Source of the DNA: Bugula neritina
Lineage: Eukaryota > Animalia > Bryozoa
NCBI GenBank assembly: GCA_964035545.1
Contig: OZ037770.1
Span: 9,182,973 to 9,246,972, forward strand
Length of the DNA: 64,000 bases
Direction: 5' to 3'
A program made the translations under genes and the position numbers. The notes below the pieces were generated by a model. The model was not told the DNA's origin. It did no database searches and worked only from the letters and a program-made list of their open reading frames with translations. This document shows, one piece after another, positions 1-64,000 of the stretch (the stretch's first letter is position 1; each line of letters starts with the position of its first letter).

Positions 1-19
1 TTCATAAAATGAATATGAT

Positions 20-289
20 TTTATGTAAAAATAGCACTGGTGAAAGTGGCATGGTAAAAATAGCACAGCTAATAATGGAACAAATAGAAAGTAGGTAAAA
101 TGGCAAACTGATGGTAAATCTTCCCAAACCCCCCACCCAAACCCAGGCGCCTAAACCTCAACCCCCAACCTAACCCTCAACCTTAATATTGAAAATGTGT
201 CATTTTTACCTACTTAGACACTTGTGCCATTATTACCTGTGCCAATATTACCTGTGCCACTTTTACCTGTGTCACTTTTACCGGACACC
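20..289. repeat. Non-autonomous foldback-type repeat
   Basis: Arrays of GGTAAAA(N)TGGCAC-like units on the left mirrored by GTGCCA(N)TTTTACC on the right, around a CCCAAACC/CCTAACCC core. Confidence 0.55.
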
Positions 290-482
290 AATAAATACAC
301 ATAAGATTTGAAAATAGGCTTTAATTATTAATATATGGAGGATTTTGACAGTGAAAATGACACTGAACTTTCTAGTGGCCTTTTTGGTGGCTCAGGGTTA
401 TTTTACGGCCTTTTCCCAAACAAAGGTTGAGCACTAGATTCTAGAACAATAGTGCAAGTAATCTATAGTCTAGTTTATCTAC

Positions 483-3240
483 CTTTGACCTTTAGAGACA
501 TGACATCACACAGCTCTAGTTCAGGTATTTCAACAGATATCAGTCTCTGTATTTTATCTTTAATCTCTGCAAATCCTTCAACCAGATCCACCTACAGTAT
601 ATAAGCATAGCATTAGTCAGTGGGACTAAAAAGACGGTCTTTTTAGTTACAACTTCCTACTGTTTTTCTGCATTAGTTCACTTAAAGTTACGAATGGTAA
701 AAAAGCGTGGTGTGCCTGGCATGAGCATATTGCAGCAAACTACCTATTCAAAAACGCTATGGCCAGTATCCTATTTAGAATTAAAAAAACTTTGTTTTAG
801 GCCGACACAACTTTACAACAATTCTTTTAAATACAATTTTGTAACACATTGGAGTTTGCAAGCACACAACTATAGAGCTAATACAGAAATGAATAATCAG
901 GCATTGTGATTGTCAATCTAAGTATTTCATCAGTTTTTTTTAACTTAAAGATTTACAAAAACATAATCTAAATATATTTAGTAGACAGATGGTGAAAACT
1001 GCTCACCTGGTGGTTTTGTCTAAGTTGAGCTTCTATCTTCATTCTACTGTTACTCAGTTGAGACAAAACAGTTCCAACTTCTCTCTCCATGTATCTGTTC
1101 AGTTCCTCGTTAATCTTCTTTCTAGTAGCTAAGAATTCCTTCTCCAGTTTCTCATACTTTAGTCTCACTTCAGTCAACTACATCATACATTGTATCAGCG
1201 AATTGTAGAGAGTGGACAACATAATGGAGAAAGTGTTTCAGAGTTGATTGTAGAATTTTGATAACATATCAACTCAGAATAGTAGCTAGTCACCTAACTG
1301 TTACTCTTAAGTATTAGTATTGCAATGTTTTACTAACACCTGACTACAGAATGTAGATTACAGAGTAACACAAAGTATTTTCTACAAACACACAACCTGT
1401 TCATCACGCTGTGTATGAAGAATATTCAGCAATTCCTCCGTCTCATTATCAAAGTCTGACACAGTTTTAGAAAGGTGTTTGAAGAAAGCAGACATCTTGT
1501 CTTCAGTGGTGAGAAGATCATCTTTATTGATAAGCTCTTTGATTAAGTCATCTAGATTAACCATGTGGTGTGGTGAGTCTAAAACGAAAATGAAAGAAAA
1601 TGACTTCATAGGCCTGCAAAACAAAAACGTAGTGAGCAGCTGAAAAATCACTCTCTGCTGTGATATGCTATTGCTAGTGCATAAACAACACATTCATGTT
1701 ACCTACAGCAACATGCAGTTCTCTGTACTTCTTCCTGTTGAATAAAGCAGTCATATATTGTCTTTGAGCAGCCAATAATAAAAACTAAACCCAACTTGGA
1801 TTACTGCAGTTTCACTAAGTTTCAGCAATAAACACTGGAAAATTGAAATGAAATATGGAAAGGCAACTTTCTCACACACTTTACAGATAAGGGGAGCTCT
1901 AGATTACAAATAGTTCCTTCCAATTAGCATTAAACATGATTTATAACAAAAAGAAATGCAACTTCAATACCACAATCCTTTGTGCTGATATCACAAATTA
2001 TGGGGTTGACATTTGTTTCAATAGGCAACACAACGACATTTGCCAGGCTACATAACTATCCTTCCATTGTACATCATAAATAAGTTATTTCTACAAAAAT
2101 GTATCACCTTAAAACTTCTTATTCTATTCGTGAACAACATTACAAGAAGACACATGAAGAAAACAGAGATGCTTAAAAATAGCAAGACGCACAGATTCTA
2201 TTCAAAGTAAGCTAGCTTCTGATTTACTAAGCGTGTTCATGAATATTACAAAAGTTTAGCAATTAACTTTCAGCAGAACTTCTTTACCTCCGACACACAG
2301 GTTGCTTGAAGAGACACAATTCAAACAGAACAGCTGAACACAGACTTTACATCCGTGTATGTAGGGATATGCTGTGTGTTTGGGATAAACTCTTCTTTCC
2401 AGTCTCTTGGCTTGTATTCTGTAGTCAGAGATGGTCATTTTCTGGTGGTCATCATTGGTGTCATCATGTGACTGAATATAACATAATTTATATCTACTAA
2501 AGTGAACCCGACTCCGCATAGCCGGAAAGAAACGAAACCTACATGTACTTACATGAAGTAAACATTTACAAATATTTACAAGAAAATAACAATTCCCATC
2601 AACAACTAGTATAGAAATAATTGTATGATCTGCATGAAAGCAGATGAAATAGTTAAAAGTGAAACACAATTTCTTAATGATTCTTACATATCAACATTAA
2701 GGTAAAACATATAATCAAAGGCTGAGTTAGAGTATGCAGTGTTGAATATCAACTGAAGAAGTATTTAATGAAAGTATCACCTCATCATGTTTTCTGCAGA
2801 AGAGTTTACAGCACACAGTACAGTATATGACTGCTGGTACTTTTTTCAGTCCCTTTTTAGTGCACACGACACATGATACGGAGTTGTCTGCTACATTAGC
2901 AGATGGAAGACTCTCCACTCTCACATCAAACACTTCCCTGTCACAAGACGCATAATTATTTAATAACAAACAAAATCATATACAATGAACTGCAATAATT
3001 TAGTATAAGGTAATGCATATGGTGTAAATTACTCATCAAATTTTTACTAACAGTATGTGTCAGCTCTGCCCATACAAAACTAACTTACCTACACCAGGGA
3101 CACCTGATCATGTCATTCACATCAACATTACGAGTAAGACATAGTAAACAGTGTACATGACCACATGGTAGACACTTGGGATTCTCTAAACCTTCTTTTA
3201 GTAAACAGAATCCACACTCAACTTCTTCTGCTGCAGCCAT
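483..3240 (-). CDS. TRIM (RING/B-box/B-box/coiled-coil) E3 ligase, array copy 1; propeller exons lie beyond the window start
   Basis: Exons with GT-AG ends and consistent phase: 3240-3089 (MAAAEEVECGFCLLKEGLENPKCLPCGHVHCLLCLTRNVDVNDMIRCPWCR, C3HC4 RING), 2937-2781 (B-box CxxC..CxxCxxxxCxxH), 2471-2288 (second B-box), 1578-1397, 1177-1007, 591-483 (coiled coil). Confidence 0.88.
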
Positions 3241-4633
3241 TTCACTCAATTCTACATTATAAAACAGGAGAACATATTATAAAGTGTATTCAGATCCCAT
3301 GTAGTTTACTGTAATGAGAAAATTTAGTAGTTTAAGTTTGTGTCTCTTCTCACTCACTACAATAGACTTTTTAAAATAATATGATCTGCACCTCAAGAAA
3401 AACTGTAATAATATAATAACTGCAAAGTACATTCTAGTATTAATTAAAACAGCTGCTAGTAGATAATGATTATACTGCATGTAATATTAAACTGCTAGTA
3501 GTAGTAATAATAGTTAGCCTACATAACTTTGAGCTGGTAAAAGTATGACAAGTCATTGCCCATGGGTAAAGAATATTAGAATCTTATTATCACTATAATT
3601 GTGGGTGATTAGGTTTAGTATTAGTAATAAACATCAAGCACATAATGACCAAATATTATCATGATACCAGCACTCGATTTAGCTGTTAAATTTAGTGATT
3701 ATGGCAAGCATTTGAAATACAGTTACATGCCTCAATAAATGCTTTTCAACTTCAAGTTCATTTAAAGTTTTACTTTTAAGGTGAGGATAATGATGCTTTA
3801 GTTTTCAGGTTATTTTGTGAATAGCACTGTCACCTTTGTCATCAATAGAAATATAAAAATTATAATAACAAAGTTTGACCCATAATATCAACAGACTTGT
3901 ATTATTATTTATAACTCTATATAGTTTAAGATATCATAATTTCGAAATGCTTTTTCTTCTACATGCTAGTCTCAACATATAAATACTAAAAATAAATCAA
4001 ACTGAAAGAAATAGTCATTTATATTAGATAATCACTTGCTGTTAAACAGTATGAATAACTTTAGAACCACAAGAATAATTTTTGCGGTATTGTAGGATGA
4101 AACGTGCAATTTCCATTTTTGGAACTAGCATAAACAATATTTAGCCTAGAAAATACATACTAGTGGACAGCAATTACAGTTATACTGCATGTAATATCAT
4201 ACCATTAGTATTAACCATAGTAGTTAGTCAATAGTCTTAAATAATTTAGACTTTAGAATCTATAAACAATTGACAAACAAATGTCTATAAAACTGGAGTA
4301 ATCGATTGTCAATATGATCATCACTGTGATTGTGACACATTAAATCAAAATATCATGGTAATGTTTCAGTATTATGACATCACCACCTGTCTCTGCTGTA
4401 ATATATCAAATATCTGTTGCGAACATTCGAAATACAGCCAAAAGTTTTAACAAATTATGTTCAACTTCAAGTTCTTTTTACAGTTTTATATTTTACTTTC
4501 AGAGGAAGATAATTATAATCATAATCAATATCATAACGCCTAACGGATAATAGGACTAAGACTATTGATTTTCATACTATTCTGTGAATGACACCTTAAC
4601 AGTATTGATAGAAATATAGCAAATAAAACTGAC

Positions 4634-4930
4634 CTAAGTTGTGTTCAGGTAACAAATACCAGAGTTAACCACTTCACAGGAAGAACTTCCAAATGAGGGT
4701 AAGAACTCCAAGTCCGAGCACAGCTTGCAATCGAAGTGGAGCTTTCCCGGAACGGAGAAACGCCTCTTTCGGAAATGACGTCAAACCAATAAACGCGTTT
4801 AGTCGTCGGGGTTACTCTCTCTTGTTTTGATCCAAGGGGTATTAAAGTTTGAAGTGCGGTTGATTGTGCCCACCGTACATCACAATAGCATGCCTCCATG
4901 GTTATAGGGTCACGAGATCAAGCAGCCGAC
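4634..4930 (-). promoter_or_regulatory. Non-coding first exon and promoter of TRIM copy 1
   Basis: Donor AG|GTCAGT at 4634/4633; CpG-richer island with GAS-type TTCCCGGAA (4744-4752), CGGAAATGACGTCA ETS-CRE-like (4770-4783) and CCAAT (4786-4790); homologous to 13.3-13.65 kb and 30.7-31.0 kb. Confidence 0.65.
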
Positions 4931-5811
4931 ACTTTCAATATTACACTGTACAGCGCATACGCTGCTATGTAAATAAACCTATTTAGTAATGCAGGTATAA
5001 ATAGCTGTGTAATATATTGCAAACTACCACATGTAAAAGAAAGTCTATGCATACAGTATTACGAAGTCAGTCTTTCAGAAAGTCGCAGTCAGAGGCTGTT
5101 CAATATCTATACTGACAGCTTAAAAACAAGATTTTATATTTCAGTTTTAGTTGCCACCTGACAGTTTTAGATAACTATGGAGTTATTGCTTGTTCAGTCA
5201 ACAGTTTTGTGCTGATTTATGAAGCATCTACAAAGTTATAAAATTTAACAAATAGATTCATTCAGCATAATGCAGCTGTTGGTATGGCAGGAAACTTATA
5301 ATGCAGGTAACTTATATAAGTTATAACTTTGGCAAGTATGTTATGGAATATATAATCTGATAATCAGATAATAGACTGTTAATGTCATACTCTATGAATA
5401 ATAGAGAGACTGTAACTTATTTTACTAGAGCAAGACTTGGTGATATAGCATTGTTAGTGAAATATTTTGCCATCAGTAACTGCAATCACTTAGCAGCTGT
5501 AGTCACCTTAATTTATTCACTGTTGATAGAAAAGATTGGAATAATTCATATTCTCGACTTTCGTCCTAACACTGCCAATCAAATGGTGAGATGATAACAT
5601 TGCCATCAGTAACTCTAATAACTTTTGTGTTAATTCACTGTTTATAGATTAGATTGGAATAATCATTCACATTGACTATTATTCTAACACAGCCAACCAA
5701 ATGATAAGCTGATCACATAATATCAAACAGGTAATAGACACCATGTTTCTACCTGCCAGATCTACACTCAGCTATGAGTAGTTCCTAAGGAATGTCAATC
5801 TTCCAGAAAGA

Positions 5812-6014
5812 GGTGCAGTAATAAAGAAATGATGAGAAGTCTGCGTTCTAGATCAGAACATTTGCAAAAAAGTTATGTTTTATAAGAGAGAATTTGAACC
5901 TAAATGCAAACCAAAACAGAAACAAGTTGCAAAAGTCATGCTGTCATGCTAGAGGCGCAAAATTCATAGACAAGTCAGGAGCTTAGGTTATCGTGATTTC
6001 TCAGTTACTGCACC
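5812..6014. mobile_element. MITE family A (GGTGCAGTA ends)
   Basis: TIR GGTGCAGTAA...TTACTGCACC; interior similar to 32948-33088 and 51415-51572. Confidence 0.65.
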
Positions 6015-7233
6015 ATAATTATCAACAACTTATCTACATGGTGCTCTTTGTATTATTCAGCTCTGGTTATACAAAGTATTCAGTTACCAAATACCATTAG
6101 CTTAAAAACAGAAGCAATTTTTATTTTGTATTACAGTAAAGAGAAATAAAGATTACACTATTTACCTAGCAACATAACATAAAAATGCAGTGAAATAAAA
6201 GTATCAGTACTTAATGTTTATGAACATGGTGATAAAAAATTGTATATATTGTAATATAGCTTGTAATATGAAATTAGCATAGATCATTAGGTTTGAAGTT
6301 TTAAAACGAATACATTGTGTGAACTATTAGCTAACCATACAAATACACCAAATTGAAATTAACATAAAGTAAAATAAATGTAACAGTTTAGTAGATGGCA
6401 TTTGATAGTAAAGTAGCCCTCAGTGTTAATATGGCAATATTTCATCCTATAATAGAGATAGACAAATGGCTATCATTGGGATTATCATAAACTCTATATG
6501 ACCACCAATATAAAGTAGTATGAATATACAGGAACATAAGCTAAGAAATAGAGCTCAAGTTACTTCAGTTTGTACTGTCAATCATTACATGTTACAAGAT
6601 ACCAGTAAAGAGAAATTATACTGTAAAATAGGCTTCATATGTTATTCACTGAGACGTCATACATCCTCCCGCACTGTATCACAGCTTGGTGTCTAGAGGC
6701 TCAGTCTACAGTCTTCTGAAACATCTAGAAATAACAGACACAGTGATAACATTGGTATAGCATCATAACTAAGACTAACAGATATACAAGTTGAGATGTC
6801 CACCTCAGTCATTACATAACAAATATGTACACATGAGAACACAGAGTGAAGACTAACTGTATATCTACATATCAACTCATAACTAGTAGACATAGAGAGT
6901 AGCTCAAAGTGCTGGTCATACAGTTAGTTGTATACAGCTGAATCTCTTCTCTTATAAAACTAAAAAGAATATATGTCCAGGTTATGACATCATCTCCAAC
7001 ATACTTCAGTATGATTTTATCATTACATGAAAATCACAGAGATCTGCTGCAGAGTATAGAAACTACTAGTAGCAGACGTCATAGAAATACTGAGAGAAGA
7101 CAACTCTAAGGCGGGATATTATAATCACCTATGGAACTGCTGCACTGTAAGGATGTATTCAAACAGAGTCTAGTCTAATAAACAGTATAATAAATGTACC
7201 ACAAGATGGACTAATACCCTGTCACACACCTGT

Positions 7234-10200
7234 TTAGTTTAGCTGGTAAAACAGAACTTTCTTCTCACTCCATCTAGGTACAATTAGAGTGTCTTTATAC
7301 ACATGGAGATCCCACACATGACTCATAGCTCTATCAGTTGGATCTTCTACTTTGGACAGTTGTGTACCTGTAACAGGAAACGATGTATTAGTGTGTCATC
7401 ACTAGTACATAGCATAGTATATTTTATAGTGTGAGACTGTGAGAAACACTAATATATTGGGAACAGTAGTTAACTAACCAATGTAAAACTAACCTGTCTC
7501 CACATCCAGTATCCAGATGGTGGTTTTACTGCTGCGGTTAGTCACAAGAATATATTTACTTCTATAGCAGGTCACACCTTGTGGTTTAGATATATCCTTG
7601 AATGTCCAGATGACTTTCTCTGTTGTCAAGTCTAATTTAAATACTTGAGAGGAATCATAGTCAGAAACTACTACACAATGTCTGTCTGCTGCACATATTG
7701 CTGTATACCTATTACTGAGTAGAGGGCAGGGGACATGTTTAACTACCTCCCCAGTAAGAGAGTAGATTGTAAGTCTTGTACTGTGTCTATCAGGGACTAC
7801 AATCCGATCATCAACAATAGCAAGTTTGTTTACATACCCACTATTATCATGGTGAGACCAGCTGGTCACCTGTTTCCCAGTGAGATCATACACATGTATC
7901 TTCCAATTAGTGTTGCTGATACGCTGTAGAGCATACAGCTTATTCTTAAGTACTGTGACTCCAGTTACAGAGTTAGTAAGAGAAGTAAATGACTTGGAAA
8001 CACTGAAACTCTCATCTATTCTGTCTATCCCTGCACCACTATGCAGCCCTACATAAGTGTTACCCTCATATTTACAGGCAGAATAACACAGACTAGAAAC
8101 ATCAACAGACTGCAGGAGTTTGAGAGAATTAGGAAGAGTAGGAGTTGTCACTCCTTGATCTAAACTAATAAACATGTCTGCTGCAGGAACCAAGTCTATT
8201 TCTACATCTCTCTTCTCTTCTACAACATACATGTGAATATGTGTGTATAATTATATATAAGTGAGTATGTATATATAATATTTATGTCATATAAAAGTGA
8301 GTATATGTATAAATTCTATTATTAAAAACTCTGAGTAAACCTACACACAGGGCTATTTCAACAGATATTCAAAATTTCCAACCAGTAGTTTCACACATGA
8401 AGGCATTTTTCAGATAATATACGGAATATTGATGTTCTCATATAATAATATATAATTCAGATACATGATTTTTATACATTTTTATAATGTTATTAGCAAT
8501 CTAATAGTGTGCGTCTTCATTAGAACAATATTACATTATATTACTATAGTAGATAAATTACCTAACTTAATACTTCCAATAAAATCTGCAACAGTAGTGC
8601 AAGTAATCTATAGTTTAGTATACTAACCTTTGACCTGTAGAGACATGACACCACACAGCTCTATTTTAGTATACTAACCTTTGACCTTCAGAGACATGAC
8701 ATCACACAGCTCTAGTTTAGGTATCTCAACAGATATCAGTCTCTGTATTCTCTCTTTAATCTCTGCAAATCCCTCAACCAGATCCACCTACAGCATGTGA
8801 CCACATATGAACAGTTGCTAAAGATCTACTTTATATCTGTCTTCTGCTTATAATATATATTACTGGGAGTAGACTTTGCTTATTTGTATAATGAACAATT
8901 TGTATAACATGCACTATTCACTATTATAAAAAATATGAGGCAGGCTATTTTAATACACCATACACACCTGCACCATATAATAAGCATTATATAGCCATAT
9001 GTGAAGACAACTTCACTCAAAAAGAAATTTCAGCCTTGAGTTTAATTGCAAAATTTACACAAGGAAATGTCAAAATTACCAGTTGCATTATACATGAAGA
9101 ACAAATTTAAGGTGACAAACAGATACTAATATAAACTATAAATAGCCCTTTATTTAAGTTTGCTTCAAGTCTGGTTTAAAACTCTACAACTTCACATGAG
9201 ATGACGAATTAGTATATTATCATGACATCGTAACTATACAGCTATGACATCATAACTATACAGCTATGGTGTCATAGCTTGTAGATTGTTTACTGTGTAC
9301 TGTTGCTATACAGCTATAACAGAAGTCATCAACCAAAGCTGGTCTATAGAAAATGAATAAAAAAAAACAGCTTTTATCTATTATATTGTAGTTTTTACTT
9401 TCTCTTTTGAGAAGGGCTAAAGCGTTTGGCTTAGTAAACACAAAGTCATGGGTTCAAACCCCAGTAAATACCATTGGTGATGTCAGGAAGAGTATCCAAT
9501 CAAAATTGCTCATATGTCACATATGAATACGTCTTTAGCTTTAAAAAACCCCTTCGTTCTGAGTTTCTTACAGGGATAGTGAGAATAAAATCATGTTTAA
9601 GAGAGCTATAATAAAAAATAAACAATGATCAGAGATAAACTACTAAAATAGCTATTCTTCGAAACCCATGAAAATACAATAGGAATATATTTGGTAGACA
9701 GACGATGAACACTGCTCACCTGATGGTTTTGTCTAAGTTGAGCTTCTATCTTCATTCTACTGTTACTCAGTTGAGACAAAACAGTTTCAACTTCTCTCTC
9801 CATGTATCTGTTCAGTTCCTCTTTAGTCTTCTTTCTACTAGCTAAGAATTCCTTCTCCAGTTTCTCATACTTTAGTCTCACTTCAGTCAACTACATCATA
9901 CATTGTATCAGCACGTTGTAGAAAGTGAGCAACACATAAGAGAAAGTGTTTCAGAGTTGATTGTAGAAGAAAACAACATTGTAAAAAAATAGTATTTTAA
10001 TTTACACAGAATAGTAGCTAGTCACCTAACTGTTACTCTAAAGCATTAGTATTGCAATGTTTTACTAACACCTGACTACAGAATGTAGATTACAGAGTAA
10101 CACAAAGTATTTTCTATAAACACACAACCTGTTCATCACACTGTGTATGAAGAATATTCAGCAATTCCTCAGTCTCATTATCAAAGTCTGACACAGTTTT

Positions 10201-12531
10201 AGAAAGGTGTTTGAAGAAAGTAGACATCTTGTCTTCAGTGGTGAGAAGATCATCTATATTGATAAGCTCTTTGATTAAGTCATCTAGATTAACCATGTCA
10301 TGTTTAGAGTCTAAAATAGAAATGAAAATATATGCAAATTAGTACACATTTCACTAACCTGATAGCACTACAGTAATATAACCTCACAGTAGTTAGACAG
10401 TCAAGTAAGCCTAGGGCCACACTGTGGGTATTTTCGCATGCGAAAATTGAAACCACAAGTAGCAAAGGTGTCCACTGTAGCGTCAGTGATGCGTGATAAA
10501 TAAAGCTTTCATTTTTAAATCGCACTCGCTTTCAATAAAACGCAATTTACTGGAATGTAGCACTAAAATAAAGAAATTGGGCTCGCTGAATAACTACCAG
10601 CCAATTAGGTGACGACGACAGAGACGATTTGCACTTGCATTGAGAATGCTGAGCGACAAGTGCGAATGTTTTCTAAAACGCGTACAGTGGACACCTTTGC
10701 TACTTGTGATTTCAATTTTCGCATGCGAAAATACGCACAGTGTGGCCCTAAGCTAACCAGTACTACATAACCAGAAGGTAGTGAGAAGCTGAAATATCAC
10801 TACATGCTATGACTACTAGATATACAACATGTACTGTCACTTTAAAAATCTCTTTAAAATTAGAAAACACACTTAAAATCTATTGACTAGTTAATTTAAG
10901 GCAAAACCCTTTTGTAAATTAGTATTAATAAAATCAGACTAAATACCATGTTACGACAGAAAATTTCACGATAAAATCAAACGAGTAGTTATATCATGTA
11001 ACTGCAAAGGGGGTCGCGTAAGGGTTATGCAGTCAACATTTAAAACTATACTGATTACAGTAAAAACGCAATGAGTTACAGCAATGAAAAGTTTCAGACA
11101 AGCTGTACAGGTTATGGGAAGATAGTACTTAAAGTAATAATAAGACATGTAGCTTCATAGCTCTTCTACTCAAACTCTAGTGTTTATCTATTTTTATCTA
11201 ATCCTAGATTTACTAAAGAAGCCATAAAAAGTTATGAAACTCACATGAGATATAGTCGCCATCCCCCCCCACCCCTGTGTGAACACCTGATGAAAAAGGT
11301 CGTAGAATTCACATTACTTTATAGTCCCCATTATTGTGAGGCAACAAATGAAAAATGTAGGTTAATCAAGTGTGAGAGCCCTTATAAACTAGATGCTTTA
11401 AGTAGGCGAAGCTTTGTTTATGATTCCTGACATCATGACCCCTGACCTAATCTGGAATTCAAACTGATACCAGTGCTCTAACCACTATAGCTGTGCCCAC
11501 ACTGGAGAGGGTATATTATTTATTAGATATACTAAGGTTTATCAAATAGTTTTCAGTGGAACTTTCTTACCTCCAACACACAAGTTGCCTGAAGAGACAC
11601 AATTCAAACAGAACAGCTGTACACAGACTTTACATCCGTGTATGTAGGGATATGCTGTGTGTTTGGGACAAACTTTTCTTTCCAGTCTCTTGGCTTGTAT
11701 TCTGTAGTCAGTGATGGTCATCTTCTGGTGGTCATCACTGGTGTCATCATGTGACTGAATATAACAGAACATACATATAATGAGAAATATAACTCAACTA
11801 TCCATATAATGGAAAAGAAACGAAACTTACAAACACATGATCCAAACATGTACACCTATATATAGGTAAGCAACAATTTCCATCAGCACATAGTCTAGAA
11901 ATAAATGCATAATCTGCACAAAAATAAATAAAGCAGATAATTTAAGTGAAACATGATTTCTAAATGTTTTCTTACAAATCAACACTCAAATACAACAACA
12001 TGTAATCAGAGGCTTAGTTAGAGTATGCAGTGTTAAACATCAACTGAAGAAGTATTTAATGAAAGTATCACCTCATCATGTTTTCTGCAGAAGAGTTTAC
12101 GGCACACAGTACAGTATATGACTGCTGGTACTTTTTTCAACCCCTTTTTAGTGCAGACGTCACATGATACGGAGTTGTCTACTACATCAGCAGATGGAAG
12201 ATTCTCCACTCTCACATCAAACACTTCTCTGTGACAAGATACATAATTATTAAATAATAATTGAAACAATATATAATAGAATACAAAAAACTAGTACCTA
12301 CAACATAAAACATATGATGTAAATCATTAACTTTTTACAAACAGTATGTCTCAGCTCTGCTTATACAAAACTAACTTACCTACACCAGGGACACCTGATC
12401 ATGTCATTCACATCAACATTACGAGTAAGACACAGTAAACAGTGTACATGACCACATGGTAGATACTTGGGATTCTCTAAACCTTCTTTTAGTAAACAGA
12501 ATCCACACTCAACTTCTTCTGCTGCAGCCAT
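7234..12531 (-). CDS. TRIM-NHL-like E3 ligase (RING, 2 B-box, coiled coil, beta-propeller), array copy 2, apparently complete
   Basis: ATG at 12531, RING exon to 12380, B-box exons near 12.07-12.23 kb and 11.57-11.76 kb, coiled-coil exons near 10.13-10.31, 9.72-9.89 and 8.68-8.79 kb, propeller exon 8219-7494, last exon 7367-7234 (GTQLSKVEDPTDRAMSHVWDLHVYKDTLIVPRWSEKKVLFYQLN*). Confidence 0.9.
9410..9590 (+). mobile_element. tRNA-derived SINE, same family
   Basis: AGCGTTTGGCTTAGTAAACACAAAGTCATGGGTTCAAACCC...GGTGATGTCAGGAAGAGTATCCAATC; absent from the paralogous intron of copy 4. Confidence 0.78.
10414..10748. mobile_element. MITE, PIF/Harbinger-like
   Basis: About 65-bp near-perfect TIRs GGGCCACACTGTG...CACAGTGTGGCCC flanked by CTA/TAA; no ORF; in a TRIM copy 2 intron. 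Confidence 0.85.
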
Positions 12532-13304
12532 TTCACTCAACTCTATATTATAAAACAGGAGAATATATTATAAAGTGTATTCAGATCCCATGCAGTTCAC
12601 TGTATTGAGAAAATTTAGTAGTTTATGTTTGTGTCTCTTCTGACTCAAAACAATAGACTCGTTGAAATATGATTTGCACCTCAAAAAAAGTTCTTGTATA
12701 GCACTGTATTGTAAGATGTGCAAATCCCATTATTTAAAACAAACATTTATTGATGCAACTAGGTACTTCATACTAGTAGATAATTATCAAATACTGCTAA
12801 GACTAGTGACATTAGTTGGTGCTCACACTTAAAAGACTCGTATTTAAGCTCATAAACATATGGCAAATGGTTGTTCATAGCCATGCAACAAAAGAATTAC
12901 CATTGCGATTGTAGTTGTGATCCATCAAGTTCAACAAGAACAACAACAAACAATTCAATACAAACAATAAGCATCATGTACATAGAATTAAATATATTCC
13001 TAATTATTAAATATTACCATTGGCATTACGTCATCACATCTGAATCTACTGTATTACTTAAGATTGTGGAAAGCAATCAAAATACAGGCAATAACTTCAA
13101 CTAATTTTATCCAGCTTCAAGATTATGTAAAATTTTAGTTCTGAAATAAAGATCGTTAACGACCATACTTTTAGTTCTTGTATGATTATATTATAAATAT
13201 GTAAATATAATTATTTTCAATTTGTGAAACTGAATCAGAATCAGAATGACACCCTCACAGTTATCAGTTATGGCATTGGTAGAGATATAGAAAGTTAAAC
13301 TAAC

Positions 13305-13650
13305 TTAAGTTTTGTTCGAGTTTCCAGTTTACCACAAGGAAACCACGTTACACGAATAATCTTCAACTTGGATCCTGTTCTTCAGAGAGGAACTGTGAGC
13401 CCAAGGACAGCTACAGTTTCATTTTGCACCTTGCAGTCAAACTCAAAGTAGGACTTTGCCCAGATTAGGGAAACGCCTCTTTCGGAAATGACGTCACGTT
13501 CGAACGCTGACATCGTCAGGGTTACCCCCTCTTGTTTTTATAAAAATTTTACTAAAGTTAGAAGTGATACTTGCTCGGGTGACGATTCTAGCTGCACATC
13601 ACAATGACATGTCGCTATGGTTATAGTGTGACGTTTCCAAAAACTGGGCA
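13305..13650 (-). promoter_or_regulatory. Non-coding first exon and promoter of TRIM copy 2
   Basis: Donor AA|GTTAGT near 13304; CGGAAATGACGTCAC (13483-13497); IRF-like AGTTTCATTTT (13415-13425); GGGTTACCCC shared with copy 4. Confidence 0.62.
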
Positions 13651-15508
13651 ACATTGCGAAGTCTGTCTTTCATAATAATTATGTCACAGTCAGCTAGAGG
13701 CTGTCACATACCTGTATCCACGATTCAAAAACAAGTTCTTTAAAGTCAAATTACATTTCAATTATAGTAATCAGCTGATAGTTTAAAATAGATATATTGT
13801 TATAATTTTACAGGTAACAGATGTAGGTAACTTATACAGGTAGCTTGAGCTTATGCAAGTAACTTATGATGCATATTGGTAGCAAGCTACTAGTTCTGTT
13901 TACTAAAATAAATTAAAGTGCAGTCCCAGCTGTGTATTATTTCTTAGTGAATATCACAGTTTTATTTCTTGCTATAATAAAACCACTTATTTCTGAAATC
14001 AGCCTTTGGTTTTGGATCATCTCATTTATATCCTTTAACCTGGCTGAACATGTTCAAAAGTGTTGCATCACACAGCTCTTAGTCATCTGATGTTAAAGCA
14101 ATTATTTGTATAACAATTTTTCTAACAGCAAAAAGTAAAAACAGTGCTAAGCTTGCTTCTCCAATAACCCAACATAAGCAAGAATACACACGTTTCACCA
14201 ATATTATAAACTGGGCAAACCAACATTGTAATAATAGCTTTCTTTTCATTTATTATAAACAGTGCACTGAGCATGAATGAAACTGTATTGCAAATTTGCT
14301 GACAGCGAGAAGTCAAGGTAAGCCAACTTCTCTAATAACTCAAGTAAGAATCTACAACTGTGCATCTATAACAAGCTGCTACATTGCTAATGTTATACTC
14401 TATACATAATAGAAATTCTGTAACCTACTTTACTGCAATAAGACATGGTGATGTGTTCATATAGTGAAATATTTAGCCAGTATAGTAACTGCAATCACAT
14501 TAATTTATTCAGTGTTTAGACTTTAGAGGATATATTGGAATAATAATTACATTTAATAATATTCTGTGAGAGCCAATCAAATGATGAGATGATCACACAA
14601 TATCAAACAGGTTATAGACTGCATTATATAAACTATTAGTCTGCCATACAAATATAGGAGATTTAAATTAGCATAAACTATAGAGTAAAATGAATGTAGC
14701 AGCTACTTTACTGAGTAAGACATGGTGATAGTGAAATATAGTGAAATATTTTAACATTAGCAGCTGTAGTCACTTTAATTTATTCAGTGTTTATGGGATA
14801 TATTGGAATAATTAATTACATTAAATATTATTCAGACACAGCCAATCAAATGATAAGATAATCACACAATATCAAACAGGTTATAGACTACATTATATAA
14901 AATATTAGTCTGTCATACAAATGCAGTGAATGGAGACTAGCATAAACTACAGAGTAAAATGAATATAACAGATTAGTGAATGGCACCTGATAGTAAACAA
15001 TAAACAGTGTAATTTAATAATATTTTAGTCTGCAGTAGTATAATTACCATTATAAACACAGTGATAGATCTATGACTTTCAATACAAATAAGGTTAGATA
15101 TATAAAAATTGCAGTCTAGCTAATACATTGAAGTTATTCAGGCTGTGTAAAAGAGGATTGGTAAAATATTACTTGAAGTTAGTTATGTTTAGGTGTATAT
15201 GTTAGTTACTGAGACATCATATGTTCTCCCGCTGTATAAGTTTGTTACTGAGGCGTCATATGTTCTCCCACACTGTATCATAGCTGCGTGTTGAAGAACT
15301 CAGTCTACAGAGTCAACTTTGAGAATCATCTAGAAATAACAGACACAGTGTATATGTAGAAGTTGTACATCTCAGACATATCATTAGAAATATGTACATT
15401 AGTAGAAAACACAGAGTTGAGCACCAGATGTATTCTAACAGAGTCTAGTGTGATAAACAATATAATAAATGTACCACAAGATGGAATAATATCCTGTCAC
15501 AAACCTGT

Positions 15509-18500
15509 TTAGTTTAGCTGGTAAAACAGAACTTTCTTCTCATTCCATCTAGGTACAATCAGAGTGTCTTTATACACATGAAGATCCCACACATAACTCT
15601 TAGCTCTATCAGTTGGGTCTTCTACTGTAGACAGTTGTGTACCTGTAACAGGAAATGATGTATTAGTGTGTCATCACTAGTACATAGCATAGTATATTTT
15701 ATAGTGAGAGACTATGAGGAATACTAATATATTGGTAACAGTAGTTAACTAACCAATGTAAAACTAACCTGTCTCCACATCCAGTATCCAGATGGTGGTT
15801 TTACTGCTACGGTTAGTCACAAGAATATATTTACTTCTATAGCAGGTCACACCTCCTGGTTGAGATACATCCTTGCATGTCCAGATAACTTTCTCTGTTG
15901 TCAAGTCTAATTTAAATACTTGAGAGGAACCAGAGTCAGAAACTACTACACAATGTCTGTCTGCTGCACATATTGCTGTATGACTATTACTGAGCGTACC
16001 GCAGGGGACATGTTTAATTACCTCCCCAGTGAGAGAGTAGATTGTAAGTCTTTTACTGTGTCTATCAGGAACTACCACTTGGTCATCAACAATAGCAAGA
16101 TTGTTTGCACGCCAACAATTATCAAGATGAGACCAGCTGGTCACCTGTTTCCCAGTAAGATCATACACATGTACCTCCCAATTAGTGTTGATGGTACCTT
16201 CTAGGGTATACAACTTATTCTTATGTACTGTGACTCCAGTTACATAGTTGGTAATAGAAGCAAATGACTTGGAAACACTGAAACTCTCATCTATTCTGTC
16301 TATCCCTGCACCACTATTTAGCCCTACATAAGTGTTACCTTCATATTTACAGGCAGAATAGCAGCTGTTAGAAACATTAACAGACTGCAAGAGTTTGAGA
16401 GATTCAGGAGGATCTAAACTAATAATCATGTCTGCTGCAGGAACCAAGTCTATTTCTACATCTCTCTTCTCTTCTACAACATACATGAGAATATGTGTGT
16501 ATGTGTGTATACTTATATATAAGTGAGTATGTATATATAATATGTATGTCATATAAAAGTGAGTATGTGTATATATTCTATTATTAGAAACTCTGAGTAA
16601 ACCCACACGAAGGACTATTTCCACAGATATTCAAATTTTCCAACCAGTAGTTTCACACACATGAAGGGCACTTTTCAGATAAGATACTGAATATTACATT
16701 ATGCAATGCAGATATTACAGGTTTTAAATAAGCTCAGTAATACAAGTACAAGTATTTTACAGTTTAGTATACTAACCTTTGACCTTAAGAGACATGACAT
16801 CACATAGCTCTAGTTTAGGTATCTCAACAGATATCAGTCTCTTTATTCTGTCTTGAATCTCTGCAAATCCTTCAACCAGATCCACCTACAGTATATAAGA
16901 ATGGGATTAGTCAGTGAGGCTAAAAACAGTCTTTTTAGTTACAACTCACTACTTTATTGTGTGTTAGTTGAAATAAAGGTACAAATGGAAAAGAATTGCA
17001 GGAAATTAACTATTTAAATAAACTATAATTAGTATTTTATTTAAGATCACAGAGATTTTGGTGAAAGTTCTGAACTCTACAACTTTGAAATAATTTTTTT
17101 ACTTACCGTAGTGGAAGACATTGAAGTTGGTAAGCACACTACTACACAGCTAAAGGGGAAATGAGTAATCAAGCATTGCGATGGTCCATTTACGTCTTAC
17201 ATGGTTTTTCAATTTTCACTGCGTTTCATGTATATACAGCATGTTAGTGCATTCCTGAAGACTAAAAAAACCTATTCATAAATATATTTAGTAAACAAAT
17301 GGTGAAAACTGCCCACCTGATGGTTTTGTCTAAGTTGAGCTTCTATCTTCATTCTACTGTTACTCAGTTGAGATAAAACAGTTTCAACTTCTCTCTCCAT
17401 ATATCTGTTCAGTTCCTCGTTAGTCTTCTTTCTACTAGCTAAGAATTCCTTCTCCAGTTTCTCATACTTTAGTCTCACTTCAGTCAACTACATCATACAT
17501 TGTATCAGCACATTGTAGAAAGTAGACAACACATCAGAAAAAAAATCTTCATGCGAAATTGAGTTTAAAAAATCACGTGTTTTAACAGTGTATAGTATTT
17601 TAATTTACTCAAAATAGTAGCTAGTCACCTAACTGTTACTCTTAAGTATCAGTATTACAATGTTTTACTAACACCTGACTACAGAAAGTAGATTACAGAG
17701 TAACACAAAGTATTTTCTATAAACACACAACCTGTTCATCACGCTGTGTATGAAGAATATTCAGCAATTCCTCAGTCTCATTATCAAAGTCTGACACAGT
17801 TTTAGAAAGGTGTTTGAAGAAAGCAGACACCTTGTCTTCAGTGGTGAGAAGATCATCTATATTGATAAGCTCTTTGATTAAGTCATCTAGATTAACCACG
17901 TGGTGTGGTGAGTCTAAAATAGAAATGAAACACCACATTCAACGTGACTATTGCAAAACCATGACAAAAGTTGAAAAGAGCAAACTTCAAACAGACTGTA
18001 CAAGTGAATAGCATTTGAATATAAAAACAATTCACTCTCATTTGATAAAACACTTTTAACTACAAAAAGCACAAATTTCACATTCAGTTGTTTCGAGTTG
18101 TAAATGTTTCACTATTGACCCTTTTCCAACATTCCTGATACTCAATTGATAATTTACAGTTGTTTCTTCCTAATAGGATCAATGTATAAAACACAGAGCT
18201 AGCTATAAATTTCCAATGTTGCTATTCACGAGTAGCCCTCACAGTGTAATAGGTAGCAGATTGACTTAAGTTGGAGGACGGCAGTTTGATTCCAGGTGCA
18301 GCATTCTTACAATATTTTCTGAGAGGGCTCTACAGTTTATTAGATTTATCAACATTTAGCAAGTAGCTTTCAGCAGTACATTCTTACCTCCAACACACAA
18401 GTTAGTGCAAGATGTGCACTGCACACAGAACAGCTGAACACACACTTTACACCCTTGTATGTAGGGATATGCTGTGTGTTTGGGACAAACTTTTCTTTCC

Positions 18501-19333
18501 AGTCTCTTGGCTTGTATTCTGTAGTCAGTGATGGTCATCTTCTGGTGGTTATCACTGGTGTCATCATGTGACTAAATATAACATAATACATCTTTACTGA
18601 GAAATATAACTCCGCTGTGCATATAGTGGCAAAGAAACCAAAATTAAAAATATATGATCTAAACATGTAAATATATTTATAGCAAAGTAACAATTTCAAC
18701 CAGCACATAGTCTAAAAATAAATGTATAATCTGCATAAAAGCAGATAAAACAGATAAATGTGAAACATGATTTCTTAATGTTTTCTGACAAATCAACATT
18801 CAAGTACAACAATATGTAATCAGAGGCTGAGTTAGAGTATGCAGTGTTGAATATCAACTGAAGAAGTATTTCATGAAAGTATCACCTCATCATGTTTTCT
18901 GCAGAAGAGTTTACGGCACACAGTGCAGTATATGACTGCTGGTACTTTTTTCAGTCCTTTTTTAGTGCACACGTCACATTATACGGAGTTGTCTGCTACA
19001 TCAGCAGATGGAAGATTCTCTACTCTCACATCAAACACTTCCCTGTGACAAGACACAGAATTATTTATCAGTAATAAAAATCATATATAACATAATCAGG
19101 TAAAAAATATCCTTTAAAATGAAAATCATTGACTTATTACCAGCAGTATGTCTCAGCTCTGTCTATACAAAACTAACTTACCTACACCAGGGACACCTGA
19201 TCATGTCATTCACATCAACATTACGAGTAAGACACAGTAAACAGTGTACATGACCACATGGTAGACACTTGGGATTCTCTAAATCTTCTTTTAGTAAACA
19301 GTATCCACACTCAACTTCTTCTGATGCAGCCAT
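15509..19333 (-). CDS. TRIM-NHL-like E3 ligase, array copy 3, apparently complete
   Basis: Same 8 coding exons as copy 2; ATG at 19333 (MAASEEVECGYC...), propeller exon inside ORF 15764-16624, stop TAA ends at 15509. Confidence 0.9.
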
Positions 19334-19879
19334 TTCACTCAACTCTATATTATAAAACAGGAGAACATATTATAAAGTGTATTCAGATCCCATGTAGTTA
19401 ACTGTAATGAAAGAATTTAGTAGTTTATCTTTGTGTCTCTTCTCACTCACTACTTAATATCTTTTAACATTGTGGAATGTGACTCAACTATAAAACCGCA
19501 GTGTAGATGTAATGTATTTCAAGCACTCTGTACAACTTGAAATGATATTTTTAGCACCTGCAGATATTAGTCCAGACCTATTATATAACAAATCAATTAT
19601 TAATAAGAAGAGTTTTCCTATTAAATATTCTAAGAGTTAATATTTATAGCCAATTAATACTTTGAAGGTTCTGGAATTAGGTATTTCTAACAATTCACCC
19701 AATATCCCACAAGTTGATGCATATTGTTGACATGTAATATAATGCAGAGAAAGTATAATTGTTGTATTGTAAATAGATATAAACATATGTGGTTTCTACC
19801 ACTTCTGTTACTACATCTACAGTCTACAGTAGAGGCTCTGTATATTAAATAAGTTCTGTTGAGCAGTCCCAAACAGCAG

Positions 19880-20290
19880 ACTATGTTTCTGCTGTTTGGG
19901 ACCCCTATACTACAAAAGAAATAAATTCCATCAAAGAGGTACACACACGGGCAGTAAGAGCCATAGCTAACATCAAGGGTAGAAGAGGAGTGTGAGAAGC
20001 AAAAGAAAGACTGGAGCTGGCCGCCCTCGATGAAAGAAGAAGAACTCAACGGCTAAGACTCCTTATGAGGATACTCCAAAAGGAAGAATATCACCCAGCA
20101 CTCTCTGCAGCGTATGACGAACTAATAAATACCCCGGAAAGTTTTATCCAAACTAGGACCCAAACACTAGGACAGCCAAGATCAGTCAGCACCAATAATA
20201 ACTGCTATTATAACAGCTTCTTGCCACGGACAATCCGTGACCTTAAAGGGAACAATCCTTGCAAGACTAATTTACACACAGAATAATCTA
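19880..20290 (+). mobile_element. Decayed 3' fragment of a non-LTR retrotransposon (CR1/L2/RTE-like)
   Basis: Translates VWDPYTTKEINSIKEVHTRAVR...*...LAALDERRR...YYNSFLPRTIRDL, the typical post-RT C-terminus of LINEs, with an in-frame stop. Confidence 0.75.
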
Positions 20291-20699
20291 AACATTGACA
20301 GGTTAACCTACCTGTACTAATAAACAATATTGCAACACACACTGCAATCAATTTATGGACTATTGTATGCATTTTACTTTCTGACCAACCGTAAACATAT
20401 GAGGCATGCCGCTTCTGCTACCTAGTGGTCTAGCATGATCGTAATCTGGAGGTAACTGGAGGTATCATTTGATAATTTAAACTTGCTGTCACAGCCAGAC
20501 TAATTGTGGTACTGTGAGTGTCAGTGTGACTGTCACTCACTATGAGTCAAGTGAGTGAGACTGAGTGAAACAGCATCAGTATGACTGATAGTATGAGTAT
20601 CACCATGACTATCAGTATATCACTATAAGTATATTACTATCACATTCACTGGTAGTAACCTAAACTATCACTATGAGTATGCGTAAGCCGTAACGTAAA

Positions 20700-21190
20700 T
20701 CACTAAATGTCGATGAAAATAGAGATGATACAACCACAATAAGTTGATTTTAAAACTGAAATTTGAAAACAATGAAGATCGTTTTCAAGTTTGTTAACAC
20801 TTACAGTTATTGCTGTCGGTAAACAATTAAATTTGTTGAGGCAAACTTCCCCCTCGCCCTGGAAGTCCTTAGTAACTAGTAATACTAGCAAGTAGCAATA
20901 GTTCCTTTTGGTGTTAGATCTTTCTGCGCAGGTGCAAGATTAGAATAACACTTACCCTGGACTGGGGGAATTCCCTAACAACGCGTGCAGTTAATTCAAA
21001 TAATATAACCCATTGAACTGGAAAAGACCAGTTCAAACTTGATCAGCCTCGCAGCGGCACTTCAGAGTTATCTTTCCAAACAAACCCTATGCGCAATTAA
21101 TATTAGATACATCATACAGAGCTCCAGGTCTGTATCTCACGAGCCCTTGCTCACGAATCTCTATAGGTCACGAGAACAGCCTGGACCGTG
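20700..21190 (-). promoter_or_regulatory. Probable divergent first exon and promoter of TRIM copy 3
   Basis: CpG-richer patch, strong donor GG|GTAAGT at 20956/20955, canonical kB motif GGGGAATTCCC (20965-20975), and GGTCACGAG near 21166 resembling the distal motif of the other promoters. Confidence 0.45.
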
Positions 21191-24100
21191 TTTTGTTGTA
21201 TGTGTGTACAAAGACCAAATGACCAAGTTTAATGAAGCCATGAGTTTAACCTGGCATTCTAAGATAATATTATGAATTGATGCTTTAGTGTTTAGTGAGA
21301 TACAGAGTGAGGACTGTATGTCATAATGTGCTGGAAGCTTCATGCCCTCACCTTATAAATCTCATGTTTATGCTTTACAGTAGATATCCATGTGACAGTC
21401 CTTGAAATTAGGAGCTCTTATCAAGTTGGCAAGTTACAGGTTTGAGTGCACCTTCTGTTTGTACTATTAATGGAGCAGCTATAATGACATTACTAACCAA
21501 TACAGAAAACAACTGTTTCTTGTATAGTGAATCTTTATTATAGCATATTCACAAGTGTACGTGAAGTAGGTTTTGAACTGTAAAGAATTCTAGTTTACAG
21601 AATTCTTTACTGTAAACTAGAATTACAGTAAAGAATTATTCTACATTCATAGAGAATAACATTAAATAGAATTTGGACGTATATTGAAAAATGTGTGGAA
21701 TTTATATAGTATTTCAATATATTATATGCATGTAAACTAGAAGCCTGTGTTCTAGTTAGTGCAGACAGTATTTTGTGATCTGGTCTTTAACTTTGCATTT
21801 TAAAGGTCAACAAACTACGTTGCATTAGTTGCCATACCCTTTATTTGCATAAGTGTACTCAATTTGTTATAACTTGAAACACAAATATTTTTGTTGTGAA
21901 AATGAAGTATTTCAATCATTTATTTGACTTTTTAGGTTCAAACATGTATAATTAAACAATTGTCATGATTTATTGAGCTATGATATCTGCTGTAATAAAT
22001 AATAATAGTAGTTATTTGAAATGTATGTAAAAATATAAACATACATAAACTATTTACTGTATAATAATATAACTGATCATTAAGCTTCACTGTATCCTGT
22101 TATTATTTGTATTCAAAATAAAGTTCAACTCTTGGAGATACAAATGAAACAGAGAACAGATGTCAATATAGCGGAAAGTGCATCAGCACTAAAATGTGCT
22201 GTCAGAAAGACCATGAGTTCATAATACAGGGTGTTGTCTCCCCTACAGAGGATGTCTGAGTTATTTATATCCTGCATCATTATAAAGTCCTGTTGGTTGT
22301 ATTTAGTGATATACTAGTCTGACTTCTTCTGAGAATGTAATAAACCAACCAGTTTACAAACTCGAATGCTGAACCAACAAACTTATGAACATAACCTCAG
22401 CAAGAATCTCCAAACATTTCTTTATAACAGGCTGCTACATTGCTTATATTATATTCTATACAGAATATCAATTGCATAACTTTTGTTGTTGGGATAAGAC
22501 ATGGTCATGTGTTTTTAGTACAACATTTTACCATTAGCAGCTGTAATCACTTTAATTTATTCATTGTTTATAGAATTGATTAGAATAACTATTCACTTTG
22601 ACTATTATTCTAACACAGCCAATCAGATGACTATGATGGTTATGTTCCCACACAAGGATCTCAAACTGTTACTCAAACCAACATAGTCACAAATTATTAT
22701 TAGACTAGACCTCAGGTGTGAGAATCTTACTCATTACTATAAGAAGAAGTCAGAGTATTAACTCAAAGAAGTTACTAATATATCAGAGACTGTCCAATAC
22801 CTTGTGCTACTGGCACTGCCGTTACTTTTATACAGGCTTCATTTACCATCACATTATTTGACTACATTCCTATAACCTACATTGTTGCTAATGGAAACCA
22901 GGTTTAAACAAATGAAATACTATAATAACCTATAGCTACCATTTGGCTTACAAAATGCTTCCTAGTTTGCACACAGAGAGATTGTTAGTGAAATTTAACA
23001 CATTATTTTGTATAGCCTCATTGTTTGAAGGTTTAGAAAAACATGTGGAGCCTGAAGTTGGGTACCTCTAGCATGGATCATAACTATGTATGTAGTAAAC
23101 TGAGCCCCATGGCTCAGACTGATGAACGATGGCTAGATGCAGCACAAAGTTCAGTCACTGAGGGCATTGTTCGGCACATGCTCCAAATTTTTAATTCCAA
23201 ACTTGAACTCATCACTCAAACCAGAATTATTATAAATTGGCATATTTGGTGATATACTAGTAGGTTAGTGTATTTTTGATGTTTACTATTGTCCAAACTT
23301 GAGAGACCCTGAACCAATGCACTCAGTGACCCCAAAGTTTGTGCTGCATTAATACACTCCCTAATTGAGATGCAATAGCTTGCAATTTTTAAAAAACTTT
23401 CTGTGAAATTATCAGTCACACAGTAAACTATAATACGACTTTGCATTGTTAGATTAAGAAAACCTAATTGAAATCATCTTTAGCCCAAAAATGCAAGCAA
23501 TTAATGTTGTATAATATTTAAAGAATACATTCCAATATACTATCTACCTAGCAAAATGGAGTCAAAACACATAACTATATTACAGCTCAGTGCATAAACT
23601 GTCAGTAAATATGACCTGGTAAGTCTACATTGGTGACCTTCTAATTGATCTGTTATATTATTGATTGATTATTAGTTATCAGAACAATAATTAATCATTA
23701 ATTTTAAAGTTTATAAATGACTATATTATGTAAAATATTAGCTTGTCACAAAAAGCGGTAGATGGAAATTAGCATAAACAGTATAGTAAAATGAATGCAA
23801 CAGTAGTGGTCGATATTAAAGAGTAAATAGTGAACATTGTGATGTACAAGAATATCAGTGTGTAGTAAATGTAGACTTGCAATTACCAATAGAATCACAT
23901 TGATCTCTATATGACCTTTAATGTAAATCAGGTTAGATATAGAAAAAGTTGTAGGCTAGCTAATACTTTATAATCAAGCATGTTATGTGACATAGGTTGG
24001 GTTAAGTGAAAATAAGTCGTGTAGGCTGTGTGGAATAGGCTTGGTACAAGTGAAAATAAGTTATTACTTGAAATTAGTTATATTTAGGTGTGTATGTTAG

Positions 24101-24415
24101 TTACTGGCATGTAATACAGCCTCGGGCACTATGAGTAGCTGAATAAGTGATTTAATGGAATGTCATGCAGCCTGCCACACTGTATCATAGCTGCGTGTTG
24201 AAGAACTCAGTCTACCAAGTCAATTTTGAGAATCATCTAGAAATAACAGACACAGTGTATATGTAGAAGTTGTACATCTCAGACATATCATTACAAATAT
24301 GTACATTAGTAAAAAACACAGAGTTGAGCACCAGATGTATTCAAACAGAGTCTAGTGTGATAAACAATATAATAAATATACTACAAGATGGAATAATATC
24401 CTGTCACACACCTGT

Positions 24416-27400
24416 TTAATTTAGCTGGTAAAACAGAACTTTCTTCTCATCCCATCTAGGTACAATCAGAGTGTCTTTATACACTTGAAGATCAAACACA
24501 TAACTGCCAGCTCTATCAGTTGGATCTTCTACTTTGGACAGTTGTGTACCTGTAACAGGAAAAGATGTATTAGTGTGTCATCCCTAGTACTTAGCATAGT
24601 ATATTTTATAGTGTCAGACTCAGAGAAATACTAATATATTGGTAACAGTAGTTAACTAACCAATGTAAAACTAACCTGTCTCCACATCCAGTATCCAGAT
24701 GGTGGTTTTACTGCTGTAGTTAGTCACAAGAATATATTTACTTCTATAGCAGGTCACACCTTGTGGTTTAGATACATCCTTGCATGTCCAGATGACTTTC
24801 TCTGTTGTCAAGTCTAATTTAAATACTTGAGAGGAACCACAGTCAGAAACTACTACACAATGTCTGTCTGCTGCACATATTGCTGTATTACTATAACTGA
24901 GTAGAGGGCAGGAGACATGTTTAATTACCTCCCCAGTAAGAGAGTAGATTGCAAGTCTTCTACTGTGTCTATCAGGAACTACCACCTGATCATCAACAAT
25001 AGCAAGTTTGTTTACATACTCACTATTATCATGATGGGACCAGCTGGTCACCTGTTTCCCAGTAAGATCAAACACATTTACCACCCAATTAGTGATGCTG
25101 ATAAGCACTAGAGCATACAGCTTATTCCTATGTACTGTGACTCCAGCTACTGAGTTGAGATTAGAAGTTAAATACCAAGTAAGAGAAGCAAATGACTTGG
25201 AAACACTGAAACTCTCATCTATTCTGTCTATCTCTGCACCATGACTCAGCCCTACATAAGTGTTACCGTCATAGTTACAGACAGACAAACAGTAACCAGA
25301 AACGTCAGCAGACTGTAAAAGTTTGAAAGATTTAGGAAGAGTAGAAGTTTTTACTCCTTTATCTAAATTAACAGATATGCCAACTGAAGGAACCAAGTCT
25401 ACTTCTACATCTCTCCTCTCGTCTACAACATATGTGAATATGTCTGTATATATATATATATGGGAAAGATGCATGCATGTATAAAGTTTCATTAACTGAA
25501 GCTTATGCAGGGCTAATTCAACAGATATTCAATAGTTTCAACACATGAAGTTCAATATTAAGATACTATTGATTGACGTTCATATATTACATTATATAAT
25601 GCAGATACATGATTATTACAAGTAAAAAATACTATCAGTAATATAAAAGTGTGTCTGCACTAGCACAATATTACAAGTCATCTATGGTAAACTTTGACTT
25701 TTAGAGACATTACACAGCTCTAGTTTGGTATACTAACCTTTGACCTTTAGAGACATGACATCACACAGCTCTAGTTTAGGTATCTCAACAGATATCAGTC
25801 TCTGTATTTTATTTTTAATCTCTGCATATCTTTCAACCAGATCCACCTACAGTGTATTATAATAATCATGTAGGAATATGTGTGAAGACAACTCCAGTTA
25901 ATAAGAAACTTCATGTATGTGTTCAATTACATAAAGTTAGCGTAGGCCGTAGGGACACACGGCTCGATTTACACGCGCGTGATGTGGCGAGAAAACCCGT
26001 TTAGCCCAAGAATAGGACGTTGTGTGCGGATTTCCATGCGTCTAACATGCTGAGCGAGAAGTGTGGCAAGCTTGTGTGTGTTTGATCTAATTGGCTTATT
26101 ATCATTTAGCGAGCATATTTTTTTATTTTAATTCACGTATTAGCTTTTAGCGAACTGAATTAAAATTTAAAACAGTTTCATATAGTTTGTATTCCCGCTT
26201 TTATAATATTTAAAGTCACTTTGCCGAAGGCATAATTTATAAACAAATGTCTGTAGGCGAGCAGTAAAATTCAACACTAACATCATTAGCTAATAAATTT
26301 CTGCACTCGCAACACACGCATTGTGTGTGGCATGTCTGAACGGGTTTTCTCGCACGTCACGAGTGAGTAAATCGTGTCGTCCTACGCTTGCACAATGGAA
26401 ATGACAAAATTACCAATTACATTATATATGCTATATATAGAACACCAATGCAGTGACAAACAGATATATAATATATAGCATTTTATTTCAACGAGCAGAT
26501 ATTTTGTAAGATCAAAGTAATTGTGGTGCAAAAGTGACACTCAAAAATTTCAATCTTTCTTTAAGCCTGGTTTTTAAACTCTACAACTTTACATGAGATG
26601 ACAAATTAGTATATTATCATGACATCATAACTGTACAGCTATGATGCCATAGCTTGCAAATTGTATACAGAGTGTTATTACTATACAGCTGTAACAGAAG
26701 TAATATCAAACAACGCTGATGAATGAAAAAAAATATATAAATTAAATTAGTTATGTTTTAAAGAGTATATAAGTAATAAGTAAACTTATTTATTATGGCA
26801 GGCCTAAACAATTGACCTTGATCTCTGTTTACCCCTAAAAATATTCAAAACATGTTTGGTACATGACCACTGCACACCTGATGGTTTTGTCTAAGTTGAG
26901 CTTCTATCTTCATTCTACTGTAACTCAGTTGAGACAAAACAGTTCCAACTTCTCTCTCCATGTATCTGTTCAGTTCCTCTTTAGTCTTCTTTCTACTAGC
27001 TAAGAATTCCTTCTCCAGTTTCTCATACTTTAGTCTCACTTCAGTCAACTACATCATACATTGTATCAGCATATTGTAGAAAGTGGACAATACATAAGAG
27101 AAAGTGTTTCAGAGTTGATTGTAAAAGAAAACAACATTGTAAAAAAATAGTATTTTAATTCACACGGAATAGTAGCTAGTCACCTAACTGTTACTCTTAA
27201 GTATTAGTATTGCAATGTTTTACTAACAACTGAATACAGAATGTAGATTACAGAGTAACACAAAGTATTTTCTATAAACACACAACCTGTTCATCACGCT
27301 GTGTATGAAGAATATTCAGCAATTCCTCTGTCTCATTATCAAAGTCTGACACAGTTTTAGAAAGGTGTTTGAAGAAAGCAGACATCTTGTCTTCAGTGGT

Positions 27401-29241
27401 GAGAAGATCATCTATATTGATAAGCTCGTTGATTAATTCATCTAGTTTAACCATGTGGTGTGGTGAGTCTAAAACAAAAATGAAAGAAAATGCCTTCAAA
27501 AGCCTGCAAAACAAAAACGTAGTGAGAAGCTGAAAAATCACTCTATGCTGTGATATGCTATTGCTAGAGCATAAACAACATGCAGTTCCCTGTACTTCTT
27601 CCTGTTGAATAAAGCATTCATAAATTGTCTTTGAGCAGCCATTAATAAAAACTAAACCTAACATGGATTACTGCAGTTTCACTAAGTTTCAGCAATAATA
27701 ACTGCAAAATTGAAATAAAATATGGGAAGGTATTTTCTCACACACTTTACAGATAAGGGGAGCTCTAGATCACAAATAGTTCCTTCCAATTAGCATTAAA
27801 CATGATTTATAAAAAAAAGAAATGCAATTTCTATACCACAATCCTTTGTGCTGATATAACATATTATGGGGTTGACATTTGTTTCAATAGGCAACACAAC
27901 GACATTTGCTAAGCTACATAACTATCCTTCCGTTGTACATCATAAATAAGTTATTTCTACAAAAATGTATAACCTTAAAACTTCTTATTCAATTCATGAA
28001 CAACATTACAAGAAAAACCATCAAGAAAACAGAGATGCTTGAAAAAATAAAAAGACGCACGGTTTCTATTCAAAGTAAGCTAACTTCTGATTTACTGAGC
28101 ATGTTCATGAATATTACAAAAGTTTAGCAATTAACTTTCAGCAGAACTTCTTTACCTCCGACACACAAGTTGCTTGAAGAGACACAATTCAAACAGAACA
28201 GCTGAACACAGACTTTACATCCCAGTGAGTAGGGATATGCTGTGTGTTTGGGACAAACTCTTTTCTCCAGTCTCTTGGCTTGTATTCTGTAGTCAGTGAT
28301 GGTCATCTTCTGGTGGTCATCACTAGTTTCCTCATGTAACTGAATTTACCAGAAAGAATATTAATTGAGAAATGTAACTCAACAATGTATAGCGAAAAAG
28401 AAACCAAACTTAAAAAAAATACATAATCTAAACCTGTACAAACTTGATTTTCCTTAACTCTGTGCACACTGGAAATCTCCAGTTTTTAGCTATTTTTCAC
28501 AATTTAGCTGCTAATGAACATGGGTTTTTGCCCAAAATTAGTGAAACATCAAGAAATACACCTAAATAATCAAGGTTCTTCTTAAGTTTGCATGATTTTC
28601 CATGTTTTTTCCTACTTATTCAGCTTATTTAAATTGCAGAGTGTTATGAAAAAACCATAACCCTCCAAAATCAAAAGTAGCTGAATGATCTCTCAATATT
28701 TTCTTACAAATCAACATTCAAATACAACAACATGTAATCAGAGGCTGAGTTAGAGTATGCAGTGTTGAACATCAACTGAAGAAGTATTTAATGAAAGTAT
28801 CACCTCATCATGTTTTCTGCAGAAGAGTTTACGGCACACAGTACAGTATATGACTGCTGGTACTTTTTTCAGTCCCTTTTTAGTGCACACGTCACATGAT
28901 ACGGAGTGGTCTGCTACATCAGCAGATGGAAGATTCTCCACTCTCGCATCAAACACTTCCCTGTGACAAAACACATGTTTGTATAGCAATAAACAGAATG
29001 CAATAAATTAGTATAAGGTCAAAAATATAATCTAAATTCTCTCCTTACCAGCAGTATGTCTCAGCTCTGCTTATACAAAACTAACTTACCTATACCAGGG
29101 ACACCTGATCATGTCATTCACATCAACATTACGAGTAAGACACAGTAAACAGTGTACATGACCACATGGTAGACACTTGGGATTCTCTAAACCTTCTTTT
29201 AGTAAACAGAATCCACACTCAACTTCTTCTGCTGCAGCCAT
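24416..29241 (-). CDS. TRIM-NHL-like E3 ligase, array copy 4, apparently complete
   Basis: Same exon structure; ATG at 29241, propeller exon inside ORF 24671-25492, stop TAA ends at 24416. Confidence 0.9.
25939..26388. mobile_element. MITE with imperfect ~60-bp TIRs
   Basis: AGCGTAGG...CGAGAAAACCCGTT / AACGGGTTTTCTCG...CCTACGCT; absent from the paralogous intron of copy 2 (empty site near 9055). Confidence 0.8.
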
Positions 29242-30701
29242 TTCACTCAACTCTATAATATAAAACAGGAGAACATATTATAAAGTGTATTCAGATCCCA
29301 TGCAGTTCACTGTAATGAGAGAATTTAGTAGTTTATGTTTGTGTCTCTTCTGACTCGTTTAGAATTTGTTTAGTAAGAAGTATCGTATTTTTACATAAAG
29401 GGAACAGCTGTGGTCTAGTTCTTAACGCATAGCCAGTATTTGGCATCTAGCTAGAGGAAACTCAAGGGTATTCAGTCATAACCGCTTTTTGGCACAATTG
29501 AAAGCAACTTCTTAACCAACTTATAAAAAACTCTTTTCATTAGGGGTTTTTACATGAAAGGCAATTATGAACTTAGGTGAGTTTTGTGGTATTTTAGATG
29601 ACTTGCTTTATTTAGTTTCTACATATCTCCTCCACTGAACCAAACTAAAAAAATGGTCACTTACAGCATTAAGTGAAAGTATAATTTCCACTATAAATTT
29701 TGATACTCAAAACTGTAACATAGAAAGTGCATATCCCACTACTTTAAACTAGCAGTAATTAGGAGCTAATGGTGTTGTATCAGGATTTTTAAGTTAGTTA
29801 CAGTTGTCTTCCTTTATTGTTGCGTGTATGAAGATTGCACAACTCTGAAACCAACATGGATATTAGATTTAGTGTGCGTGTGGCCTGTGTGAGTGTTGCA
29901 GATATAAAACCGAGTGTGTAGGAGAGAGATTGGGAAGATTGAGTGACTTGAGTGATTGAATATTGTGGAAAAAAGAGAATAGGTGCATTTGAGTATAATA
30001 GAGTGTGTTAGGGTGTAGCCCAGGATCCTAGACTGTGGAGCACCACCAGATGAATATCCTAACCCAGAGTCCTAACTCTACCCCCTACCGACTGACCGTA
30101 GCTGTGAAATTATCTCGCAAGTCAAGCAACCCGTCTCTGAGCTAACCCAAAGGCTACAAAATATATATTATTAGGTGAGTTTGAAATAACTCTAAACTGC
30201 AGAGCCCCACCATAACAATGGTTTTACTTTATGTAAATGTAGGTGCATAATGTAAGTACTAACAATAGTAGTACTAGTTAGTCAATGCTCCTAAAAACTT
30301 GAGTTTAAGTCTATAAACATATGACAAACGATTGTCTACAGATATGGCATGATAGAATGTCATTAATATTCATATTGATATTGTGATTGTTATCGTGATC
30401 AAATAAACTTCATGTAATTTTAATTATTGTTATCAATAATAATTTTAATTAAAATTATGCACATTGTTATTATGATTAACAGTATCATTACATCAGTAAC
30501 TCAATCTGGCTCTGCTGTAGTATCTAAAATGATTGTGGCAAGCGTTAAAAAATACACCCAAGCGCTTTAACAAATTTAGTTCAACTTCAGGAGAGTTTTA
30601 ATTTTTAGATTCAGTTTCACGAATCACTTTAGTTTTCGTATTATTTTATGAATGACATCCTGACGGTTATAATGCTAATTAGAATTTAGTAAGAAACTAA
30701 C

Positions 30702-31010
30702 CTAAGTTTTTTCCACGTTTCCAATTCAACACACTCCAAGTTTTAACGACTTTCCAAGAAGAATCTGTATTTTGGGCAAGAACTCCAAGTCCAAAGACAG
30801 CTTGCAATCACAGTAGAACTTTCCGGAACAAGACAACGCCTTGTTCGGAAGTGACGTACATCTAGCGCATTATCTCTTTATTAGGGTTACCCCCTCTTGT
30901 TTCGACAAAACACTACGGAACTGGACCAAATACTCACACAGCTGTTGGCTGTCATCACACTGACACGGAGACATTGTTATGTATAGGGTCACGTGACCAA
31001 GCAGACTGGA
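30702..31010 (-). promoter_or_regulatory. Non-coding first exon and promoter of TRIM copy 4
   Basis: Donor AG|GTTAGT near 30701; GAS TTCCAAGAA (30752-30760), TTTCCGGAA (30820-30828), ETS-CRE CGGAAGTGACGT (30846-30857), palindromic E-box GGTCACGTGACC (30987-30998). Confidence 0.65.
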
Positions 31011-31133
31011 GTTCAATGCAGGTAAGGTACAAATAGTTGTGTTCTTTGCTGCAAGCCACCATAAATATAAGAAGATTCATGCATGCTATGCTTCTTAGCC
31101 AGTTTTTCATAACATGTCAGTCCGAGGACCGAC

Positions 31134-31134
<1 letters not shown>

Positions 31135-31210
<76 letters not shown>

Positions 31211-31220
31211 TATATATATA
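31135..31220. repeat. (TA)n/(CA)n microsatellite
   Basis: Direct reading. Confidence 0.95.
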
Positions 31221-32660
31221 TTGAAATAGATATATTATATCTTTCCTACTGAAAGCGCCAATAATTGACATGTCTCATTTATTGTTTGTTTGTTTGATAG
31301 TTAGAAGTAAACAATTTACTCATGTTAGAAGATTTGCGTTACCATATTAAACACACCTGACATCTAATCATGATTAAACTATGAATAAAACATCTTATGC
31401 ATTGTTTAGTACAATAACAATAGATTTTCACTTTTCAATAGTCATAATATACTGGAGCATTGTTCCTATTGGAATATAATTTAGATTTCAAACTAATTAA
31501 TATGAATAATGCAATATATGTTATCTCCAATATCAATTAGTTTACCAATGGTAGTTGATATATTGTTAACATTTCCCTCGTATTTTTCTAACACTAAAAC
31601 TTGGAGATATTTCCGGAATGCCTTGGAGAAAAGACCCAAATTCTACAAATTTAAAAACTTGTGAATTTCATCAGAACAATGGTACTACATTCAAAATGGA
31701 AGAGATTAGTGATAAAATGAAACAAGTAAAGTAATACATAATAGAATAACCTGCCACTTTATTATATTAAAATATGGAACATATTAAATTATAATCACAA
31801 TCTAGAGTTTATGTATTTAAATCCATATATTACGTAATTAGATACAAATTTTTTGAAGGAACCAGAAATGTTCAAAGAGGTAACACCAATTGTGTGCTTA
31901 AGACAGTACACAGAACATGAATATCAAAGAATAAAGAAAATATTACATAAATTGCATATTAGAAAGAACATAGAAATTTTGAAACAATGATTTAGTCATA
32001 TATCAGTATTAAAAGAAAATCGACTCTACAAATCAAGCATTTTCGAAATATCATTAATGGGACAAACAAATTCTGGATACTTTCCTAGTGGAGGTACAGA
32101 GTATTCTCTGCAATCTGTTTACTTGTAATCAATTTAAACAGTTGAAACGGCATCACATGTCATGTAGAAAATTTATAACATATAGTTTTAAAAAAGCTAG
32201 CAGAGATCAGAAACTCGGGATGTTGAAGTCTACAACCTAACTTGAGGATAAATAGAAGTTAAGAAGTAATTATCAGGAAAATTTAGGTTCAACTACACAT
32301 CATTCATTCTACTACAATCTATTCTTACATAATGTACCCTAAATCAAAATTTGCTAGTAAAATTATTAGTGGCTTTTATCTTTTGGACGACTACAACGAA
32401 TATGAAAAAAGAGACACTACAAGAAATATTGTGTGAAAAATAATTACAAAACCCTTTTACCAGGAGAAGCCTAAATTATACTAAAATAGCAAAAATTTAT
32501 AAAATAGCTGAGCCAACTAAAGAATAGGAGCTTTGGCACAGAGCCAACTAGATCACAGTGGCAGTTAAACCACACTGGCAATATGATAACACTGTTAGTT
32601 AACTGGTACTCAAAGCAAACCATTGCTCTATCTCAGCGCTGAAATTGACTAAATGTCTTT

Positions 32661-35600
32661 TCAAAGAAACTTCTTGAGGTACTGAGAGCTGATCCTGGTA
32701 CGGTTCTTCAGCATGTACTCCTTACCACCACAGGCCCTCCACTGACTCTCAAAGTCAGCTGGCAGCACTTCAGCTCCTCGCTTCCTCGTCAGCCCAGTTT
32801 CTGCGAGAGACAGCTCGCACATCTGCAGGTCGTCTACGCCTAGAACACAGGCTAAGAGTAGAGCAAAATCTTGTATAGACTCTGTGCAGAGCTACAGTAT
32901 GATATCTATTTGTGTAGTAAAACATGGCTGTTTATTAACAAGAGGCAAGTGCAGTAGTGGAGAAATTGAGACAAGCCTGTGTTCTAGATTAGAAATGTAG
33001 CAAAAGAAGTTATGTTCTTTTGAGATTTTTAACCAAAATTTATTAAGAAAATTGAAGAACTTGGACTAATAAAACTTTTCCACTGCTGAACCTAAATAAT
33101 CAATAAATACCAGATACAGTGGTATAACATCACCACCTACACATGACACACTGAATGTACACTAAAGTCTGCTAGTATGGTTTCGACATTGTGCTGCTAT
33201 GATTATTAGTAATACCGTATTACAACATTTAACATGTACTATACAGTATTATAACTTGTACTTACAGCCCACACAGAGCTGATTGCAATACGATATTACC
33301 AGCACCTGTAATACAACTGTCTACCCTAATTATATATTACTAAAGTAAGCAGTGTAATGAGAGGGTAATAGTGGACTTCTGAGTAAGGGCGTGAACTTAC
33401 CGGAAAGAAGCAAAACAGGATGTTTATCAGGATGTAGTTCCAGTTGCCTAGCAATCCACTGACCATCGAAATGAGCGTACCACCAGCCTGCATATTAGTT
33501 ATAGAGATCAATGGATGCACACTGAACAGAAGTAACTGTTAACTGTAGACAATAATAAGCTACTTGGATCACAAAATGCATGTCTTACCAAATATTGAAC
33601 AACTGAAATAATTACATTAGTGAAATACAAGCTACTCAGTTGATTCCACGTATTTCTATCAGTATATATTTTATATTTTTGCAAATAAAACTAAAAAAAC
33701 AGTTCTAAATACGAAAAAATATGCCTCCTAGATGAGCCATTGTTGAATCAAACTATACGCAACTCTAGCTGCATTTCATACAACCCAGACTGAGCAACAA
33801 TGAACAATATATCAACTAACAGGAGACTCACCCTTATTCTGGTATCCGCCATCTTGGTTTCTATCAGATGGTCGGATGAAAGGAATACGAAAGAATCTCT
33901 GCTTTGGCTCGTCATCGTCATCCTCTGCGATACCCAAATGCATGGCAGCTTCACCTACACACAGTGCAGTAGAGGGATACTATATAATACCTCATCAGTA
34001 ACAGTGTGTAGAGTAGTGGGGACAATAATATGTACCATAGTAAGCACAAAGTTTTCATCTATGTATAGGGTATGCAATAATAAGTACAAGGTATGCATCA
34101 GTAAGTACAGCGTATATAATAGTAATTAAAATGTATATATCTACGTAAAGGGTATACAATAGCATGTACAAGGTGTATGCAATAGTAAGTACAACGTATT
34201 ACCAGCATGCACAACATCCTGAGGGGCCCTCTGCTCTTCAGTCTCCATCTTGTTTTTATTCTTTGTCTTCCACGCGTGATAAACTTTCAGTCTGCGGTGA
34301 AACTCCTCTTTACACGCATCCAGCAGCTCCATGTCTACAGAGTAACACACAAGACTTACTAACTTCATCTCTTTTTATTTGACCTCAACATGACCACTGA
34401 CATCTAGAGAGACTATGACTATCCACAGGAAGTGCTACTAACGACATCTAAGAGACTATGACTCACCACAGGAAGTACTACCAATGACATCTATAGAGAC
34501 TATAACTCACCACATGAAGTGTTACCAATGACATCTATAAAGACTATGACTCACCGCAGGAAGTGTTACCTATGACATCTAGAGAGACTATAACTCACCA
34601 CATGAAGTGTTACCAATGACATCTATAAAGACTATGACTCACCGCAGGAAGTGCTACCTATGACATCTAGAGAGACTATAACTCACCACATGAAGTGTTA
34701 CCAATGACATCTATAAAGACTATGACTCACCGCAGGAAGTGTTACCTATGACATCTAGAGAGACTATAACTCACCACATGAAGTGTTACCAATGACATCT
34801 ATAAAGACTATGACTCACCGCAGGAAGTGTTACCTATGACATCTAGAGAGACTATAACTCACCACATGAAGTGTTACCAATGACATCTATAAAGACTATG
34901 ACTCACCGCAGGAAGTGTTACCTATGACATCTAGAGAGACTATAACTCACCACATGAAGTGTTACCAATGACATCTATAAAGACTATGACTCACCGCAGG
35001 AAGTGCTACCTATGACATCTAGAGAGACTATAACTCACCACATGAAGTGTTACCAATGACATCTATAAAGACTATGACTCACCGCAGGAAGTGTTACCTA
35101 TGACATCTAGAGAGACTATAACTCACCACATGAAGTGTTACCAATGACATCTATAAAGACTATGACTCACCGCAGGAAGTGCTACCTATGACATCTAGAG
35201 AGACTATAACTCACCACATGAAGTGTTACCAATGACATCTATAAAGACTATGACTCACCGCAGGAAGTGTTACCTATGACATCTAGAGAGACTATAACTC
35301 ACCACATGAAGTGTTACCAATGACATCTAGAAAAACTATGACTCACCGCAGGAAGTGTTGATGGTGTCCCGGAGGTCAGCATATTTCCACGTTGACAGGT
35401 CGTGTTTCTTGAGAGACGGCCGTTTCACAGCTCCACTGGCTCTGCATTACAAAGCACAAAACTGATGACTATATACAATATGTCCGCCTTTGGACGTCAG
35501 ACTACTGAGCAGGCGAACACACTAACCGTGTGGAATCACATGGATCTACTCAGACAGGGATATACACACAAGTAATAATTGAAATCTATGCTCTATGATA

Positions 35601-38600
35601 TTTAAATAAAAGAAATTTCTTTATTACTATTACTACTTATTTATTATTAATTACTAATTAATTGGTATTGTATTTCTATTAATTTTATTTTAATTATTAA
35701 TTTTATCATTAATTGCTAATTAAATAATTATTAATCACTACTTATTTATTATTACTTACTTTACTTATTATTATTAAAACTAAAACATTCTACAACCAAA
35801 TCAACTATCAGCGGAAAGATGATCAACTGAACAGCAACCAGTTTGACTGACACAGCGTATATACATACGGTGTTGGGGCCGGAAGTGAAACATCTTCAAC
35901 TTGATCTTGATCTTCTTGAGCCAGTCGCAGAGCCAGCTCACGATCTCTGCGTTCCTGCTCTATAGCCTGACGACGCCTCTCCGTATCTTCCTGTTCAGCC
36001 GCCAGCTCAGAAGCTAACTTCTCCTAAACACAGCAGAACATTTCAAAGGTAGAGCTCATCCAACTAGTATGGAAAGAACTAACAATATAGTGCTAGGAAG
36101 TAACGGTATGCGCCAGTAACTGGCTATACAATGTAGCATCTGTCATAGTAGTAGAATATCACCAGGTGAACATGATATATTGAGAGATGAGTCACCAGCC
36201 CTCCACTGCTAGCTCGTAATGCATACAGTAGAGGAAAGATATTTATTTCAAGGCTGAAAGTAAGCAGTAATTTGAAGAAGATTGTGGAGTAATTAGCAGA
36301 AAATTAAAGTTTTTATACTGCACATGTGAACATGAGAAAAGTGTACGCTAGCATTTATAGGCACATTGAATATTATAATAGCATATCTAAGTGTGAATCA
36401 AAAGCTGGTACTAAATGTGTATTAAAAATCATTTGATATGAGCAATTCGTGAATCTGACACATAAATTAATGTAATAACAATTTCGCCACCACTACTAGG
36501 GTGGGATTATGGTGGTTTCCCATAATTTTGTTTCTGTTAATATTGAGGTGGCAATCACAATACTATACTATAACTGTAATAGTTACGAGTATTACATTAT
36601 TTTACAGATTTGCAGATTGAATCATATATAGATGATTTACATATATTGGCAATGAGTAGCCCAGAAGTGCTATTACCTTATTCAGCAGCTAAAAGAGAAA
36701 GACCGTAATCTTCAACAACATAAAAAGAATATGCAAGTGTATTTGGTATATTAGATTTTAATTTTGCTGATTACTAAAATTTAGTTATAATTTCATTTGT
36801 AGTCACTTAGTTTTTAAATTACATTGGTATTTCACTATATCTATATTGACCGTCACATGAGACTAGTGATATTACATGCAATATAGATACTTGATGTTCT
36901 AATATAATTAATAGAGATACTTAAATCAATAATATAAAGTAATATAACTCAAGCTATGAGAATGAGAGTTGTCCTCCCATCATTACAAAAACTTACAGCA
37001 GCCTTTCTATCTTCTTCCTCTTGAATTTTTCTTTTCTCTTCCTCAGCCTTTCTCTGAGCTTCCAGTTCCATTCGTCTGCAAGAATTAGGTCACATGTACC
37101 AACTACTATTTACACTGACAAGAACCAGTAACACACATCTCAATAATAACACAGATATCCCCAGTTTCACATTGCCGAATAGACAGATATATCAACAGTA
37201 TCTGCGAATAAATATCTCGATAGTATTTGATTAAAAATATATGCATACATGTTCAAAACGTGCTCATTCACAAAAAATCAACAACTAAACCGTAACAATT
37301 CAAATCATTACATTTGCACCAGAAAACCTCTCTGAAGTTCAAGTGATGTCAATATGAAAAACAAGTTTTTAAGACCTGAAAGGTGTGGCTTGCATTTCTA
37401 GATTAGCCAATAATAACTCACTGAATTCGCCGGAGCTCCTCCTCCTTTCTTGCCTTTTCCTCCGCCTCCTTCTTTAGCCGCTCTCGTTCCATCTCCTCCT
37501 GTATCTTGCGCAATCTCTCTTTTTCCTCGTTCATTCTCTGCTCCTCCACCATCTTGGAAACAGCCTGGATCTGAGAGTTGACCTGAGCCAGCAGCGCGTT
37601 GTACTCACTGTCAATCTGCTCTCTGCTCATTGGCTGAACCTAAACACATGATATTCTAAAAATACTTTAGAGGCAATTTAATGCATGTGGCTGTTGAGAA
37701 TTACAATTAGCTGATAATTTATAGGATTACTACAAAATTAATTTCCAATGTTGATAGGAAATTCATATTATTCCAGATTCATATCAATGATGAATTGCAT
37801 GATCAACCTTAGTCTATACTACAACAAAGTATACTACACACCACACTACACTACACAGCACACTACAATACACAGCACACTACACTACAGAAAACAGAAC
37901 ATAATACAGTACACTACTGAGTACACTACACAGTACAAGAAACACTAGTGACAGAGTCAGCCCCTTTTATATATAGATCCAAGATTTATATAACATGTTA
38001 TAACATGTACATAAACTATTAACGAGTTTCAACCACCCACTCTCTCAGACCATCACAACATAGACTCACATATAACATTCGCCAGTTTAATATTCTCCCA
38101 GGGGTTTCTAACGAAAAAAAACCTTAGCCTTAAAAACTTTCCCACAACCCACCAGGTATGAGACCCACCTTGATTTTCTGTATAGTAGCGTTGATAAGGG
38201 CCGTCAGTTGTTGGCACTTGGCTTTAGCAGAATCCTTGTTCTTCTTCAACTTGTTGATGATGGAGTCCATCTGTACCAGCTCTTTATGCAGCGTCCTCAC
38301 CTTCTGTATGCCTTTGTACCTGGTAATAGATAGTCAACACTTAGCATGGGGTACATGGTAAGCAAAGACAACTCCAATAAACTTGAGTATAATAATCATA
38401 TATGGCTTTGATACTATTACGATTATTACTGTTACTGTCACTATTATTGGGACTGTTATTATGACTATTACTACCATTATTACTTTTACTGTTACTACTA
38501 TCACCACCACTACTACCACTGCCCACCACCACCACTACTACCACCACCACCACTACTACCACTACTACTACCACTACTACTACCACTACTACCACCACTA

Positions 38601-38722
38601 CTACTACCACTATTACTACCACCACTACTACTACCACCACTACTACCACTCCTACTGCTGCTACTACTACTGCTGCTACTGCTACTACTACTGCTGCTGC
38701 TGCTACTACTACTACTACTGCA

Positions 38723-38767
<45 letters not shown>

Positions 38768-41700
38768 GCTACTAATACTACTACTACTACACTACTACTA
38801 TCACCATGACAACCAGCACTCACTTGGGTCGAAGTCTCTTTTTAGTTATCCACATCTTCACAGTTTTCTGTATTTTAATCAGCATTTCTCTTCTCCACTC
38901 AATTTTCTTCCTCACTATAAACAGATGAGTGCAAACAAAGCCTATCAGAAAATGCTGTACTGCTAAAATACTATTGAAATTGAAAATACTGCATTTGAAC
39001 TGATATACACCATCGACTACTGCAACCTTGTGTTTTACAATACGTGTGTATTTATTCTGAATACACATGAAGATGTACAGCAGAGGGCAAAAGAGAGGGA
39101 GTTTGAAAAGTACCAGTTCTATAGAAATAAAAAGTTACACTGTGACAGCTGTAGCATTTATCCCAGTTGAATGTAAAAGCAACTGATCTTAGCTTGAATA
39201 GCAAGTATTGACGTCTGCAGGAAGAGTGCAAGTACTTATTTTGTATGATGGTATAACTAGAAGTAATCGAGTTGCCATAAGGTGGAGGTTACCATCAGCA
39301 CCACCAGCTTACAGTGAAACGTAGCAACGCGAAGTCGACACACTAAGAATTCGACACACTGAAAATTCGACACAATGAAAACTCGATACACTGAAAACTC
39401 GATACAATACATACATTTGATGACAGACCAGGCGCCATACTGAGCCTTCTTAAACCGAGATCTGATGAGCCAGACCTTGACCTTCTCAACCAACTTAGCC
39501 AAGTTCTCCGGGTCAGATTTCATCATCTGATCGAACTCGGCAAATTTGCCGGCTCGGAAAAACACTTTCGTCATCCCGAACTTGAAGTCATGTTCATTCA
39601 GTCCAAGGGCTTTGAAGAGTGCCTAACAATGCACGTGGAGTGTTTGTACAGATCAGACATAGTGGTTCAAATAAATTTGTACCACTTTTCACGTATGAGT
39701 GAGATTAAGGTTCTGTAATTATTGGTAACAATTACACCCACACACACCTTTCAACTGCCTTTGATATGAAAATATAATTGATTATCTTTACATCTTTTGG
39801 TGTGTGGCGGTATGTAGTGCGGTGGTATGTAGTGTGGTGGTATGTAGTGTAGTGGTATGTAGTGTGGTGGTATGTAGTGTACAGTATGTAGTATGTAGTG
39901 TGGTGGTATGTAGTGTGGTGGTATGTAGTGTGGTGGTATGTAGTGTCGTAGTATGTAGTGTGGTGGTATGTAGTGTGGTGGTATGTAGTGTGGTGGTATG
40001 TAGTGTGGTGGTATGTAGTGTGGTGGTATGTAGTGTGGTGGTATGTAGTGTGTAGTATGTAGTGTGGTAGTAAGTAGTGTGGTGGTATGTAGTGTGGTGG
40101 TATGTAGTGTCGTAGTATGTAGTGTAGTGGTATGTAGTGTGGTGGTATGTAGTGTAGTGGTATGTAGTGTGGTGGTATGTAGTGTGGTGGTAAGTAGTGT
40201 GGTGGTATGTAGTGTGGTGGTATGTAGTGTGGTGGTATGTAGTGTGGTGGTATGTAGTGTATAGTATGTAGTGTGGTGGTATGTAGTGTGGTGGTATGTA
40301 GTGTATAGTGTGTAGTGTATAGTATGTAGTGTGGTGGTATGTAGTGTGGTAGTATGTAGTGTGGTGGTATGTAGTGTGGTGGTATGTAGTGTGGTGGTAT
40401 GTAGTGGGGTAGTATGTAGTGTGGTAGTATGTAGTGTGGTACTTAGTATGTAGTGTGTAGTGTGTGACAAGATGGTGCTGACTTGTAACGAATCACATTA
40501 TAGATCTATTAAGTACAACTACTATGAATATAAATGATAACACTGTGAAATCTAGAGTTTAACTGTTTAGCAATAACTATACAAGTATTATATATAGATG
40601 CTGAATATGACAATAATAAGAAAATACATGATTCACACATAGATTTATTAATTATAGTTATCAGGGTTTTTAGTAAGACATGAACTCTAGACTTTACAAC
40701 TACACATTTCCAAAGAGTACAAGAGTGTTATATAGCCTACTGTACCTTACAGAATAACCTGGGATCCAACCGAGCAAGTACGGGGGGAAGGTAGCGCTTA
40801 TACATGTTGTAAAGTTCATTGAATGACGTCCTTGAAGGGAAGCCCTGCTGCATAAGGTCAAGAACATTGTGCATGCCGGCACATTGCAACTGGGAGAGAA
40901 CGTTGGAGCCCTCGAACATGTGATCGGCCATCTTACTGTTGGGTTTGATGCAGCGAATGAAACTCGTTCCCTGAAAGTATGACAAAGCTGCATATCATAA
41001 CAAAAATATTTATAAGAGCCCACAAAATAACATTAATTTACTTTACATTTGAATACAATACCTAATAATATAACCACAAGCACTATTAAAACACAAAGAA
41101 ACACTATAGTTTATAGCAAGGACTAATAACCCATGCATGCTAAAATAAAACATAAAATTGAAGGCAAAAGTTACAATTCTGCTATTGAGTGAACAGTGCT
41201 GAAATAAGGAAAGACAACTTACAAATATGCATATTCATACACAATAAAAATATCATGATATTGAGGGAAGATAACTCGTACGTACCGTTGACTTGAGTTT
41301 CTCTAAAAGCTTTGTCAGCTGAGCTCTGAATTTACTGCCAACGCTGTCAAAATTCAGCTTTCCCGTGGATTTAGCAGAGGATGGGGCGCTGGCAGACTGC
41401 CCCTTACTAAACATGTGCTTCACCAAACCATTTGAACTCTCTGCTACCAGAAACTCCAAATTGTGATGCAACGCATCGTTGTTCTTCTCCAAAAATTGCT
41501 CCTGGATAAAACAAGGGCATCATAGCATCACTGTGAATGAAAAAGAGAGGATAACAGACGTCTGGAATTTATCAGCAGCAAATTTCTTACTTACGGTATT
41601 ATACACGACTCCGCCAGCGAAATGTCTGATCAGAAATCCCTGGTCATCTCTGATTTCTCTGTGTGCCTTCAACTTGGATTTTCTGGGGAGTCCAATACGA

Positions 41701-43472
41701 CGGTGGTTTTTATTCTTGTTGTACACTTCAGAAGTGAAATGGTCATAGGTTGGCCTAGGTAGCTTATGTTCCTCGTCTAAGATGTCAAATATACCAACTC
41801 CCTTCCTCTCTATCAGCTCTGGCGGTACAAGAGAAAACAGGCTAAGTTATATACCGCCCTCATAAACTTAAAAGAGGACACACTACAAAGTCTTACCACA
41901 AGTTAAACCTACTCTTATGACAGGTTACACCTACCTATACAATCAGCATTATCTGTAAACTCAATTCTCTTCACCCCAAGGCCTTCCTTCTCATACATTT
42001 CTTGCTCCTACAAAATTCACACAGGTACAACATTGTGATTTGCCAGTCGCAACATTTTATAGCAAATGACAAAGTTAACTATAACGCAGTATAAAACAGT
42101 GCCTCGACATTCTTAGTAGAGATGATGTGTTGAAATAGGCCAAAATACTGCAAAAATGTTGAAAATCAAATTGATAGTTAATTGTTGTTAAATTTTATAC
42201 GTAATTGGAACATAAACTAACTCAAAAACTGCCCAAAATAGCCTCACATACATATCAACACCACCACTCTTTAATTTACAATACATTTCCTATAAAATGA
42301 TATTGAATATGTTAAATAGTATAAGCCGTTAGCTATTGACTTGTGGAATTATCTCTCAGTGTGGGAACAACTCCAAAATAATCTACTACTTAGTTAAGAA
42401 TTTGAAATAATACAGGGTAGAATGAAAACATAGGTATTAAGTAAAGTGTATAGAGAGAGAGGGTATAGAAAGTAAAACCAAACAGGACAGAGGGGAGATA
42501 GGCGAGATGAGGATATAGAAAATAGAGAGAGTATAGATAGTATATAGAGAGTATATAGAGAGTGTATATAGAGAGTATACAGAGTGTATATAGAGTGTGT
42601 ATAGAGTATATAGAGAGTATATAGAGAGTATACAGAGTGTATACACAGAGTATATAGAGAATGCATAGACTATAGAGAGAGTATATAGAGAGTATACAGA
42701 GTGTGTATAGAGAGTATATAGAGAGTATATAGAGTGTGTATAGAAAATGTAAGCTAAAAAAACTAACCTCTTTCAAGATTCTCTGATTGAAGAACTGCTG
42801 TAACTTCTCATTGCAGTAGTTGATACAGAACTGCTCAAAACTATTGTGCTGAAAGTACTCAAAGCCGGCTATATCCAAGATACCTGCAAGTAAGAAACAG
42901 TAACTACAAGGTAGGCACACATCTATGTCTCCTAAGTGTATCTGGTAGCACCATATGACAGCCAGAGTCTAAACCGCAGCTCCAGTGTAAATATACCATT
43001 TAGAATGTGTGGAAACTTACCAATAAAATTTTTGGAGCTTGAGAATGGCAGGGCTTGGTTGATCCTGGAGACGATGTGGTCAAACACATGACTGTACACT
43101 GACTTAGCTAGAGCATCTCTTGCGGACGCAGCTTCTCCGGTCTTGAGGGGAACCCTGGAGAACACAATAGTAGTGGTATTATTTTTATTATTAGTAGTAG
43201 TAGTAGTAATAGTAGTAGCAGGAGTAACAGTATTAGTAGTAGTAGTAGTAGTAATAATAGTAGTAATAATAACAGTATTAGTAGTAGTAGCAGTAGTAGC
43301 AGTAGTAGCAGTAGTAATAGTAGTAGTAGTACTAGTAGTAGTAGTAGTAGTAGTACTAGTAGTAGTAATACTAGTAGTAGTAGTAGTAGTAGTAGTAGTA
43401 GCAGTAGTAGAGTACTAGTAGTAGTAGTAGTAGCAGTAGTAGAGTACTAGTAGTAGTAGTAGTAGTAGTAGC

Positions 43473-43525
<53 letters not shown>

Positions 43526-46500
43526 AGTACTACTAGCAGTAGTAATCTCACATGATTGCTGTCCCCTTCACTCCACTTCTGGTTGCCTGCATAACTCTAC
43601 TGGTTAGAGCCTGCTTCAAGTCATCTTTATTTAATTCAAACAGCGTGGCAGCGTCAGACAGGCTTCTTTGAGAGGCAGCAGTAACATCACAGCCACCTGG
43701 AGACAGCGTAGATATTTTGTATAGGAAAGGACTGCATACAGTTTGAGAAACTTATGCTGACTTACTTGACAGATCTCAACACAGGCAGCGATATGATGAT
43801 GTAATACAGAAGGCTGTAGATGTCAGAGATATATGTTACCATATGAGTAGACTAAGTCCCAAGTCATGTTAATAAAAAACTCAAGCAATTTTATAGTCAC
43901 TATCCTTGTGAGAAACCCCTGATAGAAAAAGGTTTTAAAATCAAGTTAAGCACTTATTCACATGTGACACAAGAGCAATTATGACTGGATGCTCTTCCTA
44001 ACATCACCAATGACCTTTGTCAGGGCTCGAACCCATGACTTCTTCGTGTTTACTTAGTCAACGCTCTGACCCCTATACTACAGCTGATTCCCTCAAGTCA
44101 TTTTAATACCTTTAAGATATATACTCATAATCTGATGACATCATCTCACATATTGATGACATCATCTCACATACTGATGACATCATCTCACATACTAATG
44201 ACATTATATAACCCTATAGGAAGTAGAAATGACAAGTTCATTATTAAAGATAACTATACTGTGGGAGTCACTCACTCTTCACTAAGAGAAAATAATTACA
44301 TTGGATTGAAGTTCATAAAAGATTGACACCATGACAGTTTCAATGCACCAAGAGACAAGTTACTATACTTCAAGATATAGTATGAGAGGTAATCAATGCC
44401 TCCCGTGCCGAATAGAAATGTAGAAAAGGGCTAGCAACGACTACTGTAACTGCTAATTTACCAGTTTTGCTGCTTCCTATTACATAGACAAGAAATTAAT
44501 GAATGTATTTTTATTATGTTGCTAGCTGGAAATATAATTATATACTCGACTTTAGATTCATCTACAAATTAATTTAATTATAAGCTACATATATAATGAT
44601 GTTTTTAGTGATATAGATGAAATGTATGCAAAGGGTACTATACGAGCAATATTTCTACACATCACCCTGACACATTAAATTCGTAAAGGGCAAAACACCA
44701 GCCTATTAGCAACTAACAGGAAATGCATATATTTACCTTTTTTGTCTTCTACATCGTCCTCAAAGGCAATATTCCCGAGATGAAGAACCCCGGCTATGAT
44801 GGCAAAGATGGCCATCTTCTCATTATCTGTTATACCCATGTGGTCCATGGCCGCCCAGGTACGCTGGAAGTCCTTCACGTCGTCTCTGTTTATATCATGC
44901 AGAGGGCCTTGCTGCAGCATCTACATGCACAGAGAAGATAACTTCTAGTTATACCATCCAAATGACTTATAGATATCATTCTAGTATCCCAGAGTGTACT
45001 TGCCTAATTTAGAGAATGTTCTACACCAACTAGAGTGGCTCAAGAAAATAAAGTTATTTAGAGTTTAGACTGTGACTACACTTTTCAACTACATATAGAT
45101 ATGCCTCCCACAACTTCCAAGACTTAATCACTTCACTCAGGCTAATTTAACTTGAAGTGATACACACACATTATGTGGCATAAATATCTGCCAGCTCAAG
45201 AGCTATTTATGTTCTTAGAACTCTGCAATGGTTGAGCCAAGAACCAGTGTAACGTCTGAGAGTTCGGTTAGACAGGCGTTAGTTAGTGAGAGATACCCAC
45301 CGCTTTGCTCATTCGAGACTTATCGACACTGTTGCCCTTAGACAGGAAGTATTTGGTACAGCCTCTGTTCAGGAAATGGAACTGGTCTGGGGGCAGTAGA
45401 CGTAGCTGTTTCTGTACCTCAGGCGGAGCACCACCACACAGCTGGTAGAATATGTGGTAGTTCCTCTCCTCATTGCTCTGAACACAGACGCGAGACTTCT
45501 CCAGTAGGTAGTGAGATATGTAGCCTAGTGATAGCAGAAACCATTGTGCATAGTCCGAGGAAACGGTCACAGCATATGTACAAAGAGAGTTTAGACAACT
45601 CCTAAAACTCGACACAAATAGAATTTGAATTGAACTTTAGATTGTCAACAAATGCCAAGGAAAGGAGAGTTTTTAAGGCGGGCTAAGGGCCTATATTATT
45701 CATATGTGGCACAGGAGCAATTATGATTGGATAAGTTTCTAATGACCTTCACTTGGGTTCGCACCCATGACTTAGTGTTTACTAAGCAAACACTCTAACC
45801 CCCAGACTACTGCTGCTTCCTTTGTTATCAAATGCAAATCCTTTTCCAAAAACTAAATCTGCAAGACTTTCAGCTCTTACTTACGTCTAAAGAATAAAAA
45901 TAGTAATAATATTTCTTACCTCCACAAACTAAGTTTTTGGCATCAAAATGTATCTCCACAAATTTCCCGAACCTACTACTGTTATTATTCCTCACAGTCT
46001 TTGCATTACCAAAGGCTTCCATCAGGGGGTTAGCTGAGAATATCAAACACATATCCATCAGTTACATATTAGATTGATGCAGAGAGCACCTGTTCGACTC
46101 ATTCTATGAATAATTTGCATCGCAAAACTTTAGATAAATAGAAAAACTTGGGCTATAGTATGATTATTCTACGTTATAACGGAGTATAGGTAAAGTGTAG
46201 CCTCTAAGACACTAATCCCAAGAGTATGACATAACTCAACCCAATTCCCTCCACAGGGGAGGGAATTGGTAGCAGCATAAATATCTCCATACATGTATAC
46301 TGCTAACTGTGTCCCCTATGGGGACACCAGGAGCAATTCAATAGTAGGTATTGGTGGGTAAAACAGGCAGACAATGCTTGTTATATTTATATATTATATT
46401 TATTTTTATTTCGATCTTCATTTTATAAAACTTCACAGCATGTGAAATATCTTTCTTATATAACTAGGTAGTGTATTTGTGACGGAAAATTGGCATTTAT

Positions 46501-49500
46501 CTAAACGGATGAAACGTCCTTAGCATGTAACACAAGAACTCCTACACTTAATATTCTCTATTTGTATGACAGAATAATGTGTAAGTAAAGAAAAGTTAAA
46601 GAAGATCACATTACATATATATCATTACACAGTAGCTATGGTATGCATAGTACTTGTGTGACGTGTATAATATATAAGTATATGATATATTAACAGTAAT
46701 ATGATATGTAAGTATTGACCTTTAATATCAACAATTGTGTGTAATATGCACCGTGATCTGTTTTACAGCTACATATTTACATTGCAACACACACTACACT
46801 CACACAGCAACATGCACTACACTTACACACTCACATACCTACACACAGTTGAATACACTTATACAGCTAACATACATTACACATTTACACCGCTACACAC
46901 ACTATAATACTAACACTGCCTGATACGGTCCTCTATGCTACCAGCCGACGTGCCCCAACTCTCTGTAAGATATCTCAGAATGTATTTCGTTGACTCGGTT
47001 TTCCCGGCTCCAGATTCTCCGGACACGATAATAGCCTGACTCTGTTTGGTGTGGAGCATGTCCCTGTATGCCTTGTCACCTGTAAACAGTAGTCAGTGCA
47101 CAGAAGTAGAGCACAGGGTGGGGTGAAAAACCCCCTTTAAATACTATCAAAATTTTCTCAGATATAGGGCTATGAATTTAAATTAGAAGTGAAACTTGTC
47201 AATAATATGCCACTGTCTATTTCACTCACTTTGGTAAGCAACTCAACAAGAGAATGATAACATTTTCTGCTAAGAATAAAAGTATCATTATACATTAGCT
47301 AGTTACTTTATACACAATATTGTAGCAGAGCATGTCTGTTCTAGTAACGGTTTGTAATTGAGTCACAGCTGAGTGTTGGGCAAAATAAAGAAAAATTATT
47401 CAAAAACCAAAAACTAAATTAGAGTCACAAAGTGCTTCAAGAGGCTCATATACAATACTAAGTATTTATATATAATACTGAATATTTATATACAATACTG
47501 AGTATTCATATATAATACTAAGTATTTATATATAATACTGAATATTTATATATAATACTGAATATTTATATACAATACTGAGTATTTATATATAATACCA
47601 AGTATTTATATATAATACTAAGTATTTATATATAATACTGAGTATTTATATATAATACTGAATATTTATATATAATACTGAATATTTATATATAATACTG
47701 AGTATTTATATATAATACAAAGTATTTATATATAATACTAAGTTTAATAAAAACTAACCGATTGCAAAGACATGTGGAGGCATTGTGCCCAGAGATTTGC
47801 CATTATAAGATTTGATGGAATCTGTATCGTAGAGTTTGGGAATATCACAATATGGGTTAACGGCTATCAGAATGTTGGCTACATACGTCTGTAATATATA
47901 GTAATATATCATACATACGTCTGTAATATATAGTAATATATAATATATACGTCTGTAATATATAGTAATATATCATACATACGTCTGTAATATATAGTAA
48001 TATATAATATATACGTCTGTAATATATAATAATACATCATATATACGTCTGTAATATATAGTAATATATCATACATACGTCTGTAATATATAGTAATATA
48101 TCATATATACGTCTGTAATATATAGCAATATATCATATATACGTCTGTAATATATAGTAATATATCCTATATACGTCTGTAATATATAGTAATATATCAT
48201 ACATACGTCTGTAATATATAGCAATATATCATATATACGTCTGTAATATAATATAGTAATAGACCATATATATGTCTGTAACATATAGTTGTATATCATA
48301 CATACGTCTGTGATATATAGTAATATATCATATACGCCTGTGATATATAGTAATATATCATATATATGCCTAAAACATTAGTAATAATATAACACTCTCT
48401 CTGCGTCTAACTAAGCTGCATGTCCAGAAACAACAATTCATGACACATTAGAATACTATATTTAACTCACGGATCTGTTAAATTTGGTGATTTTGTACCT
48501 ATAAACACCTACACAAGCCACAAAACAGAGTTCAACCCCATGGAATTTTGTGAGAAATGGAACCATGAGATATGGAGGGAGCACTATATATTATATATGT
48601 ATATAACTATTATAAAATATATGAATATATCTGAACAGGGCGGTGTTATGTTATACATATACTTCTACAAGATACAACCTGTATTCTACAGGTTGTATAA
48701 CTAGCACAGCCTCAACTAAATATACTGGACAGTTCAACCTACTTACATATATTTTGTTCTTGAGATATCTTTGCTTGACGTTATGCAGTAAAGTAGCTTC
48801 ATTCAAGTACATCAAAGCACCTATACAAACAATAGTCACACATCTGTACAGATATATTAGATAGTAAAGTACAGTACTTATGTTATCTAGACTACTAGTG
48901 TAACATGTTACAGTGACCAGTACATGCACATTTCTAGAGGAACTAATGAAACGAATTACTAGAGTATTTACTTATATTACTTTACTGATAGTAGAAGATA
49001 AAAACCAATCTCAGTATGACTATTTATTCAAAATAATATAATATAATAATACAATATATACTAATAATATAATATAATATTATAACATATAACATTGTAA
49101 CAGTCTGTGATATGCAATAAATCAATCAATAATATAACATAATATTACATAATGATATTTATAAGCTAATATAGTGACATAATATAGCAACATAATAGTA
49201 ATAAACTATGATAGTCTACTATAATAATATAATACAACAATATAAAAGCACAATAATTATACATGTACATTAGATATATTGATGTCATCAAATCACCAGC
49301 TTAAGAACAATTGATTTACATACTAGAAGATGGTGGATGATAAAAAGGTTTTATAACAGAATGAAAGCTATATATAGCACGTGACTCACTACAACCACAC
49401 TCTGCGGCAGCCTAACAGTTATTAGGCAGCATAATATCAACTATTAATACAAACTGTATAACTATCACTTCATTTTTAGGGTTTTGCCAAAAATAAAGTT

Positions 49501-51751
49501 GCCCTTTTGGCACAGTTTTATCCCCATTTAAAAAATAAATATGATCCCCTGTGGGGGTACGTTGAATAGTTGTGCTCAGAGTACAGCTAAAATGTATAGT
49601 CATATATTTGCTGGACATAATAATTAGATAGATTAGTTAGGCAAGGTCAATGTACCATGGAAGTTTAATGAAACAATAGGTGGGAGTAGAGATTTAGATA
49701 AACCATAAAGCCGGTACATAAACCCTACACTGGAGATAAGGCAGGTAATAATTAGGTAGATAGTAGCATAGTTATTGCGCATGCATATTGAGTTTTTAAA
49801 CACATGATTTCAAGTCTTTCCGAAATACTTATTGCATAATCATATGCCCAGTTTAGCATATCACATACCAGCTGTCATGTACAGCACAACTGAGTCATGT
49901 AAACTGTTTACAAAGAGTCAAAACTCTTCTAATGCATGCAGGTAAATCCATGGAGACTAACTCAGGCCACTAGTGTATGTTACCAGCATACTAACTATAA
50001 ATAAATATTCTATTAATAGACATAATATATCCTCAGTATACAAATACTGTCATCATTGTGAGAATATTCCTGTCCTTTAGACAACACGGGTTTAATGAAT
50101 AGTATTTATACTAACACTAATATGGGGAATATAAATACAGGGTAGCAATATTAGCATGAGATCTGACAGTACATGTAGCCTAAGATTCATACTCACAATT
50201 ATCATCTACATCTTTGTCCTGCTCTTCAGATGGAAACACTCTGTCGTGGGGACAAGTCACAGGCTACAAAAGTTAGCAACAATCAGCTGAGAGACGCCAA
50301 TCATACGTGACCGGCAAAACTTAGAATATACCCCAGACGTTCTAACTGCCCTCCAAGTACCCTCAATATATTCTGACTCCAATACCAAACTGTTAATTCA
50401 ATATATATTTCAGGTAAATCTTTGTCAAGCTCCTTAGAATCATGAGACATTTTTGTTTAAATGAGCTTTAAGAAACAATTTGTTAATGGCTGTATGAAAA
50501 TGGTACAATTTCTGCATGGAGCCTAGCAATCTAGGCACACGTAACCAGTGGGTCTTAAATACTATCGGTACCGCTTAGTACTATTGGTACCAGAAGCCAT
50601 TAGTACCAGTGGTCTGTAGTACCATTAGTACCACTGATATTTAGTACCACAGGTCTGTAGTACCAGTGATATTTAGTACTATAAGTACCACTGGTCTTTA
50701 GTACCACTGGTCTTTAGTACCATTAGTACCAGTGGTCTGTCGTACCACTGGTCTGTCGTACCACTGGTCTGTCGTACCACAGGTCTGTAGTACCACTGGC
50801 CTGTAGTACCACTAGTCTTTAGTACCACTGGTCTGTAGTACCACTGGTCTGCAGTACCACAGGTACCCATAACACTATTGATTGTCTACCTACACCTAAT
50901 TAAATGCTGATAAGAATCTAAGCAACAGAAATTTCTCATTATCATCAGGTGCTAACTAACTAATAGGAAGGGAGAGAACAAGCTTCTAATCAATGTAGTA
51001 TGTATTCTACTCTATGCTTGTGAACAAAATAAAGGAAATCTACCTCCATGACAAATTAATTAATAATAAGGGAAACAGTTTAGGTAAACCATATTATTAT
51101 GTCTTAAAAAAAGGACACAAATTGCTTCCCAATAACAAAAATTCAATTATTGTTTACAGTTAGTTTGATTCAATAGCTTTCTGCTGAGTCATCAATGCAG
51201 GTTTCTGTTGAATTGAGAAAAAGGAATCAATTTGAGTCACTATCTAGCCAATGACGAAATGGAGAGTCAAAACAACATAAGCTCTATTCAAATTTTAAAC
51301 CAGGTACAAAATAAATGGATAATACATTTATTTAGCTACTGTTATATTTTAGTCTATAAAATAAAAATGTAACACTTGTACCAATTATTTAAAACATAGT
51401 TGAAGCTAATTTGGGAGCAGTAGTGGAGAAATTGAGATAACCCGAGTCCCTTAAATTTCTTTATGAATTTTAGTTTGGGGAGTGGGTTGAAATTCCTGTG
51501 AGAACATAATTTCTTTTGCTACTTTTTTAATCTAGGACACAGGCTTTTCTCAATTTCTCCTTTACTGCATCTCTATCTTAAAGCTCGGATACCAACTTTC
51601 CAAAAGTTTCCGTTAGCTGACTCACCTGACCACCAGAGAGAGGCTGTACCGAGAAAGTGCTACTCCCCAGATCCACAATCTTGCCGAGGGCAAACCCTGA
51701 CACGGAACAGGGGTACCACATTACTCGGTTATCAAAGGCAAGGGACGCCAT
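32661..51751 (-). CDS. MYO6: Unconventional myosin VI, about 26 coding exons
   Basis: N-terminus [15 protein letters not shown]..., [13 protein letters not shown]-loop [10 protein letters not shown] (about 47.0 kb), [66 protein letters not shown], charged SAH exons, [28 protein letters not shown] (RRL), [15 protein letters not shown] (WWY), [13 protein letters not shown]; stop TGA 32663-32661. Confidence 0.96.
32948..33088. mobile_element. MITE family A copy
   Basis: GTGCAGTAGTGGAGAAATTGAGACAAGCCTGTGTTCTAGATT...TTTTCCACTGCTG. Confidence 0.6.
34395..35358 (-). repeat. 44-bp minisatellite (88-bp A/B dimer), about 21 units, containing the myosin VI exon end and 5' splice site
   Basis: Minus-strand unit gtgagt(c/t)atagtct(t/c)t(a/c)tagATGTCAT(T/A)GGTAACACTTC(A/C)TG(T/C)G; period of 44 measured at 34561/34605/34649. 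Confidence 0.95.
38405..38805. repeat. (TAC/CAC/TGC)n trinucleotide microsatellite, intronic
   Basis: Direct reading. Confidence 0.95.
39800..40465. repeat. 15-bp minisatellite (TGGTGGTATGTAGTG)n
   Basis: Direct reading; source of spurious TTLHT/HYIPP/VVVCS ORFs. Confidence 0.95.
42510..42745. repeat. 11-bp-based (TATAGAGAGTA) degenerate repeat
   Basis: Direct reading. Confidence 0.85.
43168..43545. repeat. (TAG)n microsatellite filling a myosin intron
   Basis: Direct reading. Confidence 0.95.
43878..44092 (-). mobile_element. tRNA-derived SINE, same family
   Basis: Reverse-complement match (CTCGAACCCATGAC; GAGCAATTATGACTGGATGCTCTTCCTAACATCACC). Confidence 0.8.
45668..45820 (-). mobile_element. 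tRNA-derived SINE, partial copy
   Basis: GGAGCAATTATGATTGGAT...CGCACCCATGACTTAGTGTTTACTAAGCAAACACTCTAACCCC. Confidence 0.7.
47448..47743. repeat. 20-bp minisatellite (TATAATACTGAGTATTTATA)n, about 15 units
   Basis: Direct reading; period of 20 visible across lines. Confidence 0.95.
47881..48365 (-). repeat. 32-bp minisatellite, about 15 units, spanning a myosin VI 3' splice site
   Basis: Unit CATACGTCTGTAATATATAGTAATATATCATA, on the minus strand tattacag|ACGTATG; the true acceptor is at 47890-47889. Confidence 0.92.
48392..48586. mobile_element. MITE family B, degenerate copy
   Basis: Right end TGAGATATGGAGGGAGCACTA and interior similar to 63027-63235. Confidence 0.6.
50560..50866. repeat. 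17-bp minisatellite (GTACCACTGGTCTGTA-type)
   Basis: Direct reading. Confidence 0.88.
51415..51572. mobile_element. MITE family A copy (opposite orientation)
   Basis: GCAGTAGTGGAGAAATTGAGA...TCTCAATTTCTCCTTTACTGC inverted ends. Confidence 0.7.
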
Positions 51752-53366
51752 CTTTAGCTTGAGTTTCAGAGACAGAGTAGAGTAAGGAGACACAGAAATC
51801 ACCCCCCTAATATGAGTAATGAGCAAAGCATGCAGCCAGAGTCTACAAAGAAATATAATAAAATCAAGACCTGTAACAATACTACACATGGGATATTTGT
51901 ATTGTAAACTTCCCAACAAGAGTTAGTGAAAATAATGTTACGGATTTTGTTTAAGAACTATTTTAGGAAGCAAGTCTAGATTGAATGCCAGCATATATGT
52001 CAAAACAGCTATAGCGTCATCTGTGACAATACTGCAGTACTATTAAAATTGTAACTGCCAAACACAACTAGTAGCAACATAATGACTTTAATTAAAACTA
52101 TTGCTTAATTAGTGAATTACTTCAAATAAGTCAGTTTTAAGAGTAATTCAATTTAATTTGTTGATTAACTGAAATTTTTTCTGCAACTAGAATGTTTGAT
52201 TGGAACAAAGAATTTCAACACAAACAAATCTCATGCAAACATTAGATTAATGACTAAAATCACCTAATGCACATTAAAATAATGTTTATCATGGATATTC
52301 TAATCTCATACTTTTGAAGAAGATTATTCTTAACTTCTAAAATCTAAACTAAACTAAATTCAGAGAAACATATTTAAAACTTTTATCATAAGTTATACTC
52401 AACGTTTTGTAGATTCAAGCTAGTCAGGTATTTGAGTTGTAAACATTAGCATTGTGATTATGGTTAGATTAATTGGTGATAAGAAAAAGCTATACTTATG
52501 ATGAATAGCAATATTGCTAGAAATACACATAGTCAGAGCTACTGAATTTTACTTATAATAAACCCTAAAGTTACACTCGATTATTGTTACAGTTTAACTT
52601 TTCTGTTACACAGTCATATGACAATCACTATGAGTAAGTAAAGTACTGACTTCACACAAGTGATGTAAGTGATAGTAACAATGAAGATTATAATGTTCGA
52701 TTTTATACTGTATCTACTAGAAGAGTAACTGCAGCAATAAAAGGAAGTTTTTTCTTCAGTTGTGCTTCATTTGTATTCACAGTATTATCATGGCTAATAA
52801 CAACTGAGTAGCAATAATGTGATTGGGTTATAGTTGTCAGTAAATCATAGTTACAAGTTAGTCATTAAGAGCAACCTAAAATAAACTTTTACAATCGACT
52901 AGACCACAAATTATGTAGTCAAAATAAAAGAGTAACCTTGGCTCAGAGTGAGTAAAGCAACTGCTAACATTAGCTTTGCTGAGTTAGTAAAAGAAATACA
53001 AACATCTCACTTATGCTGATAGCATTAGCTACAGTTACTGACTTCGAGAGTAAGAGTGAATAGCTGAATGTATACAGAGTCACTGTGGATGAGAGTGACA
53101 GCCACAGCGTGTGATACATAGGATAATTGCTATGTTTGTTATTAATCTGTTAAGACTTAGAGTTCGACTTCGCAAGACTAAGAAGATAGTACTACTACTA
53201 TTAGTACCTGTACTTATTTCTAGTTACTGCTAAACTTAATGTTAGTAGTACTAGTAGTAGTAGCACTAACTCTGGTAAGTAGTATCAGTAGTATACATTT
53301 TGATTCAGTATACCTTTACTAAAACTATAACTAGCTATTAGTATTAAATTTAATATTAATAATTTT

Positions 53367-53511
53367 TGATTTAGTCATTTACTCATTAGTGTATTAGTAA
53401 AAAGTATTATTCTCCACTCCTAGTACAAGTACTACTACTAGCAGTAGTACCTGTACTAGGAGTGGACAATAATACTTTTTACTAATACACTAATGAGTAA
53501 ATGACTAAATC

Positions 53512-53512
<1 letters not shown>
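53367..53512. repeat. Long near-perfect inverted repeat (about 68-bp arms)
   Basis: TGATTTAGTCATTTACTCATTAGTGTATTAGTAAAAAGTATTATT...AATAATACTTTTTACTAATACACTAATGAGTAAATGACTAAATCA. Confidence 0.92.
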
Positions 53513-53551
<39 letters not shown>

Positions 53552-54469
53552 CCTGTACTAGGAGTAGACGTAGTACTAGTATTTTACTTAGTCATAGTAT
53601 CATAGGTATAATGCCACTACTGACTGCGGTGACTACCAGTGCCTGTAGTACCTGTACTACTACTAGTACCAGTACTACTAATACTAGTGCTAGACCTAGT
53701 ATTGGTAGTAGTAGTAGTACTATTGGTACTGCTGCTACTAGTACTACTAGAGTACTAGGTCTAGTACTAGTAGCCGTACTACAAGTACAGGCACTGGTAC
53801 TGGTAGTACCGTTACATTATGATGATTATTGATTACTTAGTACTTACTACCAGTACTAGTACTTACAGCTACACTTAGTCTTACACTAACTTACTGTTAC
53901 TGTTAACAATACTAATACTAATAGTAAATGTAATACTAAAGTAATACATCGCTAATACTAATACTAATAGAGTAATACTAGTTAGTAATAATAATAGTAA
54001 TACCAAGTCTAATACTAATACTAATACTATAGTAATAGCTATAGTGATAGTCAGACTTCAAGATTCAACTTAAAAGTTAATTTTATAATAATAATAATAA
54101 TTATATCTATAAGTTATACTTATAATTATACTAATACTAATAATAATAGACTAATAGTAATAGTAATACTGCTAGTGCTAGAGTGTTACTGTTAAATTTA
54201 CATTTACAGTTAGACTTAGTGTTAGTGTTACACTTACAGTTACTGACTTAGAGTTACTGTTAGTGTTATACTTATAGTAATAGTTATAGTTATCCTCAGA
54301 CTGTATACTAATACTATGACTATCAGCATCACTATTACTATTAGTATTATTATTATTACTATGTCTATAGTAAAATATACTCATAATCATAATGATAATA
54401 AATACATTACTATTATGATTATTATTACATGTAATCTAATGTAATTTGAACCTCGATAAGGAAAAATGA

Positions 54470-54745
54470 AAACCAGACTTTCTTGACTGCGTATTTAGCT
54501 AAGGTTACTATAACTTTGCTTTTAAGAAACTTTCTGTTCGGATGTGGTAATCACCCACAGTATTCACAATTTAGGTATCTAGGTCTAGCCACACCTGCGT
54601 GCCTGATTAACTTTGCTGCGAGTTATTGTCGTCAAGCGTATGAACTTCTACGCATCGGTTATTGGATGTTTTATAGTTACTAGCGACTCGAAATTCTTTT
54701 GCAACACTTGCATATCCGCCTGTCAATGAGCGTGAGCTTCTAGTT
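54470..54745. promoter_or_regulatory. Candidate promoter island between divergent MYO6 and SETD4
   Basis: CpG-richer, higher-complexity patch between two low-complexity TAG/TAA tracts; both genes have an acceptor just before their ATG-bearing exon, implying upstream non-coding exons in this interval. Confidence 0.35.
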
Positions 54746-56695
54746 CTACTCATTGAAATATAACTAAGTTTTAATTCAGTAGTTATACTTATAGTTACAG
54801 ACTTACAGTTATGATATTACTATAATTTAATAGTAATACTAATATTTATAAATTTAATAATAGTTTTACAGTTTGCGTTGCAGTTGTATTTGTAATTGTT
54901 GTTTGAAGCTAGAGTAATTATAATTATTGCTGGTGTTAGACTTACTCTTACTCTTAGTCTTACAGTTACTTACTTAGAGTTACTGTTGGTCATACTCAAT
55001 CTCATACTTAGTATAAGATTGAGTATGACTAAGTCATACTGATACTCATACTCATAGTCATAGTAAGTCTCATAGTGTCATTGTCTATCACTATGTTACT
55101 GTTAGTGTTACCCATACTGTTGGTGTTACACTTACTGTTCCTCTTAGACTTAGTGTTAGTGTTACACATACTGATACTCTTTAGTCCTAGAGTTAGTCTA
55201 AGTCTTAGACTGACTTACATCTATATTCACAATAACGCTTATACTTATAGTTATGCGTATGGTGTTGGTGTTATACTTATTGTCATTGAATCAAGTCCTT
55301 GTGATTGTCATACTCATTGTGTTACTCTTACTCTAACTCTTAGTGTTACACTTACGCTTACTTAATTACTGTTAGACTTGGGAGTTTAAAATAAAAATAG
55401 TCATCAGGTTAATCATTAAGTTATTTTATCAACTTCAAGTGATTACCCTTATCAATTAAATTATGATTTATCATTATGATATTCTGGTTCATGTCGATAT
55501 TGAGGGTGCGGGCTATTTTGTATAAAAGGCAAAATCGTTTCGTACCCACTTTTTCAAGTCGTTTCGTGCACATCTGATAGGTCATTTCATACACATCAAT
55601 ATCAATTAATCAAAACACATAAAAGAGTAGCGTGTTCAATAGGCCTAGTTGTAGGAAAATAAATATTAACTAATTTATGATAACAGATCAGTATAAAGCA
55701 TTGATAAATAGGTGACAAGTGAAGTGTGAAAGATACATGATGGAATGCAATAAAGTTAAACAAGTAAACTTCTTTCATTAAGGTGATTATCCAGTGAGTA
55801 AATTTATTATTCATTTTGTGTACGCAATGGACAGCAGTTTGTGTACGAAACAACTATTTTGTACACTAAACCACCAGTGTAGGAAACGACAGTAACCCCG
55901 ATATTGATATTCATATTGGATATCATTATTCAATTTTATTGATTCATCACACTTTTACTTTAGGTTTAAACTTATGATCATAATGATAATCATATTCATA
56001 ATGATAATGATACCAATTAATTACCTCTTCTTTTGACTTCGTGACAATACTGATTGAGTGAATACTGAATTAGAATAGTGAATACTTACAAAATAAAATG
56101 TGAAATGCTTTTGAATTTTAAACCATGCCAGTTATTTTACCATGGTATGAGATCAGGGCTGGTGGACTAATGCATAACCATTCACCATTTTGATTTATGA
56201 GTATAAATAGTCACTAATGCAATAAAGTAACATTAGAAATAGCAAATAAAACTTATGTCAAAATATTTTGAATAAGAAAAATTGTGAAGTCTTATGTGTC
56301 AGTAAAAGAACAATAAAATATTATCATTGTAGTAATCAACTGTGCTTATGAGTTTTATATACAATGACTGTGCCTTAGGATAAGCACATATATAATTTAA
56401 TCGCGATGTTGCTATTAATTCTAAGTAATTTGCAGTGAATAAATTAAATCGAAAGCCATTTCTACTCTTCTATGTTCAATATGCATTTTTATAGTTCAGG
56501 ATAATATTAAATGTCAACCACATCATCATCTGCATATATTTGTTTTTATTTACTGCATTTCCATTGCATTATGCGAATGAACTTTTCATTTGATGTTTGG
56601 GAATAGTTGGATCTATGAAACCGCAACCATAAATTCATCGGATCCATTTGAAGCAATGGAACTGTAGTGAATAACAAAAGTGCGAACATGCTGCC

Positions 56696-56751
<56 letters not shown>

Positions 56752-56801
56752 GTACTAATACAATTTTGGATATAAAAATAAACTTAGATCTTCATTCTAT
56801 T

Positions 56802-56846
56802 GACTACAATATTGTTTCACGTAGTGTGAGCTACGATCATCAGGTC
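56802..56846 (-). ncRNA. Minimal hammerhead ribozyme, second copy
   Basis: Reverse complement of 58290-58334, downstream of the Penelope ORF stop. Confidence 0.8.
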
Positions 56847-56915
56847 GTTGTGTGTACGCTTGAGTGATTTTGTTTTGAAATTAGTATTGTTAGTGTATTA
56901 CTACGCTGGAATGTT

Positions 56916-58061
56916 TTAACTAGCGTCTGTTAAGTGTGCAAGTAAAAATTTGCGTTTATGTCTACATGCGGTGGAAAGCTCTTTTCGTTTGTTGAGGGAA
57001 GATAATTCCGGTTGTTTTAAAATTATATACTTCTCATAGTTGCATAAATTACATCTATTGGTTAGGTTTGAGTATGATTTGCAAATCTTTGAAATATTCC
57101 ATTTTAAGCTGAATTTCGTTTTGTTGTCTTTTAAATTCCAGATGTGTCTGCTGAGTTGCGTGCTGTTAGCTTTATCTGCATGTAGGAAAGAGGCTTTGTG
57201 GTTATTGAATCTGGTTTTGAAGGTAGTCGAACAGAGTCCTATGTATGAATGGCTGGAATTATTGTCATGTCTTGTTACAGTTGCTTGGTATATTACGTCT
57301 TTGTATAAGCATTTACCATTTAGTGGACAGTGGGAAGGTTGTTTGCAGTTACATTGTGTGTCATTTAGTTTAGTAGCGGTAGTAGGGGTGTGTGCGGTTT
57401 TAAGTTTGTGATGGTTCGAGCCATCAATAATATTTTTCATGTTGGGCATGCATGAATAGCTAATTTTTATAGTTTTCCTATTGAAAATTTTACTTAGTTG
57501 GTTGGATGGTGGAAAGCATTTGTCGATGATTTGAAGAAATTTCTTCCCTATTTTGGTTTTTACTGTTGAACTAAAAGGTGGGTTGTACCACAATATGTTT
57601 CTATTTCTATTATTGTTGTTGGATTTGGGTGTCGGGTTATATTTTAATTTATAGTCATATCCACTGTTTGATAGTGCTTCTTGGTACGGTTGTATGGTGG
57701 TTTTAAACTCTTCTTCATTGGAGGATAGTGAGCTAAGTCTTCTATTTATATTTTCTGGTATGTTTTTCAATACTGCAGGTGGGTGGTCGCTTTGTTTGTG
57801 AACGTAGAGGATAGTGTTTCCAGGTTTTGTATAGGGTTTATAGGATTGGTTAGTCAAGTTGAATGTTACATCTAGAAAGTTTACAATTTTCTTATTGGCT
57901 TCTATTGTGATTGAGAGATTAAATTTTCTAAAAAAGTTGCAAATTTGTTTTTTGTTCTGTTCTATGTGTCTAGGTGTTCCTTCGCAAACTATGAGTCCAT
58001 CATCTCTATACAGGCCTAAATTACATTCTATATTCATTTCAGTAGTTAATAGATTAAGCAA
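56916..58061 (-). pseudogene. Partial Penelope RT + GIY-YIG ORF (N-terminal RT missing)
   Basis: 381-aa uninterrupted frame starting just before the YRDD motif at the inversion junction. Confidence 0.88.
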
Positions 58062-58289
58062 ATATATTCCAATTCCAATAGATGTAATTTATGCAACTAT
58101 GAGAAGTATATAATTTTAAAACAACCGGAATTATCTTCCCTCAACAAACGAAAAGAGCTTTCCACCACGTGTAGACATAAACGCAAATTTTTACTTGCGC
58201 ACTTAACAGACACTAGTTAAAACATTCCAGCGTAGTAATACACTAACAATACTAATTTCAAAACAAAATCACTCAAGCGTACACACAAC

Positions 58290-58334
58290 GACCTGATGAT
58301 CGTAGCTCACACTACGTGAAACAATATTGTAGTC
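58290..58334 (+). ncRNA. Minimal type I hammerhead ribozyme in Penelope pseudo-LTR
   Basis: gac-CTGATGA-t-cgtag(ctcaca)ctacg-t-GAAA-c-aatatt-gTA-gtc: conserved core, stem II, palindromic stem III and GUA cleavage triplet. Confidence 0.8.
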
Positions 58335-58445
58335 AATAGAATGAAGATCTAAGTTTATTTTTATATCCAAAATTGTATTAGTACCAAATATAAATACTCT
58401 ATTTTTCGAAATATTGAGTTCTTTTGATTCATTTTTAATTATAGA

Positions 58446-58479
<34 letters not shown>

Positions 58480-58585
58480 ATATATATATATGTATATATA
58501 TATACATATATATATATTGGTGCTCGAGAAGCTCGGCATCCGAAGGCTTTCATTCCAGATGTTATTTATTTATATGTTTAGTTCT

Positions 58586-61500
58586 ATGGGACGAACGTAC
58601 AGAGAACGTCACAGAAAGTCTAAAAGGTCTGTAAGCGATAAAGGCGGAGGTTATGAGTTGTCCGGCCTTGCACAGTTCTGTGCAGCCCACGGCTGCCAGG
58701 AAGTAAAGCATCTCCGTACCTACAACTTTGATGGTTAGTAGAAGATATTTCTTTGGGTAAATACGGGTGTATTGGAACAGTGTTGGATTATAATAGAGTG
58801 CTCTCTCCTAGGTCATGGATCCTCTTCTCATGAGATTTCATAGGTCATGAGATGGGTTAGAGCACCAGTTTTTTGGTCAAAATGCCATTGAAAATCTGTG
58901 ACAATATTTTTCCAAGTGAATTTCAAGTTGTGAGTAAGTAATTGGAGAAGCTATATTATATCTTGTATAAATGATTGGGATGAGGTGTGAAATGCGTTGT
59001 TTTGGTATTAAGAACTAAAGGTCAAATGTAATTTTGTATAAATTGATAAGTTGAGATTAAATCACCAGAGCTAATTTAATAGCTGTCACAAGAGTGTATG
59101 TATGTATACCCTTTTGTGCGTATAAGCATTAAGTGGCCAAATTTTTGGCTAATGATCAGTGAGTTAAATCTGATATTTTTCGGGTCATGAATTGATGTTT
59201 CGGGACTTCGTGAGATACGAGGTGCACTATATAGCTATAGTTTACCATTGTTCTTTAAAGGGTGCGGCAGGGGTGTACAGACTCTATCTAGAATCCAGCC
59301 AGGGGAGGCTCTTATTCGTCTTCCCCAGACACTTCTAGTAACCACCAGTACCGCCTTGAAAGATGACACTATTAGATCTGTATGTCAAAGGTTAGATGGA
59401 CCTTGAAATAATTGTTTGAAAATAGAAAAATTTTATAATTTTGTAATGAATGCCATATACTCAATAATAAAGTTCATGAGTTTTTTGAAAATATTAGTGG
59501 CCTAGGTCTGTTTAGGTGTTGAATGTCTTGTTAGTGTACATAGCGTAAGTTGTGCTGAATCTAACGTTTGTTTATCAAATTTAGTTTGTAGCCCTATTGT
59601 ATTTCTTGAATTTAACATCAACTCAAGTTGAGACCTGCTATAATTCAGTCAATTATTTGAACTGCTTTGCCACTAGGTCCACCTTGAAGCCCACTGCTGT
59701 GGAATTGCTTTGTGCATTTTTACTGTACGAGAGACAGAAAGGAGACAATTCCTTCTGGCGTTACTACATCACTTCATTACCTACCAGTTTCTCAACTCTG
59801 CTCTGTCTAAACCCAAAGGATGCCCATCTCTTAGATTCACAGCTGCAGACTAAGCTGGAGACCATGCAGAGGAGTGTAGACAGGTGAGTGGAAGTGTGTG
59901 ATTCATGGGTGAGCTTTCCGTATACAGTATACTGGGTAAGTGTTCTATGTGCAGTAGTTTAACTGTCCAGAGTCTAGACGCTAGACTCTAGACGCTAGAG
60001 GCTAGACTATCTCCTTTGGCAGTGGAAGGCAGGTGCTATCAAGCATCTTCTTCACCTGGCACTACTTGTGAACTGTAGCAGTGTGTACTATACCAGTTGG
60101 TGATAATCTTGAAATTACCATTTTTTTATTATTTTCTTTTTTGTAATAAAAACTCAATAGTGTAGAGAAATCAATGTGCTTTGTGGTATCCTAGTAAAAT
60201 AAGACAGAAATATAGGTAGTTGCTTTTTTCTGTTGTTTTTTACTGCAAACTATTTTGTCTACATGTTTGCTGTTTGGAAATCAGCTTATTCACTAACGGG
60301 TTTAAAACACATCAAAGCTTCACACTAGATTCTAGACCTGTGTTTAAATGTTGCATAGAGGTCAATTTTGCAAGCTGTAACATTAAGTTCATGAAAACCC
60401 TAACCTACATGTCTGTCACTGTATACAATTATTATAGCAGAATGCAACTAACCCAATGTCTGGGAATTCCCATGCTGTACATCACACAATGTCTGGGAAT
60501 TCCTCATATTCTCTATAATACTTGAGTCTGGGAATTCCCCAGATTATATATAACGCTAATATATGAGAATTTCCCCACTCAACATCTCTCTCATATTCCA
60601 GAACCTTCTCCGAGACAGTGAAGATATTTGGTGAACTACTAGGGGCTGTGTCGTACTGTGAGTACTTGTGGGCGTGGCATGTGGTCAACACTCGCTGCAT
60701 CTATATGAAACAGCCTGAACTAGAGGAGGTTAGGACGTCCAATGGCGAGGAAGATGACTTTGCACTCGCACCTTTCCTTGACCTCTTGAACCATAGCCCT
60801 AGTGCTAAAGTATGTCTCATAATTATTCGATTACAAAAGGTGTTCATGAAAAATGCCGTGCTCCCTCCATATCTCATGGTTCTATTTCTCGAGAAATTCT
60901 ATAGGTCATGAGAAGGGCTTAGACCTCCGTTTTGTGGCTTATGTATATCTGTATAGGGACCAAATCACCAATTTTAACTGATCAAACAAAACACGACTGA
61001 ATAAAACTAGATCTGTGAGTTAAATCTGGTATTCTAATATGTCACGAATTAAGATTTCGGGACTCGTGGCTTAGTGAGATATGGAGGGAGCACTGTATAT
61101 ATAGTTTATTTTGATGGCTTGTGTTTTGGTTGAACTTGATTTGTCGTTGGTTAAATTAGCAGCAGCATAAGACTGACTCCACAGGACACACACACAGGGT
61201 TCTCTCTACACATTCAGTTTACAATCATGAAGTCATAATACTGTGTTATCCACTGGGCAGGTTAAGTTCATCAGTAAATAGTTTTAACTCTTTCACACAA
61301 GTTCCCTATTAGTTATTAGTAAGTAATCTTGAGGGATTTATTGTCAAGATTTCATAGCTTCAGCTCCTTCAACGTTTAGTTTATATGAATGTAATTGTAG
61401 TCCTCTATACTATATGATGGCGAGACGGGCTTCTGCGAGATAATAACCCAGGATACATACAGGAAGTACGATCAGGTGTTTATTAGATATGATAACCATA

Positions 61501-64000
61501 GCAACAGAACTTTACTGCTGGAGTACGGATTCTGTATTCCAGAGAAGTTGGATGAAGTTGTTGAGCTGAATATTGGCAAGTTCCTGTCTACCTTTCATAC
61601 TCGTCCATATTCTGTGCTAAATTGTGTGGTGTCTGTGTTATTAGTATGCCAAGGGAGCAGCCGTGGTCTAGGGGTTAGAGCGTTTGCCTAGTAAGCACGG
61701 AGTCATGGGTTCGAACCCGACAAAGGCCATGGTGATGTTAGAAAGAGCATCCAGTCATAATTGCTCCTGTGCCCCATCTGAATAAGTTCTTAGCCCGATT
61801 CAACAAAAAAAACTTTTCATCAGGGGTTTTCTCACAGGGTTGGTGACTATAACCTTGCATGAGTTTTATCAGTATGCCTGAAATCATAGACAATTATCTG
61901 ACCTAGTAAAGTGTAAAGTACTGTATTGTTGTCCTTGTGTTGATGATTTATCCTCACCCATCTCCGCTCTGTGCTGTTTGGGTAGTCAGTGTAGTGCTGA
62001 ATTATATTACAAATGAAATGTTTTGTTGATGGATTATATTTTTGTTGTAGATATTTTAACTGAGTATGTATTACAAGGGACCCAAGTTGAACCATTCATG
62101 GAGAAAATAGAAGACTGGAAACTGACCAAGTGAGTGGTATTACTTGATGAAATATGTATTGTTGTGGGGAGAAAACTTTTATTACAGTGGTTTTGTTTAT
62201 AGTATAATGAATATGGATTTTAATGCAATGTTTTAAATTTTGTTTAAATAGCATTTATATTATAAAAATGTTACTCAAATTGTTTCTAAATTTATAGTAA
62301 TAGCTGGTAATCATCTTAAACAACAGTTTTGTGTCTCAGATTGATTTGTACAACTCAAAGTTTACAAAGCTCAGCAATACTCTTTAGATGGGCTAGTAGC
62401 AAATTCCAGATGAACTATTCTGTGTTATTATGCTTTACTATTTCATATTTTGTTTACCATATTTAGAGTATCATTTCTTCTTTATACAGCTTTGCAATTT
62501 CTCTTCTGTCTCAAATAACAGACACAATTTATCTGGTTTACTGTGTGTTTATTGCAGAGGTCTGCTGTGTGTTTATTGCAGAGGTCTACTGTGTGTTTAT
62601 TGCAGAGGTCTACTGTGTGTTTATTGCAGAGGTCTACTGTGTGTTTATTGCAGAGGTCTACTGTGTGTTTATTGCAGAGGTCTACTGTGCGACCGCATAG
62701 AGGGGCTCTCCTGGAACGCCCTGAATGCTATTAAGATAATGTGTGACGCCTCTTGCGGGGAGATATCTGAGTCGGTTGGGAGGCTACGCGTTCTCGATAG
62801 CTCTATGAAACACAGGCTTTCCTATATTGAGAAACTCTCTGCAGCTAAAGCATCAGTGAAGGTATGTCAAATTTGTCTGACTCTAAAGGAGTTGTCTGTC
62901 TCTTTACCTCTCTAACCGGTGCAGCTTCACATACAGTACACCCTCCATATCTCACTAAGTTATACAGTGCTCCCTCCATATCTCACTGAGCTATACAGAG
63001 CTCCCTCCATATCTCACTAAGCTATACAGTGCTCCCTCCATATCTCACTGTGCTGAGGGTCTTGAAACCTCAATTCGTGACATAGTAGAATACCAAATTT
63101 AACTCATAGACCCGTTAAGTTTGGCTATTTTGTTCCTATACACACATATTTAAGCCACGGAAGGGGGTACAAGCCCTTTCCGTGACCTCTAGAGTTTCAT
63201 GTGAAATAGAACCTTGAGATACGGAGGGAACCCTGTATTTCAGTGACTATGTTTTGCCATCCTTACGTTTTATTATTTAGACTATGGCTCATTGCTGAAA
63301 CTTTTCTAGCAGTACATTTTGGTATTCACCATTGTTCTAGACAGTAAGCAGAATTCAATAAAAAAAAACTCACGCAAGTTTATAGTCACCAACCTGTGAG
63401 AAAACTCCTGATGGAAAAGGGTTTTTGTTAAAGCAGGCTAAGGGCTCATTCAGATAGGGCACAGGAGCAATTATGAATGGATGCTCTTCCTAACATCACC
63501 AATGGCCCTTGGTTTGGGTTTGAACTCATGACTTCGTGTTTACTAGGCAAACAATCTAACCCCTAGACTACGACTGCTCCTTACAGTAGAACTCAATAAC
63601 ATCATTTTATTAATTATTTATTATGAAACCATGTTTCTCCGTTGTATGTATATTTTGTTTTGCCCAGCTTCGTATAATCATAGTAGTAAGTTGTACTAGA
63701 TACCTGTTAGTTACTTCCTTTAATGATTTCACCAGGCTTGCATTTCTTGTCATCTTTTTATTAAGTATTTGCCTAAAACTAAGCCGCAATTATAGCCAGC
63801 AGGTAAAGTAACGCAAAGGTTTCTAGTTGTTATCTTTTACCTGCCTATTATTTCACATCTCCCGTCCTTCCCTCGCACCACCAGCTACTCTCTCATCATA
63901 CACCAGCTTTGCATGTAGTACATAGTCTGCCTGCGTCTTGTAGAGAAGTGACAATGAGATGTTTATTCTGGATATGCTGACTGTACTGTATAAAGGAGAG
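58586..64000 (+). CDS. SETD4: SET-domain lysine methyltransferase, SETD4-like; continues past the window end
   Basis: Exons about 58586-58733 (MGRTYRERHRK), 59261-59390 (GRGV...PRHLLVT), 59676-59883 (SFWRYYITSLP), 60602-60809 (WAWHVVNTRCIY...LAPFLDLLNHSP), 61401-61575 (QVFIRYDNHSNRTLLLEYGF), 62051-62129, 62678-62861 (EGLSWNAL), 63944-end. Confidence 0.88.
58796..59228. mobile_element. MITE family B, degenerate or interrupted copy
   Basis: Ends similar to 60856-61095 with about 200 bp of extra internal sequence. Confidence 0.5.
60856..61095. mobile_element. MITE family B (Tc1/mariner-like CAGTG ends, TA flank)
   Basis: GTGCTCCCTCCATATCTCA...TGAGATATGGAGGGAGCACTG-TA; relatives at about 48392-48586, 58796-59228 and 63027-63235. 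Confidence 0.8.
61653..61866 (+). mobile_element. tRNA-derived SINE
   Basis: A-box-like TGGTCTAGGGGTTAG, B-box GGGTTCGAACCC, body GGTGATGTTAGAAAGAGCATCCAGTCATAATTGCTC; at least 5 dispersed copies in the window. Confidence 0.85.
62540..62689 (+). repeat. 24-bp tandem repeat x6 spanning a SETD4 3' splice site
   Basis: ACTGTGTGTTTATTGCAG|AGGTCT with AG ending at 62557, 62581, 62605, 62629, 62653 and 62677. Confidence 0.95.
63027..63235. mobile_element. MITE family B copy
   Basis: TA-CAGTGCTCCCTCCATATCTCA...TGAGATACGGAGGGAACCCTG-TA; interior is the reverse complement of 60856-61095. Confidence 0.78.
63365..63581 (-). mobile_element. tRNA-derived SINE, same family
   Basis: Reverse-complement match to 61653-61866. 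Confidence 0.82.

Follow-up and report, generated by a model that had tools for sequence, protein, structure and literature searches.

The window analysed here, i.e., the whole 64,000-nt stretch of Bugula neritina contig OZ037770.1 (assembly GCA_964035545.1) from position 9,182,973 to 9,246,972 of the forward strand, contains four minus-strand paralogs of a gene for a RING, predicted B-box1, B-box2 and coiled-coil segments, and an NHL-like propeller. Copy 2 (7234..12531), with eight exons and 604 amino acids, is the sole fully intact gene in the window. Its exons, all on the minus strand, were delineated from open reading frames and comprise e1 (12380-12531) for the RING, which has Pfam RING matches; e2 (12072-12228) for B-box1 and e3 (11571-11754) for B-box2; e4 (10129-10310), e5 (9720-9890) and e5b (8679-8787) for the coiled coil and linker; e6 (7494-8219) for propeller blades 1-5; and e7 (7234-7367) for strand 5D, the D-A loop and strands 6A, 6B and 6C, ending in a TAA stop at 7234-7236. 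Copy 3 (15509..19333; e6 at 15769-16473, e7 at 15509-15642) also has eight exons, with 597 codons, and copy 4 (24416..29241; e6 at 24676-25422, e7 at 24416-24549) has eight exons and an open frame of 611 amino acids; copy 1 (483..3240) is partial, running from e1 to e5b, and its propeller exons lie beyond the left edge of the window. The preliminary description had assigned the array a span of 7234-25492, the ends of which are in fact the copy 2 stop codon and an ORF artefact situated upstream of the copy 4 propeller; the four gene extents given above replace it.

The structure of copy 2 was authenticated by RNA. All seven introns were found as GT..AG joints in RNA-type contigs (runs X1, X3, X4 and X14, from four studies), and the spliced frame contains no internal stop, with GT-AG bounding each intron. 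The small exon e5b (109 nt, 36 amino acids, representing either linker or the end of the coiled coil) was defined by its joints in the RNA contigs, namely 8219 to 8679 and 8784/8787 to 9717/9720, which also placed the start of the propeller exon at 8219. A seven-exon model of copy 2 (566 amino acids), built from the ORF list, was ruled out by these joints, as it lacked e5b and set the acceptor of exon 6 downstream of its true position by 5 nt. RNA depth was near zero in the unique stretches of the long introns (8829-9371 and 10820-11543); the one highly covered intron stretch matched no RNA family in Rfam and was found to be a MITE. Whether the copies are transcribed had been left as a question, and it can be answered at the level of the TRIM-NHL family, of which spliced transcripts exist, the RNA contigs not being assignable to single paralogs. 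The identity of e5b is 92-98% across all paralogs. It is also to be noted that the adjoining intron holds a duplicated unit of 51 nt (8628..8678, minus strand), copied from the 3' end of e5b along with its GTTAGT donor, and that such e5b-derived intronic units number one to seven per paralog.

Domain assignments were made by searches and folds run on single exons or database proteins, not on the joined spliced protein. Exon 1 of copy 2 has the eight zinc ligands of a C3HC4 RING (C9, C12, C26, H28, C31, C34, C47 and C50); Pfam zf-C3HC4 (PF00097), for which the cutoff is 21 bits, scored 21.3 on it, and other Pfam RING models reached E values of 2e-5 to 4e-4. In exons 2 and 3 the Cys/His spacing, read straight from the sequence, fits B-box1 and B-box2, and the Pfam matches were below cutoff (ANCHR-like_BBOX on exon 2, E = 5.5e-4; zf-B_box on exon 3, E = 0.0025, 18.4 bits against 24.1). 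Exons 4, 5 and 5b provide about 153 residues, heptad-like and rich in charged residues and leucine, that form a putative coiled coil; the 17 residues that directly precede the propeller are helical in the model of a Watersipora homolog. For the C-terminal part, Pfam returned no NHL match on the propeller exon of the window, only sub-threshold PQQ_2 and other propeller models, although the NHL model PF01436 matched 21 of 150 family members. However, the AF2 model of copy 2 e6 (pLDDT 92.9) found its best Foldseek matches in the PDB among the NHL domains of Thin (6xg7), TRIM3 (7qrw), TRIM2 and TRIM71, with a probability of 1.0 and TM scores of 0.54-0.64, while the identity to solved NHL domains was only about 16%. 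A second fold, the complete Watersipora homolog model P0042, gave the strand order for e7 and revealed 24 strands, i.e., six blades, with N-terminal closure; another Watersipora model, P0068, was unsuited to this use, as it stops at the exon 6 equivalent. These results bear out the earlier reading of a TRIM gene that ends in an NHL-like propeller, here one of six blades. Pfam detected no SPRY (B30.2) domain, the C-terminal domain being a beta-propeller, and no filamin (IG_FLMN) domain, for which merely some 65 residues are available between exon 5 and blade 1, made up in the RNA-supported model of exon 5b and the first 29 residues of e6. The architecture, with a RING, putative B-boxes and coiled coil, and a six-bladed NHL-like propeller, resembles that of TRIM32/Thin, TRIM2, TRIM3, TRIM71/LIN-41 and Brat; it shares with TRIM32/Thin the direct passage from coiled coil to propeller, whereas TRIM2, TRIM3 and TRIM71 have a filamin domain that the bryozoan family lacks.

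The two halves of these genes have diverged to different extents. Relative to copy 2, nucleotide identity in the window is 97-99% in exon 1, 95-96% in exon 2, 91-95% in exon 3, 96-98% in exon 4 and 97-99% in exon 5, falling to only 88-89% in the large propeller exon, with 91-94% in the last exon. Since identity among the window copies is 93-95% in the last intron (126 nt), the coding propeller has diverged about twice as much as its own intron; likewise, nonsynonymous divergence in e6 (0.09-0.10) exceeds the divergence of intron 6 (0.055). The E3 exons, sampled in 21 genes of arrays A and B, evolve under purifying selection, with Nei-Gojobori dN/dS values of 0.14-0.5 against 0.75-0.93 for e6 at similar dS. 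The E3 module had been called near-invariant, which is too strong for exon 3, the B-box2 exon (pN 0.065-0.09). Translated, copies 2, 3 and 4 contain all ten patch triplets quoted in the preliminary description.

Site-wise selection was analysed with M1a/M2a codon models in our own implementation, rather than PAML or HyPhy, with the topology fixed and branch lengths scaled proportionally. For e6, M2a was strongly favoured over M1a (LRT 377), with omega2 = 5.0 for a proportion p2 of 0.18, even as the single-ratio M0 omega was about 0.9; the framework class of propeller codons had an omega of about 0.25. Posterior probabilities above 0.9 for omega > 1 were obtained at 24 e6 codons, examples of which are (in e6 numbering) L42, Y44, H58, S82, R98, G126, Y127, H144, Y170, Y186, K210, Q212 and R227. 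The last exon e7 also favoured M2a (LRT 83), with five selected codons, M14, H16, W18, W32 and S33. As a control, the E3 exons of the 21 genes from arrays A and B gave an M0 omega of 0.35, and 1.3% of their sites fell in a class with omega > 1 (omega 6.7). FEL, which allows site-specific synonymous rates and has low power, found 14 sites at p < 0.05, most of which had an alpha estimate of 0. As a cross-validation, columns were chosen by their variability in arrays B and C, and in array A these had a piN/piS of 1.27, which rose to 2.4 with framework piS as the reference. The expectation that dN/dS would exceed 1 at the variable sites was borne out by the codon models, while the Nei-Gojobori estimates and the control placed the E3 half under purifying selection.

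The selected codons are placed nonrandomly on the propeller. Faces were assigned by DSSP strand topology, not from model coordinates, and by this measure 21 of the 118 'top-half' residues of exon 6 are selected, compared to 3 of the 93 'bottom-half' residues (Fisher p = 8e-4). The former 21 of the 24 e6 sites lie in the alternate loops D-A and B-C or adjoining strand ends, and the three on the opposite face are E50, S73 and K90. Since alternate loops emerge on the same side, the variable patches occupy one face, as had been proposed along with a frequency of roughly two patches per blade, which the strand topology upheld. The same face was also the more variable one among 124 distant homologs (p = 4e-5), in which the selected sites were the most variable of all (p = 1.6e-8). 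Most patches exist in 21-32 distinct variants among 35 genes; with the selected codons nearly all in the D-A and B-C loops, each of these 35 close paralogs therefore displays a near-unique surface on one face.

Across the 216-Mb genome, the family numbers at least 150 propeller exons, with 286 first-look candidates and with more distant arrays on C3, C4, C5 and C8, and 140 of the 150 scored matches (93%) have no stop inside the match. A search of 1.84 billion representative proteins returned 423 matches, among which the named homologs were all from the bryozoan Watersipora subatra; thus far, the family has been found in bryozoans only. Exon histories are in part mosaic between arrays: in arrays 1.1 Mb apart, exons 5 and 6 have remained similar, in contrast to the deep divergence of exons 4 and 7. 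Several copies are damaged. Copy 3 has a premature TAA at 18979-18981 (codon 72, in exon 2, ahead of B-box1) and, judged by its sequence, is probably a pseudogene; in copy 4 the last zinc-ligand Cys of the RING (C50) is replaced by Tyr (TGT to TAT at 29092-29094); in copy 1 the first Cys of B-box2 is also Tyr (2385-2387), and its off-window propeller exon contains a TAG stop. One more array member has a frameshift in e5. With a stop or a missing zinc ligand in all but one of its four copies, the array within the window is in partial decay; overall, the arrays evolve by birth and death.

Taken together, the array may be best viewed as a germline repertoire of intracellular recognition proteins built on a constant E3 scaffold, a reading to which we assign a probability of roughly 0.65. 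Under this proposal, ligands would be bound at the variable propeller face, in line with other NHL propellers, and the variable recognition modules, mounted on a constant and dimerising E3 scaffold, would ubiquitinate or sequester fast-changing targets, the likeliest of which would be viral, parasite or transposon proteins or RNAs. The diversity would arise by point mutation and exchange between paralogs, and would be kept by diversifying selection. From this we infer an immune role. The fuller version, in which bryozoans possess more than 150 intracellular TRIM-NHL sensors whose faces are selected for diversity, with short-tract exchange between tandem arrays, as an independent lophotrochozoan NHL counterpart of TRIM5/finTRIM that restricts viruses, parasites or mobile elements, is offered tentatively, at somewhat less than even odds.

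The same genes under the same selection could instead serve a non-immune role, such as diversifying RNA or protein targets during development or in the germline, controlling transposons, or acting in intragenomic, reproductive or colony-level conflict. The nearest solved folds are indeed the NHL domains of developmental or neuronal TRIMs, Brat and LIN-41 are RNA-binding TRIM-NHL proteins, and the named matches are confined to colonial bryozoans; moreover, the immune role is itself our interpretation. Nonetheless, cell-surface allorecognition would be difficult to reconcile with proteins that have no signal peptide or membrane segment and in which the RING follows right after the N-terminal Met. 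In addition, the conserved TRIM-NHL regulators (group 1) are single-copy and slow (PMC2533329), whereas the bryozoan family is the opposite on both counts. We consider such a role unlikely, although it is the strongest of the alternatives.

A recognition repertoire must also be weighed against a mutational or recombinational artefact, in which hot spots of multi-nucleotide mutation or short tracts of gene conversion inflate the tree-based dN/dS. Several features of the data point this way. Synonymous diversity is 0.21 adjoining the selected codons and 0.09 far off, an approximately two-fold rise within two codons, and synonymous heterozygosity in columns of conserved residues declines with distance from them (rho = -0.22, p = 0.008); the signal may therefore partly reflect local mutation or conversion history, and the local omega falls from about 4.5 to about 2. 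The whole-codon changes remarked upon earlier are real, in that two or three nucleotides differ in 53% of the amino-acid-differing codon pairs at selected sites, compared to 25% elsewhere. Half of the informative site pairs (50%) are incompatible, such that the site-model trees describe the history poorly, the PHI test is weakly significant (p = 0.033), and exon history is mosaic between arrays, as described above. However, piN at the selected codons remains, at 0.41, some two-fold above the local piS and 4.5-fold above that of the framework. Some 18% of the propeller codons outpace synonymous sites, with an omega of about 5 against the exon-wide rate and about 2 against the local rate. The signal also survives when each of three segments is given its own tree (LRT 111, 72 and 99). 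Lastly, blind mutation is not expected to keep to the loops of one face while sparing those of the other, and homologs of less than 50% identity likewise vary most at the selected positions. We consider an artefact quite improbable. Relaxed constraint in young, decaying duplicates, with loops drifting toward an omega of 1 as the array pseudogenises, would suit the e6 M0 omega and the stops (copies 1 and 3), lost zinc ligands (copies 1 and 4) and e5 frameshift, but is highly improbable, given that M1a is rejected even with the lesioned genes removed (LRT 342), the framework is constrained, nonsynonymous divergence of the propeller exceeds the divergence of the intron, nearly all propeller-exon matches are stop-free, and spliced family transcripts exist.

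The recognition repertoire proposed here has clear parallels in TRIM5alpha, TRIM22 and finTRIM/btr, namely lineage-specific tandem expansion, positive selection that targets the exposed loops of a C-terminal recognition domain, and birth-and-death turnover with pseudogenes. The dynamics are those of TRIM5/finTRIM, here on an NHL domain, since the vertebrate genes use B30.2/PRY-SPRY and the bryozoan family an NHL-like six-bladed propeller. The fast-evolving, immunity-linked TRIMs of vertebrates are all B30.2/SPRY-based, and these group 2 TRIMs have been described as absent from invertebrates, in contrast to the bryozoan host here, whereas TRIM-NHL genes are known as conserved, near single-copy regulators (PMC2533329). 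Against those slow, near single-copy genes, the bryozoan family stands out by its at least 150 members with sites of omega > 1. It is to be noted that antiviral function has been demonstrated for TRIM5, while for the bryozoan family it would be a prediction. Other germline-diversified repertoires on repeat scaffolds, such as plant and animal NLR LRRs and the sea-urchin and amphioxus expansions, also comprise many tandem paralogs with exchange between them, and carry their hypervariable, solvent-exposed residues on a rigid scaffold of repeats, as does the bryozoan family; they differ in having another fold and a NACHT/NB-ARC switch, where the bryozoan effector is an E3 ligase. To our knowledge, bryozoans are a phylum without described immune receptors, their immunity being essentially undescribed, and a literature search for bryozoan TRIMs found no paper. 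The family exhibits evolution in the 'arms-race' mode, carried by an NHL propeller and set in a phylum of invertebrates. It also offers some 29 defined positions, on a rigid and well-predicted scaffold, that are open to ligand-binding tests, and a natural system in which to learn how tandem arrays homogenise a scaffold and yet diversify a putative binding face.

Self-comparison of the window (G000:C6:9182973-9246972, i.e., on contig C6 of the 216 Mb Bugula neritina assembly; GC about 33%) revealed one gene unit present four times, always on the minus strand. By open reading frames and Pfam, a C3HC4 RING exon, two B-box-like exons and two helical exons were identified in this unit, together with a 240-codon exon and a 44-codon last exon that gave just weak β-propeller matches. 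When contigs from four RNA-type runs, originating from four studies, were aligned to positions 7200-12600, every modelled intron was found to be spanned by a joint with CT..AC ends, which is GT..AG on the minus strand. The joints also revealed an additional 109-nt exon (e5b, 8679-8787) and placed the acceptor of the propeller exon (e6) at 8219; the unique stretches of the long introns were covered at near-zero depth. The RNA-corrected model of copy 2 has eight exons, GT-AG introns throughout and a 604-codon open frame, in agreement with the named homologs (563-626 aa). These results document that the TRIM-type family is transcribed and spliced in an eight-exon pattern, the contigs being assignable to the family and not to a single paralog. 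It is to be noted that searches and fold predictions used single exons or database proteins, and the joined model served for length and stop counts only.

Two features of the introns deserve mention. Directly after e5b lie one to seven head-to-tail 51-nt units, depending on the paralog (8628-8678 in copy 2 and 25706-25737 in copy 4; other examples at G000:C6:10342474-10342728 and 10438658-10438963). Each unit consists of the final 45 nt of e5b plus the GTTAGT donor, and thus recreates the AAAG/GTTAGT 5' splice site along with an in-frame TAG. The units look like intronic decoy donors; the RNA joints indicate that the first donor is used. Intron 3 of copy 2 contains an element of about 350 bp (~10406-10757) whose terminal inverted repeats measure about 80 bp. 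A genome-wide search yielded 870 first-look candidates with 95-98% identity to it, so the element is a young, high-copy MITE, and its presence explains why RNA contigs reach a very high depth here. The element had no match in Rfam, and the same insertion occurs in two further genes of array A (C6 9.10-9.21 Mb).

Regarding the state of the individual copies, copy 2 (7234-12531, minus strand; 604 aa) is intact, its sole oddity being a Tyr that replaces a family-conserved, non-ligand Cys at RING position 23. Copy 1 (483-3240, minus) is partial, running from e1 to e5b only, and has Tyr in place of the first Cys of B-box2 (2385-2387); its propeller exon, located to the left of the window, carries a TAG stop. 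Copy 3 (15509-19333, minus; 597 codons) has a TAA at 18979-18981 (codon 72, before B-box1), and copy 4 (24416-29241, minus; 611 aa open frame) has Tyr as its last RING zinc ligand (TGT to TAT, 29092-29094). The lesions in copies 1, 3 and 4 indicate that the local array is partly decaying. Three neighboring copies each have a TGT to TAT (Cys to Tyr) change of their own in a zinc-finger exon, that in copy 2 lying at 12463-12465. The TRIM array extends to about 29.3 kb and is followed by a myosin gene, the one for which a myosin VI intron was noted at 34395-35358; an ORF at 42390-42920 (minus) matched Pfam Myosin_head with E = 3e-19.

In the whole genome, the propeller exon had 150 scored matches, out of 286 first-look candidates, and 140 of the 150 lack an internal stop; the matches are arranged in tandem on nine or more contigs. 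C6 itself carries about 37 close copies (70-86% identity) in array A, array B (10.30-10.51 Mb) and array C (11.44-11.60 Mb). Among 1.84 billion representative proteins, 423 matched at E up to 0.001, most of them exon-sized gene calls from metagenomes; all named ones were proteins of Watersipora subatra, a cheilostome bryozoan, and were annotated as 'uncharacterized', 'TRIM2-like' or 'TIF1-beta-like'. Although Pfam NHL was matched at the sequence level by only 21 of the 150 family members, the AF2 model of e6 (149 homologs; mean pLDDT 92.9) showed 19 strands in four-stranded blades, and in a Foldseek comparison with the PDB, NHL domains (Drosophila Thin, TRIM3, TRIM2 and TRIM71) ranked first or close to first, with a sequence identity of about 16%. 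The complete propeller of a Watersipora homolog (P0042:290-604; pLDDT 88.9) was modelled with 24 strands in six blades, blade 6 being closed by an N-terminal strand, and its equivalent of the last exon comprised strand 5D, a nine-residue D-A loop, 6A, 6B, the B-C loop and 6C. The architecture is RING, putative B1 and B2, putative coiled coil and NHL, with no room for a filamin domain; it is closest to TRIM32/Thin, B-box1 being extra in the bryozoan genes.

The preliminary description had opposed a variable propeller to a near-invariant E3 module, and the exon comparison upheld the first of these. Pooled over gene pairs (Nei-Gojobori), omega was 0.75-0.93 in e6 and 0.5-0.87 in e7 versus 0.14-0.5 in exons 1-5, and the nonsynonymous divergence of e6 over all sites (0.09-0.10) exceeded the value for its 126-nt intron (0.055). 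Since dS in array A is alike across exons (0.12 in e6, e2, e5 and e7), the E3 half is constrained, not merely younger or more homogenized. The constraint on the E3 module therefore stands, but 'near-invariant' hides functionally relevant lesions in the window copies.

Site models were fitted with our own GY94/F3x4 pruning code on IQ-TREE topologies, with one branch-length scale factor. In e6 of 35 genes, omega was 0.92 under M0, and M2a was preferred over M1a (LRT 377), with omega classes of 0.25 (63%), 1 (18%) and 5.0 (18%) and 24 codons of posterior > 0.9; dN/dS at the variable sites exceeds 1. The signal persisted after removal of four lesioned genes (LRT 342) and in three segments with their own trees (LRT 111, 72 and 99), and e7 gave an LRT of 83 (sites M14, H16, W18, W32 and S33). 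The control, E3 exons e1-e5 of 21 genes, had an M0 omega of 0.35 and an LRT of 33, versus 235 for e6 of the same genes; its omega > 1 class (omega 6.7) took in 1.3% of codons, namely two adjacent B-box2 residues and the first codon of e3. The B-box2 pair, the main such place in the E3 half, is I38-H39 of exon 3 (11638-11643), where paralogs carry IH, IQ, SL, IL, VH or SQ. A low-powered FEL-type test with site-specific synonymous rates returned 14 positive sites (p < 0.05; nine at p < 0.01) and 23 negative ones. In cross-validation, columns chosen as variable in arrays B and C only gave piN/piS of 1.27 within array A (2.4 against framework piS), versus 0.52 at the remaining columns.

A four-stranded blade is an up-down meander, so successive loops alternate between the propeller faces, whatever the strand naming. 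With loops assigned from the DSSP strands of the AF2 model, a topological and not coordinate-based procedure, 12 of the 24 selected e6 sites fell in D-A or B-C loops, nine in the adjoining strand halves and three (E50, S73 and K90) on the other side, i.e., 21/118 residues on one half versus 3/93 on the other (Fisher p = 8e-4). L34 was counted as D-A loop, yet the P0042 model puts it midway along the N-terminal closing strand 6D; its placement being less certain, the predicted variable face holds 20 or 21 selected sites, in line with the one-face arrangement suggested earlier. Sites with at least five residue types were divided 28 versus 6 between the halves (p = 6e-4), and the C-D loops (LTGKQ, LTGEV, LTTEK, VETGT) and A-B loops were nearly invariant. 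By P0042 strand order, all five e7 sites lie in the D-A loop, the 6A start or the blade 6 B-C loop. This face was also the more variable one among 124 homologs of less than 50% identity (entropy 2.70 vs 2.21, p = 4e-5), and the selected sites were the most variable positions there (3.43 vs 2.36, p = 1.6e-8), so the pattern characterizes the family over the long term. Among the 35 genes, most patches had 21-32 distinct variants, giving each paralog an almost unique surface. NHL propellers bind ligands on the top face, to which the variable face may correspond.

The history of these genes is reticulate: the tree is star-like, and half of the informative site pairs are incompatible (PHI p = 0.033). 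Between arrays A and B, dS was 0.85 in e4, 0.92 in e7 and 0.44 in e2, as against 0.12 in e5, 0.18 in e6 and 0.12 in e1; the low values in e5 and e6 reflect exchange or homogenization between arrays 1.1 Mb apart. Exon 5 (9720-9890) is 97-100% identical in nucleotides between the two arrays and flanking exons 4 and 7 only 78-80%, so the gene is a mosaic of homogenized and deeply diverged exons. The value of piS was 0.21 at one codon from a selected codon, 0.15 at two and 0.09 beyond five, and at conserved-residue columns synonymous heterozygosity dropped with this distance (rho = -0.22, p = 0.008). Such a gradient is expected if the framework is homogenized by paralog exchange and the patches are shielded by selection; local mutation hot spots would also yield it. 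With the local synonymous rate as reference, the selected sites have an omega of about 2 instead of 4.5. The gradient, the reticulation and the mosaic exons leave the selection signal standing, although the exact omega values are not literal.

Full-text literature searches returned neither a paper about TRIMs of bryozoans nor one reporting positive selection on an NHL face. NHL TRIMs are the conserved 'group 1', and families of the TRIM5, TRIM22 and finTRIM type use B30.2/SPRY and have been described as absent from invertebrates (PMC2533329). The bryozoan family matches TRIM5, TRIM22 and finTRIM in its fast-evolving behavior. Overall, the original observation is confirmed and the interpretation proposed for it holds in part: the results support the structure, the selection and the arrangement on one face, the immune function being a candidate one.
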